From assembly GCA_951406725.2 (NCBI GenBank), contig OX597820.1, forward strand, positions 34,286,001 through 34,350,000: a stretch of DNA of 64,000 nt, written 5' to 3'. Position 1 is the first letter of the stretch. Each line of letters starts with the position of its first letter. A program made the position numbers and the translations under genes. The notes under the pieces were generated by a model, which did not search any database, had not been told where the DNA came from, and saw only the letters and a list, made by a program, of their open reading frames with translations. Shown one piece after another: positions 1 to 64,000 of this stretch. This DNA comes from Octopus vulgaris (taxonomy: Eukaryota).

Positions 1-625
1 AACTGCATTTTCATCTTGGGGAAGAGACGGTGCTCCACAGGTGCTAAATCTGGCAAATAGGGGTGGGTGTCGAAGTGATACCATGTTGTTTTTGGCGAGT
101 GCTGAGAGCTCAGTAACAGGGTGCATTGTTGTCGTGAAGAATCCAATTCTTCACACTCCACAGATATGGTCACTTTCACTGAATGTCGTCCCCCAAATGC
201 TTCAAAGCATCGTTGACTGTCCTCCAACGATCCTCATACACAAGCCGATGAACTTTCTCCCCACTTCCAGGGATGATACTCATCGTCTTCCACATTTGAA
301 GCATCTGTGCCACTTAAAACATTGCGTACAACCCACTGCCTTGTTGCCATAAGCTTGCCGAAGCATGCTCAATGTTTCTGTAACAGTCTTCTCAAGTTTA
401 ACGCAAAATTTCACCTTGGATCTTGGTTCCAACTTGCTGCCCATGACAAAAATTGCAGACTGCAGCATACACCGCATCACAAAAACACAAATTTCACAAC
501 TTGCGAAGTAATCACACTGATGTCATTTGGCACACTGCCTCATGAAGGCCACTGCTAGCTCTCACTGCACATGCAACCACGTACTGCCTTCTGTTGGCAT
601 GCTACAGAACTAGTCTGAGAACTTT
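1..625 (-). mobile_element. Internally deleted mariner-type transposon relic
   Basis: Minus strand encodes a mariner N-terminal HTH-like segment (KVKFCVKLEKTVTETLSMLRQAYG...CFKWHRCFKCGR, ORF 280-480). Near 40-160 it encodes catalytic-domain remnants (WILHDNNAPC...RHPPYLPDLAP). A homologous copy lies at 6337-6648. Confidence 0.85.
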
Positions 626-680
626 GTAAAGCTCTCTACCACTTTGTAAAGCTTTCTACCACCTTGTAAAGCTCTCTAGC
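621..680. repeat. 20-bp tandem repeat x3 (actttgtaaagctctctacc)
   Basis: Directly visible; it replaces the terminus that the 6337-6648 mariner copy retains. Confidence 0.9.
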
Positions 681-1284
681 CATGACTATCCAGCCTGCTA
701 TTCAAGCATAGAGTATCCTGGATGCTGTTATCCAAAATGTTTTTAAAGATGGCCGGGTGTAATTTGAGGGAGATTTCTTGTGGGTTGTGTGACCATGCGT
801 AAAGTTTTTGTCATTGCCTCACAGCAGCTGTGATGGCAGTGTAGGTGGTGGTGGCAGTGGTAAAGTTTGAGGTCAAGATTGTTGCAGTGATGGTAGTAGT
901 GGAGGCAGGGATATTTTTGGTGGAAGTAGAGGTGATGGTGTTCAAGTTAGAGATGTTAACAGTGGTGGTAGTGGTGGTGGTCATCAAGGTAGAGATGTGA
1001 TGGTTGTGTTGGTGGCGGTGGTGGTGGTGATTGAGGTATAGATGTTGATGGCGGGAGAAATAATAGTGGTAGTGGTGGTGGTCTTGTCGATGGTTACCTC
1101 AGCATGCTGTGCACAGTTGCATCGCTGTTTCCTTAGCCTGTTTCCCCACCCCACCCCATCCACTCTGTACTTCCTGCCTCTCTCCCCTGCACATTTTGCA
1201 CCCACCTAATCGGTTTCTCTGTTGCAATTGTTGCACTGTCTCCAACAGATGTCTGTGGCACATGAATGCTGCTTTGACAACTCA

Positions 1285-1915
1285 GCAACACCACCACCAC
1301 CAATCACCTCATTCGTTGCCACTGCCACCACCACTGTCACCGCCAGCACCACCACCTCCACCTTTGACACCATCACTACTATCACTACCATTACCACCAC
1401 CAACCACCTCCTCCATCACTGCTATCGCTGCTGTCAACACTATTGCCGCCACCATTGCCACCACCACCACCACTACCATTATCGCTGCCATCACCACCAT
1501 CATCACCATTACAAAAACCACCACTACCACCACCACCACCACCATCACCATCACAACTGTCACCAGCATTACCACCATTGCCACTACCACCTCCTCCATC
1601 ACCACTATCGACACCATTGCCACCACCACCACCACCACCACTACCATTATCGCTGCCATCACCACCATCATCACCATCACAAAAACCACCACTACCACCA
1701 CCACCACCATCACCATCACAACTGTCACCAGCATTACCACCATTGCCACTACCACCTCCTCCACCACCACTATCGCCACCACCATCACTATTGCTGCCGT
1801 CCACCATCATCACCATTACAAAAACCACCACATGGCTCTCATTACCACCGCCAACACCACCACCACCATCATCCCCACCACAGCTGCTACCACTGTCACT
1901 GTTGCCACCATTATC
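1285..1915. repeat. (CAC/CAT)n-rich low-complexity tract with an internal ~170-bp duplication
   Basis: The block accattatcgctgccatcaccaccatcatcaccat...acaaaaaccaccac recurs near 1475 and 1644, and partly near 1790. It is open in most frames (poly-T/H/P). Confidence 0.9.
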
Positions 1916-2749
1916 CAATCGTAGGAACTCCCCTTCCTCTCCCGTCACCACTCCTATGCTAACCTGATTAACACTACCTGCCTGCCTACCAACCCCTTTT
2001 CTTCTTTAATTTCTTTTTAAATGCCTCTCTCTTTCTCTCTCTCTCTCTCTTGCTCTCTCTCTCTCTCTCTTGCTCTCTCTCTTTCTCTCTCTCTCTTTCT
2101 CTCTGGTGTGTGTATATGTATCTCTAGTGTGTGTCTCCCTTGTGCGTAGTGTTTTGTGTGTGTGTATCTTTTCCTTCTGTGTGTGTGTATGAATTTGCAT
2201 GTGCATGTGTGTTTCTCTCCTGAGTGAGTGTATGTGTGTGCGTGCATGTGTTTCCCCCCATCTCCCCTTTTTCTCGTATATCTGTGTATGTATGTATGTG
2301 TGTGTCTTTACAACTGTCTGATATTCTTCAGCCGATAATTGGTGCCATTAAAGTACATTTTACAGATATAGTACATTATGCAGTAAATTTTACAGATACA
2401 AAAAAAAAAAAAAATCCACAGCTTTTGCCTCTGATGGTGAAACAGAGACCTTTGATATAAATGCAGGAATTCTTCAATGTGATACTGTAGTGCATTTCCT
2501 TTTTGGCAATGTCTTTGAGTATCAGTGGATACAGTTAATAGTAAAGATTTTTTACTCTGAAACAATGCTTATGCTGTGCATTCATAAAACCAATACAGAT
2601 TTCACAGACAATCATGCCCTACTTCCTTATTCCTTATGGAAGCACAAGATCTAACAATGTCCTTCAAGACATCAGCAAACCAAGTAGGGTTTTAGCTAAA
2701 TGACATTATTTACACCTGATGGATATTTGTCCTCATCTTGTTTGTTGTA

Positions 2750-2795
2750 AACACAACATTTCGGCTGATATACCCTCCAGCCTTCATCAGGAGTC
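2750..2795 (-). ncRNA. Minimal type I hammerhead ribozyme-like motif (left arm)
   Basis: Minus strand reads gactc-CTGATGA-a-ggctg[gagggtatat]cagcc-GAAA-tgtt-gtgtt. Stem II is 5 bp; GAAATGTT differs from GAAACGTT by one CpG-type change. Confidence 0.6.
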
Positions 2796-3112
2796 TTGGG
2801 GAAATTTCGAACCTGGGTTCTCATTCCTAAGGTATTTTTCGATGTTATTATTATTATTATTATTATCATCATCATTATTATTATTATTATTATTATTGTT
2901 CAGGTCACTGCCTGGAATCGAATTCGGAATCTTGGGGTTAGTAGCCGGCGCTCTTAACCACTATGCCATTTGCCCGTAGTGGTTAAGAGCGTGGGCTACT
3001 AACCCCAAGATTCCGAGTTCGATTCCAGGCAGTGACTTGAACAATAATAATAATAATAAATAACATTCAAAAATACCTTAGGAATGAGAACCCAGGTTTG
3101 AAATTTCCCCAA

Positions 3113-3158
3113 GACACCTGATGAAGGCTAGAGGGTATATCAGCCGAAATTTTGTGTT
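3113..3158 (+). ncRNA. Minimal type I hammerhead ribozyme-like motif (right arm)
   Basis: gacac-CTGATGA-a-ggct[agagggtatatc]agcc-GAAA-tttt-gtgtt. Stem I is gacac/gtgtt and stem II is ggct/agcc; stem III has decayed. Confidence 0.6.
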
Positions 3159-3941
3159 AACAACAAACAAGATGAGGGCAAATATCTGTCAAATGTAAAT
3201 AATGTAAATATAGTATTAGTGATGTAATTTTTGTCTGGTGCTCCACCAGTTCTGTCACTCACTGCTCTTTTTGATATTAACATCATGCTCCCAGTACACC
3301 CTGTAAAGTGGTTGACAATAGGCTGGGCATCCAGCTGTAGAAACCAAGTCAAATGACACGTGTAAGCACCAGTCTGAGGAGCATTAGCTCCCAATTACAG
3401 CTGACACTGTCCAACCCATGCCAACATGGCAGGCAGACATACGATGATGATGACGATGCTTTCTAAATTTAGGAAGGGGTGACACATTCTAAGGGAACAA
3501 ATATTTTATTAAATTGTATCCTCCATCTCTGTTACTCCTATCTGCCACCCGCATAATGATAACAATAGGGAGTGTAACATTTCAGTCATATTGCAACCAT
3601 TTATATCGAACATGTGATATTTCATATAGTAAGGGTCAGTATTATCCATTTATTTTATCGCTGCCACCATTTTAATCTCTTTTTCACTTCCACTCCGACC
3701 ACTCCCATCTTATTCTTTTCTGGCCCCTTCTCTCACATGTTTAAATCCTTCTTCTCCTAGCATAAGTCTGCCTCCCCCTCTACTGTAGCTCCAGTCACTG
3801 AAAGGGGATATTAATTTTGCATGCTGCATGGCAACCTCATTAGTGCTGGGGCCATACAAAAAGTAGTAGCACGCACTAGTACTTGCTGTAAAATGGCTGG
3901 CATCAGCAAGGGCAGTCTAGGTATAGAAACCATGCCAAAGC

Positions 3942-4576
3942 TAAGGCAGCGAGCTGGCAGAAACATTAGCACGCTGGGCGAAATGCTTAGCGGTATTTCG
4001 TCTGCTGTTATGTTCTGAGTTCAAATTCTGCCGAGGTGGACTTTGCCTTTCATCCTTTTGGGGTCGATAAATTAAGTACCAGTTACGTAGTGGGCTCGAT
4101 GTAATTGACTTAATCCCTTTGTCTGTCCTTGTTTGTCCCCTCTGTGTGTAGCCCCTTGTGGGTAGTAAAGAAATAGGTATTTCGTCTGCCGTTATGTTCT
4201 GAGTTCAAATTCTGCCGTGGTCGACTTTGCCTTTCATCCTTTCGGGGTCAATAAATTAAGTACCAGTTACGCAGTGGGGTCGATGTATCGTCTTAATCCC
4301 TATGTCTGTCCTTGTTTGTCCCCTCTATGTTTAGCCCCTTGTGGGCAATAAAGAAATAAGAAACGTTAGCATGCCGGGCGAAATGCTTTAGTAGTATTTC
4401 GTCTGCCGTTATGTTCTAAGTTCAAATTCCGCTGAGGTCGACTTTGCCTTTCATCCTTTCGGGGTCGATAAATTAAGTACCAGTTACGCAGTGGGGTCGA
4501 TGTAATCGACTTAATCCCTTTGTCTGTCCTTGTTTGTCCCCTCTATGTTTAGCCCCTCGTGGGCAATAAAGAAATA
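3942..4576 (+). mobile_element. Tandem trimer of tRNA-derived SINE (family A)
   Basis: Three copies of gagttcaaattc...gactttgcctttcatcctttcggggtcgataaattaagtacc...aaagaaata. Flanked by a near-perfect 17-bp direct repeat agaaacc(a/c)tgccaaagc at 3925-3941 and 4577-4593. Confidence 0.9.
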
Positions 4577-5117
4577 AGAAACCCTGCCAAAGCAGACATT
4601 GGTGTACAACGCTATCTTCAGGACCCGTCAGATCCTGTTAAACCCTCTAACCCATGCCAGCATGGAACATGGACATAAAAATAATGCTGATGATTTACTC
4701 TCTAAATGCCGATGTAGCTAGGAAACGTGTCTTATTACTAGTTATTTAAATTTGCTTTGCAATCTTCGATTATTGACATCATATTCATGTAGGATTATCT
4801 CTTGGGATTTAATTGTAGCAATAAATCGATCTGTGTATCAGCATTATTTTTTCTTTTTTTTTAGTTGTCTTTTGTCTTTTTTTTTTTGTTTTTCTTTTCT
4901 CTCCCCCATTATCTTCTTTTTCTATAGGTTGTTTGTGTGTTGTGGTTTTCCAGTATTGTAGTTTTGAACTTTGTAATAAATTATCTGGCTACAAGATGTC
5001 AACATAGGTTAAGTATTAAAGCATTAGATTTCTGATCAGGGGAAAATCCTCTCTGATAATCGAACTTTATCTCTGATATTTATACAAGTTTGTCTATAAT
5101 ACTGGAATGTATTATAC

Positions 5118-5440
5118 ATGTGGTTAACAAGCTCACTTTGCAATCTTGTGGTTTTGGGTTCAGTCCTACTACGCTGCATTTCTGTCAAATGTCTTCAACT
5201 ATTGCACCAGGCTGACCAGTGCTTTTGTGAGTGAAGTTGGTCAGTGGAAACTGTGTGAAAGCTTGTCATATATGTGTGTGTGGTTGTGTGCTTGTGTTTG
5301 CCTTCCCCCATTCACTTGACAACTGGTATTGGTTTGTTTATGTCCCTGTAACTTAGTGGTTCAGCACAGGTGACTAAACACTTCAAGCTGGTGCCCCAGC
5401 ATAGCCACAGTCCAACAACTGAACAAGTAGAAGATAAAAG
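5118..5440 (+). mobile_element. Diverged SINE (family B)
   Basis: Degenerate match to the full copy at 21763-22156 (gggttcagtcc, gtaacttagtggttc, gtgccccagcat). Confidence 0.7.
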
Positions 5441-6336
5441 ATAATGTGATCACTCATTTATCCCTGCTATAGCAAGAAACATGTTCTGTTCTGGCTGCTC
5501 CTTCAGCCATATTCTAACCCCTCATCCCTTTGCATACCCCTTTCTTGTGGGTAGGCAGGCCATGGCCTTACGAGCTGCTTAGTGACCTCACTAGTGCTGG
5601 TGATATGAAGAAAAAAAAACACTCAGTATGCTCTGTAAAGTGTTAGGAAGGACATCAAGTTGTGGAAGCCATTCCAAGATGGACAGTGGAGCACGATGCA
5701 ATCTTTTGATCTGTTTGGATCCTGTCAAATCATTCAACGCATGCCAATATGGAACAAGGATGTTAAATGCTGACAAGAGAGGCTTCAAGTTGCAAACAAC
5801 ATAGCCATGTAGTTCTAGGTGCAGTGACTGCAATAAGTATGAAGACATTGGGATAATGTAGTTTTATGTACACTGTCATCATCATCATCATCATCATCTT
5901 AATGTTCTCCTATCTTGCCCTTCCCATCACACCTCACAGCACTTCACATAAAGTAACCACTCTATTTTGTTTCCTCCCATTCAATAGAGAGGTGCTTTGG
6001 CCTTGCAAGTTACAAGGTGCCTCACTAAATTGCTGGTGCCATGAAAAATGGCTCTCAGTACATTCTGTCAAGTGGTTGGCATTAAAAGGACATCAAGTCA
6101 TAAAAGTCATGCCAAAACTGAGACACTGGAGTAACATGTGGCCCTCCAGCCTGTTGGATTCTGTGAAAACATCCAAACCCCTGCAAGCATCGAAAGTGGC
6201 TGGATCAGGCAGACTTTGCTGGAGGTAGATTTTCTATGTTCGGATGCTTTTCCTGTACCCAACACTCACCTGTTTCCAAGCTCTAAAAAAAATGATAAGC
6301 ATGCTCTTGATTAAGCTGCAGTTCTGTGGTACTGCT

Positions 6337-6648
6337 TTTGAAGTGTCTGTGCCACTTGAAACATTGCGTACAACCATTGCTTCATTGCCGTAAGCTTGCT
6401 CAATGTCTCTGTAGCAGACATCCTAAGATTAACACAAAATTTCACCCAACTTCCTGCTCACGACAAAAATGAAACTACAGCACACGCTTGACCATACAAA
6501 CACAAATTTCACAACTTGCAAGGTACACGCAGTGATGTCATTTGGTACATTGCCTCATGAAGGTCACTGCTAGCTCTCACTGCGCATGCAACCATATGCT
6601 GTTGGCAAGCTACAGAACTAGTCTGGGAAGTTTTTGCTACCACCTCGT
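6337..6648 (-). mobile_element. Mariner relic, 5' end with TIR-like terminus
   Basis: Colinear with about 295-625; ends in gaagtttttgctaccacctcgt. Confidence 0.85.
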
Positions 6649-7213
6649 CTACTGTGTATTGACAAATAGAGGCAGAAACTGAAAGAAGCCGGCCGAATAT
6701 ATTTGTGTATGTGTGTTTGTTTGTGTCTCTTGTCACGTGATGATTGTAAATGAATGTCATCCTCCTAATGAGCTATGTTGTTTATTTGTAATCTTCTGTG
6801 AAAGCATGCCTGACTGTGTGAAAGTCTTCTCATGCCTGGAAACGTGTGAGGGTTAGTAACAGGAGCATCTGGACATAGAAAATCTGTCTCAATGAACTGT
6901 GTTTGTACCATGCAAAGCATGGAAAAGTGGACATTAAAACGTTGTTGATGATAAATTTCATATATATGTATACACACACACAAAGCATGTCTCTCTTTCT
7001 CTCTGTCCCTGGACTAATCTGTTCAGTGCATCTACTGCTTGATTATAAAGGCTAAGATAATTAGGTTTATCTGCATTCTGTTTAATTCTACACATCCTGA
7101 TCATCATCATCATCACTGTTGTTGTTATGCTACTTATAAATTATAATTAGAGTTGTTCTTACTGTTGTTGATAATGTTGTTATTACTGCTGCTTATGTTG
7201 TTTTTGTTTCTTC

Positions 7214-7250
<37 letters not shown>

Positions 7251-7251
7251 T

Positions 7252-7611
7252 AACGATATGTGCATCTCTGATCACGAGCAGAAGTAGTGGGGGAGCATCA
7301 CAGCCATGTGTTGAAAAGGATTCTTTGGAGTTTGATTAATTCACCTCTGGAAACATGGGTGTTTCGTTCAACGTCCTTAAACAACCCTTATTCAGGGACC
7401 TTTTGGGCGGTATGGGTTACTCGACCAGAAGAAAATTCTAACTGGGTCCCACCTGCAAGATCATGTGCTGTTTATCTTGATATGAGATCACCATGTCGTG
7501 CACATATGGTTGTGATGCATGTGCCTAGTGTACCCTTATCAGACGGGTAGTCATGGGCTTTGTATATTTTACCCCAGTGTCACTTTGATGGCATGCACTG
7601 CTCTCTCATTC
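7252..7611 (+). mobile_element. Probable 5'-truncated non-LTR retroelement 3' end embedded in (AAT)n
   Basis: A ~360-bp complex sequence flanked on both sides by pure (AAT)n tracts, with no TIRs. Confidence 0.6.
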
Positions 7612-8029
7612 AATAATAATAATAATAATAATAATGTTGTTGTTGTTACTGCTGCTTATTCTGTTTCTGTTGTTACTTGCCATATTATCAGCATGATTGT
7701 GAAAGTGGCCAGTTGGCTGAGTGGTCATAGCATTGGATAGGTTTTGCTCTGCCATAACCAATCTGGTTCCCTGCATCCTGAGTTCAAATCCTGCCGAGGT
7801 TAACTTTGCCTTCCTTCTGACTGGGGTTGATAAAAAAAAAAATAAGGTACCAGTTAAATACTGGGGTTGAGGCTATTTGGTGGGTGTCGGTCGTTAGTTC
7901 GTTAATGTAGCTTCCCCTTCAAATTTTTAGATATAGGACTCATCGAAACACTTCTGCTCTATCTTTCCTCCTCCTGCTCCCCTCCCCCCTCTTCCACTTT
8001 CTCCTCCCCCTTCATCCAACTCCTCTTTC

Positions 8030-8340
8030 TCCTCCTTCATTCACCTCTTTCTCCTCTTCATCCACCTCTTTCTCTTCATCCACCTCTTTCTCCTCTTCAT
8101 CCACCTCTTTCTCTTCATCCACCTCTTTCTCTTCATCCACCTCTTTCTCCTCTTCATCCACCTCTTTCTCCTCTTCATCCACCTCTTCCTCTTCATCCAC
8201 CTCTTTCTCCTCTTCATCCACCTCTTTCTCCTCTTCATCCACCTCTTTCTCCTCTTCATCCACCTCTTTCTCCTCTTCATCCACCTCTTTCTCCTCTTCA
8301 TCCACCTCTTTCTCCTCTTCATCCACCTCCTCTTCCTCCA
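8030..8340. repeat. 21/18-bp pyrimidine-rich minisatellite (tcatccacctctttctcctct)
   Basis: About 14 near-identical units are directly visible; they produce the EEEKEVD and MKRRKRW pseudo-ORFs. Confidence 0.95.
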
Positions 8341-9397
8341 TCATCATTGATCTCATTGTTGTCATCCTTATCATCACCCTCTTCTCCTTTTTACACACCC
8401 CTCCCCCTCCACTTTTGATTTCTCCTTTCTCCAATTCCTTCCACTTTCACTGTCCTTGATCTCTCTCTCTCTCTCTCCCCTATAATTTCTCTCACAGATT
8501 TCTCTTCTCCTTTCCATCATCGTCATCGTCACTTATTCCTCCTGCTCTTCACTTTCTTCTCTATCTAATTTCCCCTTTCTCTCAACTACTCTTTCTCTCT
8601 CTTCTTACTCCTCCCACAAATTTCTCGTTCTTTTGCTCATGCAGTGTTTGAGAGAAGCCTTTGCCCCTCCCCCTCCCTAATACCATTTTCTTCTCCACTT
8701 CATACACCTCTCTATCTGCTCCCTTCTCTTACCTCTCTCTTTCTTATCATCTCTAAACTTCTACTCTTACCTCTCATTTCTCCTCCACTCTTTCTTCCTC
8801 TCACTTCTACCAACTTTCTCTCTCTCTCTCACACTTTATTCTTTCCTTTCTTCTCCTCTTACATCTCTCCCTTCTATCAATTCTCTATCAGTCCCCTGTG
8901 TGTGTGTCTCTCTCTCTCTCTTTCTCTTATCAGTTCTCCCTTTCTCTCTCAATCATCTTTCTTCTACTCTTACCGTTACCGTTTCTCCCCTCTACACTCT
9001 CTCTCTCCTCCCTGCAGCTGTTTCAAATCTTCCTTTTCTTCTACTCTTACCTTTACTCTCTCCTTATTTCTTCTACTCTCACCTCTCCCACTCTCTCTCT
9101 CTGCCTCTAGCTCTTTTATACCTTTCTCTCTCTCTCTTCTACTCTTACCTTCTCTATTTCCACCCCCACCTTTTGTCTATCTCTCTATTGGTCTTTCTTT
9201 CTCTTCTTTTTCTCCTCCTTACTCTCCGACTCTCCTGTCTTTAACACACAGCTGATCAATCATATATATATCTAATTGATTAGTTGTAGTCCTAAATGTC
9301 TGGAACATTGTCTTTAACATGGCCATTGATCACCATTATTGAATTTCCCCATACTGATTGGTACTCTGTCACATGCTTAGAAATGGGAGAGACATAT

Positions 9398-10145
9398 TTG
9401 CATAACTGATCCTTACACATCAACTTTATAAAGGGCTTGGTATAGCTGCATATCCTACCCCTGCACCCAAGATTAACTTACAAGGGAAAGGGTGTAGATG
9501 ATATAACTGAACCATGCACAATGGATTTGTAAGTGGAGGAGTCTTGATGACATAACTGACACTTGCTCTTATCTGATTTATAAAGGTAGAGATACGATTG
9601 CATAACTAACTCTTGCACCCTAGATTTATAATGAAGATATGATTATACATCTTCCTCCTGCACACCAAATTTATAAGAGGCGGGTCATCATCATCATCAT
9701 CATCATTTAACATCTGCTTTCCATGCTAGCATGGGTTGGATGATTTGACTGACATCTGGCGAACCAGATGGCTGCACCAGACTCCAATCTGATCTGGCAG
9801 AGTTTTTACAGCTGGATGCCCTTCCTAAAGCCAACCTCTCTGAGAGTGTAGTGGGTGCTTTTACGTGTCACTGGCACAGGGGCCAGTCAGGTGGCCACGC
9901 TGAAATGGTGTTTTTTATGTGCCACCTGCACAGGAGCCAGTCCAGCGGCACTGGCAACAACCTCGCTCAAAAGTTTTTTCACGTGTCACCAGGACAAGTG
10001 CTAGTAAGGTGATGCAATAGTTGATATAACTAATCCCTGCACAAATTTTAAAGGGACGGGTGTAATTTCAACATCTGCACACCTGATTTATAAGAGAAGG
10101 ATTCAGTTGATATAACTGACCTCCTATACATCATTTAAAGGGGAA
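9398..10145. repeat. Degenerate ~50-bp tandem array interrupted by a family C element
   Basis: Recurring ataactga...tgcac...gatttataa units at 9398-9680 and 10015-10145. Confidence 0.65.
9685..10015 (-). mobile_element. Retroposon family C with (GAT)n tail
   Basis: (CAT)n-tttaacatctgctttccatgctagcatgggttgga...cagctggatgcccttcctaa; closely similar to 27776-28312 and 38070-38545. Confidence 0.85.
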
Positions 10146-11079
10146 AGAAAATGATGATGATGGTGATGATGATGATGGTTGCTATGATTTCAGAGCAACC
10201 ACTTCTACTAATTAAATTGCCTGGTTAAGAGCTTTTAAGTGAATTTATTTCTCAACCTTTTGAATGGATTTATTCCATGTAAGCCCTTACTGCTAGCCAT
10301 GTATTGCTAACCATGTACAAAGACTTCTTTCTCTGCCAGCTTGCTTGTAACCCTATATTATCTCTTATGCACCCATACCTTAAACTGGATACACTGTATT
10401 GAATTCTTACCTTCTCCTTTTCTGTACACTAAGCATGACCATTTCTCAAGTAGAAGTAGAGTCCTGTCTTCTAACTCTCTAACTATTGTCTTAGCTAGAT
10501 TAACTTTAACCTTTAGCACACTGCATTTTCTCTAGAATTGTTTCCCCTGCCACTGCCCTGTTACTACAGGGGAGAAAACTCATATGGTGACATGATGTGC
10601 TTCAGGTTAAGGTCTCTTGATTCAAGGCTTTGGTTCTCTTCATTCCTACTCTCCTTCTCTCTTCTCTTCACTCCTACCCACCTTCTCCTTCCCCCTCCAT
10701 CGTCACCCCTCCCGTGTAAGCCCACCCACCCCTACACATTCCAACCCCACCCTATCCCTTACACTCACTCCCACATACCCCACCCTCTGCCTACCCACGT
10801 ACACCACCTCTACCCCACCCCACCTTTGCTTTCCCCATTCTCACTTCCCCCACCTCCCAACACCATCACACCACACCACTACACCATACCACACAACACA
10901 TCACATCACCACGTACACAACAGCACTGACCACTTCCCAGCCCCACATTTTTACACCTACACATACACACATCAAGGTCACCAGCCCTCTTCCACACGCA
11001 CATACAAACTCTCTTATACTCACGTTTTGGGTTCACCACTATTTTATTATCTCCCCTTCTTCCTAGCTCTCTTGTGTGA

Positions 11080-11280
11080 CCCTTCTGTCCAGCATTCACC
11101 ATGATAAATTGCTAGCCACTACACATTCTTTATTTTCTCTCCTTGTTTCTTTCTGTGGATGTGCGTAGGCTTGAAACATTAAAGACTTTCTGACTTCCTG
11201 AGCATTATATCAATACATCTGTTTGTTGTCTACACCACCTGTCTTTGTCTTTTGTTTTTTTTTTTTGTTAATTCTCCCCT
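11080..11280 (+). mobile_element. Penelope-like pLTR-type repeat with decayed hammerhead motif (11148-11185)
   Basis: tcttt-CTGTGGA-t-gtgc[gtag]gctt-GAAA-catt-aaaga. Stem I (tcttt/aaaga) is intact. The downstream ttcctgagc motif is shared with the 23950 and 37081 repeats. Confidence 0.5.
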
Positions 11281-11337
11281 TATCGTTTAGCGTCCGCTTT
11301 CCATGCTAATATATATATATATATATGTATATATGCG

Positions 11338-11487
11338 AAGGGCTTCTTTCAGTTTCTGTCTACCAAATCCACTCACAAGGATTTGGTTGGCTTGAGGCTA
11401 TAGTAGAAGACACTTGTCCAAGGTGCCATACAATGGGACTGAACCTGGCACCATGTGGTTAGTAAGCAAGCTACCTACCACACAGCT
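11338..11487 (-). mobile_element. SINE family B, 5' half
   Basis: Reverse complement of the tRNA-like head and ccttggacaagtgtcttctactatagcc segment. Confidence 0.8.
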
Positions 11488-12369
11488 AATGTAAATTTAT
11501 ATCACGGACTCCACAATGTATCTGGGTTTCTGTGGCTGATATGTATTTATATTTTTTTAGATTTCAATTATTTCTGTGGGAGGTTTCGGAACGTAACACC
11601 CACGATTACTGGGTGTATGTAATCGAGGGATTACTGTATGTATGTAATCGAGGGATTACTGTATGTATATATATATGAGTGCACGTATATATGCATATGT
11701 ACACCAAATTTACTCATATGGCTTTTTAATTGACCTGAGGTTATATTAGGAGACACTTATTCAAGCTGCTGTATTTTGGGACTGAACCTGGAACTGTATG
11801 GTTGGTAAGTGGACTTCTTAACCACACAACCATGCCTGCACCTATTTTCCGTAATGAGATGCCTTCTACAAGATCCTTTTATGCCACCTCCCTCTGTATA
11901 TAGGACAATGTAAATATTTCTGATGAGCTGGTAATGACATGTGAAACTGATTGATTTGTTCTGTATTCTGTTCTGCAGAGAGACAGAAGGTTCAGTCACT
12001 ATGGTTCAGTCATAAGGTGGTTTTTTCTCTTTTTTGTTGTTGTTATATATTTGTACTGCATGTCCAAATATCTGTTGCAACATTCAAAGCAAGTTTAGAG
12101 TTTTCAAATAATCAGACCATCTTCCTTTGTTGCTTCCTTCTGCAGTAAGACGTGTGTCAAGGTCTTTTGTCCCTCCTCCCTCCTCTGCCACTATTCTTGG
12201 TGGCACTACAGAGAGTTCATGGGGCAGGGGTGGAGCTGGGTTTGCCCTTCCATCTCTGGTGAAACCATAAGAAGAAAGAAAAAGGTCACACTGTTTTCTT
12301 AACAATGCTCGGTGCAGAGTTAAAGGAAGTGTCATCGAGTTACCATGGTTACAGATGTGACACAGCAAC

Positions 12370-12416
<47 letters not shown>

Positions 12417-14511
12417 GCGAGCTTCCGACTGAGAAACTAAAGAATGGTTGTAGGTTAAACTGAAAGATCCTGCGAATTCTTGTTTGTTTCCTGTCATGAA
12501 CATGGTACTGTTGTTTGGCAACGAAATGCTAAGACACCTATACTCTCATAGATATGTACATGGACTTACTCACAAATACATATACACGTACACATTTTCC
12601 TCTCACACATACATACACACACACACACACACACGTAAGTACATGCTTGTGTACACATGCACATAAAGTTTATATGTGCAAACATTTTATGCTTACATTC
12701 CTACGTATGAAATGATGTGGGTGTGTGTTATATGTCAACAAAACACACACACACACACACACACCAGACACATGTAATGTATGTATATACATGTATTGCA
12801 CTACACATATACTACACACACAAACATGCATATACATATATACATGCATGTGTTCATGTGTTATGCACAACTGATTATGTGTGCTTGTGTATGTGTGTGT
12901 GAGAATATGCATACACATATATATGCACACACACACACACACACACACATATTTATGTATATGTCATCATCATCATCGTTTAACATCCGCTTTCAATGCT
13001 AGCATGGGTTGTATGTGTAAACATATGTGTAGTGTTTATATGTGTATATATGTATGTGATTGCATTTATGTGTGTATGTATGTGTATATATGCATGAATG
13101 TGCATGTGTCTATATGTGTGTGTGTGTGTGTGTGTGTGCATATATATATATGAAGGGAGAGAGAATGAGAAAGTGAAATAATTTGACATGCGTATATATG
13201 TGCATGTATGGCTATGTATGTATATATATATTTATATGTATGTATGTATGTATCTGTTATGTTTGACAGTTCAGCTTCCTCATAAATGAATGTGTACATC
13301 TATGTTACTGCATGCACAGTCATATCTATGTGTATGTGACTAAAATATGTATGTATGTGTATAAACATATAGCCATAACTACATGAAGGTGTGCGTGTGC
13401 ATGCACACACACACACACATACACACACACACTCTCTCTCTCTCTCATACACACCTCTTGAAGTAATGTTTCTCCACTTCCATCAACAGAACCCTTGTAT
13501 CTACTTCAAATTTGATTATTATTGTAACTACATACATGGATGTGTGTTTGTATATGTATGTATATGTGTGTATCTGTATCTGTGTATATATGTATTTGTG
13601 TAGATTTATATATACATATGTATGTGTGCATGTATTGCATTAAACTGCATACAATTGTGGGACTCTGGTTCGAGAGTTCCCAAGTCTTCTCTGATCTGGG
13701 GTAGAAGCCTCGTGTCAGGACCCCAGTTAGGGGTTCACTAGAATATATGATGGCCATCCATCTGAGCCTGGAGATGCAGAAATACTCTTGATTGGTGTCA
13801 GGATGCACAGTAAAACCATATAGGAGAGGGTCACTGATGTAAAACCCATGTCTTAATGTGATCACTGGTCATCTTGCTTTGACCTCTCACTAGATACTTA
13901 TTATGGAGACACAGTGATATTTGTGTTGTACAAGTATTTATCCCTGTAATCTGTCCTCTTTCTTGTTAACCCTCTCTTCCTTGGTAACCATGTACCTCTT
14001 CTACAGTAAGTCATGTTTCTGTCTCTCTGTCACATTCTATCCTTTCATCATTTGACACAAGATGGCCTCCTCCAACGCCCCCCCCCCCCCCTCAAAGATT
14101 CCATGTCTTACAAGTTGGTTGGCAACCCTGCCAGTGGCGGTATCCCTCAAAAAGCATCCAGTCCACACTGTAAAGTGGTTGGCATTTAGAAGGGCATCCA
14201 ACTATAAAAACCATGACAAAACTGACCTCACCTGTGCTAATGAAGCACAAGGAGATAGCAATCTTCTATGAAGATGGGGCAATCACCATGTGTATATATG
14301 TAGGTATGCATGTCATGTATTAATTGTGTATATATATGCACTCAGTTCCCTCTGCAGAGTAGTTGGTTTTAAGGAAGGGCATCCAGCTGTAAAAACCACA
14401 TCAAAACAGATGGAGAAGTCTGGTGCAGTCTTCTGCCTGGCCAGCTCCTGTCAAATTGTCCAACCCATTCCAGCATGGAAGGTGGATGTTAAATGATGGT
14501 AATGATGTATC

Positions 14512-14750
14512 CAGTGGTTCTCAACTGGGGGTCTACATAAGATTTTGCTGCTAAACTATATGTACAATAAATTACTTATACTTCAATGATAACAAAATAT
14601 TTTAACAATTTTGTTTTATACAATTCCTAATAATATTTAATTTTAAAAAATATAATAGGAATTTTTTTTAACATTGGATGGCTATGGGCGTCCATCTGAG
14701 TAAAATAGGGACCAAAGGGTCTATAAGTAAAAAGTGGTCAAGAAACACTG
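14512..14750. mobile_element. hAT-type MITE
   Basis: Imperfect TIRs cagtggttctcaac / gtcaagaaacactg, similar to the 19777-19995 termini; the TSD is degenerate. Confidence 0.65.
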
Positions 14751-15940
14751 CTATAATCCAATGACACATGGATGACCCTTTATGGTGACCTCAGTTGTAT
14801 CTCCGCCTACTGAAAGGGTGCCTATGTGCACAAACCTAACCAGATCTGCAGTGGGACTGAATAGTTGCCTGAGAGGTCATGGAGGGCAAGTCTGAAATGG
14901 CATTATTAATGAAGCACAAGGAGATAGCAATCTTCTATGAAGATGGGGCAATCACCATGTGTATATATGTAGGTATGCATGTCATGTATTAATTGTGTAT
15001 ATATTCATTTTTATTTGTGTATATATGTATGTATGTATGCATATATATATACTTATTTGTATTTGTGTATATATATATATGTATGTAATGTTTGTAATGT
15101 ATGCATGTGTATATTTGTGTATATGTGTATATATTTGTATTTGGGTACATATGTATGTGTGTGTGCATGTATATATACATGTAGTGTTTCTAATGAGGGC
15201 ATGTATGTATGTATGTATGTGTGTATGTGTGTGTGTGTATGTTCATACAGTCATATTAGTTTATGGGGGACAGATTTCCTCACAGTCTCCTCCTGCCAAA
15301 TTCCACTTTATTGATATTGCTCAACTTCACTCCACAGCAGAAGATAATTGCTCAAGGTACCCTGCAGTGGAACTGAACCCATGACTACAAATTTGCAATG
15401 TCTTATACAGATGGTTTTATATGTTCTTTTATTAGAAGCCAAAACTTACCTTTTCATAATATATGTGTTGAGCTTTGCCCACCCATAATTTTCAAACACA
15501 CACTCATGTGCACAAATATGAATATATATAAGGTGTACTGTTTCCAAAAGTCAGTACCATGTTGTATTGCGTTATTTCTACAGATATTGTGTAGAACTTA
15601 CAGGCCAGCACTAATTTTTGTTACATTTCGTATTGATGCACATGAGTGTGTGTTAGTAAATAGACAATGTGACCGAAGACAAAAGTGGGTAATGAATGTA
15701 TATGCCATAACCAACTATTGCCTCTGAAGACATTGCTTATAGAGCCACCACATACAGTGGTATGAAGTTATTGGATATACCATTTGCATATTAGACGCAT
15801 TCCTGGGGCTCATATGTAAACATTCAGCATATCTTATAGTATATTGTTTGCATAACGAAGTACCACATACCTACAAATCTTAAATGGTTACATATCTGTA
15901 GAAATAACCATAACAAAATAATATATACATACATACATAT

Positions 15941-15976
<36 letters not shown>

Positions 15977-16356
15977 GAACACACACATTTGTATACATAC
16001 ATAAACATGCGTACAGGCACATACATGGGAGGCAGAATTAAATTCCCTTTCAAAGAAAAGAAAAAGAACAACAAATTTCAAATATTTTTCTTTTACAACT
16101 TTGCTGCTGTGCTGCAAATATTCAGTGTCAGATTACATTAATTGAAGTTCTGCAACAATAATACTGCCCTGATTACATAGTCTGTACCTGGCTTCATTTA
16201 ATACATTTCAATAAGGGTTCTTTAGAGAATCAACAATGTGATGAACAATTTAGAAATTTTTTTTTTAGGAAAAAAGAAAAAAATGAAAGAATCAAAGATA
16301 ATCCAATATGCACCCCACCCTTTGTTCAAATATATATATGTAAGTATGTGTATATA

Positions 16357-16402
<46 letters not shown>

Positions 16403-16720
16403 TGTCATTGGAGTTTATAGATGAAAGTATGTAGGGAATTTTTCACAAGGAATGTTAGCATCTCACTTGAGGATTGAAACTGGCTCACTGTCTTTATTCA
16501 ATGAGGTCTTACAGCCAATTTTACAGCGCACGCATGCACCCCCACCCTCCACATGTACGGATATATATACATTCTTGTATGAAATGTTTTATTCGTATTT
16601 CCAGTATGGGATGTGGACATAGTATATTTCATACATAAATTATGTTAATGTTGACATTTCTGAGATTCCATGATGGAGCTGCATGGAGAAACCAACCATA
16701 CAAGATCTTTGTAGAATATT

Positions 16721-18364
16721 CTAGAGTTGACTGATTCTGCTGTCTGACGGTACTACTGAAGGTAACATTGACTGAGTTTCTTTCAGAGCAGTGTCTTTGT
16801 CAGCTCCGAGGCAGCACTGGCTGAGCATAGTACGAAAGGCTTTGTAAACTGTGGCATCTGTGAAAATAACTGTAAGGGGGAAGATAACTGTTGAGAGACC
16901 AGATAGAGCTGTGGTACAGATGAGGCTGTTGATGTAAGAATCCACAGAAATGAGACTACGAATGGCCTCTGTTAGATAGACTGGCATTATAGAAACAAGG
17001 AAGCTGATGAGCAAGATGACGCAGGTCTTGTAACACTGGGTCATGCTTACGTTATGGATCTCCTTGCTGATTGATGGGTGTGATTCTTCTTCCACCACTG
17101 ATTCAACCGTGATTCGTGGTGGTGCAGAAGACTTTTTGCCAATTGATTTAAATGATGTTGATGCTTCCTCGATGCTGGACGGTGTCCGAATACTTGGCTG
17201 TTGAAATGGATTTGGTGGCAGATCTTCAGCAGATTTGAATGATGATATACTGCTATGGCTTTTTGGATCTTCCAATTGGGCCTGCAATGCTGCGATATCT
17301 ACCGAAAACTTCCGGACATATTGATATCCTTGCGCCTGGGTCTGGTGGTCTGTGTAGCCATTGTCACCAATTTCTCCAAATTGGCAGATTGTGTGCCGCC
17401 TTCGACCGAACATTTGCAGGAATGCTCCTGAATTAAAGCTGAAGCTATTCTTCTTATGTGTTTGTGGATCACCTTGTGTCACTCCTGATGGATTATTGCT
17501 TACAAGTAACTGGTTTGGAGGATGGGAATTTTTTCGCAATGGTTTTGATTTCAGCTCTTTGTACTCGCCACCAGAATCACTTGGAGTCAACGTAGGCAGG
17601 GTTATGGAGTGTTCGGATGTGGAAGCTACAGAGTTTGCTCTGGGTTTTTCTATTGTCTTCTGTTTGAGTTTTACTGCCAGAAACAGAAGGCATTTAATGA
17701 GCAATAAGCCAATTAATATGGTAAGCACCAGGATCTTCATAAGGTAAGACTTACTATTGAGGATGTGATAAAATGATTGGCTGTCTGCAGATAGTTCGTA
17801 TGAATATGATAGCACACCATACAAAATACCAACAGCAAATCCTATGCTTAAAACCAATGGAAGCCCAATATAAACTAAGAACTTTCGACAGGCTTTTGAG
17901 CAACCATATTCACTCAGTAAGAACCAAAGAGCTATCAAAAACAACAGTCCAGCCTTGGTTGCAATTAAGAGTAGAAATAATGAATGTGTTGTCTCCTTCA
18001 TAGACAGGAACAATGTGTTACCATTATGATACATCAGTAGACAAATGATCTCCAATGGTGACCATATCACATTGAAAATGATGGCAATTATGAGGAGCGT
18101 AGCTAGCAGAATGTAGTAGTGATCCTTTATCAGACGGCCAATGGCCAATGTTGTAATTACAACACTACTGCTGAGGAATCCAACCACCGCTGTGAAAGCC
18201 AAAGCAAACATCGAGACAATTAAAGAATGTGCCCGAAATACCTGTGCTGCTCTTTCACTGTTTTCTCCCATGCTGTCATTAAATGTGGAAAGTATGGTGA
18301 CTGTAAGCATTTCTGGGAGACTGCCATTGCTTGGCACAGATTCCGATTCCTCGTTCATGTTCAT
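16721..18364 (-). CDS. Orphan seven-transmembrane (rhodopsin-like GPCR fold) protein with very long third intracellular loop
   Basis: 547-aa high-complexity uninterrupted ORF. N-terminal sequons (NGS, NDS), five hydrophobic helices at about aa 47-230 and a ~210-aa polar loop are followed by two more helices with Pro in TM6 (SIMP) and TM7 (IFP). A helix-8-like VYKAFRTML, a CC pair and a C-terminal -SQL follow. Confidence 0.9.
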   Translation of the reverse strand: MNMNEESESVPSNGSLPEMLTVTILSTFNDSMGENSERAAQVFRAHSLIVSMFALAFTAVVGFLSSSVVITTLAIGRLIKDHYYILLATLLIIAIIFNVIWSPLEIICLLMYHNGNTLFLSMKETTHSLFLLLIATKAGLLFLIALWFLLSEYGCSKACRKFLVYIGLPLVLSIGFAVGILYGVLSYSYELSADSQSFYHILNSKSYLMKILVLTILIGLLLIKCLLFLAVKLKQKTIEKPRANSVASTSEHSITLPTLTPSDSGGEYKELKSKPLRKNSHPPNQLLVSNNPSGVTQGDPQTHKKNSFSFNSGAFLQMFGRRRHTICQFGEIGDNGYTDHQTQAQGYQYVRKFSVDIAALQAQLEDPKSHSSISSFKSAEDLPPNPFQQPSIRTPSSIEEASTSFKSIGKKSSAPPRITVESVVEEESHPSISKEIHNVSMTQCYKTCVILLISFLVSIMPVYLTEAIRSLISVDSYINSLICTTALSGLSTVIFPLTVIFTDATVYKAFRTMLSQCCLGADKDTALKETQSMLPSVVPSDSRISQL

Positions 18365-19165
18365 TGTTCTTATGTTATCGTGTTTCTAGAAATACAGATA
18401 GCGATACATCTATTTTCCTTTTTTTTTTTTTTGCGAATATGTATATAATATCCGTGTTTGTTTCTCTCTCTCTTGATATATATATAGATATATTTATATA
18501 TACATATATTGATGAATATGTATAGATTTTTTCTGTACACACTGTATTTATATATAGGAATATGAATGTATATGTAAGCAAACAGATTCACATTTCTCTG
18601 TATCTGACCATCTTCAGATATTTCAGAAATACTTCAGAGTAGGTCCTGTATAGTTATTGGCTGTTACAATTTCCATTTCATACAAAATTTTCCATTAAAA
18701 TTATTTTGTTTTCTTTATATTTATTATTTTAACCATTTTCTTGAAATGTAGCATTCTGGGAAAAACTTAATGTGTTTGTTGATTGGTTGATAATATTCTG
18801 GGGAGGAGAGTGGGATGTTATCTGTGAGTTTGTGTCACTTGTCTTCCTTTTTTTCCTCAAATATATTTCTCAGATTTTTGGGTTATTTTTTGTGTCCTGC
18901 CGTTTTACAATCAAATATTTATCCTGTCATTGGTTATTGATGAATTATATACATATATATTGTTTTATTTCCATCTCTTTATCCAATTTCTTCTTTCTTT
19001 TCATTGCGAATTTTCAAAAAAAAAAAAAAAGGAAAGGATAAAAAAGTGTATATCCTTGATCAATCTTGGCTGTTGTTTTCAGAGAAGTCCTGAGTTTAAT
19101 TGAGTTCAGTGTTGTCAGAAATCTGAAAATAACAATATTAGAATAATGATAAAAATACATAAGTA

Positions 19166-19203
<38 letters not shown>

Positions 19204-19557
19204 TAATAAATTGATGATAACACATTAAAACAACAAAAACAGAATTTTATGATGATAGACCAAACAATGGAAATAAGAAAAACAAAAATATGACAACGAA
19301 ATACAACATTATTGTCAAATAAAATGAATGACGCATTCGATAATGCAGTCTTCACTACACTATGGCTGAAAATAGAAGGCACAGTGTATCTGAATGCTTA
19401 ACAAGTTTGCTTTGCCACCATAGCACCTCAGGTTTTCTACATTGCCTGGCATCTTGAACAAATTGTTGTTTTCTGTAATCCCAAATCAACCCAAACTTTG
19501 TAAGTGAAATTGGGAAAATGAAAGAAGTCTTACCAGTGGATTGTACCTATGGTTTAA

Positions 19558-20005
19558 CCCTCTAGTGTTCACATTATTCTGCCAAAATTAATGCTTCTTT
19601 ATCCGCATTGTTTTGAACTAATCATGCATTATCTTGTAGCTATGAGATTTCAATGAGGTAGCTGTTAATTTTTAAAACAATATTGTGGGGTTGGTGTGAG
19701 AGACCATAATTGGCCAGTTTGAACATAAAACAGGCAGAATACTTTTGGCAGGATATGGCCGGTTTAAATGCTAAAGCACTGCTTTTCAATCTTTTTGCTG
19801 GAGCGGAACCCCAAGGAAACATTCCGCTGGCTCGAGGAACCCCTGTGCAATAATTTAATAGTCTTATGCACACGTATCTGCACAGGAGAATTAAAAATTA
19901 CTGCCGATTTTAGCAGTTTTGTAACTTCTTGCAGAACCCCTAGACTGTACTGGCGGAACCCTAAGGTTCCGCGGAACCCTGGTTGAAAACCACTGTGCTA
20001 AAGGG
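19558..20005 (-). mobile_element. piggyBac-type (TTAA) MITE, family D, interrupted by a hAT MITE
   Basis: TTAA|ccct...aggg|TTAA termini; reverse complement of 45831-46051. Confidence 0.85.
19777..19995. mobile_element. hAT-type MITE with 8-bp TSD
   Basis: TSD tgctaaag at 19769-19776 and 19996-20003. Imperfect TIRs cactgcttttcaa / ttgaaaaccactg, with subterminal cggaaccc repeats. Confidence 0.9.
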
Positions 20006-20269
20006 TTAAAGGTCTAACCTTGTCATATACTGTGTCACACTGATTTTGCTTGGGTATTAAATTACAGCTTCACATATCAGAGGAATACGCAACCACTTAC
20101 ATGTTAATTCAGGTGCAGATAATTCTATTCATTACAACAACGGAATGCCCATTGTCAAATGACAGAGAGATTCACCATATCTGAAAATAAAAGACAGCTT
20201 GGTCACAGCCAGAATGCCTTTGTTCATAACTGCTCTGTTCAGTCACAGCAGGCCTAGGTTCAGAGGTCG

Positions 20270-20850
20270 CCAAGGTTAACTTTGACTTTTGTCCTTTTGG
20301 GGGGTCAATGAAATAGTTATCAGATGAGCACTGAGGTCGATGTAATCAACTAGACCCCCACCGCAGAAATTTCAAGCTTTGTGCCTAGATTATTATTATC
20401 ATGAACATGGCAGAATTGTTAGCTTGCTTGGCAAAATGCTTAGCCACATTATGTCTGTCTTTACATTCTGTGTTCAAATTCTGCTGAGGTCAACTTTGCT
20501 TTTTATCCTTTTGAGTTGATGTAATCAACCTACTTCCTCCCCTGAAATTGCTAGCCTTGTGCCAAAATTTGAAACCACTATTATTATTATTATTATCATC
20601 CTTATCATCATTATTATTATTATTATTATTGAAGGCGGTGAGCTGGCAGAATCATTTGCATGTTGGACTGAATGCTTAGCAGTATTTTACCCGTCGCTTC
20701 ATTCTGAGTTCAAATTCCACCGAGGTCGACTTTGCCTTTCATCCTTTTGGGGTTGATAAATTAAGTACCAGTGAAACAATGGGGTTGATGTAATCAACTA
20801 GTCCCCTCCACCACAATTTCAGGCCTTGTGCCTATAGTAGAAAGGATTAT
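20270..20850 (+). mobile_element. Cluster of three family A-related SINE copies
   Basis: Repeated gagttcaaatt...gactttgcctttcatcctttt...gatgtaatcaac blocks with (ATT)n tails. Confidence 0.8.
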
Positions 20851-21468
20851 TGTAGTATTTTATATTTAAAAAGGGTGCAAAAAGATGAAAAAAAAAAGTC
20901 AAACAGTGCTTCAACTCTGTGTGTGTGCATATGTATACATGTATATATGTATGAGTAGCATAGTCTGTAGTGAATGCGGTTTTCTATACTTTGTCACAGC
21001 CCGCTTCCTTCCTTTTTAAGTGTGTCTGTTTATATATGTATATGTGTGTGTGTGTATGTGTAAATGTGCATGTGTCTGTAATTCTATTTTCTAAATAAAC
21101 ATACACAAACACATATACACTCACTCAAATATATTAATATATTTTGCACAAATACATGCACACACACACAGATACATTCACATTCCTTCCTTTTACATGC
21201 ACACACATATATTCACTGTTTGATTTTTTATTTCACTGGTGACTTTTCACCATCCTACTTCCATCAGTGGATCACACCTTTCTTTCTAATTCATATGTTT
21301 TGATGGAGAAAGAAGACACACGACGCTCTCTTTGCCACTTCCTCTCTGTCATTGCTGTCACTTTCTCTCACTTCCTCTCAGTTATGGCTCTTACTCTCAC
21401 TACTTCTCCTTCACTGAATTACTATTCTCTCTCCTCTCCCGTCATCATTCACCCCTGCATGATTTTGG

Positions 21469-21511
<43 letters not shown>

Positions 21512-21566
21512 CACAAATATATAATAACACTATACTCATTATTACATTAGGAGATTATTATCATAA

Positions 21567-21750
21567 AGGTGGCAAGCTGGCAGAATTGTCTGGGATTACG
21601 TTCTGAGTTTAAATTCCACTGAGGTCGACTTTGCCCTTTATCCTTTTGGGGTTGCTAAATTAAGTACCAGTTGAGTACTGGGGTTGATGTAATCAACTAT
21701 CCCCTTCCCCCAAATTTCTGACCTTGTGCATATAGCAGAAAGGATTGATA
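21567..21750 (+). mobile_element. SINE family A-related
   Basis: aggtggcaagctggcagaa head and gaggtcgactttgcc...ttaagtaccag body. Confidence 0.8.
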
Positions 21751-21762
21751 TTATTATTGTTA

Positions 21763-22156
21763 GGCGCAGGAGTGACTGTGTGGTAAGTAGCTTGCTTATA
21801 AACCACATGGTTCTGGGTTCAGTCCCACTGCGTGGCACCTTGGGCAAGTGTCTTCTACTATAGCCTCGGGCCAACCAAAGCCTTGTGAGTGGATTTGGTA
21901 GATGGAAACTGAAAGAAGCCCATCGTATATATGTATATATATATATGTGTGTGTTTGTGTGTCTGTGTTTGAAACCCCAACATCGCTTGAGAACTGATGC
22001 TGGTGTGTTTACGTCCCCGTAACTTAGCGGTTCGGTAAAAGAGACCAATAGAATAAGTACTAGGCTTACAAAGAATAAGTCCTGGGGTTGATTTGCTCGA
22101 CTAAAGGCGGTGCTCCAGCATGGCTGCAGTCAAATGACTGAAACAAGTAAAAGAGT
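21763..22156 (+). mobile_element. Full-length tRNA-derived SINE, family B (CORE-like segment)
   Basis: A box tgtgtggtaag, B box gggttcagtccc, a ccttgggcaagt segment reminiscent of the CORE domain, an internal (TA)/(TG) microsatellite and an aaacaagtaaaagag tail. More than 10 copies occur in the window. Confidence 0.9.
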
Positions 22157-22372
22157 ATGCTGGGCAAAATGCTAAGTGACATTTCATCAGGCTTTATGTT
22201 CTGAGTTCAAATTCCTCCAAATGTCAACATTGTCTTTTATTCCTTTTGGGGTCAATAAACTAAGTACCAGTGAAGCATTGGTGTCGATTGACTAGTCCTC
22301 TCCCTACAAATTTCAGGCCATGTGCCTATAATAGAAAGGGTTATTATTATTATAATATCATTATTATTATTA

Positions 22373-22411
<39 letters not shown>

Positions 22412-22639
22412 TACTACTACTACTACTACTATTGTTATTATTATCGCAGTCATTGTCATCAACATCGTTTCCTTTTACTAATCATGACTCAATAACCACA
22501 ACAAAGACAACAACAACTACAAAAGAAACAAACAGTTTTTCTGTTTGAAATATTTACATACTTAAGGAGTTAGCGGAAGACAAGTGACTGGTTTGAATTA
22601 TTTGAAGCTACAGCCGTCTCCATTCATAGTCAGCAGTTT

Positions 22640-23180
22640 CACCACCAACACCACCACCACCATCATCATCATTATCATCACTACCATTGCCTTCATTCCC
22701 AACGTCACCTACTCAATTGCTGCTCACAGTCATCATCATCATCATCATCACTACCACAGTCAGCACCACCACTGTTGCCTTCATCCTGAACACCACCATC
22801 ATCATCATCATTGTTATTATTCACCATCATCACTATCATCATCATCATCATCATCATTATTCATTGTTGTTGTCATCACCAACACCACAACCACCACCAC
22901 CACTACTATGATCACCTACTACATCACTATTACCACCACCACCACAACGACAACCATGTTACCATCACGGTCACATTACCAGCGTTATCACAATCACCAC
23001 CATCACCAACCTCACCACTACAGTTGCTGCTACAATTACCCCTGCCACCCCCTACCCATCTTCCCTGGTATTCTGGCCACTGCCACTACCCCCCCTCACC
23101 ACAACTACCTGTACAGATGCCACACCCACAACCACGGCTGCCAAAGCCACCGCTCCTAACCTCACCACGACCAATACCAC
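22640..23180. repeat. (CAC/CAT)n low-complexity tract
   Basis: Directly visible. Confidence 0.9.
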
Positions 23181-23440
23181 TATCGTTCCAGTCTGAGAAA
23201 TATTGGCTGTAGAAATAACTAAAGGAATAGAAAAGACGTGACTTGAGTGTGTGCATGTGTTTGTGTGTGTGCGCGTGTGTGTGTGTTCATGAATCTGTGT
23301 TTGTGGACATGAATAACAGCATGAATGTGTGTGTATCTGTGTAGCGTTGCATGTGCATGTATATGCAAACGAAGATGTGTGTAAATATGTGTTTGTATTT
23401 ATGTGTGTATGCAAGTGAAGGTGTGCATAGATATACTTCC

Positions 23441-23478
<38 letters not shown>

Positions 23479-23949
23479 TGTATGTTGAACTAATACCATC
23501 ATATCAAGACCGTTCAAGTGAAAAAAAAAAAAAGGAACAGATTACATTGAAAAGATTTCAATATTTGAGTAACTGACATTGGTATTGGACATTTTGTAGT
23601 TGACATTCTATGTTGAACCACCACCATTATTATCATCATCATCATCTTCATCCTCATCATTTAGCATCTGTTGTCCATGCTGGCATAGGTTGAGAGGTTT
23701 GGCCAGGGCTGGTAAGCTGAGGAGCTGCACTGGACTCCAAGTCTGATTTGGCATGGTTTCTACAGCTGGATGCCCTTCCTAACACCAACCACTCTGAGAG
23801 TGTAATGAGTGCTTTTATGTGCCACCGGCATGGTTGCCAGTTTCATGACACCAATATCTATCACAACTACAATTTCACTTGGCTTGATGGGCAGAGTCTT
23901 GGTCATATGTCATTGCTTCCATTGAATGTCTTTGTATATATGTATGTTT

Positions 23950-24147
23950 GACTGCGTGTGTACCGTTGGCGATTTTTTGCCCTCTGTCTTCCCTTCCCTG
24001 GATCTTTCCTTCTCCTATGTTTCCGACGAAGAGCTCTGCTCGAAATGTTAAACCCTCCTTCTTTCCTTCTTTCCTGAGCGTCCAATAATACTATATTTGT
24101 TCCATGTCCTCGCGTTGTTGTGTTTTTTTGTGCTTTCTTGTTTGGAT

Positions 24148-24151
<4 letters not shown>
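23950..24151 (+). mobile_element. Hammerhead-bearing repeat abutting (TA)n (Penelope pLTR / retrozyme-like)
   Basis: 24019-24053 reads gttt-CCGACGA-a-gagc[tct]gctc-GAAA-tgtt-aaac. The repeat ends ggattaac|(TA)n and is homologous to 37081-37320 on the minus strand. Confidence 0.7.
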
Positions 24152-24207
<56 letters not shown>

Positions 24208-24309
24208 CAATTGAGGATAAAATCTTTATAAGAAATTATCAGTAGTTAGCGTGAAAAACCTCGTAAGAGAAAAAATCCGTAAATTTTTCCACTTTGAAAA
24301 TATTTATTT

Positions 24310-24630
24310 ATATTATATTGAGGGTACTACTATTCATAGATACCGCATGCTAAGAGGGACCAATGCAGTCAAAACTACTAAAATATACAAAATTTTACCG
24401 AATGCGTTATGATTTTTCTTATATGTCTTGAGTTTGTTGCACTGATGAACATAGAATGCATATTCTGCATTAATTGCGAAATCACAGGTGATATGTAACT
24501 AAATTCTTTTTTTAAATGACTTGCTTTGAAGTTTTGCATTCGGTAAAATTTTGTTTATTTTAGTAGTTTTGACCGCATTGGTCCCTCTTAGCGTGCGGTA
24601 TCTATGAATAGTAGTACCCTCAATATAATA
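24310..24630. repeat. ~95-bp inverted repeat element inside a (TA)n tract
   Basis: tattatattgagggtactactattcatagataccgc...aaaattttaccgaatgc (about 24311-24405) pairs with its reverse complement at about 24536-24630. Confidence 0.9.
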
Positions 24631-26182
24631 TATATATATATATATATATGTAAATATATATATATGTAAATATACATATGTCTGTGTATCATAGTTTTAA
24701 TATCCACTTTTCTATGCTTGCATGAGTTGGGCAGATTTTCTACTGCCAGATGTCCTTTCTTTTGCCAACCCCACTCATTTTTTAAAGCAGTATAATGTTT
24801 CTCTGATGGTTAGGTGTGCTTGTGCAGAATATTGGAAATAAGTGACAGTGACTGTATAACAGCTACAATCATTTACTACTATGTCAAAGTAAGGAGAGAG
24901 AGAGAGAGTGAGACACATACACACATACATTTCCTGGCCATCTAATAGTTCTGCCAGTCCCTGGATTTGTACTTTTTTTTCATGAACCCTGAAGGGATGA
25001 AAGGAGAAGTTGATGTTGGCAGGATTTGAACTCAGGACATAGTGAGTTGGTGCAGATATTGCTATGTGTTCTATCCAATGTGCTAATGACTCTGTTAGTT
25101 CATCAGCCTGGATTTGGATTAACAGCAGAACAGTAGCGGCTTGTCTATAGGTGCTGTGGAACTACAGCACCGTCTATTTCCACTTGATATTGTTGATAAC
25201 ATTCACTATAATGAGTCCTTTTTTTCTTTAATTCTTACTTGTACATTATATAATCCTTAAGCTTAATGTCAGTAGCCATCCCCTAGTTTATGAAAAATAC
25301 AAAAATCCTTGTATAGAACCGTGTCCTTCACAGTCCCAGTGACACGGTGTTGTGCACATGCTCACATGTTTGAGATAGGAAGCTTCATACTACAGGGAGA
25401 GAGCACTGTGTGAATGACAGTACTGACTTTTGTGTTCAAGTGAAAGGTAGTGTTTCTTTTTGATTCCACATGTGTTGCGCTTAAAAATGTATTTATATTC
25501 TTGAATGTGATAAAGTGTAGAATGAGACTATTATCCCTGCTTCCAGCTTCAGTGTTACTGTCAGGATTTGAAAAAATAGGGCACCCCTCACAATTTAGGG
25601 GGTGGTTTTGAAAAACAAGGGAGAATTCGCAGTGGTGTTTGGTGAACAAATTAAACACACTACCCAGCAGTGGCTAAAATGCGAACCAATCACGTTTATG
25701 TATAAATTTTCTTTTTATATGTTTGTTTCCTTTTACACAATATTAAAACAATGGCTAAACATTTTCTGAAGCAGCACACCCCACTAATTTTATCTACAAG
25801 CCCATACTGCAACAGAATGATAGTTTCTGAGGTATACTTTCTTAAAATGAACACACTAGCATAGAGGATAGGATTGAAAGAAAAAAGGCTGGATCTAAAC
25901 TTGCAAAGGTAGTTGGGCTCTAGCCATGAAATGTGGCAGTATAAACCAAACCAATGCAAATGATGGGATTGAAATAATAAACATGATTGGGCCAAATCTA
26001 AAAAATGGTTATGGGCCTAAACTAGCAGCAAAGGTGATACTGTAAATGACACCCACAAAGTTGATGGAATCAAAATACTAAACATTGATGCACATGTAAA
26101 ATACATTGTGGGCCCCAAACAGTAAGGATAGTAAGAACAACAGTCAAGGTTTGTAAATACCAAACTACAATCTAGTAAAGGT

Positions 26183-26510
26183 CAAGGAGCACTCTGTCGG
26201 TTACAACGATGAAGGTCCTGGCTGATATGATCAACGGAACAGCTTGCTCGTGAAATTAACATGCAAGTGACTGAGTATTCCAAAGACATGTGTACCCTTA
26301 ACGTAGTTCTCAGGGAGATTCAGTGTGACACAAAGTATGACAAGGCTGGCCCTTTGAAATACAGATGCTACTTATTTTTGCCAGCTGAGTGGACTGGAGC
26401 AACGTGAAATAAAGTGTCTTGCTCAAGGACACAACATGTCGCCAGGAATTGAACTCACGACCTTACAACCATGAGCCAAATGTCCTAACCACTAAGCCAC
26501 GCACCTTCAC
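26183..26510 (-). mobile_element. tRNA-derived SINE, family E
   Basis: Minus strand reads ggtgcgtggcttagtggttagg...gagttcaattcc...ccttgagcaagacac; related to 60711-61165 and 59975-60200. Confidence 0.85.
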
Positions 26511-27631
26511 TAGTAAAGGTAATTGGGCAGTAATTGGGCAACTACCTCAAATGTAGTTTAGATGACTGTCCTTCAGTTAGTGGGTCAGATGAGAATATGC
26601 CTCTGTGACCCTGTTTCAGTTTTGGCTCTTTACAAACCACCAACAGCATTAGCAGTATGAGGACATCCATTCAGAGACTCTCAGACCCCACTGCACTTTG
26701 CTCAGTCTCTTTTGTCAGGAAATTAAAACTAAACCATTGCTGTAATTTGCTTTACCCGCTCTACCTTGCCAGCCACCTCCTCACTTTCTATATCCCTTGC
26801 AATCTCTCTCAAAACCAATCAGCTACCTCTGTTTCTGTTTCTCTCCTCAGTTAGCTATGTTTGACTGTCTATCCTCTCTCTCTTCCCCACTCTCTCTCTC
26901 TCTTACTCTATCAATCAATCTATCTATGTTGGTCTGTCTCTCCCTGTCCAGCTCACCATACTTAACCATTTTGTCTCTCTATTTGCTTGTCTCTCCTTCT
27001 TTAGCTATCTATCTCCGTCTCTCTCTCTCTGATTGTATGTATGATTCTCTGGCCACTTACCACTCTCTCTTCACAACATCCTTCCCCTCTTTCTCCCCTA
27101 CTTTTTTTAATTTCCTCCTCATCTTCTTTATAGACTTCATCTCTTCCCACCGCCAATCAATTTCTCCACCCTCCTTCCTTGACTCTACTGCCACCCTTTT
27201 CTCAAGCTGTGTCTCTGTCCACTCATTAATTAAAGAGTCAGTTCATTTGCTCACTTCTCCTGGATTAGGATTTCCTCCTTTCATTATTTCAGTTTTCTAA
27301 TTATTCCTTACTTTTAGATCTGCATGTCTGTCTGCCCATCCATATGTCTGCACATCTATCACTTCCTATTCTCATTTTTGTTCTTTTTATCTTTTCTCTC
27401 CTCCAGCCATCTCCGTCCTCCACTCACCTCCCTCTTCCACTTATCTTTCTCCTCCAGTCATCTCCTCCTCTGGTCATTTCACTTCTCCAGCTTTTTCAAC
27501 TCCAGAAAGATAAAAGGCAGAGTTGACCATTCTAAGATTTGAACTCAGAACATAAAGAGCTAAAACAAATATTTCAAATCATTGTTTATTCCAATAATCT
27601 AACAATTGTGCCAGCTTATTACCTTCATAAA

Positions 27632-28995
27632 AAATGAGAATTATTAAAAGAAAAAAATGATTTTTTATATTTGTCACTTGAGTATAATTGGTATCTAAGA
27701 ACAATAGATGAGGTGGGATATTACAGAGAGGAGAGGTTAAAAGAGATTGTATGTTCCAACATTACTGCACTTTACATCATCATCATCGTTTAATGTCCGC
27801 TTTCCATGCTAGCTTGGGTTGGACGATTTAACTGAGGTCTGGCGAACCAGATGGCTGCACCAGACTCCAATCTGATCTTGCAGAGTTTCTACAGCTGGAT
27901 GCCCTTCCTAACGCCAACCACTCCGAGAATGTTGTGGGTGCTTTTACGTGCCACCAGCATGAGGGCCAGTCACGTGGTACTGACAACGGTCACGCTCAAA
28001 TGGTGCTTTTTATGTGCCATCTGCACAGGAGCCAGTCCAGCAGCACTGGCAATGACCTCGCTCGAATGTTTTTTCACGTGCCACCAGCACAAGTGCCAGT
28101 AAGGCGACACAGGTAATGATCACACTTGAATGGTGCTTTTTACGTGCCATCAGCACGGAGGCCAGTTTGTTGCTCTGGCAACGATCACGCTCGGATGGTA
28201 CTCTTAGCGCTCCACTAGCACAGATGCCAGTCATCGAATTTGATTTCAATTTCGATTTCACTTGCCTCAACAGGTCTTCGCAAGCAGAGTTTAGTGTCCA
28301 ATGAAAGAAAGGTAGTCTGATGAAATGAGAATTATAAAAAAAAAAATGATTTCTTATATTTGTCACTGGAGTATAATTGGTAGAGATGAGGTGGGATATG
28401 ACAAAGAGGAGAAGTTAACAGAGATTGTATGTTCCAACGTTACTACACTTTACAGTCTGATGAAATGAGGCATATTACAGAGATGAGAGGTTAACAGAGA
28501 CTATGTTTTACTATTACCACATTTCACGCTGTCTGATGAAATGGGGGGCATTATAGAGAAGAGAGGTTAATAAAAACTGTGTGTTTTAATATTGCTACAT
28601 ATCAGATGTCTGTGAAGTGGGACGTACATTATTGAGAGGAAAGTTTAATAAAGAATATATATCTTGATATTACCACATTTCACACTGTTTGATGAAATGG
28701 GAGACATTATAGAGAAGAGAGGTTAATAAAAACTGTATGTTTATTGTTACACATGAGGTGTCTGTGAAGTGGGGGGTACATTATAGAGAGGAGATGTTAA
28801 TACAGGACATATGTCTTAATATTGCTACATTTCACATGTCTTCTGAAGTGGGGGACTTTATAGGGAAGAGAGGTTAATAAAGATTATATGTCTTAATATG
28901 ACCACACTTTATGTCTAATGAAGAGGGGGATATTACAGGAAGGAGAGTTTAAAAAGGATTATATGTTTTAGTATTGCCACACTTCACATGTCTGA
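27632..28995. repeat. Degenerate ~75-bp tandem array interrupted by a family C element
   Basis: Units of tctgatgaaatggg...attatagagaagagaggttaa...attaccacatttcac. 27632-27776 is duplicated at 28325-28454. Confidence 0.85.
27776..28312 (-). mobile_element. Retroposon family C, long copy
   Basis: (CAT)n tail and internal tandem ggtgctttt(t)acgtgccacc subrepeats; colinear with 38070-38545. Confidence 0.85.
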
Positions 28996-29599
28996 TGCTA
29001 CAGGTTCGATAGTAATTCAACTGCACCAAATGATTTGCCATTCATACTGACATTAAGAAATAATATAGGAAACTAAATTCTTATGCATACATACACACAT
29101 ATATGCACACACACACACACAATGCACACATATACATTCACATTCATTCATTCATTCATTCATTCATTCATACATACATGTATTCACACAAACTTCTACA
29201 TTCATGCATATATCCACACATACAGATATACATTCACACATACACATGCATATACTTATTTACACACACACATACACATGCACACACACACACACACACT
29301 TTGACACACATCGACATAAACAAGCATGCACATATGAATTTATAGATCTGTGCACACGCATGCATCTACACACACACACACATATATACATACATACGCA
29401 CAGAGTTTCCTGTCTACTCAACTGTGTAATCTAAGTGTAAATATAGATTTAGTGTGAAAATGTCTGTTATTGAAAATGTTCTTGTTGTTGCTGTTGTTGT
29501 CGTCGTTGTTGCTGTGATTGTTGCTGTTGTTACTGTTTAGTAATCCCAGCCAGTAATGTGTGAATAATTCTCTGACAAAACTCTCTCTCTCTCTCTCAC

Positions 29600-30350
29600 A
29601 CACACATATGCAAAATACACATTGCTATACACATATACAGATTGATGCAGACATGCGCACACACACACTGATACACAAACACTCACACATTACTATTGAT
29701 ACACAAACACTCACACATTACTATTGATACACAAACACACACAAAACACAAACTCACACATGCAATACTACACAAATACACACAAGAACCATACACGTAC
29801 ACAATGTACTACATACACCCACAAAACACATGCATGCATGCACACACACACACACACACAGTACTACACATTCAACCAGAAGCTGTGCTGCATACATGCT
29901 GTGCTACACATGCACACACACTCATACAGTGTCACACATATGCATTCACACAAACTATGCTACACACACACACAGTACTACACATACACACACACTCACA
30001 CAGTACTATTCATAGATTCACACAAACTATGCTACACACACACACACACACACACACAGTACTACACATTCACACAAGCTGTGCTACACACACTCATACA
30101 GTGTCACACATATACATTCATACAAACTATGCTACACACACACACACACAGTACTACACATACACACATGCTGTGCTACACATACACACACACTCACACA
30201 GTACTACTCATAGATTCACACAAACTATGCTACGCACACACACACACACAGTACTACACATACACACATGCTGTGCTACACAAGCACATACACTCACACA
30301 GTGCTACACACATTCACCGTGCCACACACATACACACACACAGCTACACA
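29600..30350. repeat. CA-rich compound minisatellite
   Basis: Recurring cagtactacaca / caaactatgctacaca / gctgtgctacaca units in (CA)n. Confidence 0.9.
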
Positions 30351-33175
30351 GGCAATGCTAAACCAATCAATTGTTATGAAACATCTTGTCTTCTATAGAT
30401 TCAGTATATTGGATATGTCATCTTCTCACATAGATCTGGGATTATAAACCACCACCACCACCACCACCACCATCACCACACTACCGCCGCTACCACTGTG
30501 TGGTTGGGGGATGAAGAGGGCAGCAGTTTTGATGGTTATGGTGTTGGTTGTTGTTGTTGTTGTCAGGGTGGTGGTGGTAATAATAATGATGATGGCAGTG
30601 ATGGTGGTAGTTGATGATTGCATCCATGATGGTGATGATAGTTGCGCTGGTGGTGGTGATAGTTTTGGTGGTGGTTGCAGTGGTGGTGATGATGTTGGTG
30701 GTGGTGGTGATAGGGATGGGGGGAGCATGAATGGTTTTTGTGGTGGTGAGGGTTTTAGTGATAGAAGTGATGGTGTTGGAGGTAGTGGTGGTGGTGGTGG
30801 TAGTGCAACAGAGTGCTTTAATTAGTAAATATAATGATGATAATGATGCTGATAATATTGGAGTTGGCTGGTTAATGATGGAAATAAGGATTAAGGTAAA
30901 AATGGTGGTAGTGGTGATGGTAGCAATGGGTTGATGGGAATTGTGAGAACAGTGGTCTTGCTGTTGTTTGACCCCAGGTTGACCCTTATCAAACAAACTT
31001 ATGATTAAAGGCATTCCAGCCATGACCAACTCGTCTTTTTTCCAAGGAGCAAAAATGTATCCAGCTTCACATATCTAACATACCATGGTAAGGTATCTGG
31101 CTTGAGAGAGATTTAGCTGCTATTTCTTACGGGTCAAGTAGCCATGTAGACGTTCCTTTCCTCATTGGATCACTTGATGATAATTATTGTAGTGATGATG
31201 ATGGTGGTGATGAGGACGATGATGATTATGATGACGAAGATTATGTTGACAGTGATGATGATACTGATGATATGGTGGTGATATCTTCCAATTTAGCTAA
31301 CCACTGAGTCGTTAGCAGTTATGAATGGTCATCCAGTCGTAAAATTAATTGCCTTAACAATAACACATCGAAATTCACACCCACCATCTCCTTCACTTTG
31401 CAATGACAAAAAAAAAAAATGAAAATGATATTAAGATAGTCACATGACATACCACCATTCCTCATCTCTGTTCTAACATAGAAATATGGAGAGACAGAAC
31501 TGTGGAACGTGCAATACAAGATTGCAAGAAGAACTGAAGAATAATGTATTATTTTATATTATTTTATTCTGTTTTATTTATTTTATTTTTGTTTGATTGT
31601 TTGAGGAGTCTGGGGGAAGGAACAGTGGTCACGACTCGTGCTGGCCTGTCGAGTCTGTGAGTCTGACACTGTTAATGTTTTGGTCAAACCTGTTGCAGGT
31701 CAAAATGTGAAAAAGAGGAAGAGACATGAAAAAAGGAGAAGGTTCCAGGGGAGGTGATGATGATCTGAGAAATTAAGGAATGGGTATTATGATTGGTGGT
31801 GGTGGTGGATGCAGCTAGGACGAGGAGAGGTGGGGAGAGACAAGATGAGTGGGTAGGGAGTGTTTTTGTTGGAAGTATAAGAATAACCATATCCAGGGAA
31901 CATAGGCTGTTGTGACACCAATAGGGTGTTTAGCCCTAGGTTAGTCCTGGTAAAGCATACTATATGATCAAAGCGACAGTCCATCAATGATATGATGTGT
32001 TGCAGTCATTTGGGATATCCCATGAAGAGTTTAGTTAAACAGATCTACCCTAGCACTTATTCTGTTGGTCGGTTTTGCTGAATTGCTAAGTTATGGGAAT
32101 GTAAACTAACAAAATCTGGTTGCCAAGCAGTGGTGGTGGGGCAAACATAAAGATAGACATACACACACACAGAGGTTTCTTTCAGTTTCCATCTACCAAG
32201 TCCATTCACATGGCTTTGCTCAGCCCACAAGCTATAGTAGAAGAAACCTGCCCAAGGTGATGTGCAGGGGAACTGAACCCAAGGCTTTAAGGTTGAGAAG
32301 CAAGCTTTTTAATCTTTGCTTTTTTTTTTCTTTTTTTTTCTGCAGACATGTAGTCCTACATATAGCAATGTAATCAAATGCATCTTTTTCTTTTCTTTTG
32401 TTTTTAACATGTTAGGGTAGAATTGAAGGGTGATTTGTGTGTTTATGTCGATGTAACTTAGCAGTGTGGCAAAAGATACCAACAGAATAAGTACTAGGCT
32501 TAAAAAAGAATAAGACCTGGGGTTGATGTCTTTGACTAAAACTTTTAAAGGCGGTGCTCCAGCATGGTCACAGTCAAATAATTGAAACATGTAAAAGCAT
32601 AAAAGAATAAAGGACACCCACACACATCGTGTGAGTGTGTGTGTGTGTGTGAGTGAGAGAGAGAGAGAGAGTATATGCAATAAACTTAACTGATCACCAG
32701 GTTAACATCATCATGTGGTGTTTTAGTGTCTTTTGCAAAGTCCACTCTCTTAGAAGTATTTGGGCCATAGCATCCTATTTTTGCCGGCGTCAGTCTTAAA
32801 TTCAAGGCCCTATTTTAGGCCAATGGTTCCTACCTCTGACCTCTCACTTTTCCTCTTCCTCCTCCTCCTCCTCACTCTCTCCATCCTCCCCGTTACAAAG
32901 TTATACAATCAAATAAGGATCAATACTACAGACTATTATGTCAACACCATAAGTCTTGTTGTGAATTGAATCCTTCACTAGTTGCTGACATGGCCTCAAA
33001 TTGTGTCAGGTCCCCTTTCCTTCTCCCTCCATAGCTTTTTTATATTGCTGGATGGTTAGTGGGGGGTGGTGGGGTGGAGAGGAGAAGTCGGTCATTTACA
33101 TCTCCAAACATTTCTCTGATTTTAATTTATGGCAGCAATCTCAGTATCACCTGTTGCACTGGAGATATGTGTGTA

Positions 33176-33223
<48 letters not shown>

Positions 33224-33661
33224 TGTACATAAATAGTTAGATATACATGTGTTTGTGTATACATACACAATGTCTGTGTGCTTGTTTATATTTATGGTGT
33301 CTTTGTGTATGGCCCAGTGGTTAAAGTGTCAAGCTAACAATCATGAGGTTCCGAGGTCGATCCCTGGACTGGGCTGTGTGTTGTGTTCCTGAGCAAGACA
33401 CAGCTGGTGCCAAGCTGTATTGGCTAACATTGGTGGCATGAGGAGGGAAGGCTGGTATTCACGTGCAACGGCTGGTCTTCCATAGACAACTTTGCTCAGA
33501 CTTGTGCCTTGCAAGGTAACTTTCTAGATGCTGTCTCATGGTCATTCATAACTGAAGGGGATCTTTACCATATATACATACATACATATACACACACACA
33601 CATAAATATATAAACATATATATATATATATATATATGTATGTATATGTATATATATATAT

Positions 33662-33809
33662 AATTAAAAATGAGGGTGACTGAGAGACACCACCATGCCG
33701 AAATAGCAGTCGAAACTCTGACTATAAAAACCACTACCTTTGTACGGTATTCTTTCCCATGCTGGCCACTTGATAATATCGATATTTAAATATCGATATT
33801 ATCCTCATT

Positions 33810-33815
<6 letters not shown>
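33662..33815. repeat. Small insertion in (TA)n with short inverted ends and a perfect 32-bp palindrome
   Basis: aaaatgagg / cctcatttt ends. gataatatcgatatttaaatatcgatattatc at 33772-33803 is its own reverse complement. Confidence 0.7.
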
Positions 33816-33863
<48 letters not shown>

Positions 33864-34239
33864 TAAAAACATAAATGTACACACACACATATATATATTG
33901 CATAAAAGATTGTGAGTAAGGCTAAAACAATGCCAAGTAAATGCAAGGTAAATCGCATATATATATATATATATGTGAGTGGATTTGCTTGATGGACACT
34001 GAAAGTAGCTCCTCGTATGTGTGTGTGTGTGTGATGTATACTTTTATCTACTTTGGTATTGACGCTTTCCTTGCCATGTCCATCTTTCCACAGTCTCTTT
34101 ACATACTTCATTCTTAATTAGTGTTTGTTTCCTCCCGTTATAAGCAAAACACAAATCTGGCAGATGCACAATGTAAGGATACACTTTTGAAGCAGGTGTG
34201 AGGAAGTGCTGCCCGTCTAATGTTTGAAATTGCAAATAT

Positions 34240-35111
34240 CATTCTTTTATTTGTTTCGGTCACTTAACTGTGACCATGCTGGAGCACGGCCTTGAAGGGT
34301 TTTGGTCAAACAAATCGACCTCAAGATTTATTTCTTGAGGCTAGTACTTATTCTAGCAGTCTCTTTTACTGAACCGTTAAGTTACGGGGACATAAGCACA
34401 CCAGTACCAGTTGTCAAGCAGTGATGGGGTGGGGGGGAGGGGCAAACAAAGACACACATATATACGTGACAAGCTTCTTTCTGTTTCCACCTATGAAATC
34501 GACTCACAATGCTTTGGTCGGTCCGAGGCTATAGTAGAAGACATTTGCCCAGAGTGCTACACAGTGGAATTGAACCCGGAACCATGTGGTTGGCATGCTA
34601 GTTCCTTACCACGCAGCCACTCCTGTACCTCTATGTAAATATTCAATTGAAACTTTTGCATAAATTGGAGTTGAAAGCAGAATTGGTACAGAAACAACAG
34701 TAACTGATCATTAGAGATGTGTTAGAGTAGAGTTTTCTATGGCTGAGTGTCCTTCCTGGTACCAATCTTCACTTGTTTCCAAGAAAGGTAGTAATCCCTC
34801 AGTTAGTCAAACAAAAAGCAAGCCAGACATGGTTATGTAGAGAACTGAAAATGAATGTGAGTTTGTATGTATATAGATGTATATATATATGTGTGTGTGT
34901 ATTGTTTTATCCTTTTACCTGTTCCAGTCATTTGACTGTGGCTATGCTAGATCACTGCCTTTAGTCGAGCAAATTGACCTGAGGACTTATTCTGTGTGAG
35001 CCTAGTACATATTCTATCAGTTCCTTTTGCCTAACTGCTAAGTTACAGGGACGATAAACACACTAATATCGGTTGTCAAGCAGCGGTGGGGAGACAAACA
35101 TATCCACACAC

Positions 35112-35166
<55 letters not shown>

Positions 35167-35547
35167 CGACGGGCTTCTTTCAGTTTCCATCTACCAAATC
35201 CACTCACAAGGCTCTGGTTGGCCTGAGGCTATAGTAGAAGACAAGAGCCCAAAGTGCTACACAGTGGGACTGAACCTGGAACCACGTGATTTGTAAGCAA
35301 GCTACTTACTACAGAGCCACTACTGCACCTGTAATATGTACATATATTCTTTTATTCTTTTACTTGTTTCAGTCATTGAACTGTGGCTATGCTGGAGCAC
35401 TGCCTTTAGTTGAAGAACTCAACCGCAGGGCTTATTCTTTGTAAGCCTAGCACTTATCATATCGGTCTCTTATGCTGAACAGCTAAGGTACATGGATGTA
35501 AACACACCAATATTGGCTGTCAAGAGATGGTAGTGGGACACACAAAC

Positions 35548-35579
<32 letters not shown>

Positions 35580-35716
35580 GACGAGCTTCTTTCAGTTTCC
35601 ATATATCAAATCCACTCACAAGGCTTTGTTCAGCCCAAGGTGCCATTTGGTGGAACTGAACCCAGAACCACATGGATGGGAAGTAAGCTTTTTACCACAC
35701 AGTCATGCCTGCACCT
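34240..35716 (-). mobile_element. Three family B SINE copies (about 34240-34630, 34905-35330, 35345-35716)
   Basis: Each is a reverse complement of 21763-22156. Confidence 0.85.
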
Positions 35717-36023
35717 GATCCTAAGAAACATGATTTGTGGAAACATGTGTACCAATGCATTAAGATATTAATAAATTCTATCCAAGGATTGTTATTACTA
35801 TGTGTGTGTATGTGTGTGTGTGTGTGTGTGTGTGTACACATATACATATGAACACACATTCCATAATTGATGCTTTATATAGCTATTATTGTAGTTACTG
35901 TAAAGGTAGCATATTTTCAAGATGCTGCTTGTGGTTCATAACACCTGAAGACATTGGTGTAAATGCCCTCCACTCCTACTCCCTCCAGCTCATTCCCTGC
36001 TGTTGGTGGTGATGGTATGATAT

Positions 36024-36252
36024 GGTGAGCTGGCAGAATCGTTAGCACGCCGGGCGAAATGCTTAGCGGTATTTCGTCTGCCATTACGTTCTGAGTTCAA
36101 ATTCTGCCGCGGTCGACTTTGCCTTTCATCCTTTCGGGGTCGATAAATTAAGTACCAGTTACGTACTGGGTCGATGTAATCGACTTAATACCTTTGACTG
36201 TCCTTGTTTGTCCCCTCTATGTTTAGCTCCTTGTGGGTAATAAAGAAATAGG
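36024..36252 (+). mobile_element. SINE family A, full monomer
   Basis: Near identical to the units at 3942-4576, with CpGs retained. Confidence 0.9.
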
Positions 36253-36832
36253 TATGGTGGCAGTGGAGGCCTTCTCTCTGCCCTCTACCACACTGCCACC
36301 ACCACCCACCAATTTAGACTGATGAATACCTTTAGTTCCTGGTCAATAAACCCTCTCTCCTCCTTATCCTCCTCTCCCAGTCCAAATGAGAGCTTTGATG
36401 TGGTGGCGATGGGTATGAGGAGGTGGCAGAGGGAGCAAGAACAGGTGCTTGATTTATCTTATATCATCCTATTTGGTGACTGAATAAATCATTGGAAAGA
36501 GTTGGGGGTCGGTTTCCATGTAATAATTATCTTCTGGTACTGTTCAGGAGAGTTACTGAATCATTCTAAATGTCCCATCCAGCCATATGAAAGTGTGTGT
36601 ATGTGCATGTGCATCTATTGTATTCACATACCTGTTGAATATATGTGTGTGTGTGTGTGTATTTTTTGTTCCTTCTCGAGCCACGCCTGGCTCATAGGGC
36701 CAGTTTCCTGGTTTCCTTGGCGTGTGGAGCTTTGGTGTTTCGCTCACAAACACACACATCGCTCAGTCTGAGATTCGAATCCGCAATCCCTCGACTGCGA
36801 GTCAGCTGCTCTAACCACTAGGCCATGTGTCC

Positions 36833-36879
<47 letters not shown>

Positions 36880-37080
36880 TATAAAGTCAAATAAAAAAAA
36901 TGGAGGATGCTTAGCTCATTTTATTTGTATCACAGTGGAAAAGTAATGCAAATTAAAAGGTATTAAGAATCCCTTATGGGGAAATTGCTTGCTGAAATTG
37001 TGTGTGTGTATACACACACATGCATGCACTCACACATATATATATATATATATAATGATGATGAGATATATATATATATA

Positions 37081-37320
37081 GTTAATCCAAACATGAAAAC
37101 ACAAAGAGAAACACAACAACGCGAGGGTGTGGAACAAGTATAGTGTTATTGGATGCTTAGGAAAGGAAAGTAAGGAGGAGGATTTAACGTTTCGAGCCGA
37201 GCTCTTCGTCAGAAACATAGAAAAAAGGAAAGGTCCAAGGAAGGGAAGATGGAGAAATAAAACTGACAATGATACACACGCGGTCACATATTGAATGACC
37301 GGAAGAAAATGGGTAAAGAA
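37081..37320 (-). mobile_element. Hammerhead-bearing repeat abutting (TA)n, second copy
   Basis: Homologous to 23950-24151, with the same ggattaac|(TA)n end. Confidence 0.75.
37182..37216 (-). ncRNA. Minimal type I hammerhead ribozyme motif with intact core
   Basis: gttt-CTGACGA-a-gagc[tcg]gctc-GAAA-CG-TT-aaat. It has CUGANGA, a 4-bp stem II, GAAA, a palindromic ACGU stem III and a GUU cleavage triplet. Confidence 0.75.
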
Positions 37321-37398
37321 AAAGTTCTTTTAAAGACAGGAGAGTGCAAGAGAAGGAGGTATGTGCATGCGCGCAGGTCTGTGTGTGTGGTTGTGGCT

Positions 37399-37434
<36 letters not shown>

Positions 37435-38069
37435 ACTCTTCCGTTAAAGATGACATATGAGCAATGAAGTATTGTTGAATGACCTACACAAATGATTTCT
37501 TTATAGTGATCAAATGCTTGTGCTGCACATTAGCTCACTTCCTCCATCAAATCAATATTGTCTGAACAGGTGCAAGGTGTACCACGTATCAGGTGTCGGA
37601 GTGATCGCAGAGCAATGTCAGATGAAGTGTTTTGCTCGGGAACACAATACGCCACCCGATCCAGGAATTGAAGTCATGATCTAGTGATCATGAGTACAAC
37701 GCCTTAACCACTAAGCCATGTGCCCTCACATATATCTGTGTGTGTCTAGGCATGGCTGTGTGTGTTTCCCTCTCACTGCTTGACAACTAGTGTTTTGTTT
37801 ATGTCCCTTTAACTTAGTGGTTCTGCAAAGGATACCATTAAAATTAGATCCAGGTTTAAAAAAAACAAAAAACTACTGGGGTCAAATCATTCAACTAAAA
37901 TTTCATCAAGGCTGTGCCCCAGCATGGCTGTAGTGTAATGATTGAAAAAAGGACATATCTATCTATGTTATCTGTCTGTTCACATATATATTATTCACAT
38001 GTATGACTGTAGGTATATTGAGTTCATATTTATGTTGCACACACACACACACACACATATATATAGATA

Positions 38070-38545
38070 TCATCATCATCGTTTAACATCTGCTTTCCAT
38101 GCTAGCATGGGTTGGACGATTTGACTGAGATCTGGTGAACCAGATGGCTGCACCAGACTCCAATCTGATCTGGCAGAGTTTCTACAGCTAGATGCCCTTC
38201 CTAACGCCAACCACTCCGAGAGTGTAGTGGGTGCTTTTATGTGCCACCGGCATGAGCGCCAGTCAGGTGGTACTGGCAACGGCCACGCTCAAATGGTGCT
38301 TTTTATGTGCCACCTGCACAGGAACCAGTCCAGTGGCACTGGCAACGGCCTTGCTTGAATGTTTTTTCCCGTGTCACTAGCACAAGTGCCAGTAAGGTGA
38401 TGCGGGTAATGATCTTGCTTGAATGGTGTTTTTTATGTGCCACTGGCACGGAGGCCAGCTTGTTGCTCTGGCAACGATCATGCTCGTATGGTACTCTTAG
38501 CACTCCACTAGCACGGATGCCAGTCATCGAATTTGATTTCGATTT
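38070..38545 (-). mobile_element. Retroposon family C, long copy
   Basis: Colinear with 27776-28260. Confidence 0.85.
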
Positions 38546-39128
38546 CATATATATATTTATATATCAAATTAAATATTCATCTGAAAGAGTTACTAATAGT
38601 TTCATGCAATTATGATACTTGAACATGAATATTTATAAAATAACTCCATGTATCTTAAAGCAGTCTTTCAGGCTCTTTATATATATGTATGTGTGTGTGT
38701 ATAGACACACATATTATTCACATGTATGTATGGATGTGTTTGTGTATATGTATTTATATTATGTTGGTATGTATTTTGCACACGTGTGTGCATGTCTCTG
38801 CTCATTTTTGTCTATGTTTCGCACCTGTATATATTGCATGTCCTTGTCTTCCTCACCCGTACACTATCTCTTTCTTTCCTCTCTCTCTCTCCCTCACACA
38901 CATACACACACACTCTCTCTCACATGTGCACATACACACACACACACACACACATATGTAATTCATAGGTGTAGCCTCATAATGTTATGTTGATCTGAAG
39001 ATTATGTTAATGGTACACTCCTCTGTGGAATGCTTAGGCACTTATATGTTAATTTAATGAGGAGTTAATTAAATTGATGAAATACCGGAATACTCATTAT
39101 TGGAACTGATGGAGTATTTGACATGCAT

Positions 39129-39175
<47 letters not shown>

Positions 39176-40587
39176 CACATGCACAAAGTCCTTAGCTGGG
39201 AGTCATTAGAACATTGGATGGAATATTTTGTGCTGTTGGTTCTGACTCTCTATGCTCTGAGTTCAGTCCTTGCCAAGGTCAGGTGTGCTCTTTGTTGTTT
39301 CTGGTATGATAAACTACCTGTCCTATACTGGAGTGGCTCCCTCTTCTCTATCTCTTTCTCACTCACGCACACAACATCATTATCATCAATGTTTTATGCT
39401 GGCATGGTTTCAGGCATCTTGACAGAATCTGATCAATCCAAGGGTTGCATTATACCCCAATATTTGCTTTATCATGGTTTCTATAGCTGTATACCTTTCC
39501 TAATGTCAGCCAATTTACAGAAATTTCTAGGTGTCATTTTCCCCTTTTTGTGGCACCAGCACTAGTGAGGTAGCCAAACAGCTTGCAAGACTAAAATCTC
39601 TTTCAATTGAGTAACACTACAGTAGAGAGGGAGGTGGATCTTTGCTAAGAGATGAGAAAAGGTGCTAGAAGAGGAAGGTATTTTCCTGTAAAGGAGTTAC
39701 ATGGCTAATCACATTATACAAGAGAGGATGGGAGTGACTGAGATAGAGTGGGAAAGAGAAGTGTGAAAAGATGTTGGAGTGGACCCTCAGGATACAAATT
39801 TAGTAGAAGTGGGGATAGGAAAAGTTAATATTGCTGGCTGGTTGAGGTTGTAAGAGTACATGGGTGAGTGAGAGATTGGGGATGTGCTAGAGGGTGAATA
39901 TAATAGGTGTTGAGGAATGATAAGTAAGGAAGGTAGGGTAGAGTAGGTGAAAACTGTAAAAATTTGTTTGGGTTGATGGATAGAGATGGATGGTGGATTA
40001 GGGGTGGGATGACCAATAATTTTTCTCTGTGAAAATAATTGGCTGTGGCTGTGTGCCATTCTGGAGAGAAATGAGTTCCACCAGATTTCAAAATGGCTCA
40101 AAATATTACTTTTTTTCATGACAGCGTCACTATGGTTCTCTCAGGTGTTGAGAGTACTGCAACATGCACACCTTCCTGCACACAGGTCAGATGCTAGATA
40201 CTAACTTTGTTCATCATTTTTTTTGTGTTTGGAAAATTAAGATGGTGGAGGTGTTGCTATTGTTTAACCCCAGGTTGACCCTTATCAAACAGGCCTTCAA
40301 GCCATGACCGGCTCATCTTATTTCTAAGGAGTAAAAATGTATTCAGCTTCACATTATCTAGCATCATTTGTTTAAATTGAAACTGAGCTTGGCACAATAA
40401 TTGAGAAGCACTGCTGTACATAGTTGCTCAAGCTGCTAGAAATAACAGTCAAATCTCTCTAAAAGATAAGCAGCAGGACACCATTGGTAAACTCTTACAT
40501 TTTTCTGTACAGTAGCCCCATGGGAATGCATCTGTTCACCACTCCTGAAACAGCTGGTATCACAAGAATTGTAATTAATTACATTAA

Positions 40588-40809
40588 CCCTTTTGATACC
40601 AACCCGGCTGAAACTGCCTCTGGCTCTGTAGTACAAATGTCTTGTTTTCATAAGTTTTGAATTAAAATCTTCCACCAAACCTTAGTCACAATTTATGTTC
40701 CTAGCACCAGCTTAATGGTAACTAAGTTATTTTATTAAATTCTTTGTTATATTTAAAATTAATTGAAAGAAACACAGAGCATCTCAAAATAAATACAGTA
40801 ACAAAAGGG
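40588..40809. mobile_element. piggyBac-type MITE
   Basis: TTAA|cccttttgatac ... gtaacaaaaggg|TTAA. Confidence 0.85.
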
Positions 40810-42541
40810 TTAATTTTGAAGGAAGTTTGAAACTCTATGATGTAAGGGAGCAAGTTCTAATCCCTTCCTCTGTGCTTCATTTCTGTTCTTTGATAGAATC
40901 ATTACAAGACTGTACTTTTGACCAAAAAGATCTTGAACAGGACGTTAAAAGTTAACTGAAGAGCAATAAAAGAAAAGTGAGCTGTTACAGCTGGGATATC
41001 CTTGCCCCATGATCATTCATTTTTTTTTATTAGAACTGATGCAAAGCTAAATAATCTGCTCCTCCAAGATTCTGTTGCATTTATGGTAATTCCAGTCACC
41101 ACTTCCACTGCCACCAATGCCACCATGGAAACAATGATAAAATCCCTACATAGTCACTAGCCCTGCTAAAAACTGCAGCTAAATCTCCCTCAGATTACAC
41201 ACTAATAAAAGGACATGTTAATCAATGAAGCTCTAGATATATTGTGTTTGAAAAAGAGTAGATGGGATGGTCATGCCTGTAATGTCTATAATCAACTATA
41301 GACATACTCAATTAGGGCTGACAACAACAACAACAACAACAACTCTCTGGAAAACCAGAAGTTCCATGCCATTCTGCCTGTCTGTTTGTCTTGTACATAG
41401 ACATAAACATGTTGAATGCAGGGCTTATATCAGAAGTGTGTGTGTGTGTGTGTTGAATGTGTATATATGTGTTTATGCTTTCTTCTGTGTATGTGTATCT
41501 GGAACAATTGCTTGGACAAGATAGACTGGCTGCATGAAGCCTTTAGATTTGGTTTTGTAATGTTGGTTACCACACACACACACACACACAGGTGCATGTA
41601 AAATCACATGGGAAAATTATGCCATCTGGTTTATGAGATTTTCACTGTGTGTTCTGTAATAACCAGAATCCTCATTCTATCTATCCATAATGACCATTAT
41701 CCCTACTAACCTCTTTCCAGTCCCCTGCCCTCATCTCTCTCTCTCTTTCTCTACTTGTCTCTTACTCTTTATAGCTCTCTCTCTCTCTTCATCTGAATAT
41801 GTATCTCTTTTGCTTTCTGTCTCTTCCCATCAACCTGTGTATGTATCTTTTTCTCTCTCTATCCCTTCTTTTCTCTCTAAGTGTGTGTGTATGGTTGTGT
41901 ATTTGTATCTCTTTCTCTCTCCTTTATCTGTGTATGATGGTGGTGGTGGTGGGGGGCAGTATGTGTCCTCCTCTCTCTCAGTCTTTATGTTTCTCTTTCT
42001 TTCTCTTGCACTTTAACACTCTCCTCTCCCTCTCTGCCTTTAACATTCCACTTTCCTCTTCCCTCTCTCCCCCTTTTCCATCCTATATGATTCTTCTCTC
42101 TCTCTCTCTGTAAAATTCCTTCTTCTTTTCTCTCTATGTTTGGTGTCTGTCTCTCAATATCTCTCCCTTTTTCCATTCCTTCCCAATCTCACTCATCTCT
42201 TCCCCTCTCTCTCACTGTAACACCCCCTCTCTATCTTACTTCTCTCTTTCTAATGTACCCCACCTTTTCTATGTCTTTCTGTCTGTCTGTATTCATATTT
42301 CTCCCCTTCACTTCTATCTCATTTCTCACTCTCTTTCTCTAATGCTCCCTTCTCCTTCTTTCTCTCTCTCATCACCTTCACACTGAGGGATGGATGGATG
42401 GAGGGAGGGAGGGAGGCACTATTACAGTAATATCTCTGTGTACATCTCAATGTCTTGTATTGATGTGTCCACTAAAAACAAGTTAGGATTGCAGTTGATA
42501 ATTGCACACCACAGTCCACTCTACTGGCAGCAACATAGCAA

Positions 42542-42576
<35 letters not shown>

Positions 42577-43199
42577 AATTTCATATTTCATCATAATCAT
42601 CATACTTATTACCATCACTAGTATACTTGTAATAATGATTTTGAATTTTGTCGTGGTGAAATGTATCTCTGGCATGTTCCTAAGAAGAAGAAATATAGTC
42701 AAGTAAAGTGACCCTAGTAATTGACTTACCCTGGGTCAGAGTAGACCTGAAAACAGTAGTGCTTAAGAGGTGGTTCCACACTTGTCAAAGCCCTGGAACC
42801 AGGACCCCACTACTAGATGCAGTTTAAGGTCGTACCCATGATCAACAGATATATACAAAATATGTGCTGGTGGCATGTAAAAAGCATTGACCGATCGTGG
42901 CTGCTGCCAGCCTACCCTGGCACATAAAAAGCACCCACTACACTCATGGAGTGGTTGGCGTTAGGAAGGGCATCCAGCTGTAGAAACATTGGCTCACCAG
43001 TCCTCAGTCAAACTGTCCAACCCATGCCAGTTTGGAAAGCAGACATTAAACGATGAACGATGATGATGATGATGGCATCATCTCCAGAGAGAACTGTCAC
43101 CAAGCGCCAGTCAAAGGAACCTACAGATCAAGGTTTGCTCCGACTGCTAAATGTAAAGTGCCCTTTCTCAGCCCTTATTCACTAACTTATAGGTGTTTC

Positions 43200-43490
43200 C
43201 TGAGAACCAAGACAATTACTTTACTCATGTTCACCACTCCCATATGCTGTTTAGTAGAGTGCAGCACTTCCCTCTCCACTGGAGTAAAGTGATACTTGAT
43301 GAAGTCAATGATGTCTTGTATAAAGAAGAAAATGTCTGTCACTACACAATCATCTTCTTGCTTGTCCTGGGCAAATGGAAGTGTTGAAATAATTTTCATG
43401 ATGGACTTGGCCAATGACTAACTAGATGCAGCTGCATCCTGCACATGACAGAGACTGTGCATCAAAACTGCAATAGTCAACAATTCTTAA
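43200..43490 (-). pseudogene. Decayed reverse-transcriptase fragment, possibly Penelope-like
   Basis: Across frameshifts the minus strand gives YCSFDAQSL, HVQDA, IQDIIDFIK and LQWRGK. This order matches recalled PLE RT segments (SFDVxSL...VP...YFQWxGKFY). Confidence 0.4.
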
Positions 43491-44575
43491 GCACTGAATT
43501 AAATGGATTCTAAAAAGTTTTTGTCGCTCTGTCCATATTGTAGACAGTTTCTAATGGTTGATTGCCTAGTTAGAAATAGCAGTTAGGTCTGTCATCTTTA
43601 ACTAAAGAAGGCAACATTAGGTAATGATTTAGTTTTGAATATACTAGCCTGGAAAAGAGATGGGATGGGCATAGTTGGGCTACCTTTGATCAGAGGGCTT
43701 GTACCCTTGGTGGTCAGAGATAATCTGGATCTGTGGTGTTCCTTAACTGATTCTAGTTGGAAGTTTTCCTATATCAGGGGGAATGCATCATCCATGTCCA
43801 CACAGATTTTGTATACTATATATAATTTAATCTTGTTTCCTGTTCTTCCTCTCTTCATTCTATGTAAATACTTATGCAAATTGTAAATGCTCCTTGTGAT
43901 GTCCCCTCATCCGATGCACCAGTGGCAAATAAAAGACATCATGGTGGTGGTATTGAGGTGGCAGAGTTGTTGGAGTATTGGACAAAATCCTCAAAAATAT
44001 TTGTTTCCAGTTTTTATGTTCTGAGTTCAAATCCTGCAGAGGTTAAATTTTGCCCTTTCATTCTTTCGGGGTGGGGGTGGAGGTCAATAAAATTTGTTCT
44101 ACTCAAGTTGTTGGGTTTGATGAAAATCGACTGACCTCACCCCCTCAAATTTTAGCCCTTGTCCATATATATTAGTAGTTGTCATTGTAATAACGAAAAC
44201 AGGTTAAGAAACATTCTTCTTTACCCCATGAAGTCTTAAACTGAATTTCATCATCATCATTATCATCATTTAACATCTGTCTTCCATCCTGGTATAGGTT
44301 GGAGGGTTTGACAGAAGCTGGCAAGCCGGAGGACTGCACCAAGCCCCATTATCTGCTTTTGCATGGTTTCCATGGCTGGATGCCATTCCTAATGCCAATC
44401 ACTCTACAGAGTGGACTGGGTGCCTTTAACGTGGTCCCTGATAATCTTTTTTTTTCATTGCTGGTGGTAGTGGTGATGGTGTAGTATAGTTGACTAGTTC
44501 TTTATCTTATTGACCCTAGGAGAATAACAGCTAGTGTTAACCTTGGTGGGATTTGAACTCAGAATGTAAGGGATA

Positions 44576-44909
44576 CTCTCTTTTACTTGTTTCAGTCATT
44601 TGACTGCGGCCATGCTGGAGCATCGCCTTTAGTCAAGCAAATCGACCCCGGGACTTATTCTTTGTAAGCCCAGTACTTATTCTATCAGTCTCTTTTGCCG
44701 AACCGCTAAGTGACGGGGACGTAAACACACCAGCATCGGTTGTCAAACAATGCTTGGGGGACAAACACAAACACACACACATACACATACATTTATATAT
44801 ATATATATATACGACAGGCTTCTTTCAGTTTCTGTCTACCAAATCCACTCACAAAGCATTGATCGGCCCGGGGCTATAGCAGAAGACACTTGCCCAAGAT
44901 GCCACGCAG
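44576..44909 (-). mobile_element. SINE family B lacking most of the tRNA head
   Basis: Close reverse complement of the body of 46078-46470. Confidence 0.85.
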
Positions 44910-45830
44910 GATGTAGTTAAATACTGCAAAGTATTTTGTCCAGCTCTCGAATGATTCTACCAATATGCAATGCTAATGACTTATTTTTTTCCATACAAGA
45001 CCTGAAATTTAGTGGGTGTATGTGTGTGTGTAGTGGTTTCTCTATTGCGTATCTGTGTCAGTGCATGTGAGTGGGAATGAGTGAGGGTGCATACATATCT
45101 GTATGCGCTTGTATGCATGAGTGTCTGTAGATGTGTGTGTGTGTGTTTGTGCGCATTTATATATACTGTGTGTATGATGGAGAGTGCGTAATTTGGGAAT
45201 GTATTTCTGTACAAGCCATCATATGTGTAGATGTGTACCTGCATGTATGCATGTGTGTGTATGTGTGTGTGTGTGTGTGTGTGTGTAAATGAAGCTAAAA
45301 CTATAAATCTTTACCATACTAAATGGTTTTTTTATGGAAATCATGAAAGCAATATTCTGACTACAGCTTTGACATCTGACCACAGTGGCAGGCAGACAAA
45401 GACACCTTTTTGTTTTAAAAAATGTTTTTAACTCGCTGGTACTAGAAGAGGTATATTGACGTTGTTATATTCCTCATAAGCCATAGCAAACCAACACCTG
45501 TAGGGAGAGAATTCCTGAGGGTTCATGCTCTAGGAAAGGATTGGACATACTAATTAACCCAGGGCCTGGGAATGGTGTACACAACAAGACAAGTGGATTG
45601 CAAAGGCTTGAGTTAAGGTGGGTATGAGCCCAGCAGATTTTGAGGAAGAGAAGGCATTGTAGTAGCTGTAGTTAAAATCAGCCACTACACTCTCGGAGTG
45701 GTTGGCGTTAGGAAGGGCATCCAGCTGTAGAAACCCTGCCAGATCAAGATTGGAGCCTGGTGCAGCTATCTGGTTCACTAGTCCTCGGTCAAATCGTCCA
45801 ACCCATGCTAGCATGGAAAGCGGACGTTAA

Positions 45831-46051
45831 CCCTTTAGCATTTAAACCGGCCATATCCGGCCAAAAGTATTCAGCCTGTTTTATGGTCAAACTGGCCAGA
45901 TCTGGTCTCTTACACCAACCCTACAATATCGTTTTAAAAATGAACAGCTACCTCATCAAAATCTCATAGCTACAAGATGATGCATGATTAGTTCAAAACA
46001 ATGTGGATAAAAAAGCATTAATTTTGGCAGAATAATGTGAACACTAGAGGG
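45831..46051 (+). mobile_element. piggyBac-type MITE, family D
   Basis: TTAA is duplicated at 45827-45830 and 46052-46055, splitting the family C tail gcggacgTTAAacgatgatgat. Confidence 0.9.
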
Positions 46052-46077
46052 TTAAACGATGATGATATATATATATC

Positions 46078-46470
46078 AGGAGTGGCTGTGTGGTAAGTAG
46101 CTTGCTAACCAACCACATGGTTCTGGGTTCAGTCCCACTGCGTGGAATCTTGGGCAAGTGTCTTCTGCTATAGCCCCGGGCCGACCAATGCCTTGTGAGT
46201 GGATTTGGTAGACGGAAACTGAAAGATGCCTGTCGTATATATGTATATATATATGTGTGTGTGTGTGTTTGTATGTCTGTGTTTGTCCCCCTAGCATTGC
46301 TTGACAACCGATGCTGGTGTGTTTACGTCCCCGTCACTTAGCGGTTCAGCAAAAGAGACCGATAGAATAAGTACTGGGCTTACAAAGAATAAGTACCGGG
46401 GTCGATTTGCTTGACTAAAGGCAGTGCTCCAGCATGGCCGCAGTCAAATGACTGAAACAAGTAAAAGAAA
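46078..46470 (+). mobile_element. SINE family B, full length
   Basis: Matches 21763-22156. Confidence 0.9.
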
Positions 46471-46871
46471 AAAAGAAAGAAAAAGAATATATATATTTGT
46501 TCTTTCAGTGTCTAAGTTTCCGTGCTATCATGGAATGAACAGGAACATATTTCAGGCAAGCAGATGATCCTCTTTTGTCACCAATGCTTACCAGTTTTTC
46601 AAGACAGGAATTTAAAAAAAATTCTGCTAGTCTTCAAAAGCACAGAGTGATTGATCTTAATGTCAACAAGGAATGTAAACATCACTCACCACCATTTCCA
46701 ACATTCATGCATATTTGCATGTGTGCATGCACACATGTGTAAATATATATAACCATCGTCATCATCTTAACTCTTTAAGTGTTTAAACCACCTGTGTCTG
46801 GCCCAAATATTCTACCTGTCTTATGTTCAGATCGGCCAGATCTGGCCTCTCACACCTATCCTACAAAGTCA

Positions 46872-47277
46872 GTGGCTGTGTGGTAAGTAGCTTGCTTACC
46901 AACCACGTGGTTCCGGGTTCATTCCCACTGCGTGGAACCTTGGGCAAGTGTATTCTACTATAGCCTTGGGCCGACCAAAGCCTTGGGCCGACCAAAGCCT
47001 TGTGAGTGGATTTGGTAGACGGAAACTGAAAGAAGCCTGTCGTATATATGTGTGTGTGTGTGTATGTATATGTTTGTGTGTTTGTGTTTGTCCCCCCAAC
47101 ATCACTTCACAACCGATGGTGGTGTGCTTATGTCCCCGTAAATTAGCGGTTCGGCTAAAGAGACCAATAGAATAAGTACTAAGCTTCCAAAGAATAAGTC
47201 CTGGGGGCGATTTGCTCGATTAAAGGTGGTGCTCCAGCATGGCCGCAGTCAAATGACTGAAACAAGTAAAAGAGTAA
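46872..47277 (+). mobile_element. SINE family B with an 18-bp internal duplication
   Basis: Matches 21763-22156; ccttgggccgaccaaag occurs twice in tandem. Confidence 0.9.
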
Positions 47278-47716
47278 AGCGTAGATATTGTTGAGATCTC
47301 AATGTTACAATACAGTGCATGATTAATTGAAAACAATGGCGATAGATAATAATACTTTTAACAGAGTACTCATAATGCTAAAGAGTTAAATATACATATA
47401 TACTCATACATACACATACACACACACACACATATACATATATAAACATATATGACAGGATTCATGCAGTTTCTGACTTAACGTATTCTTTGGTCCAGGG
47501 TGAAAGTCAAATATTTACCTAAGATGCTGAACTTGAAATCATCTTGTTGTGGAGCAAATTTCTTGACAACAAAACTATGTCTGCACCTGTGTGTGCTGGG
47601 TTATGATGGGCAAATGAGAAAGAGTGCTCAATATATTTTGTCGAGGATATGGATTTTTATTGAAACTGAAACTTATGTCATAAAACAAACTCTCAGTGTC
47701 TATGTACATGTGTGTA

Positions 47717-47761
<45 letters not shown>

Positions 47762-47779
47762 CTGTTATTTTTATATTAT

Positions 47780-47812
<33 letters not shown>

Positions 47813-47969
47813 ATGTATACATATGCATACAAATGTATATATACTTACTCTCACACAAATATGTTTATATACATACTCTCACACGAACATATATATATAT
47901 GTGTGTATGCATGTATATATATGTGTATATGTGTGTGTGTGTGTATATATATATAAAATATTATATATG

Positions 47970-48007
<38 letters not shown>

Positions 48008-48164
48008 GTATAATGTATATGCACATATATATATATATAATTGATATGCACACACACACACACACACATATATAAATATATATATATATATAGATATAGA
48101 TATATAATGTATATGCATATATATATATATAAGATATAATATATGTGTATATATATTATATATA

Positions 48165-48196
<32 letters not shown>

Positions 48197-48618
48197 TTAT
48201 TATGTAAGTATATTAGCATAATGTAACTACTTCATTGACAATTTGTTATTCATGAATGAAGTATGAGCAGACAGAGACAGAGAGGAGAAAATCTGCTGAT
48301 GGCAGTGGTGGGGGGATGAGGAGTAAGTTCATGTGTATGTATTAATGTGTGTACGCATGTATGTGTGCACACGTGTGTGCGTGTCTGGGTGGGTAAAGGG
48401 TGGAAGCACTAATGAATTAGCGCAGGGCCGGAACCTGAAACAAGTTTGACACCATTTTAGAAGGAAGAACGGAAACAACAACAACAACAACAACCATATA
48501 CTCATTAAAGTATATTTTCCTTCGAGGAGAACACTTTGATTGTCGATGCAGTAAGCATTGTGGTGTGTGTAATGTAGTTATTCTGAGAGCTGGGTGTTAT
48601 GTTTAATGTAGTAATACA

Positions 48619-48665
<47 letters not shown>

Positions 48666-48864
48666 TCATCATCATCATTGTTTACTGTCCACTTTCCATG
48701 CTGGCATAGGTTGGAAGATTTGACTGAGGAATGGCGAGCCATATGGCTGCACCAGGTTCCAAACTGTTCTGGCAGAGTTTCTAGAGCTGGGTGCCCTTCA
48801 TAACGCTAACCACTCCAAGAATGTAGTAGGTGCTTTTACATACATATGTGTGCGCGCGTGCACA

Positions 48865-48902
<38 letters not shown>

Positions 48903-49660
48903 AGTGTGGAACAGTATAGTTTGCATGAAGCATTGTCTGCTATATACCTGTAAATGCATCTGTGTACTTACAAGAAATAACATAAGTGGCTTTGTTCTTT
49001 TACTTTGTATTTCGCTTTTTCAGAGTTAAGACTCCTTCATCAGGAAATCTTCCTGAAGAAGGGTTCCTAACCATTAACTTGTACTATTTCTTATATTTCT
49101 TGCATCCTTTTGGTTTTCTAAAAAAAGGAATTAGAAACATTAATATCAATCATGTTCCATAGAATTTCTTGTCACTTTTGTATCATGTTTTACTGCTTCA
49201 GTTCAGTTGTTGTTTGCACTCGGCAGTCATCACTGGAATTTCATGGTATTTGAGGAAACCATAGCTCAAAAATGTGTAATATTTAACATATACACAGCTC
49301 TGTGAAACTTCATTTGTGAGTATTGAATACTCATGGTAACTTTACAGAAATTTTCCATGTTTGTATGAGTTGCAAAGTTTGATAGCAACCTTAGAAAACC
49401 ACATCTTATTCCAGTGTCTAAGTTTTGACCCGCTTTCTAAGGCTAGATATCCTTCCTGACTCCAACCACATTACAGAGTGCATTTTTTCATGGAACCAGC
49501 TTTTTAGAGGTTGCTTTGTCATCAACAAGACTAAAGAGGCCTTGCATGGTGGATGGTACAAACTTAATATGGTGAAGATGTTAGTGGAAAGAATAAGAAT
49601 GGACAGTATTGGAGTAAGAGTATTATGTATATATGCTTTACACATGGTGATGTAAAATAT

Positions 49661-50027
49661 ACTCTTTTACTTGTTTCAGTCACTTGACTGCGGCCATGCT
49701 GAAGCATTGCCTTTTAGTCGAGCAAATCAACCCCAGGACTTATTCTTTGTAAGCCTAGTACGTATTCTATCAGTCTCTTTTGCCGAACCGCTATGTTATG
49801 GGGATGTAAACACACCAACATTGGTTGTCAAGCAATGTTGGGGGGACAAACACAGGCACACACACATATACATGATGGGCTTCTTTCAGTTTCCCTCTAC
49901 CAAATCCACTTACAAGGCTTTGGTTGGCCTGAGGCTATAGTAGAAGACACTTGCCCAAAGTGCCACACAGTGGGACTGAACCTGGAATCATGTGGCTGGT
50001 AAGCAAGCTACTTACCACACAGCCACA
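49661..50027 (-). mobile_element. SINE family B
   Basis: Reverse complement of 21763-22156. Confidence 0.9.
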
Positions 50028-50734
50028 TTACATACATCTCTCTCTCTCTCTCTCTGGCCAGGTAACCATATACCTCCTCTACAGCAAGACACCTGTTTCT
50101 GTCTCTCTGTCACACTCTAACCTTTCATCATCTGGCACAAGATCACCTCCTCCAATGCTCCTTTCCTTCTCAAAGGATCTTTGTTTTGCAAGTTACTTGG
50201 TGACCCTGTCTGTGCTGGTGCCACATAAAAAGTACTCAGTCTACTCTGTGGGATGGTTGGTGTTAGGAAGGGCATCAAACTGTAAAAACCTTGTCAAAAA
50301 CAAACACAGAAGTCCAGTGCAATCTTCTGCCTGACTAGCTTTTGTCAAACCATCCAGCCCATGCCAGCATGGAAAATGGACATTAAATTATGATGATGAT
50401 GATACATAGATGTGTTTGCGTATGTGTAACTACATATACGCATGTGCATACACACTTATTTATGTATTAGAAACAGAACTAATAAGGTAAAAATGTAAAT
50501 TGATACAATAAAAAACATAAGAAGCTAATTATTTTTTCACTTAATGTTGAAGAGTTATCTAGAAGTGGGAAATTAAATTGTTTTGTATGTATATGTAAAA
50601 ACAATGTGTATATGTGTACATAAAATTAATACTAGGGGTTTGAAGTAGACAAGGCTAGTTTTTAAAACCATATATATATATACATATAAAACCATATATA
50701 TATATATATATACATATAAAACCATATATATATA

Positions 50735-51127
50735 GGCACAGGAGTGGTTGTGTGGTAAGTAGCTTGCTAACCAACCACATGGTTCCGGGTTCAGTCCCAC
50801 TGTGTGACATCTTGGGCAAGTGTCTTCTGCTATAGCCCTGGGCCGACCAATGCCTTGTGAGTGGATTTGGTAGACGGAAACTGAAAGAAGCCCCTCGTAT
50901 ATATGTATATATAAATATATATATATATGTATGTGTGTGTGTTTGTGTGTCTGTGTTTGTCCCCCTAGCATTGCTTGACAACCGATGCCGGTGTGTTTAT
51001 GTCCCCGTTACTTAGCGGTTCGGCAAAAGAGACTGATACAAAAGAATAAGTCCCGGGGTCGATTTGCTCGATTAAAGGCGATGCTCCAGCATGGCCGCAG
51101 TCAAATGACTGAAACAAGTAAAAGAGT
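50735..51127 (+). mobile_element. SINE family B
   Basis: Matches 46078-46470. Confidence 0.9.
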
Positions 51128-52027
51128 ATATATATATCGTGTGTGTGTGTGTGTGTGTGTATATATGCATACAAACACACATATACACACATTGCCATTT
51201 AACATCCATTTTTCCATGCTTGTATCACTCAGACTGTGTATGTTGAAGCAGATTTTCTATGTCACTCGTTTCCAAAGAAGGTAATATATTCCTGTAAATG
51301 GCCAGGTTTACATGGAAGATGTGATGCAACTGACACAGCTTGTATGACAGTCACGCTCGTTTACAGCTAACATGCAGTGTTCAACATGAAGACACATACA
51401 CACACTCATGCATACACAACTAACTTTCAGTTTATGTCTATCAAATCCACCCACTAGAACCCACTCGCTCAAGGTGTAACTAAACCCAAAACCACATAGA
51501 TGGCAAGCCAACTTCTTAAACATGCTGAGGCACTGCCAACCATGTTGCTACATCTTCATTAATCTTCCTTTAAGGGTTGGCATTTGGTGAATGAGGGTGT
51601 TTGATGCTGCTGTCCCTCATTTAGTTTTGAAGACATGTATATCTATCACATATAGGTCTCTCAGCTCCTTCAGGAGGATATTGGAAAGCCATGGGCCCTT
51701 GAATCTCAAGGGCCCACTGTATCTTACCCTATATTTTGACAGCAGGGAGGGAGGGATTTAGGGCACTATGCAATGGTACCCTATTCTGGCTTTTACTCGT
51801 TGTTTTTATGTCAAGCTTTACATAAAAAAAAAAAAACATTTTGCATTAAACTGGACTGTTTAATTTTTTTTTAAAGAGTACACGCTTATTTAACTTTTAA
51901 AAGGTAAAGGTTGACAGGGACTTTGAAGTTTCTGTGTGCTCACATTTGTCAGAGGCTCGTTTAACTTCAAAGTTACTGTCAAACTTTTCATTGTAGAAGT
52001 TCAATATACACACAGAGTCACATATTT

Positions 52028-53605
<1,578 letters not shown>

Positions 53606-55283
53606 GTGTGTGTTACATTCAATTGCAATATATTCTTACGTTCATTTTGCTGGTGTGAGTATATGCATGGTAAATGTCTACAGTTGTACTCAAACATACA
53701 CACAGAGCCATTTTTGTGTATGGATATTGTGTACAAACACATGCATACAATTGTACATGTTCACACATACACACAGACAATTTTTAATGTGTTTACATCA
53801 CGTTTCAGAGGATTTATAATCCAATGCTAATCCCAGCTGTAGATAATCCAGTTTTCAATGACATGTATCATTATCATCATCATCATCACACCACCATCAC
53901 CATAAACACTATCATCATTATGACCATAATCTTTATCATCAATACCACCACCACTACACCACCACCACTACACCACCATCGTCGTCGTCGTCCTAAGATT
54001 AGTATTTAATGGTGATGATGATTTAGTGGAAACAAAAGAGGATTCCTTAACACCACTGCTCCCCATTAGTTTCATTTCAAGGATTAAAAACTTTAGTTAA
54101 GGGGATTTGATTGAGGAAAGCCTCATCTCTTCTTCCTTTTTCTCCTTGTTCCTACTCTCCCCTGCTGACACCCCCACCCCCACCCCATCTCTCAAAATTA
54201 CCTCACTTCCACAAATCCTCCCTGCCCCTTTCTCCACAGTTCTCAGTCTTTCCTCCCTTTTTGTCATTCGATCTGTCCCCCCCACCCCCAACTTTCCTGC
54301 TTCTCTCTCTCCTTTCTCTCTACAATCTCTATTTTTCTGCATCTTCCTCTGCCTCTCTTTATCTCTTTCTCCCTGCTTCCTCTCCTGTTTTTCTCTCTAT
54401 TGTTTATCTCTCTTTCCTCTTACTTAACTCCCTCTCTCTCTCTCTCTCTCTCATTCTCTTTCTCTTCCTACTTCCCCTTGTATTATTTGATGTCAGCCAT
54501 TGCATCACCTAATTGGTGGTGGCATTGAAGAGGGCAAAGTGGCCAGGGTGCAGTGTGGGTTGTGATAATCATGGAGTGTGGGTGCACTCATTATGGTCAG
54601 TGGGTTCGGCAGGATTGATGTGGGGTGCTGGGGTGGATGTGAAGGTGGTTGACCATTGGGTGCAGCAATTAAGGGTGTGGATCCTTGCTATTTATAACAG
54701 TCACTAACACCACCTATTCCTCTATTAATACCACTACCACCACTACCAATGACATTGGCATTGTGGCCATTACTACTACTACCACTATCATCATTATATA
54801 TTATCGATAATATCCTCGCCATCACCACCACCACCATCATCATCATCACTATAGACATTGGTATTACTGCCAGAACTACCACCACCACTCCTATTGATGT
54901 TTGTGTCATCACTGCCACCGTCACTACCATCATTATCACAACATCCACCAATATCATCATCACCATCAGTGTCACTATCATTGCCATCATCACAATCACT
55001 AACACCACCACCACAATTATCATCTTAAGGTTGCTTCCATATAGTCTTTCAATCTGCTAGAGACAGCAGGTATATATGCATGAATGTATCTCTGTGTGCA
55101 TGTGTGTGTGTACATTACTGTATGTGTGTATAACACAGATATGTTTGTGTATGTGCATGTGTGTGTATATATATTATGTATATGCACACACATGCATGTG
55201 TATGCACTTTCTCATGTATGTGTGTGTATGTGAATCCAATTTTTTTCAGGTTGTCCACATATATGTGTGTGTATGCATATATA

Positions 55284-55327
<44 letters not shown>

Positions 55328-55811
55328 CATACATACATACAAACATATATTTAGTGCAGTGTGTGTTGCAGTATGCGTATGAATGTATGTTTGTATATAT
55401 GTGCACTCACACACTCCCAGAACCCTGGCTTTACAACATACAGTCTTAAATATGTGCCATGTTTGTTAATCTGATGTTGTCCAGTTAAGCATAAATCTAC
55501 CATGGTAAGGATTACGATTATATCGCTGTCTGCACTGACCTTGTTTATGAGATAGCCTGTGGAGAAGGACTATGCAAGTTCAAACTGAGATCACAGCTTG
55601 CCGAGATTATCTGCGATTATGTCTGCATGTGTTTAAGAGTGACATAGTTGTGAGAAAGTTTACAGTCGTAAACTGCTGGATCGCCACAACCCTTATCTGA
55701 ATATTTCTACTACCTCTTACTATATGGCAGTATAATATGTTACACTATGTTATTCTGTAATAATTCTACTGAGTTCTGCTGTTCTGCAATTTACTCTATT
55801 TTTCCAATGTA

Positions 55812-56702
55812 TTGAGTCATCCCATAAAAAATACGGGTTTTTTAATTGCTTGAATTAAAAGTCGGAGGGGGACAGGATAAACTACCTGCATCAACTTGCT
55901 ATAAAAGCAGGTAGTAATTTTACCTTGTCCTTATTCTTTGTGCAAGTTTTGAAGAGTGCAGTTTGATGTTAACAGTTATTTTTTTTAGAGCATATTTGGC
56001 ATATTTTGCTTTATGAGTTCAATAAAAGCAACAATAAAAGTGTGTGTAATATTAATGCAGTGTATGGGAACCGGACAATAAGCATAAGCCTGTGTCAACG
56101 GTGGTTCCAGAAATTCTGAGCTTGGAACTACAGCCTAGAAGACAAGCCTCATTCTGGAAGATCTGTAGAGCTCAATTAGGATGTCCTGCAAATCCTCGTA
56201 GAACAAAATCCCATTGTAACTGTCGTGGCCCTAGCAGAGAAGCTTGGATTTGGTTATTCAACCATTCATTGACACCTGCATGCTATCGGAAAATGACCAT
56301 CTTTGGTTTCAAGACGAAAGGTGTTCTTCCATAAGGATAATGCTTGCCCACATACAGCAAGGATGACATTCCAAAGGCTGGAGCAGTTTGAATGGGAAAC
56401 AATGTCCCATCCACCATATTTGCCAGACATTGCCCCATCTGATTATCATTTATTCCACAGTTTTCAAAATCATCAGGATAGAAAAAATATGAATTCTGTT
56501 GACGAGGTCTGAACAGTACTGGAGGAATATTTTTCATCACAGACAAGTGAATTTTGGAGGAGGAGCCTGCAAGTCTACCAGATAGATGGAATATCATTAT
56601 AGAAAATGAAGGAGAGTATATTTTAGATTAAAAAAGAACTTTATCTTAATTTTGAAAAATAAATGAAGTGTAAAAAACTGCATTATTTATGGGATGACCC
56701 AA
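55812..56702 (+). mobile_element. Mariner element, internally deleted, with both TIRs and TA TSD
   Basis: TA|ttgagtcatcccataaaaaatacgg ... ctgcattatttatgggatgacccaa|TA. ORF 56303-56512 contains FFHKDNACPHT...HPPYLPDIAPSDYHLF, the mariner D34D-type motifs. Confidence 0.92.
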
Positions 56703-58392
56703 TATATTTGGATTGAATATTCAGTTGTTTGATTGAAACTAAACTAACAGGCCTGGTTCATTGAATTGGTACATTAGTGGCTGAGTATTCAACAAACATG
56801 TGTACTATTAGCACATTTTGTTACCATATTTCCGTTGAAATATGTTACCTTTGCTTAATTAATTTTGAGAATAATGAAGAATTTATTGAAATAACTTTTC
56901 TCATTATTATTGAACTGAAATTTTGAAGAAAGATTTTTAGATCACTATAAAACATGAAGATTGTCTCATAGAAGCAGGAGAGCTCACAGGCAGGTTGGCA
57001 TAATTCAATTAGTATTTTAGTAGCTTGGTAACCTTTTGTTACCATATTTTTGTTGAAATACACTTTTGGACAGAATATTGGAGTGTCAGGAAAAATGCTC
57101 AGCAGTGTTTCTTCGAACTCTTTATGTTCTGAGTTCAAATGCCACCAAGGTTAACTTTGCCTTTCATCCTTAATAAAATATGTATCATTTGAAGGGGGGG
57201 ATGTGGGGAATGTAATTGACTTCCCTAATAATTATCAGCCTTGTGCTAACATTTAAAACCATTAATTATGGAGAATATCTCACCTATTCAGAAGGACAGG
57301 TGAAACTATTGATAAATTTCTCACCAACAGATTTAGCACTTGAAGTTGAATTATCTAATTATTGCTAATAATTTGTAAATGCAAGGCAGCGAGGTGGCAG
57401 AATTGTTACCATGCTGGAAAAAGTGCTTTGTGGCATTTTATTATGATTTTATGTTCTGTGTTCAAATTCCGCCAAGATCGATTTTTGCCTTTCATCCTTT
57501 TGGGGTTGATAAAATAAGTGCCAGTTAAATGCTGGAGTTGATGTAATAATTGATTTACTCCCTCCCCTGAAATTGCTGGCCTGGTGCCAAAATTTGAAGC
57601 CAATCTTATAAGGCAGTAAACTGGCAGAAATGTCAGGGGCAGGGTCAGTAAAATAAGTAGCAGCTGGGCACTGTTGTTGATTTAATAGATTTACTCCTTC
57701 CTCCAAATTGCTGACCTTGTGCCAAAATTTGAAATCAAGAATTCATAAATGTGATAGCACAAGGCAAATGTAAGAAAGGTACTATATTTGGAGGGTCATC
57801 AAAGAATGTCTTCCAAAATTTGCTTTGATTTTCTGTTTTCTGACTCAACTCTGCCTTTTATCTTTTTGGAGGTCAGTGGTAAAAGGCACCAATCTCAGGT
57901 GACAGATATTGGTGGAACTGTTTAGAGAGCTGGGAGAGATGCCTTGAAGTATCTGTTTTGGATTTTGTATTCTAATAGCAATGTACCAATCCCAAAATCA
58001 CAGACTTTCTTTTGGTGAAACATCAGTGGCATGGAGAGGGGTCAAAGACTTGTATGCTTGGGTAACTAGCAATCTTCCTTAAAAAAAAAAAAAAAAAAAA
58101 AACTGGTCCAAGTTCACACATCTACAGATGCATGGCCAACATTGACCACCAGCAGCCATATTAATGTAGTAGTAGCAGTAGTAGTGTAAGCCACTTGTCA
58201 GAACTCTTCTAGATGGAGGAGCACCTTGAAGTGTTTGATAAAACATATGGACCCTGGTACTTATTTTTTTAAAGATTCAGTACTTACTCCATCAGTTTCT
58301 TTTGCTGAACCACAAAGTTATGAGGATGTAAACAAAGTGATACCAGCTGTCAACAGTGGTAGGACACACACATGACAAACTTCTTTCAGTTT

Positions 58393-58624
58393 CTTAATTC
58401 TTTATTGCCCACAAGGGGCTAAACACAGAGAGGACAAACAAGGACAGACAAAGGGATTAAGTCGCTTACATCAACGCCAGTGCGTAACTGGTACTTAATT
58501 TATTGACCCTGAAAGGATGAAAGGCAAAGTCGACCTTGACGGAATTTGAACTCAGAACGTAACGGCAGACGAAATACCGCTAAGCATTTTGCCCAGCATG
58601 CTAACGTTTCTGCCAGCTCGCCAC
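58393..58624 (-). mobile_element. SINE family A inserted in a family B SINE
   Basis: 13-bp TSD cttctttcagttt at 58380-58392 and 58625-58637. Confidence 0.9.
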
Positions 58625-59089
58625 CTTCTTTCAGTTTTTGTCCACCAAATCCACTTACAAAGTTTTAGTTGGCCTGGGGCTAAAGTAGAAAATGCTTGTT
58701 AAGTGTGCTGTAGAGTAGGACTGAATCCAAGTCCATACAGCCATGCCTGCACCTATGAGATGGTACTATTTCACAGTAAAAGTAGAGGCGTGGTGTTGTA
58801 TGACGTCCAAGATTGAGGTATGGTACTATTTGACAGTAAAAGTAGACGTGTTATTCTATAGCTGTGAGAATACAGGTGCGATGCTATATAATGGTGAAAC
58901 ACACACAGAGAATTCTGGTGAGGAAAAGCTATAATAAAACCATGACATTATACAAGGAGAGAAACATAAGACAGTGATTGCAGGTGTTGTGTGAGGACAG
59001 TGATATCGGGTGAAACAGAAGGCAGAGATGTGTGATTAACATTTTATGCGTTAATAAAATCTTTGCAGTGAATGCAGAAGGCTTGAATT

Positions 59090-59185
59090 GACTAAAGATG
59101 AAAGAATGGCAAACGTGTTATGTGTGTATAAGAAGCGTATTGTTACACTGTCTAACTGTGAAATATGGGCAGTAAAAGCGTTGCT
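59090..59185 (+). pseudogene. Decayed LINE (RTE-like) ORF fragment
   Basis: Translates across a frameshift to CIRSVLLH...CEIWAVK, resembling the recalled post-RT motif CVRSVLLYGxETW. Confidence 0.45.
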
Positions 59186-60305
59186 GGTGGATGATTAAGT
59201 GTGTAAGCACACACTATTCATACCAATTTCAAAGACATCTACAGCACTTTAGCAGTTCTGTAATTCAGTCCATATTTTTCTGGTGCTATGTTCTCAATTT
59301 ACAAGACTGTTCAAGATGCAAGTATAGCTGAGTGGTTAAGAAGCTTGCACCCCCAACTGCACAGTTCCGGGTTCAGACCTATTATATAGTACCTTCCCGC
59401 CAACCAAAACCTTGTGAGTAGATTTGCTAGACAGAAACTGAAAGAAGCCCATTGTGTTTGTGTGTGTGTGTATGGTGCCATTATGTTGTTGTAAATGAGC
59501 ATCACTATCATACAAGCAGTGTTGTTTGTTTCCAGTCTTCCATGAAAACATGTCTAGCCATGGAAGCAGGTAAGGGTTGGTGACAGGAAGGGCACCCAGT
59601 CTTAGAAAGTCTGCCTCAACAAAATTATGTTTGACCTATGCATGTATGGAAGATCAAGATGAACATCAAAATAGTAGCAGTGGTGGTGGTGGTAGTGAAA
59701 GCATTATTGTTGTAGCTCTTAATTAAATTTAACTCTTCTCTGCTAATTTTTTTTCATTGTTTTACTTGCTGAATCTGGAGCAAGGGCAGTGCGCAAGACC
59801 TTTGCCGGCCCTTTGAGATCAGTGACTTTGATGGTATTGATGTTCCACTTAAACTGTTACAGGTCAACACCTGCCTGGAGAAGATCCCAGGTGGACATTG
59901 ATGGTGTGTGAAGAAAGGATGTGGCATTGGGGGTTGATGGATGCAGCAAGGGTTACGTTTAAGTTACCTTCTGGAGTCATACTGACTCATAAGGGCCAGT
60001 TTCCTGGTTTTCATGGCATATATATTTCCCACCAGGATGGGATGCCAGTCCATTGCAGGATTACTCATTTATGTCAGTTGAGTGAACTGGAGCAGTGTGA
60101 AGTGAAGTATTTTGCCCAAGAACACAATGTGTCACCTGGTCCAGGAATCAAAACCACAATCTTACAATCATGAGCCTAACACCCTAGCCACTAAGCCACG
60201 CATCTCTGCATGCAGCAAGGGTGATGATATATGGAGAGACAAGTAGGACTGAGGTGTCTGAATGATGGAGGTGTAGGATCAACCAGCTCTGAGGAACAGA
60301 GGCCA

Positions 60306-61303
60306 TTAACCTTTTAGTATTTAACCCAGCCATATCTGGCCTAGATATTCTACTTGTTTAACCCTTTAGCATTCAGATTACTCTGTCAAATGTAATATGA
60401 TTATTCACATCATTTTGAATTAATCATACAGTATCTCATAACTTTGAGATTTCAATGACGTGACTTTTGATTTTTAGAATGACTTTATAGGGTAGGCGTG
60501 AGAGGCTGGATCTGGCCAGTTTGAGCATAAAACAAGCAGAATATTTTACTGGGTATGGCCAGTTTAAAATGTTGAAGGATTAATGCTCAAACAGGCCAAA
60601 TCTGGTCTCTTACACCTACTCTACAATGTCATACTAGAAGTAAACAATCACATCATTAAAATCTCAACACTACAAGATAATGCTTGATTAATTCCAAGAG
60701 AATGTTAATAGTGGAGGCGCGTGGCTTAGTGGTTAAGGTGTTGGACTAATGATCATAAGATTGTGGTTTCGATTTCTGGACTAGGCGATGCATTGTGTTC
60801 TTGAGCAAAACACTTCGCTTCACATTGCTCCAGTTCACTCAGCTATAGAAATGAGTACCATGAGTGGAGGTATGTCACTTAATGGATAGGGGGTTGGGTT
60901 CACAACTGTAAGATTGTGGTTTTGGTCCTTTGACTGAGCAATCCATTGTATTCTTGAGCAAAACACATCATTTCATGTTGCTCCAGTTCACTCAGCTGTA
61001 GAACAGAGTACCACTAGTATAGGTGCATTGCTTAGTCGTTAAGGTGTTGGATTCACAACTGTAAGATTATGGTTTCGATCCCTAGACCAGGTGATCTGTT
61101 GTGTTCTTGGGCAAAGCACTTCATTTCATGTTGCTCCAGTCCACTTAGCTATAGAAATGAGTTAATCCTGGAGAGGGATAGGCTCTGCCAGGCTTTCTTG
61201 CCCTGGATACGCTGCATGACTGCAGTGACCCAACAACCCCCAAGGGGTTAAGGGACTTGTCAATTGTCATAATTTAATAGAATAATCTGAATGGTAAAGG
61301 GTT
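60306..61303. mobile_element. Nested family D TTAA MITEs plus a tandem trimer of family E SINE heads (60711-61165)
   Basis: ttaacc(c/t)ttag starts at about 60306 and 60358, with an aaagggtta end at about 61303. Three ttagtggttaaggtgttgga...ttgagcaaaacac...gctccagttcactcagct units lie inside. Confidence 0.75.
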
Positions 61304-62235
61304 AGAGTAGTGATAGAAAAGACATAGGACAGCATATTAGTGGACCAGAGGCTAGAGTATGCCCATTCATGATTGAAAGGCATCCATTTGTGTGGCCTGA
61401 CTGGGTACAGTCCAGAAAGTGTCTCTAATGAAATACAAATGCCTGTATGTTTAATTAATTTTCACACTAATCAATAAATTTCTCTTTTGGTGTATGTGTG
61501 TGAGTGGCAGGGTGGGATTTTTGTAAAATAATTAATAACTTTGTCATTATTTAATTTAGTGTTTGGAATATATTTACATAAAAATTATGATTGAGTGTTT
61601 TAATTTAATTCAAATATGAATGCTTAAAATAAAAACAAACAAGATTTTTATGTGATAGCACCAAGGGTAGTCGAAGTTTGGTTGACACCGATAATGTTAC
61701 AAGTGTCATCATCATCACCTTCATTTGACATCTGTTTTCCATGCTGGCATGGGTTGTATGTGGTTGACAAAATTTGTATGTATGTGTGTGTGTGTGTGTG
61801 TGGTTTATGCAAAACATTAGGGGTGGGTGGATGAGTGCTGAAAACAGAACAAATGTAGATTGTTTGCTTCCCACCAAGTTACATGGTTCCAGATTCTGTC
61901 CCTGTCTATGGAATCTTGGGCAAGATTTTTGTTGTAATTCCAGGCCAACAAAAACCTTGGGAATGGTTTTGGTTGATGGAAACTGAAAGAAGCACATTGC
62001 GTGTGTGTGTGTGTGTGTCTTGACATCACGTGATAGTTGTAAATAATGTCACTTTCATACAAGTAGTATCCTTAATTTTCAATATTCTGCGAAAAAATGT
62101 CTAGCTTTGGGGTAATATTACCTTGCTTAGAAACGAGGTGTGGGTTGGTTACTGGAAGGGCATCTTGCTGTAGTAGTTAATCTGCCTTAACAAATTTCAT
62201 CCAACCCGTGTAAGCATGGAAAAGTGGATGTTATT

Positions 62236-62266
<31 letters not shown>

Positions 62267-64000
62267 TGATGACGACAACGATGACGTATTAGTCGTACAT
62301 GTTTACACATGTATAAGTTAACATCTACATGTTTTTAGTTGATTCCATTTCCATGGTAACAGTGTCGATGTCTCCCATAAACAAAACGTCTGGCAACTAT
62401 TTGATATGTTAAGACATGAAATAAAGTTCCCTTATCTTTTATCTTTTACTTCTTTCAGGCATTAGACTGTGGCCATGAAGAATTTTTAGTTGAATAAATC
62501 AACCCGAGTACAGTTTTTTTTTTTAAAGCCTGTGACTTATTCTATTTGTGTCTTTGGTTGAATCGTTAAGTTATGGAAACATAAAGACACCAACACTGAT
62601 TGTCAAGTGGTGGTGGGACACACAGACACAATAGGCTTCTTTCAGTTTCAGTCTCCCAAATTTAGTCACATGGCTTTGGTTGACTCGAGGCTATAATAGA
62701 AAACACTTCCCCAAGGTGCCATGCAGTGGGACTGAACCCTGAATCATGTGGTTAGGATGCAAGTTTCTTACCACACAGATTTAGTTGGAAAAAAATTTTT
62801 TAAAATAACAAGTGAGGGTTGGCATCAGGGAGAGCATCCATCTGTTGAATACTGTTTCAAAATGTCTCAGCCAACCCTTGCTAGCATAGGGGTGGGTGGA
62901 TAGGAAATGACATCGCTGATGATGATGAGGAGGAGAAGGAGGAGGAGGTGGATGATAATGGTGATATGTTGGTGGTGGTTATGGTGACAATGGTGATGAT
63001 GATAATGGCAATGATAATTATGATGATGATGATGATTATTAAGAGAATGATAATGATGCTGATGGTGATGAAGGCAGCAATGATAAACAGTGTATGAACA
63101 AATATATTAATAATTCTCATTAATATCCTTTCCTGCAGACATTATCCAGTATCGTATCTCTGTAGTGATATCATCAACAAACTTAAGCCTTCTCCCATTA
63201 TAAATTTATGCTGTGGCTTTGAGAGAGGCCTCTAAGTGGTCAGTGGACATGCTAGACAAGATAGACAAACTTCCCTCAAAAATCGCACAGTGCCATCTTA
63301 AACATGCAGCACTGATTAACAATGTTATCCTAGATGGATTGCCATGGTTGGAAAAACCTTTGAATATAAGTTTGCTTGATTATATCAGACTTTGGGCTAA
63401 ACAACATCAGTGTATGTATGTATGTATATACACATATTTGTGTGTGCTTATGGGTGTCTGTATATACATATATGTATATATATGTTTGAGTGTATATGTA
63501 TATATATTTGTGTGTATGTTTATGTGTGTGTATATATATATATATATATTTGATTGTATGTGTGTGCTCCACTTCTGTATGTGTAATGTGTTAGTACTTT
63601 TTTTTATTTATCTATGGTGAATTTAATCATGTGTGTATGTTTATATGCGTGTATATGTATGTGCATGTGACTACATGCATATATGTGTGTTTATATCTGC
63701 ATTTGTATCAATGCAAATGCACACACATGCATATATATACATACACATGCATGCACATGCACACACACACTTGAATACATGCCTGTTTTTGCATGTGTGT
63801 ATATGAAGCATATATATGTATATATATGTGTGTGTGTATTGTGTCCTTATGTATGTAGCTGCTAATTAGTTGTGATTAATGCGGTATTAATAATTTCCAC
63901 TTAACATTCCCTTCTCCCATGAGATATCCCATGCTGTATCTTATTGAGATAACCCCATTATCACATACCAATCCATTTCTGAACAGGACTCCCTCCTCCC

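Follow-up and report, generated by a model that had tools for sequence, protein, structure and literature searches.

Among the Penelope-like elements (PLEs), those of the Penelope/Poseidon clade encode a reverse transcriptase (RT) followed, at the C-terminus, by a GIY-YIG endonuclease (EN), which is described as lacking the Zn-finger linker of Neptune and Nematis (PMC8557442). Their terminal repeats (pLTRs) consist of the UTR plus the start of the ORF, with an optional tail of ~30 nt, AT-rich targets and a promoter position within the pLTR (PMC11167929, PMC2377424). The promoter of the D. virilis Penelope, which was located in the pLTR, is LINE-like and TATA-less, and this element has an intron (PMC2377424). 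In the Anolis Poseidon element PAc, a hammerhead overlaps the ORF start, both strands are nicked and extended, and two internal RT starts define the tail (PMC11167929). In PLEs, minimal hammerheads (Cervera and de la Pena, 2014, PMC4209133) show an extra base, a G10.1-C11.1 pair, an ACGU stem III and a 5-bp stem I, and occur as thousands of solo copies and as opposite-strand pairs 100-700 bp apart; the available text of that study describes no tRNA head or Pol III promoter. The Schistosoma SM-alpha and Sj-alpha repeats combine a Pol III-type promoter with a downstream type I hammerhead, but these repeats are tandem and non-coding, have no ORF and carry a hammerhead of the canonical form (PMC6765202). 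Animal non-LTR retrozymes, which are proposed to be derivatives or relatives of PLE pLTRs, include many monomers but are defined by tandem units, each of which has a hammerhead (bioRxiv 10.64898/2026.07.22.740005). Lastly, the Cassandra, Helenus and Ajax TRIMs, which are non-autonomous LTR elements, carry a small-RNA-derived Pol III promoter within the terminal repeat (PMC10886601). The literature data given here and below come from the accessible parts of these sources.

The family analyzed here resembles the Anolis element in the position of its hammerhead and in its two RT starts, and the Penelope/Poseidon PLEs generally in the order of its domains and in the composition of its pLTR, its tail, its targets and its promoter position. 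It differs from them in having a tRNA-derived head with A and B boxes at the promoter position and a sense strand devoid of T4 runs. All the features of PLE minimal hammerheads listed above were found, along with the head that was not described there. The likeness to SM-alpha lies in the order of candidate promoter and hammerhead, except that here the unit forms the terminus of an autonomous element and its copies are inverted rather than tandem; that to Cassandra, Helenus and Ajax lies in the site of the candidate promoter, although the present element is very probably an autonomous PLE. The class of element, the minimal hammerheads in pLTRs and the inverted pLTR pairs were already known (PMC8557442, PMC4209133). 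A search of the openly accessible literature (main texts) brought up no paper in which a PLE has a promoter of the Pol III type or of tRNA origin, and the family may already have been catalogued, for example in Repbase/Dfam. Two cephalopod repeat surveys (PMC13282606, PMC8967140) make no mention of a tRNA-derived PLE promoter in their available text.

Architecture of the Palindrome

The window (the whole stretch of DNA analyzed, 64,000 nt from Octopus vulgaris contig OX597820.1) contains a near-perfect inverted repeat of 503 nt at 2703-3205 (Table 1). Arms 2703-2849/3059-3205 are 92% identical and arms 2881-2963/2977-3059 are 95% identical, and the predicted fold of this stretch (-374 kcal/mol) gives a z of -38.6, 0/100 shuffles being as good. 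The initial annotation, which had described a foldback element made of two divergent copies of one unit, was therefore right about the palindrome. The tRNA-like head, the (AAT)n, the CTGATGA-stem II-GAAA motif and the pairing stem I that it listed are all present in the sequence, stem I having 5 bp; N17 of its predicted NUU cut site falls at 3153, and stem III is mutated in both copies, as it had stated (AUUU on the right and AUGU on the left, versus ACGU in the family). The A and B boxes are a more mixed case: both heads are present, but each arm has one damaged box, the right A box being clipped and the left B box reading ATTCGA. The proposed second B box, GTTCGAAAT, lacks the last C of GWTCRANNC and falls within the first ORF codons. 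Both hammerhead copies in the window are decayed and probably inert. Since neither arm carries the tail, the window insertion belongs to a minority class (10/117 arms), and no clear target duplication was found around it.

Table 1. Features of the palindrome in the window (head numbering: 0 = tRNA position 1).
Feature	Position	Strand	Basis
Left arm, solo pLTR assigned to the Penelope/Poseidon element, head -2 to unit 144, without 31-nt tail	2703..2977	-	blastn vs family majority, 95-96%
Right arm, solo pLTR, head +10 (A box clipped) to unit 144-149, without tail	2975..3210	+	94-97% to family majority
Head-to-head junction, 3-nt overlap CGT common to both arms, at self-complementary head start	2975..2977	.	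sequence
Left tRNA-Thr(AGT)-like head; intact A box, 2968-2958; B box 2923-2915, first G to A	2899..2977	-	sequence
Right tRNA-like head; A box without first 3 nt; intact B box GTTCGATTC, 3017-3025	2975..3041	+	sequence
(AAT)n spacer, left, length variable	2847..2898	-	sequence
(AAT)n spacer, right	3042..3061	+	sequence
ORF codons 1-40, left arm, open; ATG at 2824; matches N-terminus of relative P0004	2705..2824	-	sequence comparison
ORF start in right arm; ATG 3084-3086; codon 6 turned into a stop by CpG decay	3084..3205	+	sequence
Minimal type I hammerhead, right copy, inside ORF; stem III mutated	3113..3158	+	sequence
Right hammerhead, stem I	3113-3117/3154-3158	+	sequence
Right hammerhead, core	3118-3124	+	sequence
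Right hammerhead, extra A	3125	+	sequence
Right hammerhead, stem II	3126-3145	+	sequence
Right hammerhead, GAAA	3146-3149	+	sequence
Right hammerhead, predicted cut	after 3153	+	sequence
Left minimal hammerhead; mutated stem III, single mismatch in stem I	2750..2795	-	sequence

The Autonomous Element

The palindrome almost certainly consists of two head-to-head pLTRs of an autonomous element of the Penelope/Poseidon type, the units of which show the order tRNA-Thr-like head, (AAT)n, ATG, hammerhead (codons 11-26), RT, GIY-YIG, stop and next head. The involvement of a Penelope-like machinery suggested by the initial annotation is thus borne out in a closer form, the unit being itself the pLTR of such an element. 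At locus L058, coding-looking DNA precedes the head, and a search with this DNA added 14 loci where the head lies ~25 nt past the GIY-YIG stop; this immediate succession is found in L057, L058 and L062-L075, and locus L074 carries RT and endonuclease in a single decayed frame. Among 30 loci selected on the RT, 16 have kept the stop motif, the head standing right behind it in 15/16, and an inverted pLTR lies upstream in 18/30. In the other direction, the optional 31-nt tail continues in frame into the ORF (60 exact junction matches), and at locus L386 one uninterrupted piece holds the head, (AAT)n, ATG, the hammerhead and the ORF. No copy with both a complete head and a complete ORF was found among the 11 of these 60 junction loci that were examined.

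The family-majority ORF is a single frame of 835 aa with an RT followed by a GIY-YIG domain with CCHH, and contains the motifs YVDD, VYSIPCSC-YKGET, EEH/ADH and KEAAH. RVT_1 was matched with E=4e-9; the Pfam search gave no GIY-YIG match, this domain being assigned from its motifs and homologs. There are 718 ORF homologs, including P0004 (57% identical), in which the peptide encoded by the hammerhead, TPD.G...PKRCV, is kept; it is also present in P0135, with S for P. The CxxC linker between RT and EN is absent from the translation, which would place the element in the Penelope/Poseidon clade. The features of EN+ PLEs, inverted 5'-truncated pLTR copies, partial tandems of pLTR and ORF and an optional tail of 30-40 bp at one end, were likewise found.

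Two side observations concern these loci. At L387, L386, L388 and L248/L157, the insertions are complex, pieces of pLTR and of ORF being connected by several template switches. In the closest relative fetched (L301, 5180-5300), a (TTA)n microsatellite lies just past the stop codon, with no tRNA head.

Family Size and Copy Composition

In the genome searched (2.8 Gb, 227 contigs), a 32-nt hammerhead-core pattern had 2855 exact matches, versus 0 for its control, and a calibrated but rough estimate gives ~20,000-27,000 arms. The ORF end is absent from 80-90% of them, and the long matches have a median identity of 93% to the family majority. Exact counts of 20-mers along the element were 859 (at -196), 1027 (-35), 5148 (+29), and then 9064 and 11811 (controls, 0), which corresponds after calibration to a roughly tenfold step in copy number at the head. 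Among loci selected on the head, 25/30 continue into the PLE part.

The initial annotation had taken the unit for a possible self-cleaving SINE or retrozyme in its own right, which did not hold, since it serves the autonomous element as its pLTR and short and ORF-linked copies have their markers in common. Source lineages are real (61A-130G linkage, p=1e-5; 73A-51G, p=0.001), and marker 61A occurs in 5/41 ORF-linked and 24/144 short copies, marker 73A in 6/44 and 20/145, respectively. All four lineage markers have similar rates in the two sets, and none is private to the short copies. The short copies are SINE-like in look and are best interpreted as short cDNAs made from the autonomous element.

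Two candidate classes were rejected. An independent SINE lineage with source copies of its own was rejected on account of the lineage markers common to ORF-linked copies. As regards a non-LTR retrozyme, the tandem hammerhead units expected of one are not what was found, a tandem being flagged at the 5' junction in 1/169 arms.

Junctions of the Arms

The junctions were studied in 166 distinct arms from chromosome C1, at loci chosen on 3'-side motifs. The frequency of palindromic copies, which the initial annotation had proposed to count, is high, an inverted partner being present for 125/166 arms. The 3' ends cluster at unit positions 141-151 and 173-178, that is, ~55 or 85 nt beyond the cut site, with no cluster at the cut site itself. 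Paired arms are mostly discordant for the tail (103/117), and target duplications of 8-15 nt were found at 54/97 pairs, versus ~1 by random pairing. Taken together, the tail discordance and the target duplications imply that a palindrome is one endonuclease-made insertion, the outer ends of which are two RT start sites. When clean lineage markers (61 and 51) were compared within pairs, both arms carried the marker in 8 cases and one arm in 6, versus 1.3 and 19.4 expected if the arms were independent. The arms of a pair thus agree more often than by chance, though not in every case, and an insertion may have drawn on one RNA or on two.

Fold-back priming, put forward earlier as a possible origin of the palindrome, cannot alone explain the 103/117 tail-discordant arms. 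Since a first arm without a tail cannot give rise to a tailed copy by folding back, priming on both nicked strands would fit these data better. Locus L274, where two inverted tail-bearing arms are followed by nearly the same flank, suggests a later, larger inverted duplication.

The Hammerhead Motif

The family-majority motif has an extra base between positions 9 and 10.1, a G10.1-C11.1 pair and a palindromic ACGU stem III, and shows everything that defines the minimal type I: CUGANGA, GAAA, NUH, stems I and II and the palindromic stem III. These features bear out its assignment to the Penelope minimal type. The family majority has GAAACGTT, which is the most frequent form (35/107) among arms selected by sequence that lies beyond the core, and the other forms reflect mostly CpG decay; the full hammerhead core is kept in 29/107. 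Recurrent non-CpG changes in the motif affect the free position 7 (18/107) and loop II (15/107), and it is these changes that mark the source lineages described above.

The comparison of core and stems proposed by the initial annotation gave a divided answer. Beside related metagenome ORFs, 14 distinct motifs were found in which the core is kept and the stems differ (a comparison made without a shuffle control), with a stem II of at least 4 bp in 11 and a stem I of at least 3 bp in 12. Within the genome, on the other hand, conservation of the core (0.945) equals that of the flanks (0.945), as expected under neutral decay. Cleavage as a dimer, which had been envisaged, does not apply to the pair in the window, because any single transcript of head-to-head copies has one hammerhead in antisense and no cis dimer can form; elsewhere, cleavage by the putative hammerhead would take place in a dimer or with the help of a protein. 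No pile-up of molecule ends at the cut site was seen in the RNA-seq data, although this type of library could miss such ends. An Rfam search made no hammerhead call on the window.

As regards other hammerhead families, the first 100 of the 543 genome matches all belonged to this family except 3 (L289-L291). These are lone hammerhead-like cores in other sequence, with weak stems and no ORF match nearby, and are perhaps remnants of older Penelope families.

The tRNA-like Head and Transcription

In the majority head, the A box (at +7) and the B box (at +52) are both exact and stand 45 nt apart. A tRNA pattern with canonical spacing built from the head hit 27 genome sites, 10 of which are of one tRNA sequence type, and ARAGORN names all four tRNA genes fetched tRNA-Thr(AGT). 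The head is identical to these genes, in register, at 36/57 nt, a comparison in which the retrieval was circular and the shuffle test inflated. ARAGORN called no tRNA on the window or in any of 50 loci (0/50). Rfam gave no tRNA call on the window and neither a tRNA nor a hammerhead call on a near-majority copy, and the sole tRNA that it called on 20 loci (L303) lies outside the pLTR. No A/B boxes were found within 350 nt upstream of 19 hammerhead matches in related metagenome sequences (17/79 loci). Apart from these searches, L292 (1478-1551 and 2348-2423), L298 and L299 carry clustered tRNA-Thr genes (AGT and TGT).

Among the arms reaching +8, 40/47 end within -8..+8, versus 26/73 across the preceding 70 nt; the former count includes six arms first placed at -14, which are fold-back alignment artefacts. 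The end pile-up coincides with a bulged 10-bp hairpin spanning -14..+9. This palindrome, formed by the spacer and the first head bases, is possibly a relic of fold-back at the capture of the tRNA. While ~23/40 of the pile-up arms have fold-back-type junctions, 17/40 end at -6..+7 with no fold-back signature, and 4/8 solo arms reaching +8 end at the head start. A start near -6 would lie 13 nt ahead of the A box, which is typical of Pol III, the normal products of which are short non-coding RNAs.

The T runs were counted in a single test, made as a prediction of Pol III read-through. The 2637-nt sense strand contains 0 TTTT, versus 3.3 expected from synonymous ORF shuffles (P=0.018); since all 15 TTT have well-supported flanks, this absence is not a majority-rule artefact. 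Runs of G4 are also 0 (1.05 expected). In the comparison set of 79 metagenome loci, 41 of which have ORFs of at least 400 aa, T4 runs occur in 40/41 related ORFs, with no depletion (396 seen vs 363 expected), and the closest relative fetched, L301, has 0, against 2.4 expected over its 473 codons.

A search across sequencing runs brought up no recorded RNA run containing the element, a result that carries no evidence on its expression. Locus L255 served as the target for aligning one contig set and 6% of each of three raw RNA-seq runs from organism B, the reads being cut at the microsatellite. No pile-up of starts at the head was observed in the three runs, which are libraries that may miss short uncapped RNA. 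There is no strand bias, the two directions being equal, and most reads run on into unrelated sequence, as expected of copies embedded in host transcripts. In X21, the depth of the head bin (284/212) is below that of the ORF-end bins (406-440/336-371). Reads across the tail-ORF junction numbered 4, 2 and 2, and the alignment showed no intron-type joint near the head.

Origin of the Palindrome and Role of the Head

We put at roughly 55% the probability of the explanation that we favor, in which the palindrome arose when two pLTRs were inserted head-to-head in a single event, having been copied, from the ORF start to the 5' end, from an RNA started by Pol III. Pol III would start ~13 nt ahead of the A box and, meeting no T-run terminator, could read the whole unit and on into the next pLTR. 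The protein of the element would nick both strands of AT-rich DNA, 10-13 bp apart, and the RT would begin internally on the RNA, close to the ORF start, at one or the other of two sites separated by ~30 nt, as in the Anolis Poseidon. The cDNAs would usually extend over ~250-280 nt to the RNA 5' end, and two of them, joined at self-complementary or microhomologous ends, would form the palindrome. The Pol III role proposed by the initial annotation remains plausible in view of the boxes, the end pile-up and the absence of T4, but the RNA-seq data gave it no excess of starts at the head. The fact that the head occupies the position of the D. virilis Penelope promoter (PMC2377424) was also counted in favor of a promoter role. 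On balance, the element RNA would start at a captured tRNA-Thr-like Pol III promoter; that Pol III transcribes the whole 2.6-kb RT-endonuclease unit, the tRNA gene having replaced a Pol II promoter and the unit having lost its T-run terminators by purging, is a more tentative proposal. The Pol III reading is weakened by the RNA-seq result, by the hairpin located at the pile-up and by the fact that it leaves the translation of an uncapped RNA unexplained.

The same hairpin is at the heart of a different reading, which we regard as possible but rather unlikely: the tRNA head would be a fossil insertion, transcription would depend on Pol II as in other Penelopes, and the hairpin at -14..+9 would cause the end pile-up by stalling the RT or by making the cDNA fold back or switch template. 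The coincidence of hairpin and pile-up, the fold-back-type junctions, the weaker step in solo arms, the LINE-like internal promoter known in Penelope (PMC2377424) and the RNA-seq reads without a head-initiated excess are all consistent with it. It leaves aside the 17 pile-up arms that end without a fold-back signature; moreover, the 2-nt bulge is absent from the fold-back junctions, so that the cDNA had ended before -8, the source sequence has kept exact A and B boxes, and a T4-free strand is not predicted. A mixed mode, in which Pol III makes a short RNA from the head to the ORF start that is copied in trans in a SINE-like manner while the protein comes from Pol II read-through, would account for the 80-90% of ORF-less copies that begin at or past the head and would sidestep the problem of translating an uncapped RNA. 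We consider it improbable, since the unit has no terminator at which such an RNA would end, T4 avoidance in the ORF is not predicted, and the source markers are common to short and ORF-linked copies. As for a self-cleaving SINE or retrozyme that propagates through short copies of its own and owes its palindromes to fold-back priming, the high copy number, the combination of head and hammerhead, and the lineage markers that paired arms have in common above chance all speak for it. However, the unit belongs to an autonomous element, the short copies have no private marker, tandem arrays are rare, the 3' ends lie beyond the cut site and paired arms are discordant for the tail, which makes this origin highly improbable.

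Even without Pol III, Penelope transposition has left a clean natural record in this family: its two fixed RT starts, 10-13 bp target duplications and tail/no-tail pairs make the origin of inverted pLTRs testable, two primed cDNAs and fold-back being the alternatives. If the Pol III-driven explanation is true, the element RNA would be a natural long protein-coding Pol III transcript, which raises the question of its translation as an uncapped RNA and that of the purpose served by a hammerhead inside the ORF. Strong-stop cDNAs primed from both target strands would then have seeded ~20,000 SINE-looking palindromic arms, which would be one route for the birth of a SINE from within its own mobilizer. 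Automatic annotation would file the solo copies as a tRNA SINE, and the thousands of ~240-bp hairpins may be a source of dsRNA in host transcripts.

Other Repeats in the Window

At 3987-4576, the window contains three near-tandem copies of another repeat, 184 and 217 nt apart, with a fourth copy at 7778-7877. This repeat, which has a B-box-like GAGTTCAAAT and a conserved central block, resembles a tRNA-CORE SINE. A long degenerate (GGT)n at 830-1100 faces a degenerate (ACC)n at 1280-1876, the two forming a loose inverted repeat.

Follow-up and report, generated by a model that had tools for sequence, protein, structure and literature searches.

Among class A receptors, sequence usually varies most in the third intracellular loop (ICL3), which in the atypical chemokine receptors ACKR1-3 is short. 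Motif content is a poor predictor of coupling in such proteins, and short linear motifs have weak predictive value. According to the available text of the respective reports, the motif-poor receptor GPR75 adopts an active-like state (bioRxiv 10.1101/2025.07.30.667585), loss of the DRY motif has been linked to constitutive activity (PMC10941346), and ACKR3, which keeps all motifs, shows no G-protein coupling (bioRxiv 10.64898/2026.05.17.725760). The long-argued question of whether class A receptors can signal without G proteins is also touched by the octopus protein described here.

As far as the accessible portions of the sources show, the cephalopod GPCR survey PMC6408891 is seeded with Pfam models, and such surveys would likely miss the octopus protein, since it is invisible to Pfam 7tm_1. 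PMC11886862 uses a topology-based rescue and may contain the family unnamed among its orthogroups; the supplement material obtained for it and for PMC9712504 contained neither the gene identifiers nor the motifs. The full-text literature searched made no mention of LOC115213907, three other gene identifiers or three motif strings; the gene could still be listed in data tables elsewhere or in bioRxiv supplements. Neither the family nor the module was found described in the accessible parts of the literature on octopus and cephalopod GPCR repertoires and on PxIxIT sites in GPCR loops.

The reading frame and its genomic setting

The window, i.e. the whole 64-kb stretch of Octopus vulgaris DNA that was analysed, holds a single convincing coding frame, which upon ORF inspection has neither a frameshift nor an internal stop. 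Its parts are as follows.

16721..18364, minus strand: single ORF of a putative orphan, class A-derived 7TM receptor, 547 aa, ATG to TAG
17651..18232, minus strand: TM1-TM5, residues 45-238; S1.50, A2.50, K3.25 and WFL replacing DRY; P2.59 and E105 (2.61) kept
17078..17650, minus strand: ICL3, about 190 residues (239-429) with 42 Ser/Thr; predicted disordered, pLDDT mostly <60
17579..17596, minus strand: degenerate second PxIxIT-like site PTLTPS, residues 257-262, located by alignment
17387..17407, minus strand: box 1, GRRRHTI, residues 320-326; T325 in a PKA-type RRxT-hydrophobic site; invariant in 20/20 rows of the molluscan alignment A1
17261..17326, minus strand: box 2, YQYVRKFSVDIAALQAQLEDPK, residues 347-368; RKxS-hydrophobic site at S354, with a short helix predicted after it
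17102..17119, minus strand: candidate PxIxIT-like calcineurin docking site PRITVE, residues 416-421; low-pLDDT region preceding TM6
16859..17077, minus strand: TM6-TM7, residues 430-502; F6.44, P6.50 and P7.50 kept; SIMP replaces CWxP and FPLTV replaces NPxxY; pocket residues E466 (6.55) and N479
16811..16855, minus strand: helix 8, residues 504-518, with CC at its end; AlphaFold model and alignment
16724..16732, minus strand: class I PDZ-binding end -SQL at the C-terminus

A preliminary description, made from the letters alone, had placed an intact ORF amid decayed repeats, and this holds: the 547-aa frame is unbroken, tandem or interspersed repeats make up 36% of the window, and of its repeat-free stretches the one that holds the ORF (16399-18436) is the second longest. 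No second copy of the ORF was found within the 64-kb window, and an Rfam search of the window gave no match. The second in-frame ATG is codon 3, and N-glycosylation sequons are present at N13 and N29. On the same strand, poly(A)-signal hexamers lie 127-518 bases 3' of the stop (16202-16593) and some 400 bases 5' of the ATG there are two pyrimidine-AG sites resembling acceptors (18756-18798). Further long stretches free of self-repeats (40365-42541, 55324-57088 and 24680-26253) have no convincing ORF and could contain small exons or conserved non-coding sequence. An AT-rich microsatellite of about 1.8 kb at 52026-53819 (GC content 14% in 52001-54000) gives rise to several spurious ORFs of 200-575 aa.

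Class A fold and descent

The protein has seven hydrophobic peaks, and two AlphaFold models (pTM 0.58 and 0.72) predict seven transmembrane helices, mostly with pLDDT >85, together with helix 8 and a disordered ICL3. The top Foldseek matches of the model are all class A receptors, class A clusters also came up, at 0.93-0.95, in a feature search of the ESM Atlas, and a VIA structure search found class A receptors with Z scores of 25-27 over about 260-308 residues (for example 9p1s; Z 25.6, rmsd 2.7, 260 aligned). A channel or other non-GPCR fold, an outcome against which the preliminary description had asked to be checked, was ruled out by these AlphaFold, Foldseek and VIA comparisons. The single sequence does not reveal this relationship: Pfam 7tm_1 (PF00001) gave no match at E values up to 10 with the protein whole or in halves, and the single-sequence matches in Pfam and PDB (YxzE, E 5.8; SLAC1, E 7.8; PIG-Y, E 0.046) were discarded as noise. 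Its relatives, in contrast, can be linked to class A by profile. The 7tm_1 model matches 4 of 20 relatives and 10 of 26 distant relatives, class A receptors account for 41 of the 42 PDB matches obtained with the molluscan profile, and a profile of the distant relatives finds 5-HT1A (2.5e-20), GPR101 (1e-18), GPR84 (1e-16) and then alpha-1A. The molluscan profile A1 and the tier-2 profile A2 align end to end with a probability of 100. Because of the fold matches and the profile homology of its relatives, we place the octopus protein in class A by predicted fold and by descent, yet it fails the motif definition of the class. The label 'atypical GPCR' is therefore apt, the fold and ancestry being those of class A and the switches being gone, and no well-characterised receptor family emerged as its home.

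The loss of motifs is as extensive as had been claimed at each helix. Here the helix numbering was transferred by alignment (distant-relative profile to 5-HT1A, and A1 to A2); in TM7 an error of one position is possible. The TM1 sequence GFLSS (residues 62-66) has S66 at 1.50 in place of the GN motif, A94 occupies 2.50 where the LAxxD aspartate would lie, and W147-F148-L149, within IALWFL of TM3, stand at 3.49-3.51 in place of DRY. In SIMP (458-461, TM6) and IFPLTV (494-499, TM7) only the prolines of CWxP and NPxxY remain. The conserved disulfide is missing as well: cysteines occur only at positions 108, 155, 159, 225, 327, 444, 448, 483, 517 and 518, with K123 at 3.25 and none in ECL2. W4.50 and P5.50 are also absent. 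The statement that essentially all class A motifs are lacking nevertheless goes too far, in that it describes the switch motifs correctly but overlooks G1.46, L2.46, P2.59, F6.44, P6.50 and P7.50, all of which are retained. Hence, by alignment, the helix-shaping residues survive while those for activation and coupling are gone. Helix 8, the CC pair (517-518) and the -SQL end were correctly reported as retained. The CC pair may be palmitoylated; a CC at this place is found in the 5 cephalopod-type proteins, gastropods, oysters and scallops have Cys further along the tail, and the bivalve rows have no CC pair.

A mollusc-annelid family with stepwise loss of switches

The homology search identified 19 relatives, those with names being from cephalopods, bivalves and gastropods, the closest named one being an Argonauta hians protein with 71% identity. 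Searching again with A1 in a word-indexed database added nothing new, and a full-library profile search gave 127 matches. A second tier of relatives, 560-810 aa long, has named members among annelids (Dimorphilus and Paralvinella). The 47 weak matches (P0100-P0146, E 3e-8 to 8e-4) were excluded from every count. Among 124 proteins examined, 102 match the box 2 pattern and 66 of those are at least 500 aa long. In a tree of the TM regions only (n=64; the full-length P0034 and P0169 left out), the 28 molluscan-tier sequences group together with an SH-aLRT of 87, and within this clade the cephalopod-type, bivalve-anchored and gastropod-anchored sequences each form a subclade (99, 94 and 99, respectively), a pattern as expected of a conserved low-copy orthogroup. 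Thus, the orthologue search suggested in the preliminary description uncovered intact orthologues in all three classes and clear long-term conservation. Together, the sequences make up an apparently undescribed mollusc-annelid orphan family.

The two tiers differ in which switches they keep; the following counts come from the 66 full-length members, which are filtered by box 2 and mutually related, many of the distant ones having been detected largely via the box. C3.25 is present in 0/29 molluscan-tier vs 32/35 tier-2 proteins, R3.50 in 1/29 vs 19/36, D or N at 2.50 in 1/29 vs 31/36 (mostly Asn) and W4.50 in 1/29 vs 19/36, several bivalves having the Trp one column off. N1.50 is found in none of the 5 cephalopod-type proteins, in 10 of the 24 other molluscan-tier proteins and in 32/35 of tier 2. 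Neither W6.48 nor Y7.53 occurs in any of the 66, while P2.59, P6.50 and P7.50 are kept in all 29 molluscan-tier proteins. On these alignments switch loss is a stepwise trait of the family and not peculiar to the octopus gene. As tier 2 has the canonical residues, the motif-poor molluscan state is probably derived, by parsimony on a tree that has no outgroup. Such a natural gradient, with an annelid tier that keeps the disulfide and often R3.50 and cephalopod proteins that keep neither, offers a test of which class A switches G-protein coupling needs. Tier-2 proteins have features of their own in A2: a conserved Cys-rich W-x-C-V-C-Y-C-N-I-G pattern in the tail in place of the PDZ end, an acidic DDDxFDxKM stretch N-terminal of box 1 and, frequently, a further RRGS site that lies between the two boxes.

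Two near-invariant boxes in the third intracellular loop

The best-conserved sequence of the protein lies not in the membrane but in ICL3, a feature absent from the preliminary description. Column identity in the 20-row alignment is 1.0 for box 1 and 0.90 for box 2, compared with 0.24-0.51 for the TM helices. Box 2, with the family consensus YxYVRK[FW]SVDIxALQxQLExPK, contains the most conserved 20-mer of the alignment (0.92). When the octopus protein is compared with its scallop, zebra mussel and land snail orthologues, box 1 is 100% and box 2 82-86% identical, but identity falls to 19-25% across TM1-5 and to 17-18% in ICL3 outside the boxes. Among 50 further full-length relatives collected with no box filter, 49 have an RR[HFY]T box 1 and 49 have box 2. 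All 11 additional molluscan-tier full-length matches possess both boxes; as TM1-5 alone would find them (63-224 bits), the box conservation in molluscs is, to judge from these scores, not a search artefact. Several tier-2 proteins were detected via the boxes and have TM-only scores near zero, so that conservation estimates for this tier are inflated. The TM bundle has drifted to about 20% identity, yet this motif of 22 residues is near-invariant, an indication of a single conserved partner.

The two candidate phosphosites are separated by a spacer whose length is not fixed (24-64 residues in 100 proteins). Both boxes fit the PKA consensus, which the accessible part of PMC13289941 gives as a basophilic Ser/Thr site with a hydrophobic residue at +1. 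High-affinity CaMKII interactors, as described in the portion of PMC9336311 available, carry R/K at -8, a hydrophobic residue at -5, R/K at -3 and a hydrophobic residue at +1; box 2 has Y at -5, R at -3 and V at +1, but no conserved basic residue at -8, a K being found at -9 in 23/67 rows. A PKI-like pseudosubstrate was not supported for either box, since Thr or Ser occupies the P site in 67/67 rows each, in rows that were chosen by patterns including those residues. An AKAP-type helix binding the PKA regulatory subunit was likewise not supported, the hydrophobic moment of the box 2 helix (355-366) being 0.12 and below the lower quartile (0.15) of ICL3 12-mers. The helix itself (357-364) is predicted with low confidence, with pLDDT values of 43-58 for the core in the two AlphaFold models. 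The boxes found no usable match in Pfam, PDB or ESM Atlas; searched alone, the ICL3 core gave none in ESM Atlas, and its sole PDB match, a lectin at E 0.16, is attributable to chance.

Other candidate docking motifs

Counted in sequences that are related rather than independent, a PxIxIT pattern occurs in ICL3 of 28/29 molluscan-tier proteins, where it lies ahead of TM6, and of 20/37 tier-2 proteins, compared with about 8 and 8 in shuffled sequences and 5/29 and 7/37 in reversed ones. The letters of the site vary while the pattern is kept (PRITVE, PIITLS, PLISLT, PVITVS, PSIVVD), and the molluscan sites resemble the PxIxIT sequence PVITID given for NHE1 in the part of PMC6677818 available. In decoy searches with the first residue of the pattern swapped, R, F and W gave equally high counts, but these hits fall inside the invariant box 2. 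The pattern of the second, degenerate site is matched in bivalves and gastropods, but not in the 5 cephalopod-type proteins. At the C-terminus, an S/T-x-V/L/I end is present in 28/29 molluscan-tier and 4/37 tier-2 proteins. With the PxIxIT pattern in only 20/37 and the PDZ end in only these 4/37 of tier 2, the full loop and PDZ module is molluscan. Two other motifs were tried and dropped: 14-3-3 mode I with Pro (2/20, below the shuffle mean of 3) and LxVP (9/20, with a shuffle maximum of 11 hits). The Dreissena-anchored clade (P0010, P0012, P0013, P0014, P0016 and P0017) has an RVxF-like PP1 docking motif (RVLF/KVLF) at about residue 81 of ICL3, N-terminal of box 1, which the octopus protein does not have.

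The putative ligand pocket

In the 28 molluscan-tier proteins of the pocket tally, from which P0034 was left out, E2.61, E/D6.55 and N7.33 are found in 28/28 and Y3.32 in 24/28; an Asp at the helix 8 turn is invariant and W2.57, S7.42, Q7.45 and T7.46 are nearly so. The ECL2 pattern Y-H-x-L-N is also kept. Overall, 21 pocket positions have a mean conservation only marginally higher than that of the TM regions (0.43 vs 0.35, p about 0.07), and 12 positions of the G-protein face are at the TM mean (0.35, p about 0.48). Position 3.50 is N, F, S, G or A in molluscs (identity 0.22). The conserved acids E2.61 and E6.55 are suggestive of a real ligand and argue against a pure scaffold, and because they are buried in the membrane such a ligand would probably be basic. 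A 'pseudo-GPCR', understood as a protein that is ligand-blind or decaying, is not favoured, given pocket polar residues that are invariant across molluscs. The octopod pair departs from near-invariant molluscan residues with His for Tyr at 1.30 (residue 46) and Phe for Tyr at 3.32 (residue 130), and the octopus protein has Ser for Gln at 7.45 (residue 491), hinting at a further change of the pocket in octopods.

Proposed mechanism and alternatives

We tentatively prefer a ligand-binding, class A-descended receptor whose output would run via a kinase/phosphatase docking loop rather than G proteins. The receptor would be held at a PDZ scaffold via its -SQL end, and a cyclic-nucleotide-dependent kinase, for which PKA is the best fit and PKG or CaMKII are possible, would phosphorylate T325 and S354. 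Calcineurin docked at PRITVE would reverse the phosphorylation when Ca2+ rises, and the phosphorylation state would gate the binding of an effector to box 2, which is proposed because the 22 conserved residues exceed what a kinase site needs. A 14-3-3 dimer bridging two sites is one candidate for this effector. A ligand, probably basic, may move TM5/TM6 on the retained P6.50/F6.44 hinge and thereby change access to the loop. The boxes are present in distant relatives that keep C3.25 and often R3.50; for this reason the loop module would have come first, the G-protein switches then decaying as they became dispensable. The earlier suggestion of a scaffold or of G-protein-independent signalling thus gains real support from the predicted ICL3 phosphosites, the PxIxIT-like site and the PDZ tail. 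In its most complete form, which we regard as somewhat doubtful, the family would have given up G-protein output in favour of an inbuilt coincidence module for cAMP and Ca2+, in which a class A pocket is combined with an ICL3 bearing two PKA sites, a docking site for calcineurin and an effector-binding helix, and its relatives would preserve steps in the loss of the disulfide, R3.50 and the sodium site.

It is quite possible, if not what we would expect, that the protein is an ordinary G-protein-coupled orphan with rebuilt, non-canonical and potentially constitutively active switches, in which the boxes only tune desensitisation or trafficking. Its class A fold is intact, helix 8, a long TM6, the hinge prolines and F6.44 are kept as in coupling receptors, conservation of the cytoplasmic face equals the TM average, R3.50 is present in half of the distant relatives, and motif-poor orphans can be active according to the accessible text of PMC10941346 and bioRxiv 10.1101/2025.07.30.667585. 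However, R3.50, Y7.53 and the late-TM5 Tyr, the active-state network that GPR75 retains as far as that preprint was available, are all missing, the residue at 3.50 changes freely among molluscs, unlike what a substituted switch would show, and the boxes are conserved far above any TM segment. The loss of the disulfide and switches together with the docking motifs and PDZ tail would also suit a ligand-free pseudo-receptor, acting as a membrane anchor for a signalling scaffold or as a GPR50-like modulator of heteromers, a role documented for orphans in the part of PMC10941346 available; two buried acids and several polar pocket residues that are invariant or nearly so in molluscs, and the retained ECL2 pattern, make this unlikely.

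A kinase site would need less than 22 contiguous conserved residues and a short helix, and the ICL3 core could also fold into the cytoplasmic cavity of the receptor itself, acting as an intrinsic plug or G-protein mimic until phosphorylation frees it. We consider this quite improbable, as both models place the core with no confidence (pLDDT 43-58) and the core is unchanged although identity of the cavity residues is down to about 20%, a sign of a conserved partner outside the receptor. A pseudogene, decaying or retro-derived and with its motifs lost by drift, would be in keeping with an intronless ORF in a repeat-rich region and a protein with no Pfam match of its own, but is very unlikely, indeed barely credible, because the orthologues form class-wise clades of a conserved low-copy orthogroup; they are intact in cephalopods, bivalves and gastropods (SH-aLRT 99, 94 and 99), share the same losses and have invariant columns over the whole family.

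Comparison with known systems

The docking-loop receptor that we prefer combines traits known from separate systems. With 5-HT1A, GPR101, GPR84, alpha-1A and A2A of the class A alpha-group (PF00001), the octopus protein shares the fold, profile homology, a long ICL3, helix 8 and the prolines 2.59, 6.50 and 7.50; identity in structural alignments is 9-16%, and orthology is established to none of them. It differs from this group in having no N1.50, D2.50, disulfide, DRY, W4.50, W6.48 or NPxxY, and in its near-invariant ICL3 boxes. GPR75, as described in the accessible part of bioRxiv 10.1101/2025.07.30.667585, is also a class A orphan with poorly conserved microswitches, a retained P6.50 and a long disordered ICL3. 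However, GPR75 keeps R3.50, Y5.58 and Y7.53, none of which the octopus protein has, and no sequence link between the two was found. ACKR1-3 likewise have the class A fold, their G-protein output is non-canonical or absent, and DRY and NPxxY are disrupted in ACKR1 and ACKR2 according to the available text of bioRxiv 10.64898/2026.05.17.725760, but they form an unrelated vertebrate subfamily.

For the loop, the closest parallels are GPR161 with its AKAP helix and Smoothened with its PKI motif, in which, as described in the part of PMC13289941 available, a linear intracellular element wires a 7TM protein directly to PKA. These elements are C-terminal, and the Smoothened pseudosubstrate has Ala at the P site, whereas the candidate elements of the octopus protein lie in ICL3 and have an invariant, phosphorylatable Thr or Ser; the box 2 helix is also not strongly amphipathic, unlike the AKAP helix of GPR161. 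In AKAP79/150, TRESK and NHE1, according to the accessible portions of PMC4516873 and PMC6677818, PxIxIT is similarly placed in a disordered cytoplasmic region, the octopus candidate being >50 residues from the predicted phosphosites, but none of these is a GPCR, and the octopus PRITVE is a putative docking site. Motif-poor orphans and PKA-wired 7TM proteins were thus already known; what sets the present family apart is its inverted conservation and its living gradient of switch loss.

What the first reader, a model, noticed from the sequence alone, without database searches (positions are those of the whole stretch)
37081..37320. (TA)n-associated repeat with an intact minimal hammerhead core; second copy at 23950-24151
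Seen: CUGACGA-a-GAGC[ucg]GCUC-GAAA-CG-UU at 37182-37216. The second copy keeps stem II, varies the loop (tct vs tcg) and has a perfect stem I (gttt/aaac) but two core changes. Both copies end at ggattaac next to (TA)n. Known: a loop-less palindromic ACGU stem III requires dimerisation, as described for Penelope-type hammerheads. Inference: a microsatellite-targeting pLTR or retrozyme family with potentially active members.
Basis: partly seen in the sequence, partly recalled or inferred. Interest (0 to 1): 0.75.

Follow-up and report, generated by a model that had tools for sequence, protein, structure and literature searches.

The report
Octopus Penelope-type repeat with minimal hammerhead
This is an old, very abundant octopus repeat that sits in TA microsatellites and carries the textbook minimal hammerhead ribozyme motif of animal Penelope-like jumping genes; it is most likely the leftover tail end of such an element, and a lone copy is predicted not to cut itself.

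Summary
Two copies (37081-37286 minus, 23949-24151 plus; 171 of 207 columns identical) hold a minimal type I hammerhead and end at GGATTAAC|(TA)n. None of 300 shuffles gave the motif. The host is an Octopus. Public DNA runs lay 8,000-13,000 contigs each on copy A: the family has thousands to tens of thousands of copies (inferred), the intact core is the majority state, (TA)n follows the 3' end family-wide, and cover thins towards the 5' side. The motif fits the published consensus of metazoan Penelope-like (PLE) min-HHRs point by point (PMC4209133), and (TA)n targeting is published for several PLE clades (PMC8557442). Best reading: 5'-truncated 3' ends (pLTR-type) of a (TA)n-targeting PLE, Neptune-like by elimination. 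I found no parent ORF, so membership rests on the RNA motif and anatomy. The copies are solo, on opposite strands and about 6% or more diverged, so neither is likely active, and this is not a tandem retrozyme. New member of a known kind. In passing: a second hammerhead family at 2703-3205 has a tRNA-like head.

The parts
37081..37401 (-). Copy A: solo, probably 5'-truncated 3' end of the element, lying between two (TA)n tracts
   Evidence: flanks; multi-copy cover from 37080 to about 37365, weak to about 37391
37182..37216 (-). Minimal type I hammerhead of copy A: helix I 4 bp (one G.U), CUGACGA, extra A, helix II 4 bp with 3-nt loop, GAAA, palindromic ACGU, U17; predicted cut between 37186 and 37185
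   Evidence: matches the consensus in the PMC4209133 supplement
37066..37080 (.). (TA)7 directly after the 3' end GGATTAAC of copy A
   Evidence: family-wide (depth in the TA bin is 0.65-0.81 of the terminal bin)
37402..37429 (.). (TA)14 at the 5' side of copy A; likely the other half of the target microsatellite
37366..37401 (-). CA-rich, variable 5' part of copy A; other copies carry (CA)n/(TG)n-like sequence here and some continue with different sequence
   Evidence: tables 2, 5c, 7
23949..24151 (+). Copy B: shorter solo copy, 171 of 207 columns identical to copy A, preceded by a degenerate TA-like run
24019..24053 (+). Hammerhead of copy B with U4 to C (24024) and C15.2 to U (24046); predicted dead
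24152..24204 (.). (TA)26 directly after the 3' end of copy B

Best explanation
The two repeats are solo members of a high-copy octopus family that carries a minimal hammerhead motif and abuts (TA)n, and they are likely the 5'-truncated 3' ends (pseudo-LTR type) of a Penelope-like retrotransposon whose endonuclease would target (TA)n. Steps. (1) Shown: fixed 3' end at GGATTAAC|(TA)n, intact core as the family majority, no ORF or tandem partner beside either copy. (2) Inferred from published PLE biology: an autonomous RT + GIY-YIG element, Neptune-like by elimination, nicked TA microsatellites and reverse-transcribed its RNA from the 3' end, mostly stopping after 200-320 nt. (3) Inferred: in the master's tandem (pLTR) transcript two hammerheads pair through ACGU/ACGU and process the RNA at G-U-U, 105 nt before the 3' end. 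(4) Inferred: the dispersed copies have decayed neutrally for millions of years; copy A's core is intact by inheritance and is predicted to be inactive as a monomer.
For: The motif has every feature of the published min-HHR consensus: U-rich 5' flank, short helix I, CUGANGA plus one extra nucleotide, G10.1-C11.1, GAAAN-palindrome-NUH. That paper reports most such motifs as dispersed single elements probably from truncated PLEs. Chance: 0 of 300 shuffles; 8,248, 9,725 and 12,942 contigs laid in three runs. Among the 40 of 57 variant rows shown, none changes C3-A9, A13, A14, A15.1, C15.2, G16.2 or U16.1. The common hammerhead variants are tolerated ones (helix I G.U versus G-C 22-46%, U17 to A 1-15%, loop), apart from CpG-type G12 to A (3-13%). 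Depth in the (TA) bin is 0.65-0.81 of the terminal bin and falls to 0.04-0.05 where copy A's private flank starts; depth at 37344-37355 is 0.02-0.12 of the terminal bin. Copy A has (TA)n on both sides and copy B a degenerate TA run 5'. An unrelated contig with the same helix II/core (L001) has helix I GUCC/GGAC, with 2 of 4 pairs changed on both sides, plus an inverted 72-bp partial copy upstream, a PLE hallmark. (TA)n insertion is published for Hydra and Naiad PLEs, and microsatellite bias for Neptune. Octopus genomes hold PLE families.
Against: No parent ORF was found: 0 of 90 reading frames scanned hit an RT or GIY-YIG family or reached any Pfam cut-off, and no genome was available to walk 5'. 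Neither copy shows the tandem or inverted pLTR arrangement itself. The fall in depth towards the 5' side is confounded by copy A's private changes and a variable microsatellite, so 5' truncation is inferred. The covariation rests on 3 sequences (62 of 500 shuffles reach it), and L001's core and helix II were forced by the search pattern. Rfam gives no hammerhead hit on 37085-37370 at E up to 10. Nearest-neighbour energies do not favour the active dimer (-4.1 versus -26.3 kcal/mol for the MFE dimer). (TA)n as target and (TA)n as encoded tail are not formally separated.
Confidence: 0.7

Rival explanations
1. A non-autonomous short element of its own (SINE-like or monomeric retrozyme-like, about 300-400 bp), derived from a PLE pLTR and mobilised in trans by PLE proteins into (TA)n; no ORF-bearing master shares this exact sequence any more.
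For: Very high copy number with no ORF seen. Depth drops sharply around 37356-37368, where loose ends become (TG)n-like, as a defined 5' boundary would give. Retrozymes are described as non-autonomous pLTR derivatives with many monomers. One single-copy-depth head-to-tail joint is listed (X2, 37295 to 37066; table 5c). A second family in the window has a SINE-like head plus a min-HHR.
Against: Copy B starts about 80-115 nt later than copy A, and cover declines in steps. Some contigs continue with other sequence beyond 37389 (table 5c). No A/B boxes in either copy. No tandem array, and the hammerhead is not the canonical retrozyme type.
Confidence: 0.22
2. The 3' end of a non-PLE retroelement (LINE or SINE with a TA-repeat tail) that captured a PLE hammerhead as a passenger; (TA)n is the tail, not the target.
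For: A fixed 3' end followed by a simple repeat and a variable 5' end also describe LINEs (PMC8969392 passages). LINEs and SINEs dominate the O. vulgaris repeat content.
Against: (TA)n or TA-like runs also lie at the 5' side of both copies. The min-HHR is described from PLEs, and the core is the family majority, not a decayed passenger.
Confidence: 0.05
3. Copy A has been kept by selection as a host regulatory ribozyme, for example in a long transcript of the GPCR-like gene that lies 18.7 kb downstream on the same strand.
For: Copy A's core is intact while copy B's is not; copy A has the same orientation as the 547-aa gene at 16721-18364.
Against: An intact core is expected in about 24-40% of copies at 6-9% divergence. 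The monomer folds with the core paired to CGUUA. There is no same-strand partner in the window, and a single published min-HHR did not cleave.
Confidence: 0.03

Closest known systems
Minimal hammerheads (min-HHR) in the pLTRs of metazoan Penelope-like elements (Cervera and de la Pena 2014, PMC4209133)
   Same: Type I topology, CUGANGA plus one extra nucleotide, G10.1-C11.1, loop-less GAAA-CG-UH palindrome, 4-bp helix I, U-rich 5' flank, thousands of dispersed solo copies. The closest listed example in layout is from an Acropora digitifera Neptune element (CUGACGAA, 4-bp helix II ending GCUC, C-G-U-C).
   Different: No cephalopod appears in the parts of the paper and supplement searched. Helix II is short (4 bp, 3-nt loop) against 7-8 bp in Schistosoma. 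The parent ORF is not shown here.
Neptune-clade endonuclease-positive PLEs
   Same: min-HHR near the 3' end and microsatellite insertion bias (Arkhipova 2006 as cited in PMC8557442; original not read).
   Different: The clade is defined by RT phylogeny and a CX2-5CxxC linker, which cannot be tested without the ORF.
Hydra-clade PLEs, including Hydra-1_Obim of Octopus bimaculoides (PMC8557442)
   Same: (TA)n insertion, hammerhead about 100 nt from the 3' end, same host genus.
   Different: All Hydra hammerheads listed have a 3-4 bp helix III with a loop, and the Hydra-1_Obim motif has a different sequence; this family has the loop-less type.
Naiad PLEs of Octopus (Naiad_Obim, Naiad_Ovul)
   Same: (TA)n insertion preference in Octopus.
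   Different: Naiads lack canonical hammerheads; three diagnostic words of this family (gacgaagagc, gctcgaaacg, cgcgttgttg) are absent from the supplement text searched.
Animal non-LTR retrozymes (PMC7229834; bioRxiv 10.64898/2026.07.22.740005)
   Same: Non-coding, about 300 bp, type I hammerhead, PLE-related.
   Different: Retrozymes are tandem units with mostly canonical hammerheads; these copies are solo, minimal and tied to (TA)n.

Membership tests
min-HHR of metazoan PLEs | Core CUGANGA ... GAAA ... NUH intact | tested here: met
   Copy A and family majority; copy B has U4 to C
min-HHR of metazoan PLEs | [quoted passage not shown] | tested here: met
   features listed
min-HHR of metazoan PLEs | Palindromic 15.2-16.2 and no helix III loop | tested here: met
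   ACGU in copy A and L001; AUGU (wobble-compatible) in copy B
min-HHR of metazoan PLEs | Short helix I (about 3-5 bp) with U-rich 5' flank | tested here: met
   4 bp, 12 of 12 cells paired in 3 sequences, 2 pairs changed on both sides; consensus
min-HHR of metazoan PLEs | Low self-cleavage as dimer, none as monomer | not testable with these tools
   Needs an assay; folding energies do not favour the active form
Endonuclease-positive PLE (Penelope/Poseidon, Neptune, Nematis) | ORF with telomerase-like RT and GIY-YIG endonuclease | tested here: inconclusive
   None beside either copy (0 of 90 frames); the genome-wide parent could not be sought
Endonuclease-positive PLE (Penelope/Poseidon, Neptune, Nematis) | Fixed 3' end with variable 5' truncation | tested here: met
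   Same 3' end in both copies and family-wide, different 5' ends, cover thins 5'-ward; the depth decline is confounded by divergence
Endonuclease-positive PLE (Penelope/Poseidon, Neptune, Nematis) | Partial tandem (pLTR) or inverted 5'-truncated arrangement | tested here: inconclusive
   Absent at copies A and B; one single-copy tandem joint in run X2; an inverted copy is present in the motif relative L001
Neptune clade | RT phylogeny and CX2-5CxxC linker | not testable with these tools
   No ORF linked to the repeat
Neptune clade | Insertion bias for microsatellites | tested here: met
   (TA)n at the 3' end in about 65-81% of depth and on both sides of copy A; target versus tail not proven
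Hydra clade | Hammerhead with 3-4 bp helix III and loop | tested here: not met
   Loop-less ACGU here; Hydra list
Naiad clade | Lack of a canonical hammerhead in the 3' end | tested here: not met
   A complete min-HHR is present
Non-LTR retrozyme | Head-to-tail tandem units each with a hammerhead | tested here: not met
   No tandem at either copy; no high-depth tandem joint among the 15 of 19 joints shown, though long (TA)n would break contigs
Non-LTR retrozyme | Canonical type I hammerhead (6-bp helix I, loop 1-loop 2 contacts) | tested here: not met
   4-bp helix I with pyrimidine-only flanks; definition
Non-LTR retrozyme | Expressed as small circular RNA | not testable with these tools
   Only contigs were available
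tRNA-derived SINE | tRNA-like head with A and B boxes | tested here: not met
   No boxes in copies A or B and no tRNA; the true 5' end of the family may not be present in the window

The most novel reading that the evidence does not exclude
The family is a free-standing, ORF-less, PLE-mobilised element that reached tens of thousands of copies by targeting (TA)n. Because many copies keep an intact core, two same-strand copies in one long octopus intron, or on two transcripts, could pair into a double hammerhead and cut host RNAs. Together with the tRNA-headed hammerhead family at 2703-3205, Octopus would hold a class of ribozyme-bearing, Penelope-dependent SINEs.
Probability: 0.1. Interest if true: 0.6.

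Novelty: new member of a known kind. Interest (0 to 1): 0.22.

Why it matters
As a single finding it adds a cephalopod family to a list that already covers 40 metazoan species. It matters for annotation: an abundant octopus repeat that Rfam misses and that could be filed as an unclassified SINE is probably PLE-derived. It also offers a large natural variant set for the open question of whether metazoan minimal hammerheads cleave in vivo and why masters keep them. It would matter more if the family proves non-autonomous, or if dispersed copies cleave host transcripts.

Tried and rejected
Own-genome search: no genome is held for this window. Rfam: no hammerhead family in the 150 of 272 whole-window rows listed, nearly all microsatellite/miRNA artefacts, and none on 37085-37370; the min-HHR is too short for these models, so this is not evidence against it. 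Core pattern scans: 0 hits in viral contigs, 0 in genome contigs, 1 in metagenome contigs (L001 shares only the hammerhead, so it is another family). An 18-nt word of the repeat gave 13 prokaryotic loci; about 17 are expected by chance and none extends beyond 27 nt, so all were rejected. Pfam scan of 83 of the 100 frames of 55 aa or more around the copies and the second family (17 left out, mostly microsatellite-coded) plus 7 other frames: no RT, no GIY-YIG. Expression: no RNA holder listed. Run X9 is only guessed to be RNA; 122 contigs were laid, two long ones at high depth (588 and 1,021), and the 588-depth one carries hammerhead changes; this shows nothing about expression or cleavage. Folding: monomer z-score about -0.1 for both copies, uninformative for so small a motif. 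Hydra-1_Obim and the Octopus Naiads were rejected as parent. A 31-nt pyrimidine-rich match at 9214-9244 (E 1e-4) was not accepted as a third copy. The continuation word seen in other copies is absent from the window. Earlier scan findings: none by sequence, by all six words or in this genome.

Full report
Observation. The minus strand at 37216-37182 reads GUUU CUGACGA A GAGC UCG GCUC GAAA CG UU AAAU. This is a complete minimal type I hammerhead: 4-bp helix I with one G.U pair, intact C3-A9, one extra A, 4-bp helix II with a 3-nt loop, G12-A15.1, the palindrome ACGU in place of helix III, and U17. The second copy (plus strand, 23949-24151) aligns over 207 columns with 171 identities, 24 transitions, 7 transversions and 5 gaps. 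It has helix I GUUU/AAAC, loop UCU, U4 to C and C15.2 to U. Both copies end in GGATTAAC followed directly by (TA)n. A strict descriptor finds copy A alone in the window and nothing in 300 of 300 dinucleotide-preserving shuffles; allowing one core mismatch adds copy B and one AT-rich hit at 38583.

Host and context. The window is microsatellite- and SINE-rich animal DNA. Its one long non-repetitive ORF (16721-18364, minus) falls in a 90% cluster with O. bimaculoides and O. sinensis GPCR-like proteins, so the host is an Octopus. No genome is held for it. Neither copy has a tandem or inverted partner; they lie on opposite strands 13 kb apart and cannot pair within one transcript. I scanned 83 of the 100 stop-to-stop frames of 55 aa or more around the two copies and a second family, plus 7 other frames, against Pfam: none hit an RT or GIY-YIG family or reached a curated cut-off. 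Neither copy has Pol III boxes or a tRNA head (box patterns recalled).

The family. Thirteen of 24 listed public runs hold part of the stretch. Laying four of them on 37056-37400 at 80% likeness gave 8,248, 9,725 and 12,942 contigs in the three large runs. Summed depth reaches 1.5-3.6 million against about 40-60 for most long single-locus pieces. The tool warns that this is not a copy number, and overlapping short contigs inflate it. Two copies in 64 kb scaled to a 2.8-Gb genome (the O. vulgaris size in PMC13282606, used as a stand-in) give 10,600-316,000. I infer thousands to tens of thousands of copies. Three points follow. First, depth in the (TA) bin 37068-37079 is 0.81, 0.65 and 0.76 of the terminal bin, and drops to 0.04-0.05 where copy A's private flank begins, so most copies run from this 3' end straight into (TA)n. 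Copy A ends 5' at a second tract, (TA)14 at 37402-37429, and copy B is preceded by a degenerate TA run, which fits insertion into a microsatellite. The depth gradient is confounded by copy A's private changes. Third, among the 40 of 57 variant rows shown, those inside the hammerhead are the helix I wobble (U or C, both pair with G; 22-46%), U17 to A (1-15%, still NUH), the loop (majority UCC), C11.1 to U (2-7%), the extra A (under 1% in the three large runs) and G12 to A (3-13%, a CpG site). The intact core is therefore the inherited state. Copy A differs from the majority in run X2 at 17 listed positions in about 285 nt (6%, a lower bound). With the rate used in PMC13282606 (JC 0.065 = 18 My) this means millions of years of decay, and an untouched 15-nt core is expected in 24-40% of copies at 6-9% divergence.

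Comparative evidence. A pattern scan of metagenome contigs gave one locus, L001, which shares nothing else with the repeat. Features not forced by the pattern also fit: C3-U4 present, helix I GUCC/GGAC with 2 of 4 pairs changed on both sides (only 3 sequences, 62 of 500 shuffles reach this), and a 72-bp inverted partial copy upstream, the arrangement drawn for PLEs in PMC8557442.

Mechanism. Shown: motif, boundaries, (TA)n association, high copy number, absence of ORF and partner. Inferred: an RT + GIY-YIG Penelope-like master nicked (TA)n and reverse-transcribed from the 3' end, usually leaving 200-320 nt. In the master's tandem transcript two motifs would pair through ACGU/ACGU and cut after G-U-U, 105 nt before the 3' end. 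For the solo copies, folding predicts the core paired away with CGUUA in the monomer, and the active dimer scores -4.1 against -26.3 kcal/mol for the best dimer fold (the model ignores tertiary contacts). This agrees with the published result that a single min-HHR did not cleave and dimers cleaved weakly. Copy B has lost U4. Neither copy is likely active.

Comparison with what is known. PMC4209133 (main text parts 1-2 of 4 and supplement file 2 parts 1-2 of 3 read; file 1 not searchable) defines the min-HHR, reports thousands of mostly single copies per genome as probable truncated PLEs, and gives a consensus that this motif meets at every position. The nearest listed layout is from an Acropora Neptune element; 'octopus' does not occur in the supplement searched. 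PMC8557442 (sections 6 and 11, passages, supplement part 2 of 59 and term searches) reports (TA)n insertion for Hydra and Naiad, including Octopus families, and cites microsatellite bias for Neptune (Arkhipova 2006, not read). Hydra hammerheads have a looped helix III and Hydra-1_Obim's differs in sequence; Naiads lack hammerheads; so Neptune-like is reached by elimination only. Retrozymes are tandem units with mostly canonical hammerheads (PMC7229834 passages; bioRxiv 2026.07.22.740005 part 1 of 5 and passages, supplements closed), which these copies are not. PMC13282606 (parts 1-2 of 3; supplement listed, not read) annotates PLE families in O. vulgaris, but its library is external, so this family may already be in it under some name. 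PMC6962438 passages report 235 hammerhead loci in giant squid. PMC12602865, PMC8969392 and PMC10886601 were seen as passages only. Searches for octopus with hammerhead, Penelope, Neptune or SINE terms listed no paper that describes this family; most subscription papers and Repbase/Dfam are outside the library.

Verdict. A real, ordinary example of a known association: it works like a PLE pLTR min-HHR and meets the motif definition. Membership of a PLE clade is untested for lack of the ORF, and a non-autonomous derivative remains possible (0.22). New member of a known kind; interest 0.22. The second hammerhead family at 2703-3205, with a tRNA-like head and an inverted arrangement, may deserve more attention than the finding itself.

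Noticed in passing
window 2703-3205 (minus arm 2703-2976, plus arm 2977-3205): A second, unrelated hammerhead family as a head-to-head inverted pair (81% identity; the plus arm is 5'-truncated at the pivot). Each arm has a tRNA-like head (A box in both, B box intact at 3017-3025 in the plus arm; not called by ARAGORN), an (AAT)n tract, then a min-HHR-like motif (C3 at 2790 minus and 3118 plus; each has private defects and fails the strict scan). It looks like a Pol III SINE carrying a PLE-type hammerhead. No hit in viral contigs or earlier findings by sequence; one literature search listed no matching description..
   Followed up: partly
L001 660-990: An animal-looking contig in a metagenome with a min-HHR (core at 818-792, minus), a 72-bp inverted partial copy upstream, and TTGGATTA about 120 nt downstream, like the octopus 3' end. 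One Naiad consensus in the PMC8557442 supplement also ends in TTGGATTA, and two others have it near their ends; a possible shared 3'-end signal, untested.
   Followed up: partly
window 49010-49065 (minus): A lone CUGAUGA-A-stem-GAAA motif next to a short palindrome, with no helix III palindrome or helix I; possibly a decayed third family.
   Followed up: no
window 16721-18364 (minus): Single-exon 547-aa GPCR-like host gene with close O. bimaculoides and O. sinensis orthologues; no Pfam hit at E 0.1.
   Followed up: partly
window 24300-24405 and 24536-24641: A 106-bp inverted repeat at 95% identity, 130 bp apart (MITE-like), about 100 bp downstream of copy B's (TA)n.
   Followed up: no
window 9214-9244: A 31-nt match (27 of 31) to the 5' part of copy A in a pyrimidine-rich stretch; fragment or chance.
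   Followed up: partly
window 52040-53594: A 1.5-kb compound (TA)n/(TATG)n microsatellite; the window holds 67 tracts of six or more TA units.
   Followed up: no
window 21760-22160, 34230-35720, 44580-47280, 49660-51130, 62440-62780: More than ten copies of a 330-420 bp dispersed repeat with an internal (CA)n/(TA)n tract, probably a known octopus SINE (the name was not checked).
   Followed up: no
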